Of a stretch of DNA of 64,000 nt, positions 1 through 64,000 are shown piece by piece; the first letter of the stretch is position 1, and the number at the start of each line of letters is the position of its first letter. This stretch comes from Phallusia mammillata (taxonomy: Eukaryota): the NCBI GenBank assembly GCA_965637545.1, contig OZ281494.1, positions 13,206,001 through 13,270,000 on the forward strand, written 5' to 3'. Below the pieces are notes generated by a model, which searched no databases, was not told the origin of the DNA, and saw nothing but the letters and a program-made list of their open reading frames with translations. Both the position numbers and the translations under genes were made by a program.

Positions 1-114
1 CCTGATCCAAAGGTGCAATAAATAGTTTGCACTCGTATGTAAGGTTTTAAAAACGGTTTGGAAACTTAACAATACTTTAATGTTGGTTAATGGCACTAAA
101 AATATTTACCTCCA

Positions 115-179
115 CGGACCCCCTAAAACCATCTCACGGACCCCTTGGGGGTCCGCGAACCCCAGGTTGGGAACCACTG
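115..179. mobile_element. 3' end of a CAG-terminated hAT MITE; left end probably outside the window
   Basis: Ends ggttgggaaccactg at 179, the same terminus as the complete MITEs elsewhere in the window. It has GC-rich subterminal repeats (cacggacccc x2) and is followed by gtctaatg, which fits nnnTAnnn. Confidence 0.6.
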
Positions 180-3100
180 GTCTAATGAAACAAGGTCGTT
201 ACGGGTCGAACCTAACAAAGCGCCATAAAGTTCCTAACAAACGAACCTGAAAATTATCAATCAAGCGTGTGAAATGAAAGAAATCGATATAACTTATAAG
301 ATTACTGTAGTAACGCCCAAACAACACAGTAATTTAGCTATATTTTAATTTAATCATCGGTCTTTCCTGTTTTTATGCGATCAACCATACGACCATGAGA
401 CACTGTACGAAGTATAATAAATGTCACTGTTAGGAAAGTTTATACCCAGGGCCTGCAAGCTTATCTGTGTTATTACAATCATTTTTTTAGTGTAGCCTAT
501 GGACAACTTAACAGTATGTGGAGAGCAGACTGCAAGAAAAAATGCTAGTTGTAAAGTGTTTCTTGCAACATTGATAGTGCAGGGCAAAAACTCGTGCCTA
601 TCATCAGAGAACCTTCAAACATGCGCTGTGGGATGTCTTTCTCTTTTTTAAACATGTCCAGGATATTCTGCTCATGCGCTTCCGTTACGCTTTTGTGCTG
701 TCCCGCACACATTTTTGGGCTTCTGGGAGAAAGCGAAAAAAACGCTCGTCAACACTGGATTTTAAATTTTTCTTTTGGCGCAGAAAACTATAGTTTATTG
801 TGCACACACAAGACGCAAAACTTAATATTCTTTAGTGGGGGTGGAGCTACAGGAAATTTCGATTATATATAGATAACAAAAGGGCAAAGCATTTTATGTC
901 TGTTTTCCATTTGCTTGTGTCATAAACGCGCAAACCTTGAGATCCATCTACAAGTTGCGAATGAATTACTTTATGCAATGTTTTTTGGTTATTGAGGTAT
1001 TTTAAATTGAGTCAAGGTTTTGGATAGGGGTGCTTAGGCTTTTAAGTTAAACTAAGTTTTACAGCGTTGTCAAACTGGTGTTTACTGTGTTGACCTGTTT
1101 TGTAAACCGCAAGTGATCGTAAACAATGAACCGGCATGCAAAAAGAACAGTCTGTTCATTTTCTCCAGGTTTGTAATCTTACTAAACACAGTTATCTTGA
1201 GCATTTGATCATAAAATTAGTCAATGTATGTGCATTGTATTTTTGCAATGTTTTCACATTTATGCACAGGAACACGGTTTGGTAAACACCCTACCAGCCA
1301 GCAAAGCTTGCGACAGATCACTTCCTTAAAATATATTTTTGCCATGCTACCTCATGCAGGAGGCCTTAAAAACATCGTGCTCGAATCTTTGACGTCAATT
1401 ACCGCAACAAATGCCACGAAGCGTTTTATGTAACAAAACGTAAACAAATGATTGGATTGTGTGTAGCCACTTTCAGGACTGCTTGGAAAAGAGAGTTTAG
1501 TGCCTTAAAAGCGAGTGTTTCATATGTTTAGTGCAAAGGGATTTCGAAAAAAGCTGTATTTTGCAAATGCCAGACTAAACTTGTTATGTGCATCTTTTTG
1601 AGCTTATCTTTGTTTAAAATACGAACGTATTGTTTAAAATACAAACGTATTGAATGCAACTGTTCAGTATTTGGTGACGTAGCAATTCGCATGTTCTCGG
1701 TACTGCCTCGCTGTACTTTGCTTTGAGCTATTATTTAATTAAATGAACTAACGAAATGAGGTCAACATTATTCAATGACTTTACAATTGGGAATAAGTTT
1801 CACCAATCGAACTTTGACCTTGAGCACAACCATATACGATAACATTGTCGTCATCTTTAACGTCAATGCACCAGTCAACGCAGAACCTCGAGGTAATAAA
1901 CTCAATTGCCCTGATCCCAAACATTATGCATACTTTGCACTTTTATTCTTAAACCAGAGCGAGAGAGTTCAAAGAGCTGTAGATGCGTGAAGTGTGGTTT
2001 TATCGATTGTGTATTTCATTGGACGAAAGTATGCGTAATAAAAAGTTAAATTACTTGTAGCAAACAATCCAGAAGATAAGCAATCATATTATTGTTTGTT
2101 AGTCTTGATTAAACCTTTTAATCGCATCAGTTTCATGCCGACTTCACCACAATGCCTCGCTGAAGTTAATCGATAACGCGATCGTTATCTTGGGGTGAAA
2201 GAAAAACGCATTTTTTCTTCTGAACTAGCTGTATATAAAACAGTCGCATACAGAGCGTTCATTTACCGGTGCTAAGTTTAATGCCAGGAAACCTAATATG
2301 TTTGGTGAGCAACGTGAGAGCCGTGCGACAGCCAAGTCATTAGTCAAACAGAATTCGACACGGCGCATGATTGCACACGTTTTTTGCAAAAAAGGTTGCT
2401 GAACGCCCCTATATGAGTCGTTAACAGTGCTTTGGAGTTTGTTTGCAGCAGCAAGTACTTGGGTAGTGTTGTACAATTGCCGGGTATTGGTTTATTGCTG
2501 CGAGGTGCATTCTGATTGTTGATATACTTTCTTGTTTTAGTGGGTGTGTAACTGTTGAGAAAGTTGAGAAACCTGCTGCGAGGAACAAATATTGCCCTGT
2601 TGACGGCGGCTCAGACTAGCCCACTTCCTATCGTGTCGTACTGGCGTCCGTTTATGGTATTGCTACAGTTTTCTGGAAGTAGGTTAATCCTCTGAGAGCT
2701 TGTGTGGTAAAAGGGTCAGTTAAGTTGAGTTTACTTTGCTTGTTAAAAGAAAACATCGCGACACCACAGTGCTAAGACAATCACCAAGCTGGTAATAGAG
2801 GCGCAATGTTGAAACGGTAAGGGACGCAAAGCATTGTAGGTCACGGTTGGTGGATCATGACTGAACGCTCTGCAGCTACACCACCAAAAAGCATCGAAAG
2901 TATAATAGTAGAACTGGATCTGAAAAGTGTATTAAAAAGGGACTCTTAACTGCAGCTGTGAAAATACTTTTGTTGCAGTTGTAGATAGCGACAGTCTTTT
3001 ATTGTGTCAGTCGCTATTGTATAGTGTTGCTACCAGCAGTCTTTGAGCCTGTGGTTTTTTAGTATGTTGTAAGCGAGCTGTGTGAAAGCGTTTTGCACAA

Positions 3101-3242
3101 TTTTCCCAGACTGTTTTCGTCCAACAAGGCAACGCGGTTTTCACGTTATTCAAACAAAAGCTTTTTTTCCCACGCGATCTTTGTATTTGACATTTTCCCT
3201 TTGGTGTTTACCAGACTTGTTGACGCCCTTTAAAAGGTTGGG

Positions 3243-3492
3243 CCGAACGTCTTTCTAAATCACGAGGTCGCGATTGTGCAAGGTTCGCGGTTTTGGTACA
3301 AAATGGTCGTTTTGTGATTTACGGTGTGGTCGTTCGGTGATTATGACCATGGACCACGTAGCTAACAGCTAACACAGAACCATTGTTCGACCGAACGGCC
3401 TTCTAAACCACGAAACCCAAATAGTGCAAGGTTTACGGTTTGACGGAAAGTGTCGTGATTTATATCTTACAGGCTTCTTGTCGATAATGAAT
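3243..3492 (+). repeat. Imperfect direct repeat (about 100 bp units, period 148 bp) upstream of the first paralog
   Basis: ccgaacgtctttctaaatcacga...gtgcaaggttcgcggttt...gtgattt (from 3243) versus ccgaacggccttctaaaccacga...gtgcaaggtttacggttt...gtgattt (from 3391). Confidence 0.55.
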
Positions 3493-3706
3493 GAGTTTTA
3501 TTATCTTGCCGCCCATGCGCTATGCGCTATAAAACCGTGTTGGACAAGGTTTAAATACAGCTACTATTTTATTCGAATGTGTTAAATCGAGTGTTTGAGG
3601 CGACTATGCCACTTCACTGAATGCTCGTTACTTTATTACATGTTTGTTTGATTTCAGGGTCAAGTTGAAAAGTATTAGGTGATTTGAAGCTATTGTTGTT
3701 GTTATT

Positions 3707-6700
3707 ATGGATATACACCAGCACAGATCACCGGCAATCGGCACAAACCCGATTCAAGCCTCGTTCTCGAACCACCAAACCTGCACTTTCTCAAGTGATT
3801 TCCAGAAAGCCAACTTTGCTAACCACCTAGAACTGTCTGTTCCTCCAAGCCAAGAAAATGCTAGAATTTCACAAACTGTTCGACAGCGACCGAGGAACCA
3901 GCAGGGTCAAATGCAAGCTGGAATGGCCAACAGTCACATGCAACCGACCTGCAATATTAACCAGAAAGTGATTCAGTACAACTTGCAGGTTAATAAAGTT
4001 TCCGCCATCCATGCACCAAATAACCAACCAACAACTTCCCGACATGGTTTATTTTCGAACACTTCAAGTACCCAGTACGGTGACCAACAGTTTTATGCAA
4101 ACCAGCAAGTGAATATGGTAAGTAACGAGCAACCACCCAGTACGCTAGGCACGGCTGATATTGAAATAGTCATAAATCAACTAACTGTAACACAGGGTTC
4201 AAATAACCGTTTTAACAACTTACAACAACATCAAAGAGCTGCACAACCGACCAATAACCAGTTTGTCAACATGCGAAACTCGAACAATCTGCATTTCACC
4301 AACCAGAGCCAAAACAACCAGCACCAGACAAACCATGGACCACCTCGTCAACACAGAACAATTGCAAGCTCCCATACTCCCGTAAGTTATTTCCAGTCCC
4401 AACCTCAAAACAACGCTAGAATGCCAATCAATCCCCAAAACAACCAGCAAGGTCAGGTTTCGCAATGGAATGAACATCAAGGATACAGCCGACAACACTC
4501 TCAAAGCAACCAGCTACTTCAAAACAATCCTGCAAACGTGAATTATTTACCTACCAGTGGTGGGGTTAGTTTACCACAACGCCATGTGATGAGCATGCAA
4601 GCCAACTACCAAACGAATGTACAGCAAAACTACACTCGACCAGTACGTCAGCAACTGCGAACTCATTTGACTCAACACCAGAATGTGAACGCAGAAATTC
4701 AAAAAGCCGGGCGGACTTTTTCCAACATTAAAACACCACCGCAGAATGTCAATCTTTTTTCAAACCCGAACCTACATACCAACCAGAGTCGACAAGCAGC
4801 CAATCAAACCTGTACAAAAGAAGACAAACAATCGTACAAACATTTAAGAGGTCAAAAGATAAAATCACCTGAACTCCGGCCGTTCGTGGATCTCAATAAA
4901 ATCACAAATGGTGAAAATATGGGACTTGCAAAAGATGATTCAACTGTGAGAGTCCCTATTTTATCACAACTTCTTCGCCAAATTAATCACGACGCCATGC
5001 AAAAAGGACCCAATGTACCTCTGAAGCCATTTGTTCCCAATCATGGATGTACGCCAAATAGTAACCAAGACAAGGTAAAAGAAGTTCAAAGTAACCAACC
5101 AACAACTGAAAGTTCTTCGGGAATACCTGGGTCCCAGGCGACGTACATTCCCCGCTTGCCCAAAACACCACGAGCATCTAAAATTATTCCACAACGTCGT
5201 CCTTCAAATAAGTTAGCAACACTTGAGTTGGCAAAAGAACATCAAATGAAACCTCAACAAGCACCAAGCGAGACCAACGCTCTCTTAACTCCAGGGCAAA
5301 TACAGGCTTTTGATCAATTGTTATATGGATCCAACAATACCCAACCCCGCCAGACTGGTTCGAACTCTCACATGTTACCTAATGGACAACACCAGTCACT
5401 AATAGCAACCAACCACTCCTTATCTGAGACTCATCAGCCCTCCGCAAGTTCCTGCAGGTCTCTCTTTGAACCTGATCCATCACCTACCAGATCGATACAT
5501 CACCAGTCACAAAATATAACCGACCACTCCCATACCGAAGCCCACCAGTCCACTGAAAGATCCTGGATGTCGATATTTGAACCTGACCTGTCACCAAGTG
5601 GACATCAGTCTTCCTTCGGGTCCAGTGACTCTTTGTTTGATGGATTGCCCTCTGGTCACGATCTTGGCCGTTCTGCTTCAGCCGATTGTCACTTGCCTCA
5701 GAAACATGGGTATAACTTTATTCGACCCCAGTCAGCCCCAAACGCCGACCCAATAACACCAATTACAAAACCACATCTTAAACCACCGACCTTGTCCAGT
5801 TTACCAACTGCTGACCAAACTTGTCCTGTGGCTGAACATGAGGATAGAAAATCGGTTCTGTTGTCTCGAATTCCAAAACTTTCACCACGATCAACATCTC
5901 CAGAAAACCAAAAAAATAGTGAAAATGCCAAAAGTTTGCAAGTGCCAAGTCTGATCAAAGTCGAGAAAAGTCCAGAAACAACAGGTGCTGAGGAAGATCC
6001 ACCGCTGATCAAAGTCGAGGAAAATCCAGAAACACCAGATGCTGAGGAAGATCCACCACTAATTGCAATCTCTGAAATATTTTCCTCCTACAAAAAGACG
6101 AAATCAGATGATGATGTGATATTTATTAAGGATTCCCCTCCAGCCAAGTCTAAGTCAGACGAGAAAATTATCAAACAAAAACCGCTGTCAGCTCGAAAGA
6201 TAAAAATGGAGCACCATGAAGTTATAGACTTGACATCCGATGACGAACACAGGCAAGATCACGAAACTAAAAGTGAGTCCCCTTCCAAAGCTGCTAAGAT
6301 CGTTTCTAAACCTTCAATGAAATCGCCTACAGCGGAAGAAGACCGCCTGAGGCTAATTCAGGATGATGTTGAAATTCTTCTTCAAATGGGAATCCCAAAA
6401 TATCGCCATCGCTCTATTAGGAATAAACGCCATAGAACAGATAACATGAACAGTTCGGAAGACGAGATTTCTGGGAAGAAAAGAAGATGTCACCAAACTA
6501 GGAAAAGTTCCAGTGAAGATCCTGTTATTCCAGATGCTCCACTGCCTTCTGAAATGAAAGAAGTCATTCCCGAATTGCCACAAAACATCCCTGGAAACTC
6601 CACGGAAACGAGTGCAGAGAACTCGCAACTAAAAAAACGAAGCAGACTGGCTATTCCAAAATCAAAACCTCCAAGAATGGACTTGGTTTATACTTATCAC

Positions 6701-6859
6701 CTTAAACGTTTACGTAGAAATGATGTTGGTGTCACTTCGTATTCTCCTCAATTTCTTGCAAAAAATGCGTCGATTCTTAAACGTACCAAGCGTTGCAAAG
6801 TTGTTCTTTCCGATATTTTCTCCATTAAGTCGTGCATTGATAAAGTAACGAAGTCGTGA
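3707..6859 (+). CDS. Single-exon 1050-aa Q/N-rich disordered protein, paralog 1 of a local unnamed family
   Basis: Uninterrupted 3.15 kb ORF in AT-rich DNA with an acceptor-like tttgatttcag at 3647-3657. Shared motifs: KSPELRPFVDL, DDVIFIKDSPP, EVIDLTSDDE, DDVEILLQMG, PRMDLVYTYHLKRL, CKVVLSDIF. Confidence 0.85.
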   Translation: MDIHQHRSPAIGTNPIQASFSNHQTCTFSSDFQKANFANHLELSVPPSQENARISQTVRQRPRNQQGQMQAGMANSHMQPTCNINQKVIQYNLQVNKVSAIHAPNNQPTTSRHGLFSNTSSTQYGDQQFYANQQVNMVSNEQPPSTLGTADIEIVINQLTVTQGSNNRFNNLQQHQRAAQPTNNQFVNMRNSNNLHFTNQSQNNQHQTNHGPPRQHRTIASSHTPVSYFQSQPQNNARMPINPQNNQQGQVSQWNEHQGYSRQHSQSNQLLQNNPANVNYLPTSGGVSLPQRHVMSMQANYQTNVQQNYTRPVRQQLRTHLTQHQNVNAEIQKAGRTFSNIKTPPQNVNLFSNPNLHTNQSRQAANQTCTKEDKQSYKHLRGQKIKSPELRPFVDLNKITNGENMGLAKDDSTVRVPILSQLLRQINHDAMQKGPNVPLKPFVPNHGCTPNSNQDKVKEVQSNQPTTESSSGIPGSQATYIPRLPKTPRASKIIPQRRPSNKLATLELAKEHQMKPQQAPSETNALLTPGQIQAFDQLLYGSNNTQPRQTGSNSHMLPNGQHQSLIATNHSLSETHQPSASSCRSLFEPDPSPTRSIHHQSQNITDHSHTEAHQSTERSWMSIFEPDLSPSGHQSSFGSSDSLFDGLPSGHDLGRSASADCHLPQKHGYNFIRPQSAPNADPITPITKPHLKPPTLSSLPTADQTCPVAEHEDRKSVLLSRIPKLSPRSTSPENQKNSENAKSLQVPSLIKVEKSPETTGAEEDPPLIKVEENPETPDAEEDPPLIAISEIFSSYKKTKSDDDVIFIKDSPPAKSKSDEKIIKQKPLSARKIKMEHHEVIDLTSDDEHRQDHETKSESPSKAAKIVSKPSMKSPTAEEDRLRLIQDDVEILLQMGIPKYRHRSIRNKRHRTDNMNSSEDEISGKKRRCHQTRKSSSEDPVIPDAPLPSEMKEVIPELPQNIPGNSTETSAENSQLKKRSRLAIPKSKPPRMDLVYTYHLKRLRRNDVGVTSYSPQFLAKNASILKRTKRCKVVLSDIFSIKSCIDKVTKS

Positions 6860-8722
6860 TAAGCCATTTTTTCTACTGCCATCGCCATAAATACATTCCA
6901 TATTCGTTTTATGTATTGTGCATACAAAATTTTAGTTATGACAGGTCAATTCTTTTATTGGTTAAGACAGGTCAAGTAATTCTGCAATCACCGTCAGTGG
7001 GATAAGACAGAAGTGCAGAATCAGTTTCACATGTATTTTACACCATTTGCTCTAAACATGGCAAACAAACATGGAATCCCAAAGTTAGAACTTGGGCTAG
7101 ATACCCCAGCTATGTGGTTAAATGATTGTACACACCAAACGATAGGTCATGTTTTGCTAGTCGGCAAAGATTCGGGGTCACTAAATAGCATTCCTGGTCA
7201 GATTAACAACCTCTTGCATAATTATCGGGTGCAATTGATATGTGATTACCAAAAAAACCACTGCTGGTGCACATACGTTTGTTATAAGCCTATAATAATA
7301 ATTTGCCCCGCAACAAACGCAATATTTTGTCAATATCTTTTTCGCCACCGATGTCTTGCACAGGGGAGTGCAACGAACATTATATATTGTATTTTTTCAC
7401 ATTCTGGAGTACGCTCACACGGACACCTCATTTGTTGAATCAAAAAATCCCCCAAAAAACTTTGTATGTAGTGTCAAAAACACAAAGAGTGCTGTAAGAA
7501 ACTTCTAGAAACTATAGTTATCAAACAAATCTTTTTAGAGACCTTGGCCACGGGTAAATTTTCAACAGGCTTTTAGAAGGCACAATTCGCTCAAAGAAAT
7601 CACATGACGCCAAAGAAGCAGTTTTATGCAACAAGACACCAACGGCAAAGTGAAGAAGAAACCTGGACACACACGAATAATCGCCAACCGTGCGAACAAT
7701 AAAAAAACGATTTTAACCCGAATTAGAATACATAAGCTAAATGTTCCTGCTGAAAGCGTTTATGTTTGGTTAAAAAGGAAGGAAGTCTTGTGTTACGTCA
7801 TCTCGTTCGTGCCCTTCGTAAACACGCTGTTTTATGTGGACCAGAAACAACCTTATACGAATGGTCATTGTAGCGACCTATATCCTGTTTAATTACTTGA
7901 TTAGAGTGTGAGCTAATTAACACTGACAAAACTAAGATATTCTATGCATTAAACAACAGGTCGCTAGTGAGTTCTATTTTACCGCTGTGAAAAGTCTCTA
8001 GTCAGGACTTCACAGTACGTTGACCCACTTTAATTGTTAGCTGCTTGTTGGTAGCATTTCTGTTTTCTGTAACTTTGTTACCAAATGTTTTTTTGGCCAT
8101 CAACCTGTGCCAACTTGCTATGTTAATGTCGACCACCCACAGCGATGTTGGCGCCAGGAGTAGGTAAACCTCGCTATTTACAACCATATAAGAGAAAAAG
8201 GCGACGTTTGCTTCTGATGTTGACCCAGTTCAAACAAAAACATGGTAAGAATTGGTTCCAGGTCCGGAAGTATCTCTGATGGTTGTAGTAGTGTGGTGGA
8301 TTGGGGATGGATTACTTATTCAACATTTTAGTTGCTAGTACCTACAATGCGACCAGGCCTTTTTCCCCTGCGTGTTCTCGTCCTACTGTTTAGGACCTAA
8401 ACAAACAGACATTGCAGATGTTGATTGTTTTGTCTATTGATTCTAATTAAACCTCATAAACAGCAATAGAATAGAATGCACTGCGTACAGGGGCTCGAGA
8501 ATTCTAGGTTTAAAAAGTAAGAATGCAACTTGTGTAGGTCCCACTAAATATTCAGTTATTTCAAGTCTCGCTTGCCAACGACTAACGCATGAGGCACAGA
8601 ATACTGAAAAGCTATTTTATAAGCCAGTGCTTCCCAAAGTGTGGGCCATGGCCCAGTACTAGGCCACCAAGACATTTTCAATGGGCCACAGAGCATTTGA
8701 ACAGATTCTACTGTTTTGTTAT
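5877..8722 (+). repeat. Left arm of a large inverted duplication (3' third of paralog 1 plus about 1.9 kb of 3' flank)
   Basis: The reverse complement matches 17811-25298 once the insertions are removed. Examples: 8521-8700 versus 17830-18010, and 5877-5965 versus 25225-25298. Confidence 0.9.
8381..8402. other. Putative hAT excision footprint
   Basis: tccta-ct-gtttagg-a-cctaaac lies at the position where the duplicate arm has tcctaaac[MITE]tcctaaac. It is an inverted copy of the TSD centred on the complement of the flanking base. Confidence 0.7.
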
Positions 8723-9110
8723 ACTGTAGATATTATGCGTTTTGTTTTGAAAAACATAATATTTGCAAAACAACAATTATTTAGCAAGAAAGGTCATTGA
8801 CTTCTAACACTGATTTTTAACTGCTGGGTGGGAGCAGTTCAAAGTGGGTGAGTAGTCCAGCATGTGAGTAGCGGGAATTGAGAAGTATCCATTTATTGAA
8901 CTAGCTTACTTTTCAAAAAAACACTTAGTAAGTAATCTATGGTTTAACCGTTACTTGTCCTTTGCTTTGATCAGTGGTTCTAAAACGGTGCAACAAAACA
9001 TACCAAAAAGTGGTTATATGACATGGAATTAATTACCATATTTTTCCATGTTACCATAACTGGTGCGTGCTCAATACTTTGTGTGTTTCACAGGTGGATC
9101 CCGGGGTAAA
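8625..9110. mobile_element. hAT MITE remnant with truncated right terminus
   Basis: Starts cagtgcttcccaaagtgtgggcc. Ends ...ggtggatcccggggtaaaaaagtt without the final gggaaccactg. The first ~100 bp are also present in the duplicate arm (17811-17908). Confidence 0.5.
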
Positions 9111-9507
9111 AAAGTTAGCTTATATCAGGGGTTCCCAAACTTTTTTGGCTGCGGCCCAAATGTTTATTTCATAACGATTCCTGACTCACCACGTGTTGTA
9201 AATTTTTGTGCTGTAATTTTTTAAGTTCCATGATCATTTTGAGAAGTAAATCCAAACTATATGTATCTTTCAATATACTTCCTTTTAGCCATATTCGCAG
9301 CTATTATTTAGTAAATTTCACTAAATGTTTTTTGAAAAGTAAGCTAGTTCAATAAATGGCTACTTCTCAATTCCCGCTACTCACATGCTTGACTACTCAC
9401 CCACTTTAAACTGCTCCCACCCAGCAGTTGAAAACCAGTGTTAGGAGACAATGACCTTTCTTGCTAAATAATTATTGTTTTGCAAATATTATGTTTTTCA
9501 AAACAAA
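8741..9507. repeat. Local fold-back: about 190 bp inverted repeat (8741-8930 / 9318-9507)
   Basis: tttgttttgaaaaacataatatttgca...ctgctgggtgggagcag... versus ...ctgctcccacccagcag...tgcaaatattatgtttttcaaaacaaa. Confidence 0.85.
9126..9310. mobile_element. 5' part of another CAG-terminated hAT MITE
   Basis: caggggttcccaaacttttttggctgcggccc start; no matching right end found. Confidence 0.4.
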
Positions 9508-10409
9508 CAGGGGAGGCTCGTGCTAGGGGGCTGCGGAGCTGCAGCACCTCCTATATTTTTGCTTGACATTCCTATTCCAAATTTTTATACAAAACAATCC
9601 ATACATATAGTTTTTATGTTTAATCAGTGTACATTAAGAAAAATTTTTATGGCATTAATTGGCTTTTTATTAAAATAAAAATAGGTAAGCACTTTTATGC
9701 AGTCTTTCCAGTCTGACTACGGTAACCATTGTCAGTTGATTGTTACCGTCATGGATGGATGATTTCAGTTTGGCGCGTGGTGAAACCAGGATGCGTGGCC
9801 TGTGATAAAGCGAAAACATGTGACCATTACTGAGTATTTTATTTTTAATTTAATGACACAATTGATAACTCAAAGTTGTGATTACGGCTGCGCGAACGTC
9901 GTCTGCAACCTAGTTTAAAACTTTAGCGATCACACTACTATGAAAAGTGTGGTGAAGTTCGTGTTGCCATCAATGCCTTGGTTTTAATTTTGTTAAAAGA
10001 AGTGTAGAAAAAGTTACATATTATTCTTTGGATTTTCCAGACATTGTTTATTGTGTCATACTGCAGCTTTACAAAAAAGAAACACAATAAAAATTTTAAT
10101 TAAAACTACCTGTTTTTTGGAAGGGATTTCATTTAAAAAAAAAAGTTAACCAAAACCATTTGTTTTAAAAAGCAAACAAAATACTTACCAAAAATAATAA
10201 AAACTATGTTGTTTCGAAACTTATCATATATAAGTTCTGGATCTTTTATATAAGTTCTGGATCTTAACAGTATTGATTCTGAATGACCTCTCCAAACTCA
10301 ACTTTTCTCATGAACAAACGAAAGATGCATGTTGTTTTGTGACTGTAATTTAGATTGCAGTTTCGAGATAGCTTTAAAAAAATTTTCTATATTCTAATGT
10401 AGATTTTGG

Positions 10410-10537
10410 TATTTTACACTCTCTTTCTTCACAATCCACTTTGCATACACGCACACAAACACTCAACAGCTGGTATAATCAGACTGAAGGTTGTGCACAG
10501 GTATCTTTGCAGTGTGTATATGGTCATATTCTCTCAA
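10410..10537 (-). pseudogene. Degenerate Ulp1/SENP-like (C48 SUMO protease) catalytic-cysteine fragment
   Basis: Minus-strand translation LREYDHIHTAKIPVHNLQSDYTSC*VFVCVYAKWIVKKE resembles the Q-x-[N/D]-x-x-[D/S]-C-G-V-F-V-C-x-Y-A motif, with Gly read as TGA. The upstream His/Asp motifs were not recovered. Confidence 0.4.
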
Positions 10538-13500
10538 TGTATTTTAACAAAATCTTTGCTCTAATCATATGTAAATCGGTTGCCAAGGTAGTTTTTTTAT
10601 TTCGGTTTAAAAGGAATAGTTTTTCTTTACCACTGTTTGCACTCCACAGTCAGTAAAACATGTTGAAAAGGAATGATGAACAAGTGTTGTCCAGGTGTTT
10701 GTAATTAGATTATAATCATGTAGACACCAACATAGAATTGGTTGTCCATTGACTTAAATAGTATTTTTTGGTAGAATATTTATGTCAAATTACTCCATTC
10801 TAAGATAGGATGATGGGCTCTAACTTTTTACATTTTTAATGCAGATTTTTTTTCTTAAAGTGATTGGCCTATTTTTACATGCTGGAGGAAGAATTAGCTG
10901 CTGTGAAAGTAACAGCAGTAGCTGCACATATAACGAAAGGTTTTTCATTCTATTTACGAACCCGCCACATCTTTTAGCTTATTTGTTTGTTTTGGTATTT
11001 TCACTAATAAGTAATTCAATAGTTGTATGCTTTGGAAGTATTTTTTGGTTTTTTTATGACTATATTACTATGGTCATGGACGTTTTTGTCGGTTTATTGG
11101 TTCATTTACAGTACAATTTTGACAACCTAAATTTTCCTTTTTAATCACAGTCACAAACTGACATGCTCTATAACTAAGGACACAATGTTTCCCAGATATT
11201 TTTGAGTGTTTTACTTGTTAAGAAAACAGCTTTTTGCAATGCACTGACACAAACAATAAAGTGTTACAACACAGAATGTGGAACATGAAACAATGCTTAG
11301 AAACAGAAATATGACTTCAATAATTAATATTGTACAATTTAAACTTTTTCAGAAAATCGCACACATGTTTGCTTTACAGTAGGCATTAAACAGTTGCATG
11401 CATTTTATGTTAAGATTGTATGTCATTTTTAAGAACTCATCTATCCTGTAGTAGGTTGGTGCATATTGAAAATAAAATAGTATTTGCACAGCTTTGTGGT
11501 CTTGATTTTACAGAAAAACTTTCCATGTGACATGAGATAAAATTAATTTATATTTTAGAGTCATTTTAGTCACAATATGTCTGTGTTAAAAATGGGGGAC
11601 ACTAAAGAAGAAAAGCGGGAAACGCAGGAAATCAACTCCAAAAGCAGAAAAAGGGAAATTTATGTTTCCTAAAAGAGGGAAAAAATAATTGCAGAAAAAC
11701 AGGAAAAGGGTGAAATTTCTTGTTTCTTTGGGTTTCGAAATACGGAAACAAACTTCTTGTTACAGAACTTTAAACTTCTGCCGAATCCACTTCCAACATT
11801 GAAGATTTTGTCCATGGGAGTGTTTGAAATCCTGGTAAATTGATTCTGACAGTGTGCTATTGCCATTGTTGCAACAATTATCAACTCTCATTATATGTAT
11901 ATCATAAGTTAGGAAATCTTTATTTCCTGGTTAAAATCAGTTGAAAGTCGTATGAAGAACAAAGTTTCAGTTGACAGTCGTATGAAGAACAAAGTTTATT
12001 ATTATTATTATACAAAATTTCCCAAAAAAGCATCTTCAGTGTCTATACAGAGAGCAATAAAAGGGATTAAAATTAGAAAAAAAGCTAATAGTTCCTTCAC
12101 AAACACGATCATTCCTCAACTGAAAGCCTAACTCACTAAACTGTCTGTGAACACGCAATGAAAGATGAGAAACGCACAAAAGATAAACAAACAGCGCATT
12201 ACGCATTTAAAGTTCAAACGTCCCACAAACTCTTTCTAAGAGCCGTCATAATGCATATTTTTTCATTCACGGTAGTCAGACTGGAGAGACTGCATAAAAG
12301 GGTACCGGTAAGCACTTTTTTACAGTCAGTAGGGCATTAACAACTGTGAATGGAAAAATGCGTTTTATGACGTAACAATATAACAGTCATAACTTGGCGC
12401 CAGTGTGTGGGCTTTGCTTTGGTAAAGAAAAGGTAAGTTTTTAGTTAATATAATTAATCTTGGTTTCTGTATATGTTCTTTTTATTGTATCACGCGGAAT
12501 ACAAACTATAAGCGTTAAGATAATTGTAACTACGTATATAGCCTTGGTATGTTTCAGCGAAACCAGACCAGCAGTCAACGCACTTTGCAATTTTAGCGAC
12601 TAAAAATGCGAAGTGACCATCATTACATGTAGTTAACTGAAAATGCCTTTTTACTTTAGTGCTTTCAACCAAACGAAGACACCCAACAGTCGCTACAGTT
12701 TTGTCCTCTACTATTCATCGAAAGACAGCCGGCACTTGGCATCGTTATTTGTTTTAACGCAATTAATATCAGTACAGATGTTTCCTAAAGCCTTTGCTGA
12801 AAAATAACTGCAGGTGACTATAAAAAAATTGTTACCATATACATTTTGCAAAAACTGTGTTTATTTAGTTTTGCACTTTAAATGGTTATTAAAAAAACAG
12901 GAGGGAGTCCAGAGACATTACAGCAAGATGGACACTGACTAAAAGCACAAAGACATTTGGACAAAACATTGCAAATGAGTCAGGTAGAACAATTTTTAAT
13001 ATTCATTGTTTTTCAAAAACTTTTCAAATGCATTGAATGGCAATTGGCAGGCATTCCCATTGCTACAAAATAATTTTTAATGTACTGTTATAGAATATGG
13101 GAGGTATAGTGTAAGAACTACCTCCTATTTAAGTAATACAGCAGTACAAGGTTTTCAGTGGGGGTTTCAACTTCAAGTACAACTTCATAATGTTAATATG
13201 ATGGTTTGGCCATATATCTTTCTAATGTTATGTCAAGTGATATTAAATAATCATATCTTGTATATGTGATTATGGTGGTGTGCCATCAGTGGTTACCTCT
13301 GAAGACCTTATAATTTGTGAATTTTGAAACAATATTTATGTGTTCACAATTTCAGTAGCATTTCATTACACATATGTCACTCTTTCAAAATATATTTACA
13401 GGTTAGATCTGACACATGCTTTTCGGGGTACTACACAAACTTCACTGCAAGGAAGCCTCAACTGCAATTTTGTCACAATATATTGTGTGTTTGTCATGAC

Positions 13501-14671
13501 TGCATTCAGGACAAGTGCTACATTTTGTGTGTTTACTTTTATTTTCTTCACTTCAAATAAACTCAAATCAAGTGCAGATTATTTTATTTATAGAACACTT
13601 TTACATTTAGTTCAAGCACTGCTTTTTCACAAGCAATCTCTACCTTATAATATTTCAATGATACAACTTTGTGTGTTAAAGTGTTATGTCAAGGGGAAAA
13701 CAGGTTAATAAGAGGTAGTTTAAAAAGCAAAATAACTGGTGTTAATATCACAGAGAACAACAAGGTAGTAAAGCATGGTATCCTCCTGCAATGGGTGTTC
13801 CCTGGTCTCTAGGCTTCTAAACAATTTGCTGTTTATTAAATTAATAACCTACAATACAAAGATAACCATCAAGTTCAGAGACAAAAAAATTATATATTTT
13901 AAACTATCAGCAGTCTCCAATTTTCAGTTTTGTTGTTAGCCTGATAAAAAAGTCAAGTTTTGTGGAAAATACTGTTAAAAATAGCTACATCTGATTATTA
14001 ACACAGACAAGTGGCAGCACAACTTTTAATCTAGTAAATCTCCTTAAACTCAACTCAAATCCTTCTACCTTGCTATGTCCAGTTGTGGAGCCTTATTAAA
14101 GTGCAACGTACCATACATACAAGATCACCTCTTAGTAGCCTGCCCTAGATAAATAATTAAAGCTAAAAAACACCTCTACACCCTGAGCATTGGCTCTTGG
14201 GCTATTAAGTTTTCTTACACTTACTTGAACAAAGGTATGAAACGATTAAAGGTTGTGCGTTTCGGAGTGTTAAATTTTAACAATTGCAAGTCATTTTATG
14301 TTTTCCCGAAAATTAATACCGATATTTAAAGCACTACAGTTTCTGTTGTTGCAAACACCCAAATATGCCTGAAAAAGTTTGTGTTCGAATTTAAAATGTC
14401 TTGCAGACGACCTCTGCGCCAATGTGGCACAATAATCGGATTTACGAGACGTGTTTTCTCTTCAATTCGCCTCAGCCTCAAAGCTGTCTAAACTCCACAT
14501 TTAAACCCGCGCCAAACTGCCAACAACCCTTTTGTGACGTAACAATCACAGGCTGTGGTTACCGTTGTTACTGCCCTACTGACTGTAAAAAAGTGCTGTG
14601 CTTACTATAAAAATAATAATATGTTATCTATGGTGAAGCTGCAGCTCCAGTTTCGTGACGTTTTGCAGTTG

Positions 14672-14683
14672 TGCGCATGCGCA
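14672..14683. promoter_or_regulatory. Perfect NRF1/EWG-type palindrome TGCGCATGCGCA, with nearby TGACGTAA (CRE-like) motifs
   Basis: Exact match to the YGCGCAYGCGCR consensus in a locally GC-richer stretch; tgtgacgtaa near 14535. Confidence 0.35.
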
Positions 14684-14959
14684 CTTGCAAAAGCTGCATG
14701 CCGGGAGAAATAGGCGACAGGGGGCTGTGGCTCGCGCAGCACCTCCCGTCAGTGAGCTCCAAAGCCAAACCCGTGTACTGTATTTTTAAGTTCGACACTG
14801 AGTACAGTTAAATAAATATTTTGTCATCTATAAATTTATTGTTTGACTGTTAGTCGTGACTTTTTAAGATGACTGTAAGTGGGCTTCAGTTTTTGCAGTT
14901 ATCATTGAATTAAATAAGTGTATCTAACACCTTGAGAAAGAAAAAAAGGTCATCTAACA

Positions 14960-15436
14960 CAGGGGTCACCAAATTTTTTCACTGCGGGCCGGATATGTTT
15001 AATACTAAATCGCGCGGACCGCATAGTTTATATGCCCTAGCGCCGTCTTTCCAAACTTAGCCCGCGAAGCAATGTTTGCAGGGTCGCCAAGATATGGTCT
15101 TTCTACAATCTTATTTCAAATTGTTTAAAACTGTATAGTTTTTTTTTATCTGACGAGTCATGCTTGTATATTATCACAAGTACCAAAAGAAGGCAGTTGT
15201 TTGCGCACAATTAACACTTGCAGTCTTGTCTGTGACGTAACAAACTGACTTTGAATCAATCTCGGGCGAATCCTACAAAACTATGTAATATTGTTCTAAT
15301 ATCTAGGAGTAGATTAATTTTTTAATGTTACAAAGTTATCAATACGATTTGGCAAACCAAAAAATGTGGTCGCGGGTCGGATGAAATGACCTCACGGGCC
15401 GGATTCGGCCCGCAGGCCGTAGTTTGGTGACCCCTG
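14960..15436. mobile_element. hAT MITE (Buster-type TSD)
   Basis: TIR caggggtcaccaaa / tttggtgacccctg; 8-bp TSD atctaaca. Same family as 50634-51058, in the opposite orientation. Confidence 0.9.
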
Positions 15437-17651
15437 ATCTAACACCTTGAAAAGTCACGATCAACCCTTATAATAAATAACAGAATTAAAAAGTTTTAAG
15501 AAAATATGGGACAAAACATCTGCTACTCCAAATATGTCATGCAGCAATAAACAACAACAAGAAATACTCAGTTTTAGTTCTTAATGCCACCAAAGAAAAA
15601 ATGGCTTTTTGACTGTGAAGTTAAATGCCTCACTGAAATTCAGGCAATATCAAATGCAGAACAAACAATTGCAGAACAACAAGAATTTTGAAATACCTGA
15701 GTGAAGACAATTTAAAGTTTTGGTTTCATAACACACCATGTGGACAGTATTTGCAAACAAGTGCAATCATCTGTATTGATATAATAGGCATGTACTGTTT
15801 GTCTACAGTAGCTCCTAAATTGCTTCACAGGAAGTGTTTCTTAAGAATGAACATTCTACAGACAAGATAGTACTGACCACCAAGCACTTCCTATTGTTGA
15901 CAAAGAAAAGCTAGTTACTGAAATGAAAATGTTTCTGTAGATCTGATGTTCGAGTCCTTCAAAGACAAAACAGTTCTTTTCAACACTGATGCAAAACGTT
16001 TCTTAGGAACACCATTATTTCCAAAAGACTTGCAGTGCTAGCATTAAATAGAAAAAAACAGTTTCTTAATGTTACATCGCCTTGTACATATGTTTATGTT
16101 TTCTGTGTTTCCCGCCAGTAGCCTTGATTCGTGTGTATGACGCAGTGTTGTGCAACCTGATACATTGTCTGGCACACTATCGGTGATTGTGATGTCACAA
16201 CTTTGACATTGTTTATTGGTATCACGTCTTGTAAGCAAGACCGCCTCGTGTTTATTAGTGACTGGAACTTACAGGGTCTGCATGCGTTTTTTAACTGGTC
16301 ATTTATGTTTGTTTTTTGTGTAACAAACAGGAAAATTATGCTGTTTAGAAACTGAATCGTCCAATGTGTGACTTGTATATTTAGTGATCGGTAAGCATAT
16401 GTTTAAACCTTGTTGTGACCTTTTGGATTTGAATTTATATGAAACCTGTATTCAGACGTGAATTCCGCCGTCGTCCAACCCCGTGTTATTCTGAACCGAA
16501 CTGTGTTATTCCGGTAAGATTATTGTTGCTTAAGTTTGCCGTCAGTCACTAGTGTGATTAAGTGATGTTTATATGTGATGTTATTAGATGCTGTGTTTAC
16601 AGACCTTCTACTGATCGCTTGCATTTAAAAGACTCCAGTCCTTCAATAGTTTGGTAAGCGTAAATGTCATTGAAATTCTCCTTCTGTTGCCTTGTCTTAA
16701 TTTGAACATTTTTTGTAGAAACCGCCTTTTGACCCCTTGTACTCGCCGTGCTGCCATACTCTCGAGCGCCATCTTTCGGCTATATTGTAAAATAAAGAGT
16801 TCGTTATATAGCTGCTGGCGTCTTGGAGTTTGAGCGCAGGGAAAGGCGCGTTAAAGACAATTTTGGGAACACAAGCGATCGCCCCTGTTGTGCTGTCTGG
16901 AGGCGCATGGAGTCACGCCTTCCGATAATTAAAGACAGCGCAACACTTAAGTTGTCATTTGGAATCAAGGAAGAAGGCAAGAAGCTATCAATTATCCTGC
17001 CGAAACTGTAACTTTATGATTCATTTTGGTTGTAAAAAGTAAGAACAAGATTTAATAATATGGTTTAAATTTACGTGAGAGTGTTGTACATTTTAAAGCT
17101 TGAAGGAGTTTTGCACTTTAAAAAGGGAATTATAAGCTATTTGCCAACAAATAAAGCAGCAAGTATAGCAGTTAAGAAACTGAAAGACAAGTTATAGTTT
17201 GTACACAAAAATTCAAAGAAAAGATGTTTAAATAAACAAGTTCTGACACAAATGTAATGTGGTTGTTAAATTTGTCAGTTATGATACCAATAAAAAGCTG
17301 TACGGCTAGTTTTGTGTGTGGCAATAATCTGTGAAGTTTCATAGAATATGTTGAAAACGCTGACTGTGACTATAAGTTACTTAAGTGAAACTTGACTTTT
17401 TTTTAATGTTGTCCAACTAAAATACTTCGACCTTTTTCGACTCATTTATAACTATTTTTTCTATTACTATTTTTTGTATTTTACCGTATTTACAACCGCT
17501 TCGTTTCGGTCTGTGTCACGTGTGTTTTTGTGCCACATTATTACTGCATGTTATTGAGTTTGGCCCGTCGCTATGCAAGTAAACAAAATACACATATGAT
17601 ACCGTCTGCTGCTTACACTCGTGTACATTATTGCGTAACAAAAATTAGGTC

Positions 17652-17684
17652 ACTAAGAATGGAAAAGCATTTTCCATTCTTAGT
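17652..17684. repeat. Perfect 15-bp-stem hairpin
   Basis: actaagaatggaaaa-gca-ttttccattcttagt. Confidence 0.8.
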
Positions 17685-18149
17685 TATACAATTAAATAAA
17701 CGGTGATCGTCGATGACCATGTTGCCTGTTGAAGGGTCAGATACTGTTCAGTTCAAATACTGTCAGAAAAATTACGTCACAATGGAGTTGCTAATTAATA
17801 TTTGTATTACTTAACTAAACAGTAGAATTTGCTCAAATGCTCTGTGGCCCATTGAAAATGTCTTGGTGGCCTAGTACTGGGCCATGGCCCACACTTTGGG
17901 AAGCACTGGCTTATAAAATAGCTTTTCAGTATTCTGTGCCTCATGCGTTAGTCGTTGGCAAGCGAGACTTGAAATAACTGAATATTTAGTGGGACCTATA
18001 CAAGTTGCATTCTTACTTTTCAAACCTAGAATTCTCGAGCCCCTGTGCGCAGTACATTATATTGCTGTTTATGAGCTTTAATTAGAATCAATAGACAAAA
18101 CAATAAACATCTGCAATGCCTGTTTGTTTGTTTGTTTGTTTGTTTAGGA

Positions 18150-18636
18150 CAGGGGTTCCCAACCTTTTTACGATCTCGTACCACTTGGGCGTTCTGTAAT
18201 GCCACGCGTACCACTTCTTGCAGAACAACTAATTTGATCGAATCATATTTAATGGAAAAGAACAAAATTATCTAAAACAACACTAAAGCACCACACCTAA
18301 ATTTAATGAGATTTTTGTTGCATGCATTTTCGCTGCTTGAGATAATTAACGCCTACTATGTCCAACAGCGTTGAACGGTTTTTCAAAGCAACTGTGCTTC
18401 TTGTTGACAATTTACATGACCTGTACTTTGAAGATCGTAATGTTACGAAACAACAGGAGTAGTTACGTAACAATGAGAACAGGCTTAGGGAAATAATTTT
18501 TGTAAACAAAACCAGATAAACAGAATATAAAGTTGTAATCCAGGTTTTTGTGAAAAAAGCGAAAGCTACTCGCGTACCACCTGAAAAACCTTCGCGAACC
18601 ACTAGTGGTACGCGTACCACAGGTTGGGAACCCCTG
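18150..18636. mobile_element. hAT MITE (Buster-type TSD)
   Basis: TIR caggggttcccaacc / ggttgggaacccctg; TSD gtttagga; internal cgcgtaccac repeats. Confidence 0.9.
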
Positions 18637-20188
18637 GTTTAGGACGAGAACACGCAGGGGTAAAAGGCCTAGTAGCATTGTAGGTACTGGAAACTAAAAT
18701 GTTGAATAAGTAATCCGTCCCCAATCCACCACACTACAATAACCATCAGAGCTACTGCTGGACCTGGAACCAATTCTTACCATGTTTTTGTTTGAACTGG
18801 GTCAACATCAGAAGCAAACATCGCCCTTTTCTCTTACATGGTTGTAAATAGCGAGGTTTACCTACTCCTGGCGCCAACATCGCTGTGGGGGGTCGACATT
18901 AACATAGCAAGTTGGCACAGGTTGATGGCCAAAAAAACATTTGGTAACAAAGTTACAGAAAACAGAAATGCTACCAACAAGCAGCTAACAATTAAAGTGG
19001 GTCAACGTACTGTGAATGTGAACTGTGAAGTCATGGCTATTGGTAAAAGGTTGTTTCTGGTCCACATAAAACAGCGTGTTTACAACGGGCACGAACGAGA
19101 TGACGTAACACAAGACTTCCTTCCTTTTTAACCAAACATAAACGCTTTCCGCAGGAACAGTAAAACAGTAGCTTATGTATTCTAATTCGTTTTTTTATTG
19201 TTCGCACGTTTGGCGATTATTCTTGTGTGTCCAGGTTTCTTCTTCACTTTGCCGTTGGTGTCTTGTTGCATAAAACTGCTTCTTTGGCGTCATGTGATTT
19301 CATGTGAGCGAATTGTGCCTTCTAAAAGCCTGTTGAAAATTTACCTGTGGCCAAGGTCTCTAAAAAGATTTGTTTGATAACTATAGTTTCTAGAAGTTTC
19401 TTTTGTGTTACCAGTTTTTGTGACACTATGTACAAAGTTGTTTTTTAGATTTTTTGTTTCAACAAATGAGGTGTCCGTATGAGCGTACTCCAGAATGTGA
19501 AAAAATACAATATATAATGTTCGTTTCACGCCCCTGTGCAAGACATCGGTGGCGAAATAGACATTGACAAATATTGCGTTTGTTGCGGGACAAATTATTA
19601 TTATAGGCTTATAACAAACGTATGTGCACCAGCTGTGGTGTTATTTTGGTAATCACATAAACAATTGCACCCGATAATTATGCAAGATGTTGTTCTAATG
19701 TTAGTTAATCTGACCAGGAAAGCTATTTAGTGACCCGAATATTTGCCAAATAGCAAAACATGACCTATCGTTTCGTGTGTACAATCATTAACCACATAGC
19801 TGGGGTATCTAGCCCAAGTTCTAACTTTGGGATTCCATGTTTGTTTGCCATGTTTAAAGCAAATGGTGTAAAATACATGTAAAACTGATTCTGCACTTCT
19901 GTCTTATCCCACTGACGGTGATTGCAGAATTACTTGTCCTGCGTTAACCAAACAAAGACTTGACCTGTCATAACTAAAGTTGTGTATGCACAATACACAT
20001 AGACGAATATGGAATGTATTTATGGCGATGGCAGTAGAAAAAATGGCCCATCACGACTTCGTTACTTTATCAAAGAACAACTTAGCAGCGTTTGGTACGT
20101 TTGAGAATCGACGCATTGTTTGCAATAAATTGAGGGGAATACTAAGTGACACCAACATCATTTCTGCGTAAACGTTTTAGGTGATAAG

Positions 20189-20907
20189 TAGGGCAAATAT
20201 TTTTTGACTTGTCAAAAAAAGTCAAAATTTTGTCAAAATTTTTAGAATAGGTCAAAAATTGTCAAAATTGTTTACAAAGTCAAAATTTTTTACAAAGTTA
20301 AAATTGTTTACAAACTGCATTGTCGTGGTGTTGTAGAGGTTGCACTGCCAGCAAACTATTCGTTTTACACCTTGTAGCCTACTTTATACTGTTGTAATTG
20401 GCCCATTGCCCCAATTATTGCGAATCATAAACCATCAAGTGAGTGAAACAATTAGGTTGATATGGCGTGATGCTCAACACACCTCAAAACGTGCAAAATT
20501 TTGGTAGGTCCCAATTCATTTTACGGTAGCTGCAGGTTAGGTGCAGCTCTTGCTTCGGTTTTGCTTTAGATACTTCATGTATCTTTCGTTTATACAAATG
20601 TATTGAATAATTTTCGTTGTGTCTTAGCTGCAGTTTTTTGGCAGTGATTTTTAATCAGCTCATTCCCTTTTCAGAATAGGTTAGGTCTATGTTCAGATTT
20701 TTGCCCTTCTCTTAGACTTTTGCACATTCTTTCGCTCTAGTTAGATTAGCCTACAGCCATATTTTAACTTTTCGTACAATAATGCGTCATTTAACCACTT
20801 GAATTCTTCATAGGTCAAAATTTTGTCAAAAAAAGTTTTTTAAAGTCAAAATTTTCAATTTGTGGGTCAAAATTTGTCGTTTTTTAGGTCAAAAAATAAT
20901 CGCCCTA
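20189..20907. mobile_element. Non-autonomous hAT element (Ac-type TSD)
   Basis: TIR tagggcaaatattttttgac / gtcaaaaaataatcgcccta; TSD gtgataag (nTnnnnAn); many gtcaaaattt subterminal repeats. There is a possible frameshifted transposase relic LRCVEHH..INLIV on the minus strand near 20450-20495. Confidence 0.85.
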
Positions 20908-21578
20908 GTGATAAGTATAAACCAATTCCATTCTTGGAGGTTTTGATTTTGGAATAGTCAGTCTGCTTCGTTTTTTTAATTTGCGAGTTCTCTACACTCG
21001 TTTCCTTGGGGTTTCCAGGGATGTTCTTTGGGGATTCGGGATTGACTTCTTTCTTTTCAGAATGCAGTGGAGCATCTGAAATAACAGGATCTTCACTGGA
21101 ACAGGACGAAATCATTTTCCTAATTTGGTGACGTCTTCTTTTCTTCCAAGAAATCTCGTCTTCCGAAATGTTCATGTCATCTATTCTATGGCGTTTATTT
21201 CTAAATGAGCGATGGCGATAATTTGGGATTCCCATTAGAAGAAGAGTTTCAACATCATCTTGAATTAGCCTCATGCGGTATTCTTCCGCTGTAGGCGATT
21301 TCTTTGAATGTTCAGAAACGATCTTAGCAGCCTTGGAAGGGGAGTCACTTTTAGTTTGATGATCTTGCTTGTGTTCGTCATCGGATGTCAAGTCAATAAC
21401 TTCATGGTGCTCCATTTTTATCTTTCGGACTTACAGCAGTTTTTGTTTGATAATTTTCTCATCTGACTGAGACTTGGTGCCACAAATTAACTTGTTTAGT
21501 GCTTTGAAACCTAGACATCTTATGACGTAACAATGCTTCTGATAGTTTCAATCATCACGCCTTGTGTTTGAACTAGAG

Positions 21579-22186
21579 CAGTGGTTCCCAACCGGGAAGG
21601 ATTTCCTCCCTAGGTAGGAATTTTATGAATTCAGGGGAGGAATTTCATAAAAACTGTAAAACAAAATCTGTTGGAAATGTAACAGAATATTTTTGCACAT
21701 ACATTAGGGATATGCATTATAATTTGGATCCGGTTCACATTTAAAACCGATTGGTTGTAAAGGGTCCCGAAACAGACATCTAATTATAAAGTCTTCTTGT
21801 ATATACGGCCGCATGCTACGTTTCAGGCGCTTAAATTAATCGATTATTGTCATAACAAAGTCCATTGTTTTAACATTTTTGTTTTTGGAAACTAGATTCT
21901 TAGTTGTATATCATTGTTTGTGTAGATTTTGGTTGTAGCCTAAGTTTTAGTCAACTAGCAGTATTTAAAAGAGACGAGTAGTATAAAAAGAACTGTACCG
22001 CCAATACAACTACTTTCAGAGCGCAAACGAGAGCAAATTTCGCATTGAGTAGTAATGTGAAATAAATTGATATTTTCAAATGCTAAAATTTTGTATGTTA
22101 TATTTGTTTTTCATCTTATGGGGAGAAATGAATAGTTCGAAAATTGGCAAAGGGAGGAATCTAACAAAAAAGGTTGGGAACCACTG
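21579..22186. mobile_element. hAT MITE inserted in the 5' LTR
   Basis: TIR cagtggttcccaacc / ggttgggaaccactg; TSD aactagag. Confidence 0.9.
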
Positions 22187-22356
22187 AACTAGAGTAACCT
22201 GTAGTTTTGGGTGCTGCGGTGTGCGTTTTTAAACGAGGTCATTATATTGTGGAGAGAATACAGTAAACATCTCGACAGTTCTTATAGTGTCAAAAGACAG
22301 CGTTCAACACAAATTAGCAACAGTTGGGATTATTGACCCGACTACTTTGCGAGAAT

Positions 22357-22374
22357 TGGGGGCTCGTCCGGGAT
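22357..22374 (+). other. Primer-binding site complementary to the tRNA-Pro 3' end
   Basis: tgggggctcgtccgggat, the canonical 18-nt tRNA-Pro PBS (as in MLV), located 2 nt after the 5' LTR. Confidence 0.9.
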
Positions 22375-22420
22375 TAGTTTTCAGTGTTGTTGTCTTACCT
22401 GGTAGTGAACCAAGAAAGAG

Positions 22421-24462
22421 ATGGAAAAGATTGCAGAAGTCGGAAAACAGCTGGGTTTGACTGGCGCCGATTTGGCAAAGTTTATCAACGAGCAACAGGC
22501 GTTTGAACGAGAAGAGCGCCGTTTGGCTAGAGAAGCTGAGGCTATGCGAATACAGGGTGAAGTCGAAGCTGAGGAGCGACGCCGGGCAGCCGAGGACAGA
22601 CGAATACAGGCGGAGGCCGAAGCTGAGAAAAGACGTATCGAGGCGGAGGCTCAAGACAGAGCGCACCAATTGGAGTTAAGAGTTTGGAGTTGGAAATCGG
22701 CGGAGCTCAACGCGAAGCGTCAGCGGGCAAAGCGAAAGCACCCAAGTTACCTGCGTTCGTAGATGGCACAGATGAACTGGATAGTTATCTGTTGCGTTTT
22801 GAGTAGAGATGTACCGAATATTCGGTTTGCCGAATTTATTCGGCCGAATCGATCATTTTTGCAAAGATTCGGTTTCGGCCGAATAATTTGTTGCGATTCG
22901 GCCGAAACCGAATCTTTGACGAACACAAATTTAACGCGTTAAACGTGTCTTTTCTGCTTATTAAGATCCACGCAATCTTTCAAAAGCCCCAACATAACGA
23001 AAATTGCGTCAATGTTTATCTTTTTCAACACATTATCGTTTTCCCCACGGTAGTCCAAAAAATTAGTAATTCATTGGCAGGTTGCCAATCATGCTTAAGG
23101 CAATTTTAAACCCCACAGAACTGAAATAAGGACGAAACACAACTATTTTGCACTGGCTGCCTGGTAGATAAACATTTTTTCACGTCAAACGCATAGCGTA
23201 CGACTTCGCGTGACGTCATAAATGATTCGTTTGATTCGGCCGAATTTATTCGGCAAAACCGCCGAATATTCGGTTTCGGCCGAATCGAAATTTAGCCGAT
23301 TCGGTACATCACTAGTTTTGAGCGTTTTGCTGTTACTTGCAAATGGGAAAGATCCGAATGGGCGAGCGCGCTTAGTGCCTTGCTAACGGGTCGAGCATTG
23401 GATGTCTACTCACGACGAAGCAGTTATTATGATCAACTTAAGCTTTCTGACGACGAAGCTTTATTATGATCGACTTAAACAGGCGCTACTCAACAGGTAC
23501 GACATGAAAGAAGAAGGATATGGATGTAAATTTCGAAATTCAAAGCCGGAAAAAGGAGAAGTCCTCAGTTCGCAGTGCAGCTGCAGAACTATCTGCAAAA
23601 ATGGGTGTTGTCCGGATGTTCCATCGAATGGAAAGATGTAAGTTCGCTTTTGGTGAAGGAGCGGTTCCTCCAGTCATGCCCAAACGAGCTATACTCATCA
23701 AAAGGAACGGGCACCGAAAACTTTAGATGGTTTGACAGGGATCGCCGAGCAGTTTCTGGCAGCTCACAGCCAAGAGATGGCCCACGATGTGCGTCAAGAC
23801 GTACGGGAGCTTTGTGCTGAATGCAAAGCAAGCGGGGCATGTGACTGAGGTTTGTCCGAAGCGTAAACCTGATGTCAGAGTACCTAGAAAATGTTTCCTG
23901 TGTGACAAAGTGGGACACATCGCGAAAGATTGTCATTCGTGCGTTGCCACCGGTGAGGATGTCCAGCTCGGCAGCATGTTCGATGGAGGGAGTCGAGCAG
24001 TTTAAAATCGAGCCCAATCTGCCATTGCGTGAAGGCGTGGTAAACAACCAGACAGTGACTGTGTTAAGAGACACAGGTTGCACGGGTGTTCTGGTTGACA
24101 GGAAATTTGTCCATGATGGTCATGTCTCAGACAGGCCAGGTTTTCTTAGTTTGGCCGACGGTTCTGTCGTATCAGCTGAGGTGGCCAAAATGGAAGTGAA
24201 TACTCCATACTTTACGGGAGAAGCGTTATGTTTGGAAAACCCGTCGCATGATTTGGTCATTGAAAATATTTGTGGAGTCCGACCAGCGGATGATCCAGAT
24301 CCGCTGTGGCGGAAAGCTAACGCAGTTTCGACGCGGTTTCAAAAGAAGACGTCCAAGACCAAAGCAAAATCTCGGGTAGTACCGCCAAACGAGGGATGGC
24401 CATTGAAATACCAGACGGAGATCGAAAAGGTCCAAGATGCAACCGTTGAAGCCATTACATGA
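22421..24462 (+). pseudogene. Frameshifted gag (coiled coil, SCAN-like capsid C-terminal domain, CCHC knuckles) and aspartic protease
   Basis: MEKIAEVGKQLGL..., PKLPAFVDGTDELDSYLLRFE|RFA...WASALSALLTGRALDVYSR, KERFLQSCP, CFLCDKVGHIAKDC, TVLRDTGCTGVLV. Confidence 0.85.
22804..23314. mobile_element. hAT MITE (Ac-type TSD) nested in gag
   Basis: TIR tagagatgtaccgaat / attcggtacatcacta; TSD gttttgag; ccgaat/attcgg subterminal arrays. Confidence 0.9.
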
Positions 24463-24671
24463 GTTGGCCTAATTAAATGCGTGTTTTGTTTAACGTTGTG
24501 TTTTCATGTTCGTTCTTTAATGTCAATTTGTGTATTTTGTTATGTCGAAATTTGAGTATTTTCGGGGTATTGCCACAAATTAACTTGTATAGTAAATTGA
24601 AACTTAGACATCTTATGACATAACAATGCATCTGATAGTTTCTATCATCACGCCTTGTGTTTGAACTAGAG

Positions 24672-24972
24672 CAGGGCTGTGCAACCTGCGGCCCTTAGTT
24701 AAAGGTTGTGCGGCCCGCAGAGACGCTTGGATTTTAAATGTAATAACAAACGAGTCTAACTAATATATGTTTTTGAGCAGATTAATGCGTCCAATGCTAT
24801 TTTTCTGCAACCTGGCAATATGTGACTAGAATCAAATGCGAATTTTAGTTGTAGTTGGGCATATTTGGTTAGCAACAAATTGAAATCACCTTGTGTTATA
24901 CACAGGTACGGCCCGGGATCTAATTTTGGCAATTATATTTGGCCCTACAGCAACAAAAGTTGCACACCCCTG
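24672..24972. mobile_element. A different hAT MITE inserted in the 3' LTR
   Basis: TIR cagggctgtgcaac / gttgcacacccctg; TSD aactagag. It sits at the same LTR position as 21579-22186. Confidence 0.9.
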
Positions 24973-27900
24973 AACTAGAGTAAAACGAGGTCATTCTGTT
25001 GTGGAGAGAATACAGTAAACATCTCGACAGTTCTTGGTGCGCTAAAAGACAGCGTTCAACACAAATTAGCAACAGTTGGGATATCTGACCCGACTAGTTT
25101 GCGACACTTGGCTGGATCCTCAATAAAAATCACATCATTGCCGGATTTTGTTTTTTTGTAGGAGGAAAATATTTAAGAGATTGCAATTAATGGTGGATAT
25201 TCCTCAACATCTGGTGTTTCTGGACTTTGATCAGACTTGGCACTTGCAAACTTCACTATTTTTTTGGTTTTCTGGAGATGTTGATCGTGGTGAAAGTTAA
25301 CATTCTTGTCGCTGCCACCGCTTAACGCAGGTGATCCTTCCAATATGGCGGCCGTACCTTTCATATAGGCTTCACTTTTCCGCTTGGATGCGCTATCCAG
25401 GTTTTTTTGTAGATCAGTGGTTAAAGCTAATGGACACTTGTTGAACTACTCGGCTTAAGTAGCAGTGGACACAATAGGCTGTTAGACCGCATTACTTGAA
25501 TAAAAGGAGCCAGAGGGCTATTGAACACAAGTGATTGTCAAAGAAATCGATCAGTCGTAACTATACAAACACGAAAGTGGGTCATTACAAGCAAACATAT
25601 TGTTTGATAGTGAAAAATTCCATTAACACAGTACATAAAAATGATTATACACCCATCAAGGCATTACGGCACTTAAATTAGGTTACAACTTATTACATAT
25701 TTAGCTTTTTAGTAATTTTAGTATTATACCAATATATTACCACATAAGGTCAAAACGTATCTTAAACATTGGTTTTGCCTTTACTTGAGATTCCTCTGAT
25801 AGATCGACAGGGTGAATTTTTTTACTCCCCAAGAATGTCGAATTTGATGTCAATTTCTTGAGCTATCTAAATAGCCTGGAACAAAGGCTGTCAAGCGATG
25901 TAAACGAATACTGGCAATATTAATCAAAATTATACGTTGTCAAATCACAGGTATTCATTTTAGTTGTAGCCTAGCCTACGCTTTTTCAGTGAACTTCTTC
26001 CATTTTATGCCGATAGCAAACTGACGGGTCACTGTGGTGCAGTCTGTCCATTTTGTTGAAGTGTAGTAACGCACAATTAAAAATAAAGCATATGCATGTA
26101 GTTATTCGTACTGTCACCTTTTTCCTAGTTGCAATTTGTACTTACATATTGATAAAATCGTTCGGCAGCCTACATGTAAAATGTCTTTGCTTTGTAACAA
26201 AAAATAAACGTTAGCCTAATTGTCTTTTGTTGTGGTTTAAAACTTCCTTTGTTGCCCACAAGACCGCTGGCTGTTTTCTAATCAGAAAGAAAATATTGCG
26301 ACTTTAATTCAAACGACAAAGAAAGACTAACTTAACCACACACCCAAGATGACTAATTTGGACAGAAGACTGACTATCCGCCAACAGGTTAAAACCAAAG
26401 ACGACTTAAACAATAATGTTGTTTTGTGACATTATAAACGCATGGCTTTAACTGATTAGTATCCCCAAACAGTTTGACGACCGTTTGCTTAAAAAACTGA
26501 TGAAGCCAAACCATGTTTGGGTTTGTAAACTGCATGTTGCTTGCTTCGAGGGTAATCGTTAAAGCGTGTTGATTTGCCCTATCACGTGGGCACAGGCGCA
26601 AGATCGAACGATGGGTACAAAAGTCCGTCACGGTGCAGTGGTCGCGCATGGTAACTGAAGTCTGAAGTCTCGATAATCGTTTCCTTTTTTCTCACGGGCT
26701 TGGCGCCATTCAGTGAGTACTGGGCAAAGAGAGCAACTGCAGTGCTTGTTTACCGAAAGCGGGAGATTAGTAGATCACAGTTGCAAGCAAGCGTTTTTAT
26801 TGCATTTGAGAATCAGTTTTACTTGGTTATCAGTTATACCTGGTTTAAAGCTAAAGTATTACTATCCTGCTTTGATTTTACTTTCATTGCTTTCAGCAGC
26901 TATAGTTATAAATAAAGTTTAATTTGAACTACAGTAAGTTTTGTAAAACTGTAACATGATATTTTACTTGTTACCCTTTAAAGTAGGTTAGTACATGCGA
27001 GCAGTAAACAGGAGTGTTAATACTGTTTGAAAGTGGATGTCAAGCGTGACAAGCGATGTGTGTGTGTGTGCGTGCTGTTGGTCTTGCTTTTGTGGCACCA
27101 CTGTGTCATTTGCGCATGTTGGTTCATAATGGCGGCTGGGTACCAGGCGGTTAACGATTGACTAGACACGAGCAAATCATTGACTTAAATAGCCTACACC
27201 GTTCAACGTCGAAAGCGCCTAAGAACGTTTTTTAAAAGTGTTTAAGTATCGTATTCATGGCACTAACTGTAAAGGTTGGGCATTTCTTTGGCATAAAAAT
27301 AACCCGAGTTACTGCGATTAGACAATTTATTCTATTGCCTTTGTGTCGTTAGTGAGAGACATTTTCTTTTTTGTTCATTGTTCAAAAACAAACGATAATT
27401 ATGCGGTTGACTGAATATTACGTTAAGCAAGTTCTGTGCGCAATGTGAGCAATTAAGTGACAAGCTGTGTCACCGCACTAAAATGTAAGAACAAATTTTG
27501 CCTGTGGGCCCATCTGAGACGTGTATCCATACACTTCAATAAAGAAGGTAACGAAGTGGCTAACTGCGCCAATTTGTTACTGTCTGGTTGTTGAATTTGA
27601 TATACAATCTAGTTCTTGGTTTTACGGATCGGGAGATCATTTGTGCGGACTGGCAAAAAAACTGAGGACATATAACAATTATGTGTTAAGTGAAGGCCTG
27701 CTTTAGCCTCCCAAAGAAATTGACTAGTAGACTTTTGAGTGATCTAAAAAGTGGTGTGAATCTTAAATGTTTGATCTGTAAAAGTCTGACAAAGTACAGA
27801 ACCAGTTCGGCGCACTAGTTAGCTAGATGTTAGTGTTTGGTATTAAAACGTTAGCCTAAGGCAGAAAAGCGCTTTTCTCCCGGTCCAACGTACTAGACAT

Positions 27901-29256
27901 TGTGATAGCCTACATATGCAGTGATTTTGGTTTGTCTTGTTTTATCTTCAAATATTGTAAATAAAGTTCGACTTGGACCCGCGAATGTCGGTCACCTTAA
28001 ATTTAATTCTTGTTGTGTTGTGTCAGAAGGTAAACGATTATGGTCTAAAGAGGGGGTTCAAAGGGGGGAAGGGTTTGCAAAAAAGGGGACGAAAACCGCT
28101 CTACTAATTTAAAACCATCTGAAATGTAACTCGTAACAAGCTTGCCTGTTAAGCCTACCTACGATATGAAACCAAATATTTAATACCTGGAGTGTTGTTT
28201 TTTTCAAAAAAACGTCGCAATTTCCGTTGTTTTGCTTACAAATGTAATACTTGTTGTTTTATTCATTATTTGATTGTTCATTTGATTGTATCATGAATAC
28301 ATCTGAGCGATTCCATGCGCTTTCAACCCTATAAACACAAGGAATAGATAAGGACATGTTGACCTATCACGTTCTTAAAGGACATTAAGCAATTAGTGGT
28401 CGTTGTTGATTAGCACACAAGATATGCCCAAAGGCAGTAAGCAGTTGTGTAAAAATCGAAAGCAGTCTTGAAAAATACATCCAAGGATATAACTGACAAT
28501 CAACCACATAACCAATCGATGTCACCAAGTAAAAGTATTTTTGTCACCTTTTCGCGAAAGGTATAAGAGCTTCGCTGACCACTCGGTATTTTTAAGTGTG
28601 TATACATTGTGGCGAACCGTAGTTATAATTGGCAACGTGCAATATTTGCTCCCTTTTTTTGCAAACCGCGCTGCTAGGAAATGGTGGAAACTCGGTTGTT
28701 GGTTACTGAAATGTTAGTCGTTTTTGCTTAGTGACCCCAATTTGTTCTCTGGTACCTGCCACCGGTTTCCTGTTCAGGCTAAATGGACGTTGTACCATAT
28801 TTAAGAGCAGCAGGCAGGCGCTTAGGAAGTAAGTCCCAATGGATTGGAGTATGGTAAAGCTCGTGTTTTGAAACTTTGTGTCACAAAACAGCCATATGGA
28901 AGCAGAGGAAAATGAACACGCGCCAACTAGTTTCATGGCTTAAAACGAAATGGTTTTACTGAACAATATGGTATTTTAGCACATCTGTTTATGTTAAATG
29001 GGAACTTAATCTTAATTGCAAGAATTTCTTCACAAAGTGCTAATCCTTTGTGTTGAAGTTTCATTTTTGTATTTTGATCTGGGGTCGAAGATGGTATTTT
29101 TATGCACAATCCTTTTATAAAATAAATTTACAACGTCTTTTACATCATTCTGATAAATAAAAGTAGAAAATTAAGTTTTATAAATGCAAATCAGTAGAAT
29201 TTACACACGACCTGCAATTTCAGATTTTAATTTTGCAGGTAAAAAAACTGTAGAAA

Positions 29257-31578
29257 ATGAATGATAACCAGAAGCCAATATTGCACCGAAAAGGCATATC
29301 ACTCGGAAGTTGTGTAAAAGGAAAAACACCTTTGTTACAAAATCAAAAACGTGTTTGTGCATCTGCTCCAAGTACAGTACAACAACAAACGAGTACCACA
29401 AAAAATCTAAGCCCACCTCCTTCGTACGAATCGTCAGTGGGTACGAATAATCCGGTTCTTAATTTATCCAACAAGGCATCTCAAATGAGTTTCAGCAAAC
29501 AAGTTTTTCAGTGCAATATTAATATAAACGCTCTTCCCTATATGGATGTTTCGGCACCAGGTACTACGCAAACTAACAGCAACCGGGCAACTGTGCACCA
29601 TAGCGGCAACCAACACGACAACAACAGGATTATTGCACCAGGCAGCCAAGTGTTGAATTCATGGCATGGGCTGACGTATGACAGCAACGGAAAATTGATC
29701 CATCCGAGTTTACTACCTCAGCGAACGGGCTATGTTAGCTCTTTCACTTCCCGGCCGAGACATAATATCCCGCCGACCTCAAAACCCAGTACTGTTGTAA
29801 ACCAAAGTATACCTTCGTTTGACCAGACTTACTTCTACCACCCATCATCGATGGCCAATCAGACAAACTCTGTTAGTTTGGTAAGAAATCTCAATTCCAC
29901 ATCAGTCCCACTGACACCTAATTTCAACAACTTGCAAGTTTGTCCTTATCAGCCGAGGCGATCCAATGCATGTTCAAACAATCCACAATCGAGTAGTGGC
30001 CCGAAACAAAGTGCACCTCGCCAGGCTCAGGCTCCTGTATGTAGCACACCAACTCCTGTAACGATGGTACAACTGCGCCGACTCGATACAACGAGTGTCC
30101 TTGCACAATCTAACAGATACAATCATCAAACTGCGACAGTTTCGACCACCGGGCAACGGATTAACACGAAAAACTGTAGGGTGCAGTATGTTGCTGCAGT
30201 GGATGTTCAAACCAGTTCGCAATCAAAGCAATCAACCATTCCACAGGCACCACACCATGATGACCAATCTCAACTAGTGCTATATTCGAAACAGACGCAG
30301 TTGCAACATCGACCGCTACAAATTCAACGAAATATTCGAGTTCGACAACCTCAAATAAATCGTGCGGGGCAGCAACATCGCACGCCACTAATTTCGGAAC
30401 AGCAAAAATGTCCAACGTTCTACCCACAGGATCAACCAAAGTTTAAACCACCACAAAGGGTTCCTGCAGAAAACCCGGCAAAGTCTCACGACTGCAATAA
30501 TTCTGGATTACAAAACAGTGAATCACCTCAAAGTCGAGATTCTTCACCAACATTGTCTCTAGAACAAAACCTAGATGATGTAACTGCAGAACGAGGCAGA
30601 CGAAAAGGTAAGCTCCCTCTTGTAACATTTGTCGAGTCAAAATCGATTGGCGACGCGGAAAAAAGTTCAACAGCGTCCGAGTCTCCGTCGGTACTTAGTG
30701 AAGATTCAAGTCAAAGCGATTTGCAAGTGCTGTCTGTTTACTCTGTGCAGAATCAAGACTCTTCAAGCAAAAATAAAATGCAAGAAACAAAGGAGCAGAG
30801 TGCTTTAAAGTCAGCCGTTGACAAGTTTGCGAACAATTTACCCACGAACATTACAAAAGAACAAATTGACACCATCGTTGAAAAACTTCAGACAAGCAAT
30901 TATAGTTGCAAAACAGTGGAAACGATAATAGAGATGTTGCAAAGCCATCAGACAAGGAAAAGAACCGTTTCGATGACAAGTGCACAAGATGTCAGTCCGT
31001 CTTCAAAAGCAAACAAACTTTTAACTCCGTCCAAATGGCGAGCGAAAACGAGATTGACAAATAAAGTTGCGAGAGAGGAAAACAATGAAGATGTGAAAAA
31101 TGTACAAAAAGCTGCTAAGGAACTTTTGAACTTGGGGATGCCTACCAGTGAAAATTACAAGGTGGCATTTGAAAGAATGAAAAGGAGAAGAAAGGCGACT
31201 GAGAATAAAGATCAGAGAATTCCACTCGTGCACAACATTAAAGAAGAACCAGTAGATTTTCCAATTGAAAACAATGAACTTACTGACGAAGATGCAGTAA
31301 TTGTGTCAAGATTTAGTACAAAGCGGAAGGCAAGAATTACATGCGGATTACCTCACAAACAACTGCGCTTTGATCATGTGTACAAAAGTCATCTTAAACG
31401 GTTACATGAGGTGCAAGAAATTTCTCCACATTTGCTCACTCAGCTTCAAAATTCGGACAGATTTCAGGTAAAATTAGAGCGCGTTCCCTCGGACATATTG
31501 TGTAAAAAGAGTTCTGTAAATATAGTTGATATTTTTGATCGACGTCAAACCGCCGAGCTTGTAACATGTAAAAAATGA
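29257..31578 (+). CDS. Single-exon 773-aa Q/S/T-rich disordered protein, paralog 2
   Basis: Uninterrupted ORF preceded by ttttgcag (~29231-29238). Motifs: KLPLVTF, KELLNLGMP, IKEEP, LRFDHVYKSHLKRL, FQVKLERV, VNIVDIF. Confidence 0.8.
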   Translation: MNDNQKPILHRKGISLGSCVKGKTPLLQNQKRVCASAPSTVQQQTSTTKNLSPPPSYESSVGTNNPVLNLSNKASQMSFSKQVFQCNININALPYMDVSAPGTTQTNSNRATVHHSGNQHDNNRIIAPGSQVLNSWHGLTYDSNGKLIHPSLLPQRTGYVSSFTSRPRHNIPPTSKPSTVVNQSIPSFDQTYFYHPSSMANQTNSVSLVRNLNSTSVPLTPNFNNLQVCPYQPRRSNACSNNPQSSSGPKQSAPRQAQAPVCSTPTPVTMVQLRRLDTTSVLAQSNRYNHQTATVSTTGQRINTKNCRVQYVAAVDVQTSSQSKQSTIPQAPHHDDQSQLVLYSKQTQLQHRPLQIQRNIRVRQPQINRAGQQHRTPLISEQQKCPTFYPQDQPKFKPPQRVPAENPAKSHDCNNSGLQNSESPQSRDSSPTLSLEQNLDDVTAERGRRKGKLPLVTFVESKSIGDAEKSSTASESPSVLSEDSSQSDLQVLSVYSVQNQDSSSKNKMQETKEQSALKSAVDKFANNLPTNITKEQIDTIVEKLQTSNYSCKTVETIIEMLQSHQTRKRTVSMTSAQDVSPSSKANKLLTPSKWRAKTRLTNKVAREENNEDVKNVQKAAKELLNLGMPTSENYKVAFERMKRRRKATENKDQRIPLVHNIKEEPVDFPIENNELTDEDAVIVSRFSTKRKARITCGLPHKQLRFDHVYKSHLKRLHEVQEISPHLLTQLQNSDRFQVKLERVPSDILCKKSSVNIVDIFDRRQTAELVTCKK

Positions 31579-32159
31579 TTGTGGACTGCGGACAGTGAAA
31601 GCTTTGTGTCCTGTTTGTATTTCGTAGTTTTCCAAAGTGTTTTTTGCTACTAATTTTGCAGTGCAGTACACACCATGTATTTACTCTTCAAACACGTATC
31701 TCTGTGTCGATTTTTCTGTGTTTAAATTTTGGCTTTTACAGTTACTCAATACAAGTGTCACAGGTCTGCACGGGTTTTTCCACGTTTTTGTAATCTGCAT
31801 CCAATGTTTTACAACTTTGTATTCAATGCTATTTTCGTTTGTTTTGTGCTGTACTTTTTTAAAGTAACTGCACCTTTCGTTTTCCCAATTCTGTTCTTCC
31901 ATTTTGAGCACGAACATGAGCAGCTTCTGCTGGTACAAAGATAACATATTTTTCTAATGGAGTAGACAATTGTTTGGGGGGTTTGGTGCTGTTGTCGCTT
32001 AATCTTCTTTTAGTAAAAAAAAACTTTCTTTTCTTCGAACTTAGCTGAACGTTAACTAGGGATGCTTTCCATAAAGAAAAATCATGTAGAAAATTGTAGT
32101 CTAGAAAGATGCCTACAACACACAAAAGATTAGGTAACAAACATACAAGAGATAATCAG

Positions 32160-32337
32160 TGATGTAGTGTTACAGCTAAAAGCACATAGCATACCACCTG
32201 AAAGACGTTCGCGCATCACAGGTCGGAAACCGCTATTTTAACTTTTGTCATCATGCATAACTTATGGACAGTCATTAACTCGTCTAGTAAACGTATTTTG
32301 TTTGTGGCGAATTAGGGAACAACATTGGTGACCCCGA
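32160..32337 (+). mobile_element. Short LTR-like segment followed by a tRNA-Trp-type PBS (retroelement relic)
   Basis: tgatgtag...gaacaaca (imperfect TG..CA terminal inverted repeat), 1-nt spacer, then tggtgaccccga (32326-32337). Confidence 0.5.
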
Positions 32338-32630
32338 TCGGTGATAGCTGCACATAGGGAATAATTAATACATCCCGTTAGTCAGCAAATTGGAGACTTG
32401 TTTCTTTCACGACGTGCAATCCTGTATGTAACCAAAGACTACACTTAGCAGTCAATTTTATGACAGCAATTTAGAAAATGTACCTTACACTTCTTTTTTC
32501 TCCTTTCAGCCTACATTAAGAAGCTGTTTCCCGGCGGCGATTTATCCAGTTTCATAAATAACGCATAAACGATAAAATGGTATTTATTTTTTGAACGAAA
32601 CATCACACATAAGGAATAGGCATAGAAAAA

Positions 32631-35279
32631 TCAATGAAGAACAACAGGTTTGTTAAGTTTATCTTTAAAATCGTTAGTATTTTTACGAGCGTTTGCAAGA
32701 TGATAACTGTAAACCAAATCCATCCTCGGTGATTTTGCTCTGGCCATTGTCAATCTAGCTTGAGCTTTCGATCGTTTTCGGTTCACTGACGGGGTTTTAT
32801 GACCCAATTTGTCTTGAAGTGATTGCAATTCGTAATTGTTCAAACATAAGTCTGAGGTAGCCTTTATCTTTTCTTGGTGTTGCGAAAAATCTTGGGGGAG
32901 AATGTCTTTATCGGAACAGGGTAAAATCCTTTTCTCATCGTATGCGCAACGTCCGTTTTTTACTCGGATCAAATCTTCATCAGTTGCCGAAACCCTCATG
33001 CTCTTCTCCCGACGTTTTCTCTTGGAACTGGTTTCACCGTGGTAATTTACAGCTCCCATTCGAAGAAGAGCTTCAACTTCCTCATGGATGTTCAATAGAC
33101 GATCTTTATCACTGACAAATGATTTCCTTGAACATCTCTCAATCGTGTTGCCCTCAGGGTAACAAGAAGCAGGTCCTTGGTGTTGATCATTATTTATGTT
33201 TTCATCTTTGGATGTCAAATCGACAAAGTGAAGTTTCTCCTTTTTTATCTTTCTTCTTAACGGTAAGGATCTAAGCTTCGTCACTGCTTGAAGAGGGCTG
33301 TTCGAAGGAGGTGAATCCTCGATACATAACACGCCGGGAACTTCTTCTGGCAAATCATTGTTATCACTATGTAAAGTTTGAGAAGTAGCGACGAAGGGCA
33401 ATTTTTCGTCCACATTTTGTGTTTCCAACTTCGTTTTAACGTTGACAACTTTGTCAGGACTTTGAACTGGTTGAAGATTTTCTAAAGGTGATTTGACTTC
33501 TTTGGTGGATATTTGTTGTTCGGTAAATGATTGTGCCAGTGAAAATATCCTATTGTGGGTATCTGTTGTCATTTCTTCTGGGCAGTCTGACTGGGACGGC
33601 AATAATGGGATAATGGGGTTAACTGGTGTGACTGGAACACTAGGACCTGTAGTTGAAACAATGTTGTTTTCAGGTTGTTCGGAATTGCGATTGTCGGGTG
33701 AAGAAAACGGCGAAGGTGGTGGACAATGAGATGCATGTAACTCCTTTTTCTGGATTCTAACGGTGACAGATGTGGTCCAAAGGGGATAAACAACGCATTC
33801 GTGTTGTTGTTCGTGGCGTTTCGACGACTGGTCATCAGTTGACACGTCGGGTTCCTGCTGTGATTCTTGCTTTTCTGTTGTCTGGGTTAGTCTTGAAGGT
33901 GACACGTGAGACCAAAAGGTCGAATCAGTAGGAGTCAGCTTTGACTCTTGCATATTTAGTGACTGATTGGGGTCCAAATGTGACAGGTGAGATCCAGAGT
34001 TGCACACATCGGGCTCCATTTGTAACTTGGGGTTTTCAGGTGATTGGGTGGGACCCAGCGGTGACAGTGCAGCAGTTCCAGTGGTTGGTTCAAGGGACCT
34101 TTTATTTAATCCATGTATTTTCTCGGGTGACAAGTATGGCCGTGAAGGTGACTGATGGGATCCAGTAGTTGGTTCGCTGTATGCTTGCTTTGGCTCGAGT
34201 TGAAACTGGAATGTCTGGCTTGGAGTATAATTTGTTGCAGTCGATTGCGTCAAGGGTACGGCTTGATATTCATGGCCGGATTGAAAGTGCATGGATGGCT
34301 TTTGCAGACGTGACGTGTTGGGTCCATCGACAGTTGTCATATAAAGATTATTTGGTTGTGGGGTATTTTGCGGATTCGGGGATACGTAGGGTACCTGGTT
34401 ATGGCCTTTACTGGAACCACATGCAAAATGCCCAAACAGCTTTAGTTGATGACTCCCTTCATAGCTGTTGCTGTCCGATTGTTTCTCTTTTATCTCGTGT
34501 ATGATTTGTCCAAAACGGTTGGTCTCTTGTTCATCAGAGTCAGTGTTGACAATTGGGCTTTTATTGCTTTGGTTTTTCACTTTGCTAAAGTCAACAAACG
34601 GTCGAAGCTGAGGTGACTTTCGTCCAAGGTCAGCGTTTGTCTCATGTTTTAGCAACAACTGTGAATCACCCCTTGTTTTATGTGATATTGTTTGATTGAC
34701 TGCTGCTTTATGGCAAACTGACATATCGTCGCCAGAGTTGGGAAACGGAATGGTGTTCTGCTTTTGGGAATGTAAGTTGGCAAGCATTTGTTGCAATGAT
34801 GCAAGTCTTGCTACCTCCTGAACTAGACCCAAATTGTTTTGATTGCCTTTGTATTTCTGTAAAGGAACTGCTTGTTTTTGTTTGTTGTTTACTTGACGAT
34901 TGGCCTGCTTCTTTGCCTTCATCTGTAAAGAATCTGGTTGTTTTTGTTGGATCTTTGTTTGACCATTTATCTGTACATTTGCTGGTATTTTTGAAGGAAC
35001 TGATTGATTTTGTTTGGCATTTTCTTGACCAATGACCTGCATATATGCCGACATCTGTAAAGGAACTGATTGGTTTCGTTCGGTGTTTGCTTGGCCATTG
35101 ACCTGCAAATTTGCTTGCATTGCTTGTATGTGACTGATCCCACTTTGTCCCCATTTTTTGTTTGGCACAATTCTAGTAGTTTGGTTGTAGCTATTCGAAG
35201 AAATTCCGATGCGTTGATGTTGGCCATGTAAAGAATCATCCTGGTCATTGGCACGACTATTTTGGTTCGTCCGAAGCAT
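32631..35279 (-). CDS. Single-exon 882-aa Q/N-rich disordered protein, paralog 3
   Basis: Uninterrupted ORF with motifs KSPQLRPFVDF, GVLCIEDSPP, HFVDLTSKDE, EEVEALLRMG, PRMDLVYSYHL. These are collinear with paralog 1. Confidence 0.85.
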   Translation of the reverse strand: MLRTNQNSRANDQDDSLHGQHQRIGISSNSYNQTTRIVPNKKWGQSGISHIQAMQANLQVNGQANTERNQSVPLQMSAYMQVIGQENAKQNQSVPSKIPANVQINGQTKIQQKQPDSLQMKAKKQANRQVNNKQKQAVPLQKYKGNQNNLGLVQEVARLASLQQMLANLHSQKQNTIPFPNSGDDMSVCHKAAVNQTISHKTRGDSQLLLKHETNADLGRKSPQLRPFVDFSKVKNQSNKSPIVNTDSDEQETNRFGQIIHEIKEKQSDSNSYEGSHQLKLFGHFACGSSKGHNQVPYVSPNPQNTPQPNNLYMTTVDGPNTSRLQKPSMHFQSGHEYQAVPLTQSTATNYTPSQTFQFQLEPKQAYSEPTTGSHQSPSRPYLSPEKIHGLNKRSLEPTTGTAALSPLGPTQSPENPKLQMEPDVCNSGSHLSHLDPNQSLNMQESKLTPTDSTFWSHVSPSRLTQTTEKQESQQEPDVSTDDQSSKRHEQQHECVVYPLWTTSVTVRIQKKELHASHCPPPSPFSSPDNRNSEQPENNIVSTTGPSVPVTPVNPIIPLLPSQSDCPEEMTTDTHNRIFSLAQSFTEQQISTKEVKSPLENLQPVQSPDKVVNVKTKLETQNVDEKLPFVATSQTLHSDNNDLPEEVPGVLCIEDSPPSNSPLQAVTKLRSLPLRRKIKKEKLHFVDLTSKDENINNDQHQGPASCYPEGNTIERCSRKSFVSDKDRLLNIHEEVEALLRMGAVNYHGETSSKRKRREKSMRVSATDEDLIRVKNGRCAYDEKRILPCSDKDILPQDFSQHQEKIKATSDLCLNNYELQSLQDKLGHKTPSVNRKRSKAQARLTMARAKSPRMDLVYSYHLANARKNTNDFKDKLNKPVVLH
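34857..35120 (-). repeat. Four degenerate 66-bp (22-aa) tandem repeats in paralog 3
   Basis: MQANLQVNGQANTERNQSVPLQ / MSAYMQVIGQENAKQNQSVPSK / IPANVQINGQTKIQQKQPDSLQ / MKAKKQANRQVNNKQKQAVPLQ. Confidence 0.8.
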
Positions 35280-36459
35280 ATTGTCTCGTTTACGTCGGTT
35301 ACCCTCTATCCTCCTGGTTACTTGTAAAAACAGTGAGACTAATTTTTAACATGTGTAGAATATCTGCCTAGCTACTCGGTGATCCCAGCTTGTGATTCTT
35401 GATTGGCTCAAAATTGCTTGTTGTATGGATCAAAAACAGTTGCTACACATTCACGGATGAACCCAACTTAAACCTAAAAAGAATGCAACAATTACAAAAA
35501 CAAATTGCAAACAGGTAACGTGACTAATGTGATGTGTGTTCATGACCTCAACAACAATTTCTTCCAGCGCCCCAAACGATTGGTGATTGTGCTCGTATAG
35601 GTCTCCAACTCAGCGTACGATATGGGACATAATATTGTAGAAGTACGACACTTTCCTCTTTTTTTCTAATAGCAACGCGCAACAATACATTCAAAATAGG
35701 CTTAGTTAGTTGAAATTAATCTTACATCAGGCATTCGCAGTTATACTGACTGCTATTGTTTCAAAGCATAAGCTGCTGCTTATGCCATCGTAAAGTATAT
35801 GTATTTGACAAAGCGGCAGGAAACAGCTATCTGGGAAACTCGAAAGAATGCAATGACTAAAACAATGTTTGTGTTAAACGGATGCTGCTATAAGACCAGG
35901 CGGCGTATGATTGATGAATAATATAGTACATTGACCGCCCGAAAGCAACAGAGGCGTTGCCTTTGTTAGCACTAGACGAGATACACAAATCCTGTGGTGT
36001 AAAGTATGCATGTTAATTCGGCGAAATGGAGCGGAAAATCGTTGGTTGAAACATGATTGCTTTTAAACAGATTAAAAATTGCCGAATAGCTCTTCAGTTA
36101 AAAAACCGTTTACGTGAATTGGCAATCTTCTTACAGAGTTCGTCTCTAGATTAACTTTACATTTTAGCGTAAAAAATGCCACTCGCTTTATAAGAAATAT
36201 CCTGACTTCGCACAAGAAGTGGAAATTCACACCAACTCGCGTGGGTATATTCCAGCTAGTAAACACGATCAAGCTACGCATGAATACTGTCAAAAACAGC
36301 GATGCAAATCTACTAATCTGAAGGTCATATTTAACTGACCTCATTTTTGTTCTATCCGATCATTGTTGCTGTTGCAGTGTTAAATGCAGGACTAATCGCA
36401 CTATATCAGATTAAACTAGTCTTTTCGTCTTAGTGCGGGGACGCCTTTATGCGAGAAAG

Positions 36460-36654
36460 CAGTGCTGGATTAACCATTACGCAAAGTAGGCACTTGCCTA
36501 CAGGCCAGTCAAAAATCCAGGCCACTTTACAACAACGATCTGTGTGACAATGATTTGGCAACACTGATAATTCTAATTTTTTAATTGGCAACCCTGATTT
36601 TCGTTCCACTTATAAAAAATGCCTACAGGCAAGCAGACCCTCAATCCGGCACTG
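36460..36654. mobile_element. Small hAT (Tip100-like) MITE
   Basis: TIR cagtgctggatt / aatccggcactg; TSD cgagaaag. Confidence 0.85.
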
Positions 36655-38307
36655 CGAGAAAGAGGAACTAATCACGTTTCTGCCTTAGGTCGCTTTGTCT
36701 AAGCTTGCGGTAAATTGTTAAACCAAACTTATTTACAGCCGCACTGGTTTCAAGCCGTGTATCTTAATTCTTTTGGCAAAGCTGCTTTCCATTTCAAATA
36801 CTTTTTCGTTTGGTTTCTGTGTAAAAAACGCTCAAAACATGGTTTCCACTTGTGTATGACAAAATCCGTTTGAAATGCGAATCTTTACAGCTCTTTACAC
36901 TCTCCTATTCCGGATGCTTTAACAACGTTCACGTTTTTTCGTTACAAGTGCTATTTTGTTCTTGACTGATTACACGAACCTCACATGCTATGTTTGTATT
37001 TCTTCAGTCGCTTGAAGTACAGACAGAAGAAAAAACACAATCGAGAGAAAATTTGCGTTTTTCTTTTGCTATCGGCTGGAAACCATTTAAGCGTATCCAT
37101 TGAAGTTGGAAAAAAGAGTCCTTGCTATCGATAAAATTATACGTCCAACTCATTTGTATTTCTAATCCAAAACCGCAGATAAATTAATCGCATTTAAGGA
37201 GAAAGACATTATAAATCATTATCATGGCTGATAATTTGTTATCGTGGCACTGGTTTTGATAAATATAGCTCAATAAATAGAACGCTAAGTGCAATGGTGG
37301 TCCGAAAAATCACCTTTCGTGCCCTTTATTGACACGCAGGTGACTTTCAATAATCCATACAGGCGAGACCTGACCCTCCCACACCGGAAACCAACGCCGT
37401 GCCCGCAGCTTTATGAATAACCGCCCTCATTGTAGCTGGTTTAACTCCTAAGTATGCCTGTCTATCTAAGATTATTTTCGAAGCCTTTAGGCACATCTAC
37501 ATAATTCCGTTGAAGCATAACAAATATTGTGGAGGCCCTGGCAAAAACACTAAGCAAATATGGACGGTACTCAGAAAACGTCCAGACTGTAACAGCGTTG
37601 ACAAACTGGACGGATTTGTACGTAAGCTTTCACACACACCAAAGTGAAACGGTGAGGGTTTAATCCTCAACACAGGCAAACAGGGAAGGGAGCATATCTC
37701 ACAGACATTTTGTTGTAACTCATCAGGCATTGGTACAATTAATAAAATATTTACATGAAATCTAAAGCTTACAAACTTCAATGGTACTTACAGTCCTACA
37801 TAGAGTGAGTATGCCCGAAGACATCTACGTTTTGCGGTTCCACTTTAAACCAAGTAATCACTAAAACACCATTTGATTACGGAATTCATCCGGAGGCTTA
37901 CTTCGGTTAAAGCAATTAACGTGTCTCGCAGCAATTACCTAAAATGCGCATTTTTCGTGCTGAAACTGGCCTGGGTTGATTTTATTTGTGTAAATAGAAT
38001 CAAGTCAGGGTAAAAGCACCACATGGTCTGAGTTGTATAGTTAGAATAGCGCGATTGTGGCCAAGGTAACAGTTGCGTGGATTTCATTGAGATACGTTTT
38101 TAAATCAGAAATGTAGAAACAACAGCTTGAATGTTTTGACGATTTCAGTGTTAATACTCAGACGTAGGTAGAAACAACATATTTGCCAGAAGAAAGCTGT
38201 TGAGTTTCTGCCTGGAAGCAAAAGTTTATACATGCTGCAACAACGTTTTTTTTTCTTTTAGGCCAATTATACTTACGAAGTGATTGGGTTATTTAAGTAC
38301 ATACAAA

Positions 38308-39615
38308 ATGTTTTCTGGTGGCAAAAATACTCAGCAATGTTCCAATACACCTTTCGTTTATTCACCCGACTGCGAAACTTTTCATGGCATAATCAGGAAC
38401 TCCAACAGGCACCAAGTTCCACATGTGAAGTCTGGCAGTTTGTTGAACGCTGATCAGTTACATAACAACATCCATGACAACATTACAACTATGCAACATA
38501 CTGTGCATCCAAGAGCTCTGCAAAACGACAAGGGTTGCTACAATCTACAAACTTGCCATTACAATCTAAACACCATGTACTGCGGGAAGCAGAGTTATGA
38601 CAGTTATCAACGTTACGAAAGGTTTCTTCGGCCAACATATGCAAACTACCAACAGCGCTTGGTCACACCATTCTATCCAGTCTATCAATATGGGCAACCT
38701 TTTAGGTTTCGTATTCAGCTTCCAACCCAGGTAAACAGATCATGGCAGCCAACAACAAGTTTTAACCATGGTGCGCCATATAAGCCAAATGTGTTGCCAA
38801 AGACAAAACACAAAGTTGAAGACATCGGAATAGTCTCATGTCAGTCTCTTGAAGATCACTATTACGTGGCAGGTGCGGGTGTTGAGGATAAGGTTGTCAG
38901 CCCACAGCCCTTCGTCAAGTTAAGAAAAAGTTTAAATCAATCTACAAAAGAGTTTGATGACAGAACGAACACCGTTGATGACATAAAAATAGTTTCCTAT
39001 CAGTCTCTTGCACATATTAATAACGACGTGTCTAACAAAAGGAAGTACAGAAACATAAAACCAAAAATGTACTCGCACTTTACGAACGCTGCATTGAAGA
39101 TTGGATACAAGCCAACCGTAGATTTACCCCGAACATCCGTTGATCACTCTTTTACTGGTACAAAATGCACAAAGACTTTCAAGGGTAAGCCCACTTGCCG
39201 CGACAAAATTACAGTTACCAAAAAACGGAAACCTGCATCTTCTGAATTGAAAGCCGAAATTTTGTCCAAGAATTTTTCAAAGCAGCAACAAGAAGCATCA
39301 ATTTGCAGTTTAAATTTTTCTACATCGCATCAAATGATTCAGCCCTCTATCAAAATTTCGGGCCACACAGAAAGAGCCAAGACAGTTGAAAAGAAGCGCA
39401 AAAATGTCCGAATGAAAATTGGAAAGACGTTTAAGTACCCCCGGCCTGATCGACTGTATAACCTAAACCTGCGGAATTTGCGCAAGACCGAGATAAAGCC
39501 ATCCTACCAACCGCTAAAGTTTAGACTTAAATCGTGTAAAGTTGTGTTGGAAAAAACTATTACGATTTTCAGTCTTCATCAAATTCGTGTTAAATTAGTT
39601 GACATTTTTCGGTGA
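38308..39615 (+). CDS. Single-exon ~435-aa protein, paralog 4 (shortest and most divergent)
   Basis: First ATG at 38308 (the ORF track opens at TTG 38284), after a ttttcttttag acceptor. Motifs: SPQPFVKL, DDIKIVSYQSL, PRPDRLYNLNLRNL, CKVVLEK, IRVKLVDIF. Confidence 0.75.
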   Translation: MFSGGKNTQQCSNTPFVYSPDCETFHGIIRNSNRHQVPHVKSGSLLNADQLHNNIHDNITTMQHTVHPRALQNDKGCYNLQTCHYNLNTMYCGKQSYDSYQRYERFLRPTYANYQQRLVTPFYPVYQYGQPFRFRIQLPTQVNRSWQPTTSFNHGAPYKPNVLPKTKHKVEDIGIVSCQSLEDHYYVAGAGVEDKVVSPQPFVKLRKSLNQSTKEFDDRTNTVDDIKIVSYQSLAHINNDVSNKRKYRNIKPKMYSHFTNAALKIGYKPTVDLPRTSVDHSFTGTKCTKTFKGKPTCRDKITVTKKRKPASSELKAEILSKNFSKQQQEASICSLNFSTSHQMIQPSIKISGHTERAKTVEKKRKNVRMKIGKTFKYPRPDRLYNLNLRNLRKTEIKPSYQPLKFRLKSCKVVLEKTITIFSLHQIRVKLVDIFR

Positions 39616-39679
39616 TTGTGATCTCGAGTTTTGTGCCTGGCTTAGTGAGCTTTGCCATTGTTTTGAATGCTTAATAAAG

Positions 39680-39944
39680 TAAGGGAACTATCATTGTCCC
39701 CCTAAATCTTGTACCATCTGATCTTTCCTTCACACGGACCTTCCAGGCTGCCTTCTATTTCTTGGTATAAAAACCTAAATACAGTCTGCACAATACCAGG
39801 ATTTTTCGAGTTTTAGCTCGAGACCGCCCCAATAAAGAGAAATTCTGGATCTTTTTGTTTAAGATTGGATTCTTTTTAGGAGTCGTAGAATCTAACTTGA
39901 CGACAATAGTAGGAGGAAAAAACGCATGATTTTGGTGACCCCGA
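39680..39944 (+). mobile_element. Possible LTR relic with a tRNA-Trp-type PBS
   Basis: TATAAAA (39766), AATAAA (39831), then tggtgaccccga (39933-39944). A degenerate CYNCHKTG-like knuckle lies about 150 bp downstream. The LTR ends are not resolved. Confidence 0.3.
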
Positions 39945-40342
39945 TGTTGTTTTGCTTTAAACTATCCAAGGAAGCAAGGAGTATTTTTGACTTCTGTAAT
40001 AACTTTAACACTTTTAAGTTAAGTTTTTTGACCCTTTTTAAACGAGGTATCGAAGTCGACAAGAAAAATAAAACTTACATAAAATGTAAAACATGCTACA
40101 AAAATATATAATTGCCACAAAACAGGCTACATATTAACCTTTTTTGTTTCTCATTTTCTTTCTCACTATTTTGTCCCAGTATGATTTTGTTGACATCGTT
40201 TTTATTGGTTGTTTGCTTAGTTACTCGAACAAAGGGTTTTATTTGGCCGGCACAGCCTGCGGGTGCAGTTGGCTGTACCCCGCCAAGTTCGTGTGGTCGG
40301 TGACGATCCTATGGTCGAATACATCCAGTACGCTCCAAGCAT

Positions 40343-40415
40343 CATTTGAATACCTTGACACTTGACTCGATAACCAATGCTTTTTGATGGCCTCCCTAAT
40401 TTACGAAACCTGTAA
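40343..40415 (+). pseudogene. Possible leucine-rich-repeat coding relic
   Basis: HLNTLTLDSITNAF then, after a 1-nt frameshift, DGLPNLRNL*; this resembles LxxLxL...FxGLxxLxxL. Confidence 0.25.
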
Positions 40416-40994
40416 CATTGATGAATGAAAAGTGATGACTCGACATGATAGTTGGTTTTGGCCGAAGCCTTTTGTTTTAGACCCATACAATGAATAAATA
40501 AAGTGAAACAAACACAAAAGTAATTTACGCAAGGAGATTTTGGGATGTTGCTAGTTACAAATTTGCATATCAAACTGGCAAATATAATAATGTTTTTTAT
40601 GTTTTAGCTTTCGCCTGCGTTAGCTTTTTTTCTATTATGATTTTCTAATTCCTGTTAGTTTTAATTACTTATTAGTTTTAAGCCCTTTTACTCAAGCTTG
40701 TAACGATAACAACAAGAAAAAACATGAAGCTGGTCAAATGCATGAGAGTTCATAGCAAGTGTATTTTTGATTTGCGAAATGCGTAAAAAACGTGTTTCAA
40801 AGAAATGCATATGCGGGAAGCTGGTACCGAACAAGCTTATCAACAAATGTAAAGAGCAGGAAAGACAAACAGTCGATGTTCATGAATATACAACCGAGAC
40901 CTCGAATTTGATGTAAATGTTCTGTGAAATTGATCCAGTGTATTCGGTATAGCATCGTTGCAAGTGAACACAGTTTGGGATATTTTTACATATA

Positions 40995-41167
40995 CAGTGT
41001 TTTTTTTAAGGTGTTTTGGGGGACCGAAACGGTCCCCCAAATTTCTCCAGCGGTTTCCCAAAATTTCGTTTAAGCAAATATGGCTATTTTTTGGTATTTA
41101 AATGAAACACTTGCGGTCTCTTAAAACTACTTAGCGGTCACCCAAACCAAACCTTAAAAAAACCCTG
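40995..41167. mobile_element. Small MITE-like element with an internal hairpin
   Basis: Imperfect TIR cagtgtttttttttaaggt / accttaaaaaaaccctg; hairpin tttgggggaccg-aaa-cggtcccccaaa; no TSD seen. Confidence 0.45.
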
Positions 41168-41758
41168 GCCATGTGGGTTTCATTTTTGACATGGCAGTTT
41201 TGGATTTTAAAGTGATGTATTTGGAAAGAGAAATATACACAAAAAAGAAGAAAATTGAAGATAGAAAGCAGTAAAACAAGCGGAACAAAACACCATTGTC
41301 ATAATGACCAATTAATAATTTAAACATATTTAATCTCAACCTATTTTAAAAGCAGTACTTAAATCTCCTACTTAAGAGGTTTTTGTGCTTTTAATTTCAA
41401 CAAATCAGTCTTAAGTTCACAAGTATATCTCATCATTAAATTTAAATAGCAAACTACATTTTGTAGTATAGCTTTGATGTGTACATCTTTCCCCAAGCTA
41501 AAACACACAAAAACAACACATAAGACCAATATTGAAAATTTTGATGTGTTAAGACCTGTGGTTGTTTTTGAAAGTGTAAGTAGGTTGCCTCAAACATCCA
41601 AAAGAAAAATACAAAATCAAGGCAAATGCCAACAAATATATATATATTTCTTCTTTTCTCTGTACCACATAATACCTGCCACTTTCTGGCATTTGACACA
41701 TCATTAGCAGGTTGTCTAATACTGACACAGGGTGGTAAAAACAAACTAATCATATTTG

Positions 41759-44700
41759 TCATGTTTCTCCCATTAAAATTCCTAAAGCTTTTTCCTGGTT
41801 TCTGTCTGTCAGCAGCAACGCCTCCTTAATCTTGTCAGTGGAGAAACCCATGTCGATGAATTGTCTCTCCAACTGCAAATATTTCACGGCCTGCAAACAA
41901 GTGTAAAATTGATGTATAAAGTAGAAACCTGTCATAAAGAATTATCCATAAAACATATGTTGTTTCAAACTTTGCTAGTATGTCTGCATGTAATCTGCTG
42001 TTATAATATGTAAACCTCCATGTCAACCTGGTTCACGCTATATAGTTTTTGCATTCATAAGGACAGCGATGACTGGTTAAATTTTATGTTGTACATTTAG
42101 ATAGAATTTTTATTTTTATACACTGGTGCATACAACAGTTTTATCAGTTCTTGTCAGCATGGAAATGACTTCCAGTTAGGATAACATACACAAGTCAGTA
42201 CTATATAAATATTTAGCCCAACAAACCTCTTGTTCATTTCCGTTAAATATGTCAAGTGCTTCTTCAATATTTTTAATTTCAAAGTGGTGATCAACCAAAC
42301 GTTGGAGAATGACTAAATGCTCTATGACCTAAAAGAAATAAGGACAAATTAAAAAGTATTGTTGCTTTTTCACGAAAAGACACAAAAGAATGACATAACC
42401 TAAGCAGCCTTACTCTATATAGCTATAACATGGAGGCGCATATATGATTCACAAAAACATTGTAGAGACTTCAAAGACATGAAAGTTTTACACTACACAA
42501 ATGTCCAATGAATCATTTGTTGGTGACACATACCAGAGTTAATTTTGCAGAGGCTTACTAAATGCAGTTTATGCACGTTGCACTTTCCAGAACTAGTTTG
42601 GACACATTCCACATTAATACATGAGTGAAACACCCATTACATTTACAAACAGCTGTTATGTGTTAATGTGGTCTAATGGGGGTATTAACCATGCTGTATG
42701 GATTACTGAAAATGGTGTAAAGGGTATTTACAAATATTGCTCTCGGACATGTTCATCTGCTACATCAAATATTCTGCGTAAGGGAAATTGTAAATTCCTC
42801 GTTTGTATTTAATATTGAGCTGTGTTAGATATGGCATTTCCTTTTAACTAACGCAATCAATACTGATAATGGCATTTATTAATGCACAAAATAATTCTCA
42901 AAACAAGATCTTTGAAATATATTGATTCACTGGCAATATTCAGTCAAATTCAAAGCAAAATCTACTCTTACATCTTTTTGGTCAGTTCCATATTTCTGCA
43001 TGGTCCTTATCACATCTTGTTCCTTGAAACCCATAGAGATAAGAGATTTGGCAAAATCCCTTTCATCTTGACCTAATCCACTCAGTAAACCAGGACTCTG
43101 AAACACATTCCCGAAGTTTTAAAAACATACATCTAGTGTTTTACAAGCTTAATAAACGCTATTCACATTTTCACTCATAATTAATTCACCACTTACCAGT
43201 GGTTGGGGATGTGGAGATTTTGGTTTTATTTGCTGCAAAAACAAATATAAATTGTTGTTCTACAAATAATGTTACCACAGAAATACTCAACACGACACAT
43301 TAAAAACACTAACTTCAACTTCTGCAAGCATAAAGTAAAGCATTTCTAAATAATGGTCAAATTAACAGTTGTTCAGTTGGTGGACTATTGAAAAAACTTT
43401 GTGAAATGCATTTTGATGGAATTAACTGGTCAAACATATATATATATATATAGAATAGAATAGAAGCAAAAAAAACAACAACAACAACATGAGCATGCAT
43501 CTATGATAAATATGGATGAGTTTCATGTAGCTTGTGTAATACAGTATCATGCAAATCTACCTCACTGAGTGTTTGTTGGTCAGTAACATCCTGCTGTCAA
43601 TAAACATAACATTATAAGCACAAGTCTACAGTTTTCAGCACGATATTCTAACTTGTCTAAATAAGAGAGAGTGCAAAAAAAGAGAAAAACTAAACATCCA
43701 TTTTTGCCACCAAATTAGCGCAAGCCCCAAAAGAATGGCTGGCCATGCAAAACTAGATGGATAACTTACTGGTAGTGGCTTATAAGTTTTATTTGGCAGT
43801 TGAGGCAAACTTGTCAGTGCTTTGTTGATGGTATCCTCAAATTTTGCACGTTCTGATGCAGACTTATTGGCTAGTACCTTGGATTTGACAGCACCATATG
43901 AATTAGGGTTGAGTTCAGGCGTAGGGGATTTATTATCTTCATTGTTGTTTCGCTTCCGTACCACCACCCTTGGTTTAACTGGTGGTATGTTACTTGGTAT
44001 GTTTTCATAAACATTTTGAGTAACATTTGTTTGTGAGTTTGCAGGAACAGTTTGGCTGCTGCTGACGTCAGTTCGTCGTTGACCACCAGCATTTATTTCA
44101 TATATGTCAGTAAATGAAGAACTGTTTGCGGGGGAAAGTCTTGGTGATGCAGCACGAGCAGACATTGCTGGTGGAGAGGTTATGGGAGGCAAAAATCCTG
44201 GGGGGTTTTGTGATGGAAAATACTGAGGTTGAATATTTTTGACTTTTTTGTTCCTTGGTTTGGCTGCAGGTATAGGTTTCGTTGGTTGAGAAACTCCATC
44301 TGCAGCCTCTGCATCGTCAGTCAGAAGATCAGTTAGTTGATCTATTAGAATTGACTTCTTGGCACGTTCACTGTTCTGGGGCTCATTGTGCACACCATTT
44401 ACTGGGGCAATTATTTCAGAGTTATTTTCACCAATAGATGTCACCACTTCTTCTGGACTTTGTTTTCCACCTTAAATGCATAATTATTTATGTGTTGAAA
44501 CTAAGAGAATATTGCACTATGACCTTTATTTTTGTAGTTTAATTTTAACAGAAAATTGGATATATTAAAAAATTTTTTTTAATTCACAGCGTTTGTATAA
44601 CTTACTGTTTGATGACACAATTTGTAAAACATCTTTTAGCTCTTGGATATCATCAATTGTTTTTAACTCCATATCACTAAATGGGTCTGGAGCTTCTGTT

Positions 44701-47700
44701 TCAAATTCGTAAATATTTACATTGGAGGGTTGTTTTGGTCCTGGCACGCCTTACAAAATTGTAACAACAGGATTAATTTTTTATTGTTGTTAACTCATGA
44801 TCTGTTCTAGAAAATATTGTTTATTGTTCTGTGCTATTTATTTATTTATTTATTTTATTCTGGTACCAATTTGTTCATTTTACTTTGACCAAAATAAATC
44901 TACAACAGTATTTCTTTTGTATTTGTATTTAACAAAGTTATATCTCTTTGTGGTGCTTACAACTCCTAACCAACAAAAAAGAGTTGCAACACACAACAAT
45001 TATGTCAATTCGTTATTACACCGCATAACATTTGCCAATTAAAATGCAGCAGACGGCACAAGAACAACATCGCTTTAATATATTGCTATGGCTTCGACGT
45101 GAACTTTCTTTTTTATGTCAAATTTCCAGTATTAAATACCGGCATAAAACATTTCAGCGACATAGCGACATTTCATTCAGTTCCAGTATTTTAAATGTTT
45201 GTTTTTTTATTTTGCTATTTGATTCTGGTATATAAATATTTTGTCCGGTATGAAACACTGGTTTCTAGAAACAGTGACATATTTTAGTGTGTTTAATTTT
45301 TGTTTTATGACTTGAAAAAGACTTGGTTTTAAAAAACCCATATTTAAAATCTCTGCTGTTCTGGCAGGGCCGGATTAAAACCATTAGAGGCCCTAAGCCA
45401 GGGGTGGCCAAACTTTTTTACCAGAGGGCCAAATTTGCAACTGTCTTGCCACTGGAGGGCCGGATTATATGAGATTTACGTAAAATTTGTCGTAACTGGT
45501 TGCCATCTTTATTAAAATATATATTATTGTAGTTACGTCATATGTCATGGTTGGCAGACTGTTCTAAAAATAACGCTGCACGGGCATTTATTCTAAAAAT
45601 AACAACGCTTGCCACAAGCTACTGCTAGTAGCAGCCAACTGCTTATTCACAGTGGTAAATATGGTGCTTGGAAAAAAACCAGGCAAGGTGTTTGGCGGGC
45701 CGGATGAAACTGGACTGGGGGCCGGATGCGGCCCGCGGGCCTGTAGTTTGGCCACCACTGCCCTAAGCACTAAAACAATTTGGTGCCCCTTACATCATTT
45801 TTAATTCGAAATATAAACGTAAAAACAAAATTCTTCATCGAGATTTCGATTTTAACATAATATACAGCAAGGGTAATAGACTATAAGCTTAGCTGATATT
45901 AAACTGGCAGATTTGTTTCAGAATGTCAGAAATACTTCAAAACTCAATTAAAAACGCCTAATTTTGCTGCTGCCTTCCCCAGTCTCAGCACTGTTGCCCA
46001 ATTGTAAAACATACTAGTATTAGCGTCGTGTTTAATTTACGTTTGCCACATACGCGAATATGTTTTCAAACAGCATGCTATTAACTATAAGCATTCATTT
46101 CCTTTCTGTCTTGACCGGGGGTGCCCAATCTTTTTGACTCAAGATCGACGTTTGAGGTAGTCCAACTCTCGGGATCTACCATTCCGATACAAACTAACAA
46201 GATAATGCAAGACTCTGTGTGTATTACCAAAGGAAAACTCGCATTTTCCTAGCCCTGTTTTACGTTTTTTATCGTGGTTTGGGTGTGACTTTTTACACTG
46301 CATTGAACTTATTTTTTTATAATTCATCCGATGCTAATCTTGATAATAGAAAAAGTACCAGCACAAAGTAACCATTACTACTGTAACTATTATTTTTGTG
46401 AGGTAACTATCACTTTTGTGACTTTTGCGACGTAAAGCGTCGACTGAGTATTTGTGGTGTGAACATATCAACAAATCCTAATGAATAACTTTCACAATAA
46501 AGTCATCTATGTAGGGCAACATTCCCTAAAAACGCATTACAAAAGAAGCATTTTAAATAATTTTCTGAATCCCTCGCGGTCGACTTGATATAAGTCCGAG
46601 ATCGACCAGTCGATCGCGATCGATGGGTTGGGCACCCATGAGTCTTGACTGTTTTAGGTTTTAACAAACAGAACAACACAACGTTGTTACGTCATATAGC
46701 ACGCAATCAATCCCTTTTGTGAGTCATTTTATTTGATTTTCTCGCTTTATGAACAGAACTTATTCATTTTCATTACATTTTAAATAATATATAGTTGTAG
46801 TTTTTTGTTAGATTCAATAATTTACCTAGAAACCATTTCTGTGTTGCCCCTTCTTTACTTGATGCCCTAAGCATGTGCTTATATTGCTTATAGGTTAATC
46901 CAGCACTGTGTTCTGGTATGACAGTAGGGTTCCTCTATTTCTCGACTTTTTCGTTTCTCGAGAAACGAGAAATTAAAAATCCATTTCTCAAGAATCTCGA
47001 GAGTCTCGAAATTTTGATTTAAGCCGATTTTGTAACAAAAACAAACAAAGAAATTTCCGATTGAATGTTTTTTCGCTTCTAGTAGCGATCGCAAGTAGTG
47101 ACTCGCTCGCAAACTAGCAAAAACTGAACACCTGTTATAGATCTTACGCAACCAGGCGTGACTACTGCCTAGGAAAGGTGAAAATGTAGTGGCAACGCAC
47201 ATTAAAAATCGCTGTTTCGTAAGCAAAATACGAAAGTTATGTGCCCAGTCCGCTCTAGAGGTGAGTTGAAACAAATAATACACATGATAAGAGGTGTCGC
47301 ATTTACTTTTTGTTTATGATATGTGAAGTAATTTTTCTCGAGAAATTCTTATTTATTTCTCGAGAATCGACACCCGTTTTTTTGAGATTTCCCGTTTTTT
47401 CGAAAGCCTTGGCATGCCTTTTTAGCCTTGGCATGCCTTTTTGTATGAAAGAAACCATACTTGGTGCTTCAAGCCTAATATTTCAAAATTATTTAGTCAA
47501 AATAATATTAATTTTTTTCCATACCTTTGTCAGGGGAAGCAGGCTGCGGTTTCAATATACCATTTTCAGTCAGATCATTATAAAATGGATTGCTTGGTGA
47601 CAACTTTCTGCTTTTAGATATATTTTGCTCCTTAGCTGTTTCCTCTTCCTTTAATTTTTTCTTTAATTCCTCTTCCTTTTCTTTCTCAAGCATACATAGT

Positions 47701-48230
47701 CTATGCTTTTCCTCCAGTTCTTGCTTTTCGCGTTTCTTCTGCTCATTTTTAAGTCTCTTTTGTTCTTCTTTCTCTTCACGCTTTCGCCGTATTTCCTCAA
47801 GTATTTTGTTTTCAAGCTGGAAGTTATACTAAACAAAATAAAATAACATTTTATAGTATAAAATAGAATATAAAAGTACATATTTCCAGAAGCTTTATAC
47901 AATTTAACAAAAGTTAACTGTTTTAATTTAGCACTAAATCAAACAGCATTGTAAAACACTCGTACATTAAAACACTACAAATTTATAATGATATGATGTT
48001 TTTCTGTACAAAAAAAAGTGATCAAACAACTCTTATTATTTATAGTTTAACTAAGACAAACTAAAAATATGTGTATTGTGTACCTCTAAATCTTCTAACA
48101 AAACCTCAGGATCTTTCAAATCAAAATCTGTTGCATAAGAATGGTGGGGTTTGGATGTGAAAACTTCTGACAATTTAAATTCAACCCCATCTAAAGATAC
48201 ATGACCAGACGAAGAATGTCCATATGCCAT
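41759..48230 (-). CDS. UBAP1: Ubiquitin-associated protein 1 (ESCRT-I subunit), 8 coding exons
   Basis: Phase-consistent GT-AG exons: 48230-48084, 47828-47525, 44749-44606, 44470-43770, 43232-43197, 43097-42972, 42328-42227, 41890-41759. UMA motif LDGVEF...YNFQLENKIL, EAPDPFSDMELKTIDDIQELKDVL, and three C-terminal UBA repeats (SMGFKEQDV, HFEIKNIEEAL, DMGFSTDKIKEALL). Confidence 0.88.
45399..45760. mobile_element. Nested hAT MITE
   Basis: TIR caggggtggccaaac / gtttggccaccactg; TSD ccctaagc. Confidence 0.9.
46116..46640. mobile_element. Nested hAT MITE
   Basis: TIR cgggggtgcccaa / ttgggcacccatg; near-TSD gtcttgac, with one extra base on the right; gatcgac subterminal repeats. Confidence 0.7.
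46925..47410. mobile_element. TAGGG-type MITE-like element with tctcgaga subterminal repeats
   Basis: Starts tagggttcc; many ttctcgagaa palindromes at both ends; right terminus degenerate; no TSD confirmed. Confidence 0.45.
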
Positions 48231-48240
48231 AATTGAAACT

Positions 48241-49296
48241 CTAGTATAAGTTCAAAAAGCTTGTGTTTTTCAACCTTGCTTAACAACTGACCAGGCTGTA
48301 AAAGCCATTTGTTATTTTTAGAATTTTGTTTTGTGGGTGGTGCAACTCAAGACGCTAGAGTTCTGCTAAGGGCACAACTTATCCCTACCGCTACCGTGTA
48401 AAGAATTTGAAAAATATTATCAACATGTGTAAAAACAGTCTATTTAAAAGCACGATAAAAACACAAGCATCCCAGCAATGCACAAGCTATCACACTTTTA
48501 CTGCAAACCTTTCAAAAATACATTTACTATGACATAATTTATTTCTATCGCACAGGATTTTTTAACACGGACAGCTGATTTTGGTCCTGACTATGACGTA
48601 ATTAGTTCAATCACGTATATTTACTTTTTACACCTAACGTTTGTGAATCAGCAAAGTGTCGGATTTGTGCCGCCAAGATTTATAAAATATATATATATAT
48701 GTATACATAAGTGGCGAGGCAAACTGCAAGACAAAGTTTGGGTACTTATTGCATTATAAAAATAGAATTAAAAAGTAGGTACAGGAAATATTGCCTAAAA
48801 ATTCGATGAAAAGCAACATGTAATATATTTTAGCTAATAACTTTGAGCATTTTTAGTGTTCCTCTGTTCCACTTGTACAATAGTTGCCTTCCGTTGTTTT
48901 TGCGCCACGTTTTGTTATTATGTACGCTATGAGGGGAATCACCGTCAAATGCCAAACGTCCGCAATGAGAAAAGATTTAAAAATGAACATACGTTGCCAT
49001 TTACAAACCTAAGCAGTCGTATAACTCAGTACAGTAATCTATATAATAATTTGATAAGGTTTAGAAGCGTTTTAGAAATTGCACTCCGTCTAATCTGTGG
49101 AGGTTACAACGGAATCGTCGAATTTCGAAAAAAGAGCAGCGCATTGCGCACGATCAAAGAATCTCATCCGTTGCTCTTGCTCAGACAGAAAAAAATGCAG
49201 TTTTTCAGCAGGCGAGCAACAAAATGCCCGCACGCTCTTCAGTGACATGTATATTCGTTTGAATTCTGGTTCATGATAACCTGTGCGTAATTAAAA
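48241..49296. promoter_or_regulatory. Probable shared (bidirectional) promoter region of UBAP1 and QPCTL
   Basis: About 1.07 kb between head-to-head start codons; tgacgtaa CRE-like site near 48593. Confidence 0.5.
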
Positions 49297-55035
<5,739 letters not shown>

Positions 55036-56684
55036 CCACCCACGGAATGTAATAGTTTAATTGGTGCAATTGTGTTCTTATTTGTGCCCGCTGTACACAA
55101 TGTTTTATCTTTAACCAGTACGACTTCAACTTTGCCGATTTTGGACGTGTCGTCTGTATAAGTTGAGTATATGGCCAGACGTATGTGTCCGTCCTGAATC
55201 ATGAGTTGTGGCAAAATGGTTTAATTGCCTTTAAATAACAAGAGGTATTAAGCAATACAATATTGCACTTGTTTTCACTATTTTAACTAAAAATGTGTGA
55301 CTTTTTGGCGCTGTTTTGTGTTTGTTTTACAAAGAAAAAAGACATTGTACACCTTTATGTGTCGTAACTGTAGAGATGTACTGACTTCACAGAAAGCCGC
55401 ACATCTGAAAAACTTGCTCGGACGGTTTTTACAATGTCACGAATTTTTAACAATGTCACTGGCAAAATCAGAGAGCTAAGTTTTAGCACTCAGGTCAACA
55501 CAGCGTGTAAACAAAATTTATAATTTTTCCGTGTGATGTCGCCATTGAGACAAAATGAAAGTAGAAAGTGTTAAATTCCTCACATTCCGCTAAATATTCA
55601 TCCGCCAGAGCAGTGTTGCGGTTCTCAACATCTCCGTGACTAAAACGGTACCATCATCGGATTTATTTTTCCACTCGCAAAAGTTGACAATTTTGTTTTG
55701 TTCGTTCGTCATGCGTCATTTGCAAGAGTAGGAATTGAAATAAGCGCTATAGCCTAATATGAAAGCACGCACGTGAATAGACTATTAAAATCAGATTCTA
55801 CCTTGAAGGTAGTGGTTTTTTTAAGTCTGGTTCAGTCAGTCAGTGTGTGCTACTGTTGCACGTAGTAGATCGTTTATGGGTTAGTGATGTGTATTGACTA
55901 ATGAACTTACGTACTAGTCAGTTGTGAATGTCGTGTCGATGATATCAGCGAAGAAAGAAAACGAAACTGTGGATTGTTAAAGATGTGTTGATTGATGTAT
56001 TGTGCCTTATACGCTGCATTCTGTGTTGTGTCCACTGGCCCTGGAGTTAAGAAATTTTTTTGGTACCATTAAAACCGAAAATGTTTGTCAGTAACAGTTA
56101 ACACTGGATAGCCGAGCGCATGATTACCATTACCTGTGCTATTGTAGCTTTTTTCATACCTTCGTCTTACATTAACAGTGATTATTTGTTGATGTTGACT
56201 GGTTAGCTTAGCTGCATCTTTCTGGTTCCACGCTCATGCACAAAGCAGTGCAGAACTAAGGTTCAAAGTTTCAATTTTTTAATCCGCATTAAAATAAAAA
56301 AGTTTGTTTAACCATTTGCTTCAAAGCCAGGTATTTGGTGTAATAAACTAAGCACTCCACTTACCCTGTTTTTATTGTTAAACAAATACACATTTGCCAC
56401 ATTTGCAAAAACGCACCTTATTGTTTCTTTTGTTTCTACATCTTTTACACCTTGTGTTGCCTGCAGTGTTTAAAAGTCTCTTATTATGTAGTGCAATGTC
56501 TGCTATGTTGACCTAAAAAAATCTGTTTAGGATTTTAATCTTAAAATCTCTGATATAATCAGCATTACTTTGTGCAGTTTTTTTGTTAAAAAATATGTTT
56601 TAGGGTTTTGATTTTCTGTACATAGTGTGCATTTTAACCAAGTTTTAATATCCAATGCTGGATAAAGCGATCAATACGGTCATA

Positions 56685-59600
56685 ATGCCGTTCGGAATAA
56701 AGCTGAAAAGAACAGGAAGATATATACTATCACATAAAAACTCATTCCTGGTAAGTGTTTTTATACGTAAATTGCTCTTAATACGCTGTTTTGTATTTAG
56801 GCCAGCCATTGAGTCAGAAACAAAATAGGACATCTGTGAAATTATAATGATTTTTGTTGCTTAAAAATTAACTGATGACTTTGCATGCAAAATTTGTGTA
56901 AACCTATTTTCATCATTGTAGATGAACTAACTTAGCTTTGCTTGCCCAAAATACCTAATAATGGCTTTTTGTGTGTTATATTTCTATTTTTTTTAAATAA
57001 GTCACAAATCAAAAGCCATGTGATTTAAGAAATTTGCTTTTAAATGTTCATGGGATAATCTTGGTAAGGATGAAATGACAACCTGGGTTACAATGCTGAT
57101 TCTTTTAGATTCGAGTGCAACTGCTTGACAATTCAGTGATGGAATGTACACTGACAGTTGAAAACACAGGAAGTGATTGTTTAAATGCAGTTGCACAAAA
57201 ACTTGAACTACGGGAGGTTTGTGCAACTAAAATTACCCTAGTTTTATTCTGTGTATTGTATTTACTGTTATCTTTTGAAATTACACTCTGTTAGTGTTGA
57301 AATTTTAATTGAAAAAAATGTTGTTTTGCAAAGAACTTGTTGTAGGTTTAAAAAATTATTGTCATATATTTTGTGCAGATTCGATACTTTGGTTTAAAAT
57401 ATATCAACAAACTGTCCAAAGAACGTTGGGTAGAGTTGGACAAACCGCTAAAGAAACAAGTGGACAAAAATGCGCAGGAACCAAATCTGTTTTTTGGAAT
57501 TATGTTTTATATCGCAAATATTGATCGTTTACAGCAAGAAATTGCTAGGTATGTAGTGATGTGCATGAACAGGATTTTAATAAAGTATTTTGATTTTTTG
57601 TGTTCGGTTTCTTTAATCAATGAATATCCAGCTGCCTGATTTCTTAATCAGATGACTTTTGAATACTGTGTGTGAAGAACTTCAAAACAACTTTGTAAAT
57701 CAGTGTAGATTTTTAGCAAAGAAACTGCAATGAACTTAATTAAAGAATTTATATTTCAACATATGGGGATATTTTTGCTTGACTATGTTTTAGATTATGT
57801 TTTGTTTTTGAATATATATGATTTGTAGGTATCTTTATTACCTCCAAATGAAAAACAATGTCATCAGTGGAGGTTTAAAATGTAATACCAACGAAGCTGT
57901 TGAATTGGCCAGCTATGTGTTACAAGGTAAATGTTAAGGACAACATTTGTTTAATAGGTTTTTTTGCCATCTGTTGTGGTGAATGTAAAATGTCATCATA
58001 TATACATAGTAGTGCTTTGTAATGTTACTTCAATCAACATAATTGGTAATGTTTTGTGTTAAAATTGCACCAGGAAACATAGACAGTTATTGAAACTGTA
58101 TGACTTCCTGTGAAAGAGGAAGTGATAACAGAGTTTCTCTTTACCAAATCATTACCTCCTACCCTCCTGTGCACACTGTCGTAACATGTTGCAGGTGTAT
58201 CACAAAATTACTTTGTAATACTGGTTCGTCCAACTCAAAGTAATAACTTTTAGTGGAAGAGCTATTTGACAAAAAAGCATCTGTTTTGGTACATCTTTGT
58301 TTACAATCTCTTGTATTAAATAATCTTTTATGAACCCCATTTAAACAAACATGTGGTAAAAGTGTTACTAGCTGAACATTGTTTACATAAAAGTCTGTTT
58401 ATGGTAATAAACCTTAAACTTGGGTACATGGCAAACCCACATAAGAAAAACATTAGATCAAATATTCTTTTTTAGCTGAATTCGGAGACCATGACGAAAC
58501 CATTCATAATGTGGAATATTTTCGGGATTATATTCTCTTCTCTGAGGTAAACACCCTAGTTAAGGCCTAAAAAATATTGTTTAAATTACACAGAATAATA
58601 ATATGTTAGGTTTTACTTTAAACTGTTTCAGGCCTGTTTTTCATTGAGTCTGCATATTGTATGTGCTAGCATCCAATGATAAAATTGTCTATGTATAATT
58701 AATTAGTTTTCTGTGTACTAATACCAAGTCCAATTTACCAGACGTTAACACCAACTGAGGAGGCGTTGGATGGGTTGACCATGCAAACAATCGAGCTGCA
58801 CAAGAAACACAGGTTTGAAATTGTTTTGTTAGCTAAGGTACAGCCTCTTTGTTTGAAGCAATCTTAAAGTAATTAAAATATGTGCTTTAATTAAAATTAT
58901 CAATAACATTTTTTGTTTTAAAATCTAAGCTTGACTTGTGTTTTGTACATGCATGTTTTGTGTTGAATCTTAATACCACACTACTTTAGGCATTAAAAAT
59001 ATCAGTTCCTGTTAATATGCTTGATAGTTTTTGAAATGGGACTATATCAATGTAAGTTCTATTTCAAGAAATGTTTCTCTTTTTGCAATGACATCATTGT
59101 ATATTCGGTGGGTTATTGGTCACAAGAAATCAATAAAAATGTCTGGGCAGACATCTCAAACGCTGCTTAAATATTTGTCTATACCACCAACAATGGATTT
59201 TTATTTGGTTTGTGACCCATAGGAATTTTTGTGTCTTGAGTCATTCGTAGTTGCTACATTTTAACTCCACATACAGATTGTAAAATATTGTGAAAGGTGT
59301 GGCATTTGTATGAATCATACAATGTGTAACATATGGTTAGGTTATTGCTATTAAACTGTGTGTTACCTCATATGTTTAATGGATAATGAATCTATTGTTT
59401 GCTTGACTTTCTTATTACTGTGTAGGAGTGAAAAGATTCCACTAACCTGCAAAGGCATTGTGGCATTTCTTACTAAAAATCCCGTTTGATCCAATCGTTT
59501 TTACCTGCTATAAATCTAAAAAACAGTTCAGTTACAATTAATACTGTTATACAGTTTAATTAATTACTGTTCAATTCTCTCACATATTAATATACTTCCA

Positions 59601-62600
59601 CTTTTTTAGGGGTCTTAGTGCTTCAGATGCAGAATACAACTATATTCTAAAGTCAATACATCTGGATGGTTTCAGTGAAGATCTTCAATTGGCAAAGGTA
59701 CAGTACTATTGCATGCAGAGAAACATACCAATTTGTAGTGTTACCGTAAGTGCAAGTTGGTAAGACTGTAGGAAAGGAGAATTGACCAAATTTAGATTTT
59801 TTTGCCTACATGAAAGTAACTGTATAACTCAATATTCTTTACAAAATTACAACACAAACACTAAGATGGTTTGATGAGGCAGTGCTTCTCAAACTTTTTT
59901 CTCACTGGCCCCTTTACAAGATGGTTAGATGGAAAACATACTAAAAGAAAAAAAGATTATGATAGCTTAAGCTCATTTAGTGGCGCCATTTTATCAGCTG
60001 CGGATGTTATATTAGCCAGTAATACAAAAACATTTCAACAAATTGCTTTTGTTGGTTGTTTCATAACAAAAAAAGTTTGTCAGTTCCCCTTTTATACATG
60101 CAAACTTGCTAGGGGGATGCTTGTACCCTGTTGAAAAACCACTGGTTTGGACAAAGTAAATTTTAAACATTTATCAAGATTTTTTGTGATTGCTTCTGTC
60201 CTTGAGTGTTTTTTTTTGCAAAAAGAATGAATCCAACCATGATATTGAAGTTGGATCATCATTTGCTGGAGTTGTCATCAAACCAGTATCCAAAAGTCGA
60301 TCTACCAATTATGTTTGCCATGAATGGGAAGTTGTTGAACAAATTTCACATTCAAAGTCCAGCTTGGTCGTTGAAATTCGTCACACTGATTCATCTCTAT
60401 CTTCCTTACACTTCCATATGGTAGGAATAGGAATGCCTAAATTTTTACCATTTTCTATAGTTAGTATATTTCTGGGATAATGTGATAACAATTAAAGCTT
60501 ACATATCACCTCAAACAGGCACAAGTTCTTTGCAATGATTTTAATGGTAAAAGCTTATACAATTATGTTTGATGCTGGTTATATCATAGAGCTTTTCATG
60601 TATACACACTACACCAGTGGTTCTCAAACTTTTTTGACCGCGACCCAAATCTGAGTTTTATGAACATCTCACGACCCAAGCCTCAAACATCATAAAATGT
60701 TTTTTTGTATGCATGGAAAAAGACGCAGGCAGCTAGTTGCATCTTCAATGCACCGTTCTATTTTTCATTCAAGAGACCACTTGATATTTTTGATTCGACT
60801 TTTAACTGTGCTGTTCGATAATGAGACGGACTGCAATTTTGAGGCCACGTCGTCGCCGCATAGGAGTCTGCCCATGTCAAAATGGCTGCAGGCCTAACAA
60901 GGTCGATTCGTTCAACAACACTGCATAACACAACACACACTGTGGCTTTGCAGCACCATGATCATTGATAGAAGTGAATCCCAAATCTATTTTTTTTCTT
61001 GGGCGTATGCTTACTTATCCTTAAACGCTAACTGTTACATCTCCAATTCAGTTTCGCATGATTAACTTGTCCTTTTATTTCCCGTGCTACGACGTTACCA
61101 GGAGGCCTATTGTCGTCTGTATGTGGTAATGATTGGTTGATTTTACTGTACAACGTGGTCGAGTGAGGTGACTTTACTTCTACTTTAGGTAAATTCGTTT
61201 GTGTTTACTTAATGCAGTAATAGTTCGTTTTTAAATCACTATAGTGCGACCCATTTTTAGACCCTGCGCGACCCACGTTTGGGTCGCGACCTATACTTTG
61301 AGAACCACTGCACTACACAGTTACATATCCAAAAACTCTGTTGAAAAAATCTAGGTTCTGTAGACACAATGTAAAGTAGCAATACTGTGTACTTTCAACT
61401 AACTCTTTTCTTCATTATGATGCCTGCTTATGGATACCAATATAGCTGTAAAGGCGAAATATATTTATCCTAAAATCTTAAGAATGAATGAATAATGTTT
61501 TTTTTCATAAACTTGAATCACTATGTACAGTTTATCAGATTTCTGCATTTCAATCTACCAAGCATTTAAACAAATTTTAATTCTTTTTTAGGAGGATGGG
61601 GATACAGCCAAATATGCTTATAGGATGCTCGAAACTAAACGAAAGTTTTATCAACAAAACAAAGATTCTCTGAAGTGAGTTTAACCAAATTGCATGTATG
61701 TTATTAAATCCTATTATTTTGAAAATCCACAAGGACACAGTGAAAATAGTTTGTGGTATTTTGTACCTGTTTAAAATTACTGTTTTTGCTTTGATACCTT
61801 TCTGTAACATCAATACATAACGAATTTGTTAGTTATTGTACATTCAAACCTAACAAGTACATGTAGACATACACGTTAGCATTCCCTTGAGTGTAGAAAC
61901 ACTTTGTATTATTGCCCTGTAATTCCCTTGGTAATACTACTTATAAAATCCCAGTCAATATTGCTGTAGCTCCTGTTAAAATCATACTGTTTGCAGAGTT
62001 ATTTAACACTTTTAAGATTGTACATATTGCAAGATTCTAAACCAGTTAAAAATGGTAAAAAACAACTAAAATGAAATAATTTGCAATTTAAAATAATATT
62101 GAAGTAGTAGTTGATGTAAAAGATGGTTAAAATTATACAACTGGTTTGTTTTCTTGTAAATGTTGTCAATGTACACAGAACTTCATGTTTAAGTGTTACA
62201 TTGGCACACCTGGTTGTTGTGCGTATAGTCAACAATGTGGTGGTATGTGATTGATAAAGTGGAATGTGAAGACCCTATTGTACGTCATTTGTTGATTTTG
62301 TAACTCTCGCTGAAAGTTGGTACTTACACTGAGAGCTAACATACTCAGTTTTAAGATCATCATTACAATTGTCACCTCTAAAACAATGTATCCACACATA
62401 ATATTACTACACATTGACATATATATATAAATGGTGGCTGGATTGTATAGTTTTATATTGGCAGTGTTATTGGCTAGTAGGTTTGAGGTTTTTGACTTTG
62501 TGTTCAGTTTTTTGCAAAATACTGTGTTTATTGTGCATATTTTTTGTGTTTATTGTGCATATCTATTGTGTGTTATTACCATTTCTTTAGCAACAAAAAA

Positions 62601-63953
62601 TGTGTTACTGGCATTTTAACCCAAACTATGACAATTGTATTTGTCATGCACTGAAAAAAACCTATAACATTTTGTGTGTACACCATTACCTACACACCCT
62701 TTTGCCACATTTAAAAAAAAAAGAAAAAGCAACTTGCCATATCATAATATTGTGTGTCATTTTCCAATAACTGTATTTGCTATTATGTTTAAATGACATC
62801 ATTATTCATAAGATAACAAAGTAAACAGTTTCTTCACAAAACAGTCTCAGATTATCATCAAACATTTTTGCAGACGAAAAATGCCTGTTGAAATAACATC
62901 ACTGATCCAGCGTCGACCCACGTTGAGGAGGCATCAAGACACGGTAAGTTTCTTGTAATCTCAACCATGCCTGTGGGCTATTCCACCAAAACTGTGTGCA
63001 CAAAGTTTCCTAAGCCTTTAATTCCACATGTTTGAAATTCTCTAAGTTGATTTCGTGGAAAATCTTGTAAAATTTTTGGCTATGGATTGTTTTACTGTTA
63101 TAGCAGTTGTCTCGGAAAATTAAAATTACCTGTTGTCACATGTTAAAGTCTAAATTTAAACTTTTTGAAAGCTAAAGCCACTGCTGTGGTTTGTTGCATC
63201 CATACACACTCATGTAAAGCCAAGACATTGTGTCTGGGTATCAAGTTGGTATTTTGCCTTCTAAACAATTGCCATCTTGTTATTGTAAAACTTACGTGGG
63301 TGGCGATTTTTAGTGAAATTTGAAATAAGTACAGTTTTTACAATTATGTGGAGAATTTAAGACCCTTTTTTATTTTGCTGGATTTTGTTAATTAAATTTG
63401 ATTGCTAAACTGTGTTCAATCAACCAAAGTAATGCTTAAAAAGGTAATGTTTATGTCAGAGGTGGGTAACCTTTTCATTCAAAAAGGCCATCCAACTTTT
63501 TGTGTCATGTAGGCTGCATCGACTATTTCTCAGGTCTAGAACAGTGGTTTCCAGACATTTTGATTTACTTTCCAAATAGCACAGTCCAAGCAGAATGCAA
63601 TGTTGAACCTAAATAAATTTCCCACTACACCAATCAGGATTTATTTTACCTACATATTACAGTTTTTATTGTATATCAATGATAGAAGTTTGTTACATTA
63701 TGCACAAACAATTGCTTAATTTTCACATAAATAAGATTGTTGAGTAATAAGCTCTTAGTAGTCTCATGAAAAAAAAACTAGTGCCGAAACAGCTGGACTA
63801 GAACCAGTTAAAAAAAAGGCTGCAGGTTCCCCACCCATGGTTTACTACTGAGAAACAAACCACTTTTCTTTGTGTTTTAGAATGAGAGTGAAGGCACTGA
63901 GCAAGTTGTACCTGTTCATGCTGGTCGAAGTGCCGAGTTTGTTTCATCACAAG
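56685..63953 (+). CDS. PTPN14: FERM-domain tyrosine phosphatase PTPN14/PTPN21 (Pez), 5' exons only; continues beyond the window
   Basis: Exon 1 [13 protein letters not shown] (56685-56750), [15 protein letters not shown] (57109-57216), RYFGL...[15 protein letters not shown]...LFFGIMFY...LQQEIAR (57379-57548), [31 protein letters not shown]. Further exons run to 63881-63953. These match the PTPN14/21 N-terminal FERM as recalled; the vertebrate paralog cannot be assigned. Confidence 0.85.
59880..60144. mobile_element. hAT MITE in a PTPN14 intron
   Basis: TIR cagtgcttctcaaac / gttgaaaaaccactg; TSD not preserved. Confidence 0.6.
60615..61310. mobile_element. hAT MITE in a PTPN14 intron
   Basis: TIR cagtggttctcaaac / ctttgagaaccactg; TSD cactacac; cgcgaccca subterminal repeats. 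Confidence 0.9.
63457..63839. mobile_element. Degenerate hAT MITE
   Basis: cagaggtgggtaacc / ggttccccacccatg; partial TSD gttta(tgt/cta). Confidence 0.4.
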
Positions 63954-64000
63954 GTAAAGCATTTTTTAACCTGGACATGCCTGAAATGTCATTTTTATAT

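What the first reader, a model, noticed from the sequence alone, without database searches (positions are those of the whole stretch)
4865..4897. Positionally conserved PxVx[L/F] motif in all four paralogs
Paralog 1 SPELRPFVDL (PFVDL at 4880-4894), paralog 3 SPQLRPFVDF (34587-34601), paralog 4 SPQPFVKL (38908-38922), paralog 2 KLPLVTF (30616-30630). It is an island of conservation at the end of otherwise unalignable low-complexity regions, and paralogs 1 and 4 match the canonical HP1 chromoshadow ligand exactly. The nearby SP could act as a CDK phospho-switch (inference).
Basis: partly seen in the sequence, partly recalled or inferred. Interest (0 to 1): 0.75.

Follow-up and report, generated by a model that had tools for sequence, protein, structure and literature searches.

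The report
Conserved PxVxL-like motif in sea-squirt orphan proteins
A 13-residue peptide motif kept by selection in four disordered, sea-squirt-specific sister proteins looks like a docking site for the heterochromatin protein HP1, but binding is untested and only one or two of the four copies fit the stricter rules for such sites.

Summary
All four peptides lie at the stated coordinates: p1 PFVDL, p3 PFVDF on the minus strand, p4 PFVKL and p2 PLVTF. P[FL]Vx[LF] is expected about 0.03 times per protein by shuffling. Flanks scored without the motif link p1 to p3, p1 to p4 and p4 to p2, although a global alignment places them differently. Between p1 and p3, six of ten conserved residues use different synonymous codons, so this is purifying selection and not gene conversion.

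The host is an ascidian. The p1 mRNA carries the Ciona-type spliced leader, is essentially intronless and is present in cDNA-like runs. The genome has one detected HP1 gene, with an intact chromoshadow domain.

The HP1 reading is plausible but unproven.
- p1 and p4 match P.V.[LM], and p1, p3 and p4 have Lys at +4.
- p3 and p2 have a bulky Phe at +2, and p1 and p3 have Asp at +1.
- Only p4 meets the expanded Drosophila HP1a rules.
- The one outside homologue found (P0017, distant) lacks the motif.
- The complex prediction gave no answer.
- The nearby SP is a minimal site, not a full CDK site.

This is an ordinary kind of feature in an undescribed protein family, of modest interest. I looked up no notes on other DNA.

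The parts
4862..4900 (+). p1 motif block KSPELRPFVDLNK (aa386-398). The core is P392 (-2), V394 (0) and L396 (+2), with R at -3, D at +1 and K at +4.
   Evidence: It lies inside one uninterrupted cDNA-like contig covering 4195-6894.
34581..34619 (-). p3 motif block KSPQLRPFVDFSK (aa221-233), with Phe at +2, Asp at +1 and Lys at +4.
38899..38928 (+). p4 motif block SPQPFVKLRK (aa206-215). This is the only copy that meets the expanded HP1a-binding rules: K at +1, R at +3, K at +4 and no acidic residue.
30598..30636 (+). p2 motif block RRKGKLPLVTFVE (aa448-460). It has Phe at +2, Glu at +4 and no Ser-Pro. It is the weakest copy.
3707..6859 (+). p1 coding sequence of 1050 aa. The protein is predicted to be largely disordered and rich in Q and N at the N-terminus.
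3655..3656 (+). AG trans-splice acceptor. The mature p1 mRNA starts at 3657 behind the ascidian spliced leader. The outron or primary transcript starts near 2265.
   Evidence: Loose ends in cDNA run X2, genomic tttcag|G and the published leader sequence (PMC1488885).
4117..4194 (+). Optional in-frame 78-nt GT..AG intron (26 codons). Both retained and spliced forms are present in the four runs laid. It lies upstream of the motif.
6221..6247 (+). Acidic SUMO-interaction-type motif VIDLTSDDE in p1. p3 has FVDLTSKDE at the aligned place.
   Evidence: sequence reading; function inferred
6335..6388 (+). The only confidently predicted helix in the C-terminal third (EEDRLRLIQDDVEILLQM, pLDDT about 80). 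It is conserved in p3 and in the outside homologue P0017.
6644..6718 (+). C-terminal box R..(6)..K.PR.D.VY..HL..LR. It is shared by all four paralogues and by P0017, and it defines the family.
29257..31578 (+). p2 open reading frame, 773 aa.
32631..35279 (-). p3 open reading frame, 882 aa.
38284..39615 (+). p4 open reading frame. The first ATG is at 38308, giving 435 aa.
20867..21415 (-). Decayed inverted partial copy of the 3' third of p1. It is 69% identical in protein, has a broken C-box, and does not include the motif region.

Best explanation
The stretch encodes a short linear docking motif. Its form is SP[EQ](LR)-P-F-V-[DK]-[LF]-x-K in p1, p3 and p4, and a degenerate K-L-P-L-V-T-F in p2. 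It sits in the disordered middle of four tandemly clustered proteins that are expressed, largely intronless and restricted to ascidians and close kin. Purifying selection holds the motif while the surrounding sequence drifts.

The most likely receptor is the dimer of the HP1 chromoshadow domain. In that model the peptide lies as a beta-strand across the dimer seam. Pro(-2), Val(0) and Leu/Phe(+2) fill the hydrophobic groove, and Arg(-3) and Lys(+4) meet the acidic C-terminal tail of HP1. This would tie the proteins, with their SUMO-type motifs further downstream, to H3K9-methylated chromatin. The paralogues would differ in affinity: p4 strongest, p1 next, p3 and p2 weak or lost.

Shown here: the motif, its constraint, the transcription of p1, and the presence of an intact HP1 receptor. 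Inferred: the binding, its strength, and any phospho-regulation through the Ser-Pro.
For: - The motif occurs once per paralogue against 0.02-0.04 expected.
- Flank homology without the motif links the sites.
- Six of ten residues conserved between p1 and p3 differ at synonymous sites.
- p1 and p4 match P.V.[LM].
- Lys is at +4 in p1, p3 and p4, a hydrophobic residue is at +5 in p1 and p3, and the net charge of the +/-8 window is +1 to +4. These fit the basic-flank rules of PMC12526061.
- The context is disordered. Disorder-promoting residues make up 61-68%. AF2 finds no fold, and the local pLDDT maximum of 64 falls on the motif block.
- One HP1 gene was detected. Its chromoshadow exons are about 92% identical to Ciona CBX1-like, and that Ciona domain matches solved CBX1/3/5 chromoshadow domains at E about 1e-33.
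- Acidic SIM-type motifs and psi-K-x-E sites lie downstream in the same proteins.
Against: - No binding evidence of any kind exists. The complex prediction gave no answer.
- The expanded HP1a rules are met only by p4.
- p1 and p3 have Asp at +1 and only 2 basic residues between -4 and +4.
- p3 and p2 have Phe at +2.
- p2 has Glu at +4.
- Those rules come from Drosophila and may not transfer to ascidians.
- The single outside homologue, P0017/L016, has no P.V.[LF]. It has only degenerate IPVSL repeats, SPKPLLIPD and TPLFKLL.
- The pentamer is common in proteomes.
Confidence: 0.4

Rival explanations
1. It is a selected docking motif, but for a different receptor that also takes a short beta-strand. 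Candidates are calcineurin (PxIxIT-type), SUMO (the FVDL core resembles VIDL/IVDL SIM cores), or a partner not yet described.
For: - The same constraint evidence applies.
- PFVDLN, PFVDFS and PFVKLR fit the relaxed PxIxIT pattern as I recall it: P, not P/G, I/V/L/F, not P/G, I/V/L/F, then a polar residue. This is from my own knowledge and was not checked in a paper here (one search did not find it).
- The tetrapeptide FVDL recurs in the acidic SIM of p3, FVDLTSKDE.
- Phe at +2 and Asp at +1 are poor for HP1 yet conserved between p1 and p3. This hints that the receptor tolerates or prefers them.
Against: - The strict calcineurin pattern has Ile, not Val, at the centre (own knowledge).
- SIMs are flanked by acidic or phospho-serine residues. 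These flanks are basic, with net charge +1 to +4.
- Nothing else in the proteins points to calcineurin.
- The nuclear-type features (basic clusters, SIMs, psi-K-x-E) fit chromatin better.
Confidence: 0.3
2. It is a relic of common descent without a specific function. A slowly decaying patch in duplicated genes happens to resemble PxVxL.
For: - The motif degenerates across the family: L to F at +2, F to L at -1 in p2, the SP lost in p2, and Glu at +4 in p2.
- It is absent from the only outside homologue.
- The flank z-scores are modest.
- The PFV enrichment (6 against 0.32 expected) loses significance once the three homologous sites are counted as one event.
Against: - Synonymous sites between p1 and p3 have diverged at 6 of 10 conserved residues, while the amino acids are kept.
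- The rest of the N-terminal two thirds is barely alignable among paralogues that share under 25-35% identity even in their best regions.
- Pro and Val are two of only five invariant columns in the motif-centred alignment.
Confidence: 0.18
3. It is a structural element within the protein. For example, it could be a beta-strand that pairs with the hydrophobic strands 20-35 residues downstream (p1 VRVPILS, p4 DIKIVSYQS, p2 DLQVLSVYS), or it could mediate self-association.
For: A hydrophobic patch recurs 18-35 residues downstream of the motif in all four paralogues. The motif block shows the local pLDDT maximum.
Against: AF2 on the four-sequence alignment predicts no strand pairing and no fold (mean pLDDT 52). 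The downstream patch is predicted to be a low-confidence helix in p1.
Confidence: 0.08

Closest known systems
HP1-box / PxVxL ligands of the chromoshadow dimer. Examples are CAF-1 p150, KAP1/TIF1beta and Sgo1 (solved complexes such as 1s4z and 3q6s appear among the PDB hits). Also the Drosophila 'HP1a access codes' of PMC12526061.
   Same: - The Pro-x-Val-x-Leu core in p1 and p4.
- A disordered context.
- Basic residues at -3 and +4.
- A hydrophobic residue at +5 in p1 and p3.
- Conservation above that of the flanks.
   Different: - Asp at +1 in p1 and p3.
- Phe at +2 in p3 and p2.
- Fewer than 3 basic residues between -4 and +4, except in p4.
- The host proteins are orphans with no recognised chromatin domain.
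- No binding data.
SENP7-type or CAF-1-type proteins that combine HP1-binding motifs with SUMO-related modules (own knowledge, not checked here).
   Same: One long disordered polypeptide carries a PxVxL-like site together with SIM-like and psi-K-x-E sites.
   Different: There is no protease or other catalytic domain and no sequence homology (Pfam, PDB and atlas searches were blank). The family is confined to ascidian-like genomes.
PIAS/RNF4-type SUMO-interacting motifs (VIDLT, IVDLT).
   Same: The hydrophobic core FVDL has the same psi-psi-x-psi shape. Genuine-looking SIMs of that type occur later in p1 and p3.
   Different: The flanks are basic, not acidic or serine-rich. A Pro precedes the core, and p4 has Lys in the x position.
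Calcineurin PxIxIT docking motif.
   Same: It is a six-residue beta-strand motif beginning with Pro and alternating hydrophobic residues. p1, p3 and p4 fit a relaxed version.
   Different: The central residue is Val rather than Ile. No LxVP partner motif or other calcineurin context was recognised.

Membership tests
HP1 chromoshadow ligand (PxVxL; ELM LIG_HP1_1) | Core pentamer P-x-V-x-[LM]. | tested here: met
   p1 PFVDL and p4 PFVKL match. p3 PFVDF and p2 PLVTF do not. The pattern is taken from PMC1989135.
HP1 chromoshadow ligand (expanded HP1a rules, PMC12526061) | A small aliphatic residue (Leu/Val/Ile, rarely Gly/Met) at +2. | tested here: inconclusive
   Met in p1 and p4 (Leu). Not met in p3 and p2 (Phe).
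HP1 chromoshadow ligand (expanded HP1a rules, PMC12526061) | [quoted passage not shown] | tested here: met
   Lys in p1, p3 and p4. Glu in p2.
HP1 chromoshadow ligand (expanded HP1a rules, PMC12526061) | 3-6 basic residues between -4 and +4, and no acidic residue at -6, -3, -1, +1 or +5. | tested here: not met
   p1 has 2 basic residues and Asp at +1, and so does p3. p2 has 1 basic residue. Only p4 passes, with 3 basic and no acidic residues. The rule was derived in Drosophila, so its transfer to ascidians is uncertain.
HP1 chromoshadow ligand | It lies in an intrinsically disordered, accessible region. | tested here: met
   Composition is 61-68% disorder-promoting residues. AF2 finds no fold around the motif, with mean pLDDT 52. 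This is weak evidence because the alignment is shallow.
HP1 chromoshadow ligand | Conserved among homologues beyond the flanking sequence. | tested here: inconclusive
   Conserved among the four paralogues, with synonymous divergence. Absent from the one distant outside homologue. No close orthologues could be reached.
HP1 chromoshadow ligand | The receptor is present: an HP1 with an intact chromoshadow dimer interface and the C-terminal ...ERLTWH segment. | tested here: met
   One locus at G000:C3:22707972-22709059, PF01393 at 52.8 bits. The Ciona homologue matches solved CBX chromoshadow domains at E about 1e-33.
HP1 chromoshadow ligand | Physical binding to the chromoshadow dimer that is abolished by mutating the central Val. 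| not testable with these tools
   This needs a bench assay. The one complex prediction gave no answer and counts neither way.
SUMO-interacting motif | A hydrophobic core psi-psi-x-psi next to an acidic or phospho-serine stretch. | tested here: not met
   The core FVDL/FVDF/FVKL is present, but the flanks are net basic at +1 to +4.
Calcineurin PxIxIT docking site | P-x-I-x-I-T-like hexamer. The strict form has Ile at position 3. | tested here: inconclusive
   The strict form is not met because Val is at position 3. The relaxed form, recalled from memory, is met by p1, p3 and p4. I could not verify the pattern text in a held paper.
CDK phospho-site | [ST]-P-x-[KR]. | tested here: not met
   SPEL (p1), SPQL (p3) and SPQP (p4) give only a minimal Ser-Pro, and p2 has none. 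Full sites occur elsewhere in p1, p3 and p2.

The most novel reading that the evidence does not exclude
The four genes are an ascidian-restricted, fast-evolving tandem family of fully disordered HP1/SUMO adaptors. They would be comparable in spirit to the rapidly evolving heterochromatin partners of Drosophila HP1a. Duplication would have produced a graded series of HP1 affinities: K against D at +1, and L against F at +2. The conserved Ser-Pro just upstream would provide a phospho-switch. Different paralogues would be deployed in different tissues or stages.
Probability: 0.2. Interest if true: 0.55.

Novelty: new member of a known kind. Interest (0 to 1): 0.3.

Why it matters
If the motif does bind HP1, it gives a handle on an unannotated protein family in a model chordate relative. 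Testing is easy there because mRNA injection and live imaging in Phallusia embryos are routine. It would also be a natural series of HP1-box variants for asking how flanking charge and the +2 residue tune affinity outside flies and mammals. If it does not bind HP1, the motif is still a selected docking site in an orphan family, and its partner would be worth finding. In either case this is one more candidate short linear motif, not a new principle.

Tried and rejected
- **Complex prediction.** I folded two copies of the Ciona HP1 chromoshadow domain (P0002 107-184, about 92% identical to this genome's exons) with p1 aa376-410. The result was ipSAE 0.02, 'no answer'. It is neither support nor evidence against.
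- **Family and homologue searches, all blank.**
  - Pfam on all four proteins.
  - Word search with p1 aa760-1050 and with the p1 motif piece.
  - ESM Atlas with p4.
  - Profile of the C-terminal region against PDB sequences.
  - Two JGI metagenome scans.
- **P0018 (E 4e-4).** This is an ORF through a tandem repeat on an unrelated metagenome contig, and I judged it spurious.
- **PFV tripeptide as the real motif.** It occurs 6 times against 0.32 expected. Three of these sites are homologous, and the extra copies are not conserved at aligned places, so I did not pursue it.
- **Alternative p2 sites.** LPYMDV at aa94 and IPLVHN at aa656 have no flank support.
- **Gene conversion as the cause of p1/p3 identity.** Rejected because of the synonymous differences.
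- **Literature.** I found no paper on ascidian HP1 partners. The Ki-67 preprint that mentions Phallusia and HP1 is unrelated.

Full report
**What is at the coordinates.** Window 4865-4897 (+) translates to SPELRPFVDLN. It lies in a 1050-codon open frame at 3707-6859.
- RPFVDF is on the minus strand at 34587-34601, in an 882-aa frame.
- SPQPFVKL is at 38899-38922, in a 443-aa frame.
- KLPLVTF is at 30610-30630, in a 773-aa frame.

The motif prolines are p1 aa392, p3 aa227, p4 aa209 and p2 aa454.

**The genes and the organism.** A profile of the shared C-terminal region finds only these four genes in the 240-Mb genome, plus one decayed partial copy of the p1 3' end. All lie in this cluster.

Contigs from four public runs cover p1 from 3657 to about 6900.
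- One run carries the template-switch oligo followed by ATTCTATTTGAATA, joined at the genomic acceptor tttcag|G.
- That sequence is the published Ciona spliced leader (PMC1488885).
- So p1 is a real, trans-spliced mRNA of an ascidian.
- It has a single optional in-frame 78-nt intron (4117-4194), well upstream of the motif.

Earlier notes of this scan name the species as Phallusia mammillata. My own support is the spliced leader and the fact that the best named HP1 hit is from Ciona intestinalis.

RNA-like runs also hold 35-65% of the words of 29700-39615. That region is about 59% coding for p2, p3 and p4. This is compatible with their expression, but I could not lay reads on them.

**Nature of the proteins.** There is no Pfam domain, no PDB relative and no Atlas lead. 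Disorder-promoting residues make up 61-68%. AF2 gives no fold for the C-terminal third or for the motif module.
- One confident helix is predicted (EEDRLRLIQDDVEILLQM, pLDDT about 80).
- Weaker helices are predicted over the C-terminal box.
- In the module model, the local confidence maximum (64) falls on the motif block.

These proteins are therefore disordered scaffolds that carry short motifs:
- the motif in question;
- psi-K-x-E sites;
- acidic SIM-type sites (VIDLTSDDE in p1, FVDLTSKDE in p3);
- basic clusters;
- a family-defining C-terminal box, K.PR.D.VY..HL..LR.

**Is the motif more than chance, and is it positionally conserved?**
- P[FL]Vx[LF] occurs once in each paralogue against 0.02-0.04 expected from shuffles.
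- A global alignment pairs only p1 with p3 and puts the p2 and p4 motifs elsewhere. That alignment is unreliable in such sequence.
- I therefore scored the flanks with the motif removed against every other window of the partner protein.
  - The p1/p3 upstream flanks rank 1 of 194 and 5 of 161.
  - The p4 downstream flank is the best match in p1 (1 of 180) and in p2 (1 of 126; reverse 1 of 60).
  - BLASTP independently aligns p1 384-446 with p4 203-265, and p1 298-404 with p3 125-239.
- Of three possible p2 sites, only aa454 has flank support.
- The scores are modest (z 2-3). I regard p1, p3 and p4 as homologous sites sharing SP[EQ]..PFV, and p2 as probably homologous.
- In KSPxLRPFVD..K, six of the ten residues conserved between p1 and p3 use different synonymous codons. 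The identity is therefore kept by selection on the peptide, not by recent gene conversion.

**Does it look like an HP1 ligand?** The receptor exists. One chromoshadow locus was detected in the genome (PF01393 at 52.8 bits). Its exons encode a canonical domain ending ...FYEERLTWH plus an acidic tail. It is about 92% identical to the Ciona protein P0002, which matches solved CBX1/3/5 chromoshadow domains at E about 1e-33.

By the classical pattern P.V.[LM] (PMC1989135), p1 and p4 match and p3 and p2 do not. A 2025 study of Drosophila HP1a partners (PMC12526061) makes three relevant points.
- The pentamer is insufficient on its own. [quoted passage not shown]
- The working signature is:
  - a hydrophobic residue at -2;
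  - Val or Ile at 0;
  - a small aliphatic residue at +2;
  - 3-6 basic residues from -4 to +4;
  - no acidic residue at -6, -3, -1, +1 or +5.
- Such sites sit in disordered, conserved stretches.

Scored against these rules:

| Paralogue | Result |
|---|---|
| p4 | Passes everything (K at +1, R at +3, K at +4). |
| p1 | Has R at -3, K at +4 and I at +5, but Asp at +1 and only two basic residues. |
| p3 | Same as p1 (with V at +5), and also has Phe at +2. |
| p2 | Fails: Phe at +2, Glu at +4, one basic residue. |

All four windows are net basic (+1 to +4). That argues against a SUMO-binding reading of the FVDL core. It fits the acidic HP1 tail.

**Outside the genome.** An exhaustive profile search of 1.84 billion representatives found one true relative, P0017 (E 1.2e-6).
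- It lies on a 17.9-kb metagenome contig.
- Its gene reads as two exons (7681-9321 and 9551-10960) joined by a GT..AG intron.
- Its best matches back in this genome are p4 and p3.
- It shares the helix and the C-terminal box. Its N-terminal half is not alignable.
- It has no P.V.[LF]. It has only IPVSL twice, in 29-residue repeats, plus SPKPLLIPD and TPLFKLL.

However, the relative is so distant that turnover of a short motif would be expected. Closer orthologues could not be reached.

**The Ser-Pro.** A Ser-Pro lies 3-8 residues upstream in p1, p3 and p4. The chance of this per protein is 0.03-0.10, so it is part of the conserved block. None of the three is a full [ST]Px[KR] site, and p2 has none. 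A phospho-switch is conceivable, because acidic charge next to the core is disfavoured in the fly rules. It remains pure inference.

**Verdict.** The odds add to 0.96; the rest I leave open.

| Reading | Odds |
|---|---|
| HP1 chromoshadow docking | 0.40 |
| Another beta-strand receptor | 0.30 |
| Relic of descent with no function | 0.18 |
| Internal structural element | 0.08 |

HP1 docking is the best single candidate receptor for p4 and p1. It is doubtful for p3 and p2. The one computational binding test gave no answer. The feature is an ordinary kind of thing, a candidate HP1 box, in an undescribed orphan family.

Noticed in passing
window 2265-3657: A cDNA contig with a template-switch oligo begins at 2265 and runs unbroken into p1. 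A second 5' end at 3657 carries the spliced leader. So about 1.4 kb upstream of p1 looks like an outron of the primary transcript, at lower depth than the mature mRNA.
   Followed up: partly
window 4117-4194: There is an optional in-frame 78-nt GT..AG intron in the Q/N-rich N-terminus of p1. Spliced and retained forms co-occur in all four runs laid, giving 1024- and 1050-aa isoforms.
   Followed up: partly
L016:7681-10960: The only outside homologue sits on an ENA metagenome contig of unknown host. It has a 229-nt intron where the window's genes have none. It also has three 29-residue repeats, each with an [IM]PVS[LS]P core, in the place where the window's proteins have the PFV motif region.
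   Followed up: partly
window 29700-39615 compared with 3600-6900: Runs of one study (coded P8) hold about 40% of the words of the p2-p4 region, but other runs of that study hold none of p1. This hints that the paralogues are expressed in different samples or stages.
   Followed up: no
window 6644-6718 and the aligned places in p2, p3, p4 and P0017: The C-terminal box K.PR.D.VY..HL..LR, followed by ..V.L.DIF, is the best conserved part of the family and the only part that reaches another organism. Its partner is unknown. It is arginine/tyrosine-rich and weakly helical in the model.
   Followed up: partly
window 20867-21415 (-): An inverted partial copy of the p1 3' third is 69% identical in protein. 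It has stops and a scrambled C-terminal box, so it is a pseudogene fragment.
   Followed up: partly
G000:C3:22707972-22709059 (L008): Only one chromoshadow-domain locus was detected in the whole genome. The Trp codon at the end of its third exon is split by a phase-2 intron.
   Followed up: partly

What the first reader, a model, noticed from the sequence alone, without database searches (positions are those of the whole stretch)
5948..6247. Dense SUMO module: psi-K-x-E acceptor sites next to acidic SIMs
Paralog 1 has IKVE twice and IKME, plus DDDVIFIKDSPP and EVIDLTSDDE. The latter is a PIAS-type VIDLT SIM followed by an acidic, CK2-like tract. Paralog 3 keeps both SIMs (GVLCIEDSPP, HFVDLTSKDE) and IKKE. 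Paralog 2 has IKEEP and DEDAVIVS. Paralog 4 has two [D/E]DI[K/G]IVS.QSL repeats and LKAE. Multi-SIM plus multi-SUMO-site disordered proteins typically form nuclear bodies or condensates (established for PML and DAXX-type proteins; inference here).
Basis: partly seen in the sequence, partly recalled or inferred. Interest (0 to 1): 0.7.

Follow-up and report, generated by a model that had tools for sequence, protein, structure and literature searches.

The report
SUMO-binding motifs in ascidian orphan protein
The stretch encodes a disordered part of an expressed, sea-squirt-specific protein carrying two conserved, textbook-looking SUMO-binding motifs, so SUMO binding is likely, while most of the proposed SUMO-attachment sites are a recent repeat and no better than chance.

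Summary

**The gene is real.** RNA-type contigs from four studies show a Ciona-type spliced leader joined at 3656/3657, and an in-frame 78-nt intron (4117-4194) removed. The transcript ends near 6900.

**Two motifs look like genuine SUMO-interacting motifs (SIMs).**
- SIM1 is DDDVIFIKDSPP. SIM2 is EVIDLTSDDE.
- SIM2 shares VIDLT-x-DDE with the MCAF1/ATF7IP SIM peptide and its VIDLT core with PIAS1.
- Both lie in AF2-predicted disorder.
- Both are conservation islands between paralogs 1 and 3, which share identities in only about 19% of alignment columns.
- The core-to-core spacing (35 residues) and the TS-x-DE (CK2-type) and DSPP flanks are also kept.

**The acceptor-site half is weaker.**
- The two IKVE sites are the two copies of a young 54-nt tandem duplication and are absent from paralog 3.
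- With one copy removed, psi-K-x-E density is at chance (P = 0.14).
- Only IK[M/K]E, six residues before SIM2, is conserved, and it could be part of a basic nuclear-localisation patch instead.

**No relatives were found.** Pfam, PDB sequences, two word-based searches and an exhaustive profile search of 1.84 billion proteins all gave nothing.

**Verdict.** This is a probable SUMO-binding module in a lineage-restricted nuclear adaptor family. The condensate and nuclear-body idea is untested.

The parts
2233..2265 (+). TATA-like box (TATATAAA, 2233-2240) and the transcript 5' end at about 2265 for paralog 1
   Evidence: In one search a contig of run X2 begins at 2265 directly behind a template-switch-oligo tail. 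One search shows the TATA sequence about 27 nt upstream.
2265..3657 (+). Outron, removed by spliced-leader trans-splicing. The acceptor AG is at 3656-3657.
   Evidence: In one search, loose ends at 3656 in X2 and X13 read oligo tail + ATTCTATTTGAATA, and the genome continues AG. This gives the 16-nt Ciona SL (PMC1488885). No ORF of 60 aa or more lies on the + strand of 2265-3657.
3707..6859 (+). Paralog 1 coding sequence. It is 1050 aa unspliced and 1024 aa after removal of the in-frame intron 4117-4194.
   Evidence: Searches give the ORF. One search shows the GT..AG joint 4116>4195 in all four runs, with contigs ending at 6894-6906. One search confirms the spliced ORF stays open.
4877..4900 (+). 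RPFVDLNK, a PxVxL-type (HP1 chromoshadow-binding-like) motif. It is conserved as RPFVDFSK in P3, QPFVKLRK in P4 and LPLVTF in P2.
   Evidence: It is a conservation island in the P1/P3 alignment. The HP1 reading comes from general knowledge and was not tested.
5951..6057 (+). 54-nt tandem duplication of 2.0 copies, encoding LIKVE[K/E].PET..AEEDPP twice. It carries both IKVE psi-K-x-E sites and two acid-flanked LIKV cores.
   Evidence: TRF, 92% matches. One search shows the pseudogene copy has a single unit. One search shows it is not conserved in P3.
6107..6142 (+). SIM1: DDD-VIFI-[K/E]-DSPP. It has an acidic N-flank, an aliphatic core and a conserved SP site.
   Evidence: It is conserved in P3 as VLCIEDSPP. 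Run X13 carries 6128 A>G, which gives K808E. The pseudogene copy also has GAG at this codon.
6197..6214 (+). KIKMEH, the only psi-K-x-E that is conserved (P3 has KIKKEK). It lies six residues upstream of the SIM2 core and sits in a basic patch, RKIK.
6218..6247 (+). SIM2: E-VIDLT-SDDE, a PIAS/MCAF1-type SIM with two CK2-consensus sites (T843, S844).
   Evidence: P3 has HFVDLTSKDE, with the same 35-residue offset from the SIM1 core. Literature match.
6335..6397 (+). Conserved amphipathic helix EEDRLRLIQDDVEILLQMGIP
   Evidence: AF2 helix at residues 174-195 of the fragment, with a 10-residue block pLDDT of up to 86. Searches show it is conserved in P2 and P3.
6419..6490 (+). Basic clusters (RNKRHR, GKKRRC), which are likely nuclear localisation signals
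   Evidence: Basic clusters sit at the corresponding place in all four paralogs. The NLS function is inferred.
6671..6820 (+). C-terminal box PRMDLVYTYHLKRLRR ... KVVLSDIF, the family signature
   Evidence: One search gives an AF2 helix here with pLDDT about 72.
32631..35279 (-). Paralog 3 (882 aa). It keeps SIM1 (33306-33341), IKKE (33234-33251) and SIM2 (33201-33230).
   Evidence: RNA-like runs of the same studies hold it in full.
29257..31578 (+). Paralog 2 (773 aa). It has NIKEEP (31234-31251) and DEDAVIVS (31285-31308), a weak SIM-like motif at a non-homologous position.
38284..39615 (+). Paralog 4 (443-aa ORF; the first ATG is codon 9). It has two [D/E]DI[G/K]IVS.QSL repeats (38815-38856 and 38974-39015) flanking its PFVKL motif, plus LKAE (39244-39261).
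19033..25298 (-). Inverted, broken pseudogene copy of the 3' third of paralog 1. Its pieces are 25298-25106, 21477-20908 and 20190-19033.
   Evidence: 81-90% nt identity. The pieces are separated by inserted DNA, including an element with a retroviral-type aspartic protease ORF. One search shows a frame-shifting 64-column gap and a TAA in place of GAA.

Best explanation
The stretch 5948-6247 encodes an intrinsically disordered segment of a transcribed, spliced-leader trans-spliced gene in an ascidian with the Ciona-type spliced leader. The gene is one of four very divergent tandem paralogs with no detectable relatives elsewhere.

The working parts of the segment are two SUMO-interacting motifs whose cores start 35 residues apart:
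- SIM1, DDD-VIFI-[K/E]DSPP
- SIM2, VIDLT-SDDE

Proposed mechanism, all inferred:
1. Each aliphatic core adds a beta-strand to the groove between the beta2 strand and the alpha1 helix of SUMO.
2. The acidic flanks contact SUMO's basic surface. For SIM2 these flanks would include CK2-phosphorylated T843/S844, and for SIM1 a phosphorylated SP serine.
3. Two SIMs at fixed spacing give bivalent, avidity-driven binding to poly-SUMO or multi-SUMOylated nuclear proteins.
4. The conserved lysine in RKIK[M/K]E just upstream of SIM2 may be a SIM-assisted SUMO acceptor.
5. The two IKVE sites are a recent, P1-specific add-on.

The family also has a PxVx[L/F] motif, basic clusters and a C-terminal helical box. 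Together these make the protein most likely a nuclear adaptor that links SUMOylated chromatin proteins, and possibly HP1, to whatever binds the C-terminal box.

Shown here: the motifs, their conservation, disorder and expression. Inferred: SUMO binding, phosphoregulation, SUMOylation and nuclear or chromatin localisation.
For: - **Motifs present:**
- **Conservation:** SIM1, the RKIKxE + SIM2 block, the helix and the C-box are the only identity islands in the C-terminal half of a P1/P3 alignment that has 211 identities in 1118 columns. The SIM1-to-SIM2 core spacing is 35 residues in both.
- **Above chance:** acid-flanked SIM cores number 5 against 0.27 expected, P about 2e-4.
- **Disorder:** AF2 pLDDT is 35-51 over the segment, typical of short linear motifs.
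- **Literature match:** VIDLT is the PIAS1 SIM core, and (I/V)DLT cores bind SUMO2/3 (PMC4907222). The PIAS1 VIDLT core and its C-terminal flank are optimised for high SUMO affinity, and RNF4 SIM2/3 are VDLT (PMC3901395). The MCAF1 SIM peptide contains GVIDLTMDDEE and the PIASx peptide VDVIDLTIESSSDEEEDPP.
- **CK2 precedent:** CK2-phosphorylated serines beside a SIM raise its SUMO affinity in PML (PMC4276917, citing Stehmeier & Muller 2009).
- **Natural variation:** the K808E variant and the E in P3 and in the pseudogene keep or raise acidity next to SIM1.
- **Gene is real and expressed:**
Against: - No experiment and no structure-based SUMO docking could be run.
- No orthologs could be retrieved, so conservation rests on one paralog pair in a single genome.
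- P2 and P4 lack SIMs at the homologous positions. They have only weaker SIM-like motifs elsewhere.
- psi-K-x-E density is at chance after removing the tandem duplicate.
- RKIK[M/K]E may be conserved as a basic or NLS patch rather than as an acceptor site.
- SIM-like strings are common in disordered acidic regions, and many predicted ones do not bind.
Confidence: 0.6

Rival explanations
1. The aliphatic and acidic motifs are conserved for another partner. Candidates are a CtBP-type PxDLS-like site (VIDLTS / FVDLTS), an Atg8/LC3-type site (FVDL in P3), or a strand that pairs with another part of the same protein or a family-specific partner. On this reading SUMO is not involved.
For: x-[IV]-D-L-[TS] resembles the PxDLS core. 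P3 has an aromatic residue at the first position. Nothing here shows SUMO binding directly.
Against: The proline that defines PxDLS is absent in both paralogs, and the aromatic residue needed for an LC3 motif is absent in P1. The exact VIDLT core plus a C-terminal acidic S/T tract is the documented high-affinity SIM layout. A second, independent SIM-type motif at conserved spacing fits multivalent SUMO binding better.
Confidence: 0.15
2. The full reading of the first reader holds. The segment is both a multi-site SUMO acceptor and a multi-SIM binder, so the protein self-assembles through SUMO-SIM networks into nuclear bodies or condensates.
For: There are three psi-K-x-E sites within 85 residues and at least two SIMs. 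The N-terminal half is 27% Q/N, which is prion-like in composition. Basic NLS-like clusters are present. PIAS-type and MCAF1 SIM peptides are used as condensate scaffold parts in the preprint read.
Against: Two of the three sites are a young duplication absent from P3 and single in the pseudogene copy. The density is at chance after collapsing it. No localisation or modification data exist.
Confidence: 0.2
3. The motifs are chance features of a fast-drifting, low-complexity orphan ORF with little or no function.
For: No homologs were found anywhere. Four of the five SNPs in run X13 are non-synonymous. A pseudogene copy lies nearby. AF2 predicts almost no fold.
Against: The gene is transcribed, trans-spliced and spliced in four studies. 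The ORFs of 443-1050 aa stay open in four paralogs. Motif islands with conserved spacing persist although only about 19% of alignment columns are identical. By contrast, the true pseudogene copy has acquired a stop and a frameshift at only 10-19% nucleotide divergence.
Confidence: 0.05

Closest known systems
SIM of MCAF1/ATF7IP (GVIDLTMDDEE) and of PIAS1/PIASx (VDVIDLTIESSSDEEE)
   Same: The VIDLT core is identical. It is followed by S/T and D/E residues, and against MCAF1 the match is VIDLT-x-DDE. It lies in a disordered region.
   Different: This is motif-level resemblance only. Pfam finds no SP-RING, SAP or PINIT domains (PIAS) and no ATF7IP binding domain or FN3 (ATF7IP) in any paralog.
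Multi-SIM SUMO readers such as RNF4 (SIM2 and SIM3 are VDLT)
   Same: Clustered (I/V)DLT-type and aliphatic SIMs in a disordered stretch, which suggests avidity-based binding.
   Different: There is no RING domain, so it cannot be a SUMO-targeted ubiquitin ligase itself. The SIM spacing is much wider: the cores start 35 residues apart.
Sp100, CAF-1 p150 and SENP7-type proteins that combine an HP1-binding PxVxL with SUMO sites or SIMs (from general knowledge)
   Same: A PxVx[L/F] motif and SIMs co-occur in one disordered nuclear-looking protein.
   Different: No sequence homology was found. HP1 binding is untested. Two paralogs have F instead of L at the last position.
RESF1 (DUF4617) and NEXMIF (DUF4683), large disordered vertebrate nuclear proteins
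   Same: They are the nearest language-model neighbours of both P1 and P2 in the ESM Atlas, at 0.76-0.80. RESF1 is described as a SETDB1-linked silencing factor with no known functional domain (PMC5991520).
   Different: The scores fall in a range where a third of shuffled proteins also score. P3 gave no usable hit. Pfam shows no DUF4617 or DUF4683 match at E up to 1. This is a lead, not a relationship.

Membership tests
SUMO-interacting motif (SIM), PIAS/MCAF1 type | Aliphatic core of 3-4 residues, [VIL][VIL]x[VIL] or [VIL]x[VIL][VIL] | tested here: met
   VIFI (aa 804-807) and VIDL (aa 839-842) in P1. VLCI and FVDL in P3.
SUMO-interacting motif (SIM), PIAS/MCAF1 type | Adjacent acidic or phosphorylatable flank | tested here: met
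   DDD lies before SIM1 and DSPP after it. TSDDE follows SIM2, where T and S both fit the CK2 consensus S/T-x-x-D/E. The P3 flanks IEDSPP and TSKDE keep the same pattern.
SUMO-interacting motif (SIM), PIAS/MCAF1 type | Located in an accessible, disordered region | tested here: met
   AF2 pLDDT is 35-51 across aa 748-847, with no secondary structure. The alignment was shallow, with only 5 rows.
SUMO-interacting motif (SIM), PIAS/MCAF1 type | Evolutionary conservation relative to flanks | tested here: inconclusive
   Conserved between P1 and P3 with identical spacing, but not at the homologous positions in P2 or P4. No orthologs could be retrieved.
SUMO-interacting motif (SIM), PIAS/MCAF1 type | Physical binding to SUMO that is abolished by core mutation | not testable with these tools
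   This needs pull-down, ITC or NMR.
SUMO consensus acceptor site (psi-K-x-E) | The psi-K-x-E string is present | tested here: met
   IKVE at aa 750 and aa 768, and IKME at aa 832.
SUMO consensus acceptor site (psi-K-x-E) | Enrichment above chance and conservation | tested here: not met
   After collapsing the 54-nt tandem duplicate, 2 sites are observed against 0.68 expected, P = 0.14. Only IK[M/K]E is conserved in P3.
PIAS SUMO E3 ligases | SAP, PINIT and SP-RING (zf-MIZ) domains | tested here: not met
   No Pfam family at E up to 1 in P1, P3 or P4. P2 gave only sub-threshold unrelated hits.
ATF7IP/MCAF1 | SETDB1-binding coiled-coil domain and a C-terminal FN3 domain | tested here: not met
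   No Pfam hit. AF2 shows only isolated helices.
RESF1 / NEXMIF | Match to DUF4617 or DUF4683 | tested here: not met
   There is no Pfam hit at E up to 1. The only link is Atlas feature similarity of 0.76-0.80, which is below the reliable range.
HP1 chromoshadow-binding PxVxL proteins | A P-x-V-x-[LMV] pentamer, conserved | tested here: inconclusive
   PFVDL in P1 and PFVKL in P4 fit. PFVDF in P3 and PLVTF in P2 end in F. Binding was not tested.

The most novel reading that the evidence does not exclude
The four genes form a tunicate-restricted, rapidly evolving family of disordered adaptors. They would read SUMOylated chromatin through tandem phospho-regulated SIMs and HP1 through PxVx[L/F], and recruit an unknown effector through the C-terminal box. 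That would make them a lineage-specific heterochromatin or transposon-silencing system, functionally analogous to ATF7IP or RESF1 in vertebrates or Panoramix in flies. Tandem duplication and motif turnover would reflect an arms race with the transposons that litter the cluster.
Probability: 0.15. Interest if true: 0.65.

Novelty: new member of a known kind. Interest (0 to 1): 0.35.

Why it matters
If the SIMs bind SUMO, this orphan family gives ascidians, the closest invertebrate relatives of vertebrates, a lineage-specific set of SUMO readers. These readers use the same high-affinity VIDLT-acidic motif as PIAS and ATF7IP, arrived at by descent or by convergence in proteins with no other similarity.

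It would also be a compact natural example of how short linear motifs are kept, duplicated (the 54-nt repeat) or relocated (P2, P4) while the rest of a disordered protein diverges almost beyond recognition. The protein is short-motif driven and the embryos are easily electroporated, so the hypothesis is cheap to test.

On present evidence it is a plausible but ordinary motif-level annotation.

Tried and rejected
1. **Family assignment.** All of these gave nothing:
   - Pfam on all paralogs
   - PDB sequence search with the 350-aa C-terminus and with a 27-aa SIM2 peptide
   - word-based homolog searches with P1 aa 700-1050 and P3 aa 600-882
   - an exhaustive HMM search of 1.84e9 representative proteins with the 5-row C-terminal profile
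   - exact-protein look-ups of P2 and P3

   Not even a self-hit appeared, so this genome's proteins are not in those collections. Absence of orthologs from related ascidians is therefore uninformative.
2. **RESF1/NEXMIF lead.** ESM Atlas features gave NEXMIF and RESF1 for P1 and P2 at 0.76-0.80, and nothing for P3. I rejected this as evidence of kinship. No Pfam support exists, no paper holds both RESF1 and NEXMIF, and RESF1 is described as having no known domain.
3. **PIAS or ATF7IP membership.** Rejected, because the defining domains are absent.
4. **Further family members in the window.** A six-frame HMM scan found only the four genes and the pseudogene pieces.
5. **A folded domain in the C-terminal 350 aa.** AF2 gave mean pLDDT 46 and pTM 0.16, so no fold search was run.
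6. **'Not a real gene'.** Rejected by the transcript evidence.
Full report
**What is at the coordinates**

The stretch 5948-6247 lies inside a 1050-codon ORF at 3707..6859 on the + strand. It encodes aa 748-847.

| Motif | Residues | Nucleotides |
|---|---|---|
| IKVE | aa 750 | 5954-5965 |
| IKVE | aa 768 | 6008-6019 |
| DDDVIFIKDSPP | aa 801-812 | 6107-6142 |
| IKME | aa 832 | 6200-6211 |
| EVIDLTSDDE | aa 838-847 | 6218-6247 |

The statements about the other three paralogs are also literally correct. The window has no N.

**The gene is real, and the organism**

I laid contigs of four small runs from four studies on 1800-7700. They show the following:
- Continuous coverage from 3656 to about 6894-6906. 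The stop codon is at 6857-6859, and an ATAAA-like signal sits at about 6886.
- A GT..AG joint that removes 4117-4194 (78 nt, in frame) in all four runs. A lower-depth retained form is also present.
- Loose 5' ends at 3656 that read a template-switch-oligo tail followed by ATTCTATTTGAATA.

The genome continues with AG at 3656-3657, after a pyrimidine-rich tract. The joined sequence is therefore the 16-nt spliced leader ATTCTATTTGAATAAG, described for Ciona intestinalis (PMC1488885). A second oligo-capped end at 2265 lies 27 nt downstream of TATATAAA. No ORF of 60 aa or more lies on the + strand between 2265 and 3657, so 2265-3657 is an outron.

That the loose-end tail is a SMART-type template-switch oligo is my own knowledge. 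These runs behave as RNA rather than DNA: run X6 holds 98% of the P1 words but none of the P3 words. The genome is thus that of an ascidian with the Ciona-type leader. The mature P1 protein is 1024 aa.

**The family**

Four ORFs share a collinear set of short islands:

| Paralog | Position | Strand |
|---|---|---|
| P1 | 3707..6859 | + |
| P2 | 29257..31578 | + |
| P3 | 32631..35279 | - |
| P4 | 38284..39615 | + |

The shared order is:
1. a Q/N-rich N-terminal half (16-27% Q+N)
2. a PxVx[L/F] motif
3. SIM-like motifs
4. an amphipathic helix (DRLxxI..VExLLxMG)
5. basic clusters
6. a C-terminal box, PRxDxVYxxHLxxLR ... V.L..DIF

Pairwise BLASTP is only E about 1e-4 to 1e-5 for P1 against each of the other three. 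It is not significant between P2, P3 and P4.

A fifth copy is an inverted pseudogene of the P1 3' third, at 81-90% nt identity. It is broken by inserted DNA, a frameshifting gap and a stop. A six-frame HMM scan found no further members in the window.

No relatives were detected by any search:
- Pfam
- PDB sequences
- two word-index searches
- an exhaustive profile search of 1.84 billion representatives

These collections do not even return the query itself. The blank therefore says the family has no relatives among what they hold. It does not say that other ascidians lack it.

**Is it more than chance?**

For the SIMs, yes. Acid-flanked aliphatic cores number 5 in the C-terminal 350 aa against 0.27 expected from shuffles, P about 2e-4. 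That count includes the cores of the tandem repeat.

More telling is the global P1/P3 alignment, with 211 identities in 1118 columns. The identity islands in the C-terminal half are exactly these:
- V[IL]xI[KE]DSPP
- RKIKxE....[IV]DLTSxDE
- the helix
- the C-box

The distance from the first residue of the SIM1 core to that of SIM2 is 35 residues in both proteins: V804 to V839 in P1 and V650 to F685 in P3. The linker sequence between them has largely diverged.

For the acceptor sites, no. The two IKVE belong to the two copies of a 54-nt tandem duplication at 5951-6057, 92% identical. That duplication is absent from P3 and single in the pseudogene copy, so it is young and P1-specific. With one copy removed, 2 sites are observed against 0.68 expected, P = 0.14. 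Only IK[M/K]E is conserved.

**Why SUMO binding is the best reading**
- VIDLT is the experimentally mutated SIM of PIAS1, and (I/V)DLT cores prefer SUMO2/3.
- The PIAS1 VIDLT core and its C-terminal flank are described as optimised for high SUMO affinity. RNF4 SIM2 and SIM3 are VDLT.
- The MCAF1 SIM peptide contains GVIDLTMDDEE, so P1's VIDLTSDDE matches it at 8 of 9 positions. The PIASx peptide is VDVIDLTIESSSDEEEDPP.
- In P1 and P3 both T and S after the core have D/E at +3, which is the CK2 consensus. CK2 phosphorylation next to a SIM raises its SUMO affinity in PML.
- SIM1 has the mirror layout, with DDD before the core, and a conserved DSPP after it.
- A natural variant in run X13, 6128 A>G, gives K808E. 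This turns VIFIKD into VIFIED, the state seen in P3 and in the pseudogene. Variation at that flank is thus between neutral-basic and acidic, and never disrupts the core.
- AF2 predicts the whole segment disordered, pLDDT 35-51. The only confident elements are the downstream helix (up to 86) and the C-box helix (about 72).

**What remains inference**

The following are inferred from motif knowledge, not shown:
- SUMO binding itself
- CK2 or proline-directed phosphoregulation
- SUMOylation of K833, or of K750 and K768
- nuclear localisation
- HP1 binding through PxVx[L/F]

P2 and P4 carry only weaker SIM-like motifs at other positions: DEDAVIVS in P2 and two DI[G/K]IVS repeats in P4. That fits motif turnover but also weakens the claim that SUMO binding is a family-wide trait. 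RKIK[M/K]E may be conserved as a basic or NLS patch. Condensate formation is only an analogy, though the Q/N-rich halves make it conceivable.

**Comparison with known systems**

The module works like the SIMs of PIAS, MCAF1/ATF7IP and RNF4. The protein is a member of none of these, because no SP-RING, SAP, PINIT, ATF7IP domains, FN3 or RING is present.

The ESM Atlas placed P1 and P2 nearest to NEXMIF and RESF1 at 0.76-0.80. That range is reached by many shuffled sequences, P3 gave nothing, and Pfam does not support it. I keep it only as a lead.

**Verdict**

The 'dense acceptor sites' half is mostly a young tandem repeat, and the nuclear-body idea is untested.

This is a new, lineage-restricted carrier of a well-known motif class, so interest is moderate to low (0.35). 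Interest would rise if the family proves to be a tunicate-specific SUMO/HP1 silencing adaptor.

Noticed in passing
window 2233-3657: The P1 promoter and outron can be read from RNA contigs. There is a TATA box at 2233-2240, a capped 5' end at about 2265, and a 1.39-kb outron replaced by the 16-nt Ciona-type spliced leader at the AG of 3656-3657.
   Followed up: yes
window 4117-4194: An in-frame 78-nt GT..AG intron lies inside the Q/N-rich region. Spliced and retained forms both occur in the RNA contigs, so the gene is not strictly intronless and may produce two protein isoforms that differ by 26 aa.
   Followed up: partly
window 5386-5595: An internal direct repeat (5386-5484 against 5497-5595, 71% nt identity) encodes S[LI]FEPD[PL]SP. 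EPDVS and EPDVC strings recur in P3 (QQEPDVST, QMEPDVCN). This may be another short linear motif of unknown partner.
   Followed up: no
window 19033-25298: This is an inverted pseudogene copy of the P1 3' third. It is split by inserted DNA that includes an ORF with a retroviral-type aspartic protease (23872-24462, Pfam Asp_protease_2, E = 0.0025, below the gathering score). It also carries a frameshifting gap and a TAA stop.
   Followed up: partly
window 4510, 4730, 4930, 6128, 6498: There are five SNPs in run X13 relative to the window. Four are non-synonymous (N268K, K342E, K808E, T931S) and one is synonymous. This is consistent with weak overall constraint on the disordered protein.
   Followed up: partly
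window 3600-6900 and 32631-35279: Run X6 holds 98% of the P1 words but next to none of the P3 words, while other runs of the same studies hold both. This suggests the paralogs are expressed in different samples or stages.
   Followed up: no
window 30865-30939: P2 has two similar helix-like segments, IDTIVEKLQ and TVETIIEMLQ, in the place where P1 and P3 have SIM2. This may be a P2-specific structured insert.
   Followed up: no
window 43635-44447 (-): A 270-aa P/S/N-rich ORF ends in a hydrophobic, transmembrane-like stretch (AILLGLALIWW). It has no Pfam match and is probably an exon of an unrelated neighbouring gene.
   Followed up: no

What the first reader, a model, noticed from the sequence alone, without database searches (positions are those of the whole stretch)
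6671..6820. Undescribed conserved C-terminal box PRxDxxYxxHLxxL ... VxLxDIF
Paralog 1 PRMDLVYTYHLKRL...CKVVLSDIF. Paralog 3 PRMDLVYSYHLANA...KPVVLH. Paralog 2 LRFDHVYKSHLKRL...FQVKLERV...VNIVDIF. Paralog 4 PRPDRLYNLNLRNL...CKVVLEK...IRVKLVDIF. This is the strongest family signature and matches no motif I know. It is probably a short helical docking element for an unknown partner, followed by a second xxVxL (HP1-type degenerate) site.
Basis: seen in the sequence. Interest (0 to 1): 0.7.

Follow-up and report, generated by a model that had tools for sequence, protein, structure and literature searches.

The report
Conserved C-terminal helix box, orphan family
Four neighbouring, mostly disordered sister proteins, plus their one detectable relative in another organism, keep the same two-part peptide signature at the C-terminal end; it matches no annotated domain and is most likely a small helical docking site for a partner not yet identified.

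Summary
Window 6671-6820 encodes P989-F1038 of a 1050-aa ORF (P1). Three tandem paralogs (P2, P3, P4) carry the same tail.

- Box A is K-x-[PL]-R-x-D-x-[VL]-Y-x-x-[HN]-[LV]-x-x-[LA]-[RH], preceded by a basic cluster. It is present in 5 of 5 sequences.
- Box B is V-x-[LIV]-x-D-I-F, present in 4 of 5. P3 lacks it.
- All six paralog tail pairs beat composition-matched shuffles (p 7e-9 to 2e-3).
- A profile search of 1.84 billion representatives found one relative. It comes from metagenome contigs of another organism and keeps both boxes.
- There was no Pfam or PDB match. No further copy lies in the 240-Mb genome, apart from a decayed duplicate whose box A is split by an insertion and whose box B is deleted.
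- AlphaFold2 gives box A as an isolated 17-residue helix (pLDDT about 80), with no compact fold around it. The variable positions line one stripe of that helix.

The partner is unknown. The "second HP1-type xxVxL site" is not supported: there is no strict PxVxL, and the conserved unit is VxΦxDIF.

This is a real, lineage-restricted, undescribed motif of modest interest. Earlier notes of this scan cover the same stretch and other motifs of the same proteins.

The parts
3707..6859 (+). Paralog P1, a 1050-aa uninterrupted ORF with a Q/N-rich disordered N-terminal part; it carries the finding at its C-terminus.
   Evidence: no Pfam family
6632..6649 (+). P1 basic, NLS-like cluster K976-K-R-S-R980-L. 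R980 is invariant and is followed by L, I or M in all five sequences.
6665..6715 (+). P1 box A, K987-PPRMDLVYTYHLKRL-R1003. The predicted helix starts at M991.
6800..6820 (+). P1 box B, V1032-VLSDI-F1038.
6839..6853 (+). P1 tail D-K-V-T-K. It matches ELVTC in P2 and ETVTK in the outside relative. Conservation is weak.
31357..31407 (+). P2 box A, KQLRFDHVYKSHLKRLH (ORF 29257-31578).
31516..31536 (+). P2 box B, VNIVDIF. An upstream box-B-like element, QVKLERVPSDIL, precedes it.
32685..32735 (-). P3 box A, KSPRMDLVYSYHLANAR (ORF 32631-35279, minus strand). There is no box B; the ORF ends KPVVLH-stop 17 residues later.
39433..39483 (+). P4 box A, KYPRPDRLYNLNLRNLR (ORF 38284-39615).
39589..39609 (+). 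P4 box B, VKLVDIF, one residue before the stop. An upstream box-B-like element, CKVVLEKTITIF, precedes it.
20010..21421 (-). Decayed inverted duplicate of the 3' third of P1, 92.6% nucleotide identity. It has a frameshift, stop codons, a 727-bp insertion that splits box A between the codons matching P1 6690 and 6691, and a 29-bp deletion that removes box B.

Best explanation
The stretch encodes the C-terminal targeting module of a small, lineage-restricted family of long, intrinsically disordered, probably nuclear proteins.

The module has three parts:
1. A basic, NLS-like cluster ending in an invariant R followed by L, I or M.
2. Box A (K-x-P-R-x-D-x-V-Y-x-x-H-L-x-x-L-R). The proline-arginine caps a 17-residue alpha-helix. 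About two thirds of the helix surface is constrained (D, V, Y, H, L, L, R), and one stripe is free to vary.
3. After a variable linker of 0-45 residues, box B (V-x-hydrophobic-x-D-I-F), a short hydrophobic peg.

My reading is that box A folds on binding into a groove of a folded partner protein and that box B adds a second contact. The module would thereby anchor the rest of the protein, which carries SUMO-binding-type motifs upstream, to that partner or to its nuclear site.

Shown: the motif, its statistical significance, its retention despite saturated synonymous change, its uniqueness in the genome, its presence in a second organism, and the helix prediction. Inferred: nuclear localisation, binding-coupled folding, and the existence of a partner. 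Unknown: the partner's identity.
For: - Box A is in 5 of 5 sequences and box B in 4 of 5.
- Tail alignments are significant against shuffles.
- In a profile search of 1.84e9 representatives, the single hit aligns through the C-terminal region (profile positions 545-717) and keeps both boxes (E 3e-8). The same gene occurs on three independent metagenome contigs.
- Synonymous sites in box A are saturated (pS 0.66-1.28 in 9 of 10 pairs) while pN is 0.21-0.49. The constraint is therefore on the peptide, not the DNA.
- The one neutral copy has lost both boxes.
- The box A core, searched as a DNA pattern, gives 12 genome hits against 8 for the reversed control. Only P1, P3 and P4 lie in open frames.
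- AlphaFold2 gives box A as a helix at pLDDT about 80, with nothing packed around it (pTM 0.22 and 0.16).
- Variable positions 5, 8, 9, 12 and 16 fall in a 40-140 degree arc of the helical wheel.
- K-[KR]-x-[KR]-type clusters lie directly upstream in 4 of 5 sequences.
Against: - No partner was identified and no binding test could be run.
- The Eisenberg hydrophobic moment of box A is not above shuffles in 3 of 5 sequences, so it is not a classic amphipathic helix.
- The AlphaFold2 runs used only a 5-sequence alignment. Confidence drops to 65-70 in the longer construct, and box B has pLDDT about 57.
- P3 lacks box B, so box B is dispensable in at least one intact-looking paralog.
- Only two organisms are represented, so constraint is measured on few lineages.
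- Expression was not checked here.
Confidence: 0.5

Rival explanations
1. The basic cluster plus box A is mainly a nuclear-import or chromatin/nucleic-acid-binding element. It could be a bipartite NLS read by importin-alpha, or a basic helix that lies on DNA or on the nucleosome. On this reading it is not a docking site for a dedicated partner.
For: Three of the six invariant residues are basic (R980, K987, R990). Further R, K or H occur at helix positions 12-16. K-[KR]-x-[KR] clusters lie upstream in 4 of 5 sequences. The hydrophobic moment is weak.
Against: The invariant D992 and Y995 and the conserved H998, L999 and L1002 are not what an NLS or a DNA-binding basic stretch needs. Box B is hydrophobic and acidic. 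The spacing between the two basic groups (6-7 residues) is shorter than the 10-12 of classical bipartite signals; that figure is from my own knowledge and was not tested.
Confidence: 0.2
2. Box B, and the box-B-like elements of P2 and P4, is a known strand-type motif. The candidates are a SUMO-interacting motif (as in the VVLSD-type C-terminal SIM of Daxx), the degenerate HP1 chromoshadow site proposed by the first reader, or a non-canonical PCNA-binding box.
For: The loose psi-x-psi-psi core followed by D fits P2 (VNIVD) and P4 (VKLVD). P1's VVLSD resembles acidic/serine-flanked SIMs. Degenerate [PLVCFI]-x-V-x-[LMVI] is present in P1, P2 and P4. All four box B copies fit the loose h-x-x-h-[FY] pattern.
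Against: Strict PxVxL matches none. The canonical PIP box (Q at position 1, aromatic pair) matches none. The invariant I-F after the D belongs to none of these motifs. P3 lacks the element. No binding test was possible.
Confidence: 0.15
3. The module mediates self-association, either homo-oligomers or hetero-oligomers among the four paralogs. This would turn a multivalent SUMO-binding protein into a scaffold.
For: Only the general logic of multivalent nuclear-body scaffolds, plus the co-retention of the same tail in four co-located paralogs.
Against: A 17-residue helix with a weak hydrophobic moment is short for a coiled coil. The monomer models show no packing. The homodimer prediction gave no answer, which counts neither way.
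Confidence: 0.08
4. [quoted passage not shown]
For: The spacing D-x-x-Y-x-x-H-L-x-x-L-R parallels the MIM1 consensus (D/E)-x-x-L-x-x-R-L-x-x-L-(K/R). I recall that consensus from the CHMP1/CHMP2-VPS4 structures. MIM1 is described as a helical motif binding the MIT domain in PMC11218997 and PMC7240154. The genome has several MIT-domain genes.
Against: The strict consensus matches none of the five sequences. The relaxed pattern that matches all five was written to fit them. Y replaces L and H or N replaces the key R. The box is not at the extreme C-terminus, and the proteins look nuclear. No test was run.
Confidence: 0.04
5. The similarity is a chance or compositional artefact among unrelated ORFs.
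For: The proteins are low-complexity and the motif was found by eye.
Against: It is significant against shuffles, collinear in all sequences, retained in a second organism and unique in the genome.
Confidence: 0.01

Closest known systems
Helical short linear motifs / molecular recognition features at the ends of disordered proteins (e.g. MIM1 of ESCRT-III, Sin3-interaction domains)
   Same: An isolated helix of about 17 residues in a disordered context, with conservation confined to one broad face. It is proline-capped, near the C-terminus, and flanked by basic residues.
   Different: The residue pattern fits none of the consensus patterns I tested. The partner is unknown. A second hydrophobic box follows after a variable linker.
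HP1 chromoshadow-binding PxVxL motif
   Different: There is no P or conserved hydrophobic residue at -2. The string is not conserved in P3 or the outside relative. The conserved extension D-I-F is foreign to the HP1 motif.
SUMO-interacting motifs with acidic/serine flank (Daxx- and PIAS-type)
   Same: A hydrophobic core of three or four residues followed by D or S-D, in a protein that has VIDLT-type motifs upstream.
   Different: The hydrophobic I-F follows directly, with no acidic run. Pattern matches are inconsistent among the five sequences.
Pfam DUF4683 (NEXMIF family), DUF4553 and PWWP2A clusters (ESM Atlas leads)
   Same: Long, disordered proteins of chordates. They were the nearest clusters by language-model features (0.75-0.77).
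   Different: The scores are in the range shuffled proteins reach. There is no Pfam hit in any paralog. The only weak DUF4683 signal in the genome lies on another contig.

Membership tests
Any annotated protein domain (Pfam-A) or solved structure (PDB) | Significant match of a family HMM, or of the box profile, to an annotated family or chain | tested here: not met
   Pfam: no family at E<=1 on full proteins and none relevant at E<=10 on the five C-terminal segments. PDB profile search: 0 hits at E<=10.
HP1 chromoshadow-binding PxVxL motif | P (or hydrophobic) at -2, V at 0, L/M/V at +2, kept across the family | tested here: not met
   The strict pattern is absent from all five tails. The degenerate pattern is found only in P1, P2 and P4. 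The aligned -2 position of box B is K, S, R or S.
HP1 chromoshadow-binding PxVxL motif | Binding to the chromoshadow dimer | not testable with these tools
The genome's chromoshadow domain is split over two exons.
SUMO-interacting motif | psi-psi-x-psi or psi-x-psi-psi core with an acidic or phosphorylatable flank | tested here: inconclusive
   The loose core is present in P2 (VNIV) and P4 (VKLV). The ELM-style parallel pattern matches only P2 box B and a different site in P4. P1 and the outside relative fail. No single-exon SUMO domain was found for a complex test: the only full-length single-exon match to the SUMO-like family (PF11976) reads as NEDD8.
PCNA-interacting PIP box | Q-x-x-[ILM]-x-x-[FY]-[FY] | tested here: not met
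   There is no Q at position 1 and I-F replaces the aromatic pair. Only a loose h-x-x-h-[FY] pattern fits.
MIM1 (MIT-interacting motif type 1) | (D/E)-x-x-L-x-x-R-L-x-x-L-(K/R) helix at the extreme C-terminus | tested here: not met
   The strict pattern is absent from all five sequences. The box lies 17-58 residues from the end. The consensus is from memory. The MIT domains of the genome are split by introns, so binding was not tested.
Classical monopartite NLS | K-[KR]-x-[KR] cluster | tested here: met
   Present directly upstream of box A in P1, P3, P4 and the outside relative. P2 has KRKAR, which misses the literal pattern. Function was not tested.

The most novel reading that the evidence does not exclude
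Box A plus box B is a previously undescribed bipartite docking motif (a capped helix plus a V-x-hydrophobic-x-D-I-F peg) read by a dedicated folded partner. It would tether a family of SUMO- and possibly HP1-binding disordered scaffolds to a specific nuclear structure. That would define a lineage-specific recognition pair rather than a variant of any catalogued motif.
Probability: 0.3. Interest if true: 0.5.

Novelty: new member of a known kind. Interest (0 to 1): 0.27.

Why it matters
The box is the one handle on an otherwise featureless orphan family. It is short enough to synthesise as bait and is conserved between two organisms, so a pull-down could name the partner and, through it, the pathway these SUMO-motif-bearing proteins serve.

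Beyond that the result is ordinary. Conserved terminal helices in fast-evolving disordered proteins are common. Nothing here points to new chemistry or to a long-standing open question.

Tried and rejected
- **Word-index protein searches.** P1 residues 780-1050 and P3 residues 620-882 found nothing. The outside relative as query found only near-identical variants of itself.
- **Exact look-ups.** P1 and P2 are not on record.
- **Agd3_C Pfam hit.** The hit on the outside relative lies in a tandem Pro/Thr/Ser repeat at residues 120-182. It is unrelated to the box and was discarded.
- **ESM Atlas.** The best scores were 0.75-0.77 (PWWP2A-like, DUF4553, DUF4683), which is noise level. DUF4683 is not detectable in the cluster.
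- **Metagenome scans.** A 3-sequence alignment found only the same outside gene again.
- **Homodimer prediction of the 97-residue tail.** No answer (score 0.00). This is not evidence either way.
- **Complex tests with candidate partners.** Tests with the HP1 chromoshadow domain, an MIT domain or SUMO were not run. In this genome these domains are split by introns, and the only single-exon ubiquitin-like hit is NEDD8.
- **Fold search.** Not attempted, because the models have pTM 0.16-0.22 and would give meaningless matches.
- **Literature.** A search for ascidian plus SUMO-interacting motif gave nothing relevant. No paper giving the literal MIM1 consensus was found in the two papers read, so that consensus rests on memory.
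- **Organism identity.** I did not verify the identity of the organism of the window or of the outside contigs. 'Ascidian' comes from earlier notes only.
Full report
**What is there**

The window is AT-rich (about 38% G+C). It lies in a 240-Mb genome at G000:C1:13206001-13270000. It holds four long uninterrupted ORFs:
- P1: 3707-6859 (+), 1050 aa
- P2: 29257-31578 (+), 773 aa
- P3: 32631-35279 (-), 882 aa
- P4: 38284-39615 (+), 443 aa. Its listed start is TTG, so its true start is uncertain.

The finding, 6671-6820, translates exactly to P989-F1038 of P1 (PRMDLVYTYHLKRL...CKVVLSDIF). The strings quoted for the other three ORFs are present as written. None of the four proteins matches a Pfam family at E<=1. 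Earlier notes of this scan call the organism an ascidian and the proteins expressed. I did not verify either point.

**Is it more than chance?**

Yes.
- In the full-length alignment, 6 of the 11 invariant columns sit within 20 residues of box A: R980, K987, R990, D992, Y995, L999.
- The best-scoring 12-column conservation windows of the C-terminal alignment all fall on box A.
- Local alignments of the tails exceed 3000 composition-preserving shuffles for all six paralog pairs, with Gumbel p from 7e-9 (P1-P3) to 2e-3 (P2-P3).
- A six-frame search of the whole genome with the tail profile returns only the four ORFs and a broken duplicate of P1.
- A degenerate DNA pattern for the core P-R-x-D-x-[VL]-Y-x-x-[HN]-[LV] gives 12 genome hits against 8 for the reversed control. 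Only P1, P3 and P4 lie in open frames. P2 has L in place of P, so the pattern does not cover it. The other nine hits are interrupted by stops or lie in short frames.

**Relatives elsewhere**

Two word-index searches found nothing. Because the claim rests on absence of relatives, I ran the exhaustive profile search with the four-protein alignment. It returned one hit among 1.84 billion representatives: P0001, 442 aa, E 3.3e-8. The hit aligns through the C-terminal region, profile positions 545-717.

P0001 reads ...VKKRRNARISITSTYKKPRLDLVYLGHVQNLR...LCKPSSVTICDIFSNHAVSETVTKLVIH. It therefore keeps the basic cluster, box A, box B and the VTK tail.

It is the second ORF (probably the second exon) of a Q-rich gene on a 17.9-kb metagenome contig of higher G+C, 41-47%. 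The same gene recurs on two further metagenome contigs. Only near-identical variants of it exist in the 90% clusters. The tail downstream of box A in P2 aligns with that of P0001 at p 2e-6.

The family is thus known from two organisms only.

**Anatomy of the module**

1. A basic cluster: KKRSR, KRKAR, RKRSKAQAR, KKRKNVR or KKRRNAR. It ends in an invariant R followed by L, I or M.
2. Six or seven residues later comes box A: K-x-[PL]-R-x-D-x-[VL]-Y-x-x-[HN]-[LV]-x-x-[LA]-[RH]. It occurs exactly once per protein.
3. A linker of variable length.
4. Box B: V-x-[LIV]-x-D-I-F in P1, P2, P4 and P0001.
5. A weak [DE]-x-V-T-[KC] tail in P1, P2 and P0001.

P2 and P4 carry an extra box-B-like element upstream (QVKLERVPSDIL and CKVVLEKTITIF). 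P1 has a single element. P3 stops 17 residues after box A with KPVVLH and has no DIF.

**Constraint acts on the peptide**

Over the 17 box A codons, the synonymous proportion is saturated (pS 0.66-1.28 in nine of ten pairs). The non-synonymous proportion is 0.21-0.49. The sample is small, so this is qualitative.

The inverted duplicate of P1's 3' third serves as a natural neutral control. It is 92.6% identical to P1 and carries a frameshift and stop codons. A 727-bp insertion splits box A, and a 29-bp deletion removes box B.

**Structure**

AlphaFold2 on the five-sequence tail alignment gives a helix over M991-V1007 with pLDDT about 80. The other segments are low-confidence and pTM is 0.22.

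In a 175-residue construct the helix recurs at pLDDT 65-70. A second helix covers the upstream block EEDRLRLIQDDVEILLQMG (pLDDT about 80). The two helices do not pack (pTM 0.16).

On a helical wheel the variable positions (5, 8, 9, 12, 16 of the 18-residue box) occupy a 40-140 degree arc and the conserved positions fill the rest. This is the pattern expected for a helix buried deeply in a groove. The Eisenberg hydrophobic moment is not above shuffles in three of the five sequences, so I do not call it a classic amphipathic helix.

**Comparison with known motifs**

- Strict PxVxL: none.
- Degenerate HP1 pattern: P1, P2 and P4 only.
- ELM-style SIM: P2 box B and an unrelated site in P4.
- Canonical PIP, APIM, CtBP, RVxF, LxxLL and eIF4E motifs: none.
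- Strict MIM1: none. A relaxed MIM1-like pattern fits all five sequences, but I wrote it to fit them.

The PDB profile search gave no hit at E<=10. Pfam on the five tails gave nothing relevant. ESM Atlas neighbours scored 0.75-0.77, which is within the noise range. The suggested DUF4683 is not detectable in the cluster.

**What could not be tested**

The genome's HP1 chromoshadow domain, MIT domains and SUMO are split across exons. The only single-exon ubiquitin-like hit is NEDD8. The one complex job, a homodimer of the tail, returned no answer and is not used as evidence.

**Verdict**

A short helical element that matches nothing annotated is supported. The HP1-type reading of the second site is not supported: the conserved unit there is VxΦxDIF.

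The most likely function is a bipartite docking or targeting module next to a nuclear-import signal, with the partner unknown. I put this at about 0.5. The main rival is an import or chromatin-binding basic helix. Smaller possibilities are that box B is a SIM-, HP1- or PCNA-type strand, that the tail self-associates, or that box A is MIM1-like.

It is a real, undescribed, lineage-restricted motif. It is useful as bait but not surprising in kind.

Noticed in passing
window 32600-32660 (- strand), end of P3: P3 ends ...KPVVLH-stop. Shifted one base into the next frame from inside the H codon, the DNA reads IDFSMPIPYV-stop. The nucleotides GTTGTTCTT...GAT.TTTTCT parallel P1's GTTGTTCTTTCCGATATTTTCTCC (VVLSDIFS). 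A one-base indel, or an assembly error, may therefore have cut off a former box B. The protein-level alignment of the two tails is not significant (p 0.29).
   Followed up: partly
window 20191-20917 (- strand): A 727-bp insertion sits inside the box A codons of the decayed P1 duplicate. It looks like a small transposable element. Its family was not examined.
   Followed up: no
window 6332-6400 (P1) and the aligned blocks in P2, P3 and P0001: A second conserved block, [DE]-x-x-R-L-x-x-[IV]-x-x-x-V-x-x-L-L-x-x-G, is predicted as a confident helix (pLDDT about 80). It is kept in the outside relative (EEERLVRVRNEVAEILNAGK). It is absent or unrecognisable in P4.
   Followed up: partly
L017 7537-9417 and 9602-10960: The outside relative appears to be a two-exon gene with a Q-rich first exon. 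It lacks obvious VIDLT-type motifs. It carries a tandem GGDPTTxSLxIPVSLPLEKTTTSP repeat whose copy number varies between contigs (442 against 472 aa). That repeat causes a spurious Pfam Agd3_C hit.
   Followed up: partly
G000:C5:27674536-27674748 (L026 1501-1713): A single-exon ORF encodes a protein that reads as NEDD8 (MLIKVKTLTGKEIEIDIE...LRGG). It was found while looking for SUMO.
   Followed up: no
window 43635-44447 (- strand): A 270-aa ORF, Pro/Ser-rich, with a hydrophobic C-terminal segment. It is possibly an exon of a membrane-anchored protein. It was not examined.
   Followed up: no

Follow-up and report, generated by a model that had tools for sequence, protein, structure and literature searches.

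Repeated insertion of Stowaway elements has reportedly been seen in Triticeae, and the repeat use of one insertion site is a known, ordinary effect. Replacement of one transposon by another through gap repair, as in the P element, needs element ends that remain behind at the donor site. Among LTR retrotransposons, the Gmr1-like clade is defined by the position of its integrase upstream of the reverse transcriptase.

Closest to the present case are the Stowaway elements of carrot, for which different MITE families are described at one position in 1.6% of sites, families with similar ends coinciding more frequently, a sign of a transposase in common (PMC6881990). An 8-bp target duplication with the consensus nnnTAnnn is given for TcBuster (PMC3499496) and for Drosophila Mar (PMC3517528). 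Excision of hAT elements is described as producing hairpinned flanks and, in most cases, footprints (PMC5499845, PMC3499496). Over half of the frog Gmr elements, which are of Ty3/gypsy type, are reported to carry a SCAN domain (PMC4131045). Our search of main texts found no published case of a single LTR nucleotide used by several hAT MITE families, which is no proof of absence.

A retrotransposon with a MITE in each LTR

The window, by which we mean the whole 64-kb stretch of Phallusia mammillata DNA analysed, contains a retrotransposon in which the 5' LTR is split by one MITE (M1) and the 3' LTR by another (M2). Its features are the following.

21473..21477, plus strand: target-site duplication of the retrotransposon, left copy, CTTGG, 5 bp, repeated at 25107-25111
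21478..22354, plus strand: 5' LTR, split by MITE M1; ~261 bp once the MITE and one copy of the duplication are subtracted
21571..21578, plus strand: 8-bp target duplication AACTAGAG, left copy in the 5' LTR, the hotspot site
21579..22186, no strand assigned: MITE M1, 608 bp, Buster-type hAT ends, 15-bp perfect inverted repeats, dispersed family
22187..22194, plus strand: 8-bp target duplication AACTAGAG, right copy in the 5' LTR
22357..22374, plus strand: primer-binding site, identical in sequence to that of young copies
22409..24462, plus strand: decayed gag-protease region with several broken frames; weak SCAN-like match, zinc knuckle, aspartyl protease
22804..23314, no strand assigned: third MITE, 511 bp, inside gag, TAG ends; 8-bp duplication GTTTTGAG, without central TA
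24571..25106, plus strand: 3' LTR, split by MITE M2, with 34 bp missing immediately right of M2
24664..24671, plus strand: 8-bp target duplication AACTAGAG, left copy in the 3' LTR
24672..24972, no strand assigned: MITE M2, 301 bp, Buster-type hAT ends, high-copy family
24973..24980, plus strand: 8-bp target duplication AACTAGAG, right copy in the 3' LTR; 34-bp deletion at ~24982/24983
25107..25111, plus strand: target-site duplication of the retrotransposon, right copy, 5 bp

The flanking CTTGG duplication, the primer-binding site and the gag-protease remnants in between show that both LTRs belong to one element. The primer-binding site is presumably of the tRNA-Pro type; the DNA examined yielded no tRNA-Pro for comparison. 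A domain search between the two LTRs (22409..24462) matched zf-CCHC above the cutoff (E 6.8e-5), Asp_protease_2 below it (E 0.0027) and, weakly, SCAN in gag (E 0.13), and returned no reverse transcriptase, RNase H or integrase. With its paired LTRs, 5-bp flanking duplication, primer-binding site and gag-protease region, the element is a decayed, non-autonomous gag-protease LTR retrotransposon of the Ty3/gypsy type. The spacing from LTR start to LTR start is 1958 bp once the insertions are subtracted, compared with ~1910-2030 bp in five young two-LTR copies. The 5' LTR terminates in GA, not CA, and the two LTRs differ by 8.1% (CI 4.9-12.3%).

The original prediction, that different MITEs occupy the same nucleotide in both LTRs, is borne out. 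The duplication AACTAGAG frames both inserts, at all four coordinates, and the left parts of the two LTRs align without gaps up to the site (93/101 identical), so that the insertion point is the homologous nucleotide. The interiors of M1 and M2 do differ, as had been claimed, their best local alignment scoring 24 with no blastn match at E 0.01, and descent of both from one ancestral element is ruled out by this lack of internal alignment. The deletion said to lie beside M2 is present too, but measures 34 bp, not ~33, and begins 2-3 bases past the duplication.

Each of the two MITEs ends in inverted repeats and is flanked by a perfect duplication of 8 bp, as are most of their relatives. In the length of the duplication, in the 15-bp repeats and in their many dispersed copies M1 and M2 agree with hAT MITEs, coding capacity being judged by their short length. 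The central TA of the Buster target consensus nnnTAnnn is found in 87/98 training insertions elsewhere and also in copies of the M1 and M2 families. M1 and M2 consequently look to be of Buster type, a family assignment made from target and ends alone, whereas the third MITE (22804..23314) is of another hAT type. A first look at the genome gave 368 candidates for M1 and 1414 for M2, with 40 of each scored; the nearest family copies are 3.8-4.9% distant from M1 and 4.7-5.6% from M2. M2 is without a short subterminal block (~17-18 bp) that several other members of its family also lack. Its right junction and the deletion are present in Logan contigs of two of four runs (from two studies; one run may be the source sample), the contigs of the four runs being too fragmented to show alternative alleles.

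Target preference and occupancy of the LTR site

Buster-type insertions in this genome are estimated at ~14,000, with about one intact MITE copy per 18 kb (31 in 560 kb), and junctions matching with a TA core number 23,132 against 84 in a reversed control. The preference extends beyond the TA to C at position 3, G at 6, A at 7 and S at 8, with A/T 2-3 bases outside. The CTAGAG core accounts for 407 junctions, a ~22-fold enrichment over its share of TA sites, and the LTR site combines this favoured core with favoured flanks. A first target model with a single-base background, which assigned the site 29-40% of the LTR's propensity and an expected occupancy of 0.4%, was dropped because it ignores CTAG depletion, and was replaced by a model with a TA-conditioned background trained on insertions other than those in the window. 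In the latter, the site heads the ranking in each of the five empty LTR copies that were scored, takes 51-70% of the insertion propensity of the LTR and is among the best 1% of TA sites in the genome, where a quarter of Buster-type insertions lie. The coincidence of M1 and M2 is far above uniform chance over the 17-21 TA sites per LTR; when the model allows for Buster-type target preference, the probability that two insertions fall on one site is 0.29-0.50 and the coincidence is unremarkable.

Occupancy and MITE identity were tabulated for 56 LTR copies, a minimum number (40/62 and 40/61 candidates scored); one further copy, C117, was excluded as a 100% identical duplicate contig. The central TA (positions 4-5) is kept in 28 copies, one of them a segmental duplicate. 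Among the remaining 27 independent copies five contain a MITE at the site, from five different families (608, 301, 1070, 1002 and 398 bp) that have only end or subterminal motifs in common. None of the 28 TA-less copies is occupied (Fisher p = 0.023 versus TA-keeping). Many of these controls are young (pair divergence 0-2.4%) and have had less opportunity to receive an insertion, and three of the rows are either shifted by 1-2 bases or changed at the site itself. A random spread of insertions over the LTR copies is not what is seen: five of six Buster-type insertions share the AACTAGAG site (P = 0.12-0.42), and the sixth lies at a site ranked near the top in the two copies listing it. The automatic end finder resolved one of six other insertions within LTR copies, the remainder being judged by eye. 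The occupied LTRs form no clade, that at C3:10.02 Mb being 1.2-2.3% from empty copies, in a neighbour-joining tree made from pooled distances of two separately aligned halves, which carries no support values, leaves out 10 of the 56 copies as truncated or interrupted and has two insertion-bearing rows misaligned.

Compared with other nnnTAnnn sites, the AACTAGAG site is the top-scoring target of the LTR, and different families lie on its identical nucleotide more often than chance allows (5/27 against a mean TA-site occupancy of 0.08%). Its occupancy of 12-18% (5/27, or 3/25 without the discovery pair) also exceeds the modelled 1.2-3.2%. The probability of finding 3/25 occupied is 0.045 at 3.2%, 0.013 at 2% and 0.003 at 1.2%, so that the modelled sequence preference is not the whole story, on counts that are small and with a position-independent model that can under-predict peaks. 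Outside the LTR family, the same 12-mer is occupied at 5/34 independent sites, compared with 5/27 in LTRs (Fisher p = 0.74). The excess there is due to an ACC variant (4/14, one of these having a duplication with two mismatches). The exact LTR 12-mer outside LTRs is occupied at 1/20 sites, which fits the model and differs from neither the model nor the LTR rate (p = 0.35). A TAGC variant is occupied at none of the ~40 sites listed outside LTRs among the junction matches, as the model predicts, and at none of the 12 sites inspected there. Regional MITE density was rejected as a cause of the excess, since it is not raised (0.13-0.145 versus 0.15 junctions per kb around empty LTR loci). The 64-kb window is somewhat denser in MITEs, at 0.20 junctions per kb.

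Probable independent insertion and its alternatives

By far the likeliest reading is that M1 and M2 inserted independently, after integration of the retrotransposon, at the strongest Buster-type target of the LTR. All five insertions would then be the work of one or more Buster-family transposases through ordinary cut-and-paste target choice, those of M1 and M2 probably being separate events that followed the arrival of the retrotransposon. M1 and M2 each have the left and right ends of their own family. Their nearest relatives are 3.8-5.6% away as against the 8.1% (CI 4.9-12.3%) between the LTRs, which suggests, though only weakly since the intervals overlap, that the two subfamilies may postdate the LTR pair. 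The 34-bp deletion is probably a local loss that came later or accompanied repair, and of the copies examined this 3' LTR alone has it. The earlier proposal of an extreme hotspot hit twice independently thus stands as regards the double hit, with three more families at the same nucleotide and the top-scoring target of the LTR beneath them. It does not stand as regards an extreme or LTR-specific hotspot: the site belongs to the top 1% of TA sites and its 12-mer is occupied about equally outside LTRs.

The excess over the model leaves a small place for a host DNA-binding factor that raises the hit rate or the retention at the motif, which we regard as improbable. By inspection, the minus strand of the site holds two nuclear-receptor-like half-sites four bases apart, the DR4 layout, one matching RGKTCA exactly and the other with one mismatch; DR4 motifs are described as LXR/RXR sites (PMC5159539). 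The last two bases of the MITE rebuild the cut half-site, and a bound receptor might open chromatin, tether the transposase or block re-excision. Such a factor would suit an LTR occupancy 4-15 times that modelled and one ~6-7 times that modelled outside (4-5/34 versus 2%, P = 0.005-0.0005), the unraised MITE density near these loci, and the 102 genomic matches of the 12-mer against 58 in a reversed control, ~25 of the matches being LTR copies and some others repeats. These counts, however, are small, and under-predicted peaks are a concern here too. Three checks of the DR4 idea, on junction completion, pre-insertion half-sites and LTR conservation, gave no support. The first half-site is completed at 13/243 junctions preceding a second half-site (11/241 outside LTRs) and, among all junctions, at 6/100 (hand count) or 8/259, with no clear enrichment. 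Of the four occupied sites outside LTRs whose left junction matches, one had a full first half-site before insertion, a share similar to that of empty sites, and the half-sites are conserved across LTR lineages at 0.85 versus 0.88 for the rest of the LTR. There is, then, little chance that the 12-mer is a hotspot beyond position-by-position preference by doubling as a DR4 element, with a receptor guiding insertion or protecting the junction. If it were so, the LTR family would have spread ready-made MITE traps through the genome.

Less credible still is the other explanation originally offered, by which one MITE in the parent's LTR was reverse-transcribed into both LTRs and one copy was later excised and replaced by gap repair from another family. 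Both LTRs of a single element are indeed occupied, the two families have a few terminal bases in common, and the deletion adjoining M2 could mark a repaired break. However, neither M1 nor M2 occurs at the homologous site in any other of the 56 copies. The sole pair of nearby LTRs with the same MITE (C1:33.99 and 34.01 Mb), at first a candidate for another element with its two LTRs filled by one MITE, proved to be a solo LTR copied in a 12-kb segmental duplication, the flanks being homologous. No earlier stage in which one MITE filled both LTRs was seen, nor were converted ends, and no chimeric ends were found among 30 M1 loci (some overlapping) and 30 M2 loci aligned, the window's own included. 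Both target duplications are perfect, in contrast to the hairpinned flanks and frequent footprints described for hAT excision (PMC5499845, PMC3499496), and the LTR pair seems older than either MITE. With three further families at the same site, a swap is also unnecessary. Pure coincidence given the TA requirement alone can be virtually dismissed: the genome is dense in such MITEs and the element is old, but a mean TA occupancy of 0.08% leads one to expect ~0.02 insertions at 27 sites, where five are observed, and one of 17-21 TA sites per LTR would not be shared by five of six insertions.

Comparison with described systems

Independent insertion at a favoured target makes this a clean case of within-genome homoplasy, with five independent MITE insertions at one LTR nucleotide and the TA-less copies as a natural control. 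It warns that a shared MITE position need not mean shared descent or replacement, and provides a natural measure of the sharpness of Buster-type target choice. The several-fold excess at the motif would alone be of specialist interest, if upheld on larger numbers.

The retrotransposon resembles Gmr1-like elements, as far as these are described in the source cited above, in its short LTRs, its gag with a zinc knuckle and weak SCAN-like match, its protease and its tRNA primer-binding site. Unlike them, it is a 2-kb non-autonomous derivative whose pol ends at the protease, leaving no order of integrase and reverse transcriptase to compare. As in P-element replacement, one transposon stands where another might have been, but hAT excision leaves hairpinned flanks (PMC5499845), and here there are no chimeric ends and no copies shared by descent. 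With TcBuster and Drosophila Mar, as characterised in those reports, the Phallusia MITEs share the 8-bp nnnTAnnn duplication, short inverted repeats starting with CAG and an AT-rich, non-coding interior; unlike TcBuster, they are placed in the family by target and ends, not by a transposase. The closest parallel is with the parallel insertion sites of carrot Stowaway, as that report presents them, where different MITE families likewise lie on exactly one nucleotide. The carrot elements belong to Tc1/mariner and were compared at an orthologous locus across individuals, whereas those of Phallusia are of hAT type and coincide in paralogous LTR copies within one genome.

Two MITEs at one nucleotide of an LTR pair

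The host retrotransposon is delimited by two LTRs, assigned to one element by a 5-bp flanking duplication:

21478-22354, 5' LTR
24571-25106, 3' LTR

The 8-mer AACTAGAG starts at positions 21571, 22187, 24664 and 24973 of the window, its pairs flanking a 608-bp MITE in the 5' LTR (M1) and a 301-bp MITE in the 3' LTR (M2). Each MITE ends in terminal inverted repeats and is framed by a perfect duplication. Left of this target ('the site') the LTR-to-LTR alignment is gap-free, with 93/101 positions identical, so that the site is homologous in both LTRs, and no internal similarity was found between M1 and M2. The original prediction, that internally different MITEs occupy the homologous nucleotide of both LTRs, is thus borne out, as is the deletion beside the 3' MITE, except that 34 bp, and not ~33 bp, are absent from the 3' LTR immediately right of the site.

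A primer-binding site, also seen in young copies, comes after the 5' LTR and is presumably of the tRNA-Pro type. Between the LTRs the reading frames are broken, with matches to a zinc knuckle (E 6.8e-5), to an aspartyl protease below the cutoff (E 0.0027) and, weakly, to a SCAN-like domain (E 0.13); neither RT nor integrase was found there. The element is non-autonomous and of Ty3/gypsy type, with likeness to Gmr1 a lead only. Its two LTRs show 19 differences over 235 aligned bases (8.1%, CI 4.9-12.3%), against 0-2.4% in seven other pairs, making it an old copy. The same 2-kb gag-protease element also has a young subfamily with near-identical LTR pairs (L018, L023, L062-L065 and other loci); the central TA is missing from its site, which was never occupied among the copies examined. 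Besides M1 and M2, gag is interrupted at 22804-23314 by a MITE that belongs to a different hAT type and has TAG ends, internal short inverted repeats and an 8-bp duplication without central TA; its very high contig depth suggests a high-copy family.

Relatives of M1 and of M2 are dispersed in the genome, mostly with 8-bp duplications having a central TA, the consensus for Buster-family hAT elements (PMC3499496, PMC3517528). The left and right ends of each match its own family, so that the chimeric termini proposed as a check are absent from both; a short left subterminal region of M2 also occurs in several relatives. The nearest relatives lie 3.8-4.9% from M1 (19 compared) and, for the closest six of 25 compared, 4.7-5.6% from M2. 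These distances are roughly half of that between the LTRs and suggest, short of proof, that both MITEs inserted after the retrotransposon integrated.

The window has further Buster-type MITEs (assigned from an nnnTAnnn target and CAG-starting ends) with 8-bp duplications at 14960-15436, 18150-18636, 45399-45760 and 60615-61310. Others with 8-bp duplications are TAG-ended (20189-20907) or of another CAG-ended type (36460-36654 and 45365-46908, the latter containing the element at 45399).

Occupancy of the site and target preference

The occupancy table called for in the original prediction covers at least 56 LTR copies, gathered with two LTR halves as queries (40/62 and 40/61 candidates scored) and with junction patterns. 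The TA at positions 4-5 is kept in 28 of the 56 tabulated copies; one of the 28 arose by segmental duplication (its partner lies 12 kb away, flanks 92% alike), leaving 27 independent copies. Among these, five sites are occupied in the copies examined, by different MITEs (C1 and C3 are contigs of the same genome):

M1
M2
1070 bp, C3:10.02 Mb
1002 bp, C1:27.56 Mb
398 bp, C1:33.99 Mb

All five have a perfect 8-bp duplication and are alike only in end or subterminal motifs. Occupancy without the TA is 0/28 (p = 0.023 against TA-keeping copies), many of these 28 copies being young. Occupied copies are scattered across the LTR tree, one just 1.2% from an empty copy. Elsewhere in the LTR copies there are six insertions: one Buster-type, at a site that ranks among the highest in both copies listing it, and five with no Buster-type ends as judged by eye. 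Five of six Buster-type insertions at one site speak against the chance scatter named beforehand as a refutation.

C1:33.99-34.01 Mb (L141-L144) is a 12-kb tandem segmental duplication of ~92% identity; contig C117, 100% identical to this region, is probably an assembly duplicate. At C1:27.556-27.560 Mb (L030/L078) one LTR copy carries a pair of Buster-type MITEs at separate sites, of which the hotspot MITE holds a nested Buster-type MITE with its own nnnTAnnn duplication. At L197:7517-8545 two different Buster-type MITEs follow one another head to tail at a single target, where the 8-mer TTCTAGGG is found three times, indicating reuse of the same site.

A genome sample of 560 kb (56 stretches at fixed positions) yielded 31 intact Buster-type elements, against none in shuffled controls. 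Genome-wide, 23,132 TA-core junctions (reversed control, 84) give an estimated ~14,200 insertions and an average TA occupancy of 0.08%, while 407 CTAGAG-core junctions correspond to ~1.6% for that core. A position model fitted to 259 junctions chosen without regard to the site ranks it first in 5/5 empty LTR copies and within the top 1% of TA sites, assigns it 51-70% of LTR propensity, and gives a probability of 0.29-0.50 that two insertions share a site. In leave-one-out trials with 87 targets, the highest-ranked 1% of TA sites took 25% of insertions, at ~2% occupancy. Five of six insertions at one site are therefore expected under the model (P 0.12-0.42). The five different MITEs and the model's ranking support the proposal of a hotspot hit independently, and target preference explains the same-nucleotide coincidence.

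The remaining excess

Among the copies examined, occupancy of the LTR site is 5/27 against a modelled 1.2-3.2%, or 3/25 without the discovery pair (P 0.003-0.045). An independent test took occurrences of the 12-mer AMCTAGAGTAAC that do not belong to this LTR family: 36 sites among the matches listed (100/102 of a wider pattern), or 34 after dropping two duplicates. Five of these 34 listed sites are occupied where ~0.7 would be expected (P 0.005-0.0005), the duplication being perfect in four and having two mismatches in one. Occupancy does not differ outside and inside the LTR family (p = 0.74), so the excess tracks the short sequence and not the LTR. Outside, however, the ACC variant (4/14) accounts for it, the exact LTR 12-mer being occupied at 1/20, which cautions against reading much into the excess; local MITE density around empty LTR copies is not raised. 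The excess more probably reflects small counts and under-fitting of the model.

A separate four-copy repeat (L268, L269, L272, L280), otherwise a weak match to the LTR, has the 14-mer of the LTR site, all copies empty. Another repeat family (L288-L290, L294, L295, L297, L298), listed in many copies on contig C5, contributes part of the 12-mer TAGC variants; all fetched copies are unoccupied.

Less likely than under-fitting is that the excess might be tied to a DR4-like nuclear-receptor layout, which can be read on the minus strand of the site and is rebuilt by the MITE end; the half-site RGKTCA and LXR/RXR use of DR4 are described in PMC5159539. However, DR4-completing targets show no clear enrichment among junctions, a full half-site need not have been present prior to insertion, and the half-sites of the LTR site have no special conservation.

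The replacement proposal and known parallels

The other proposal, that one MITE was copied into both LTRs and then replaced in one by gap repair, in the manner of P-element replacement, is very improbable. The 34-bp deletion is the sole point in its favour, and leaves the duplication itself untouched. On this proposal M1 or M2 should occupy the site in other copies too, a MITE should be no younger than the LTR pair, and excision or conversion should have left traces; the copies examined showed none of this. Moreover, hAT excision proceeds through flanking-DNA hairpins and often leaves footprints (PMC5499845, PMC3499496), but both duplications are perfect. Population contigs were too fragmented to reveal alleles at the locus.

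The observation is real, and known target-site preference explains it, leaving a small unexplained excess. For different MITE families that share a nucleotide, PMC6881990 uses the term 'parallel insertion sites'; 1.6% of carrot Stowaway sites are of this kind, more commonly between families whose ends are alike. Compared with Stowaway as presented there, the present case concerns hAT elements inside an LTR family, which provides a good internal control.
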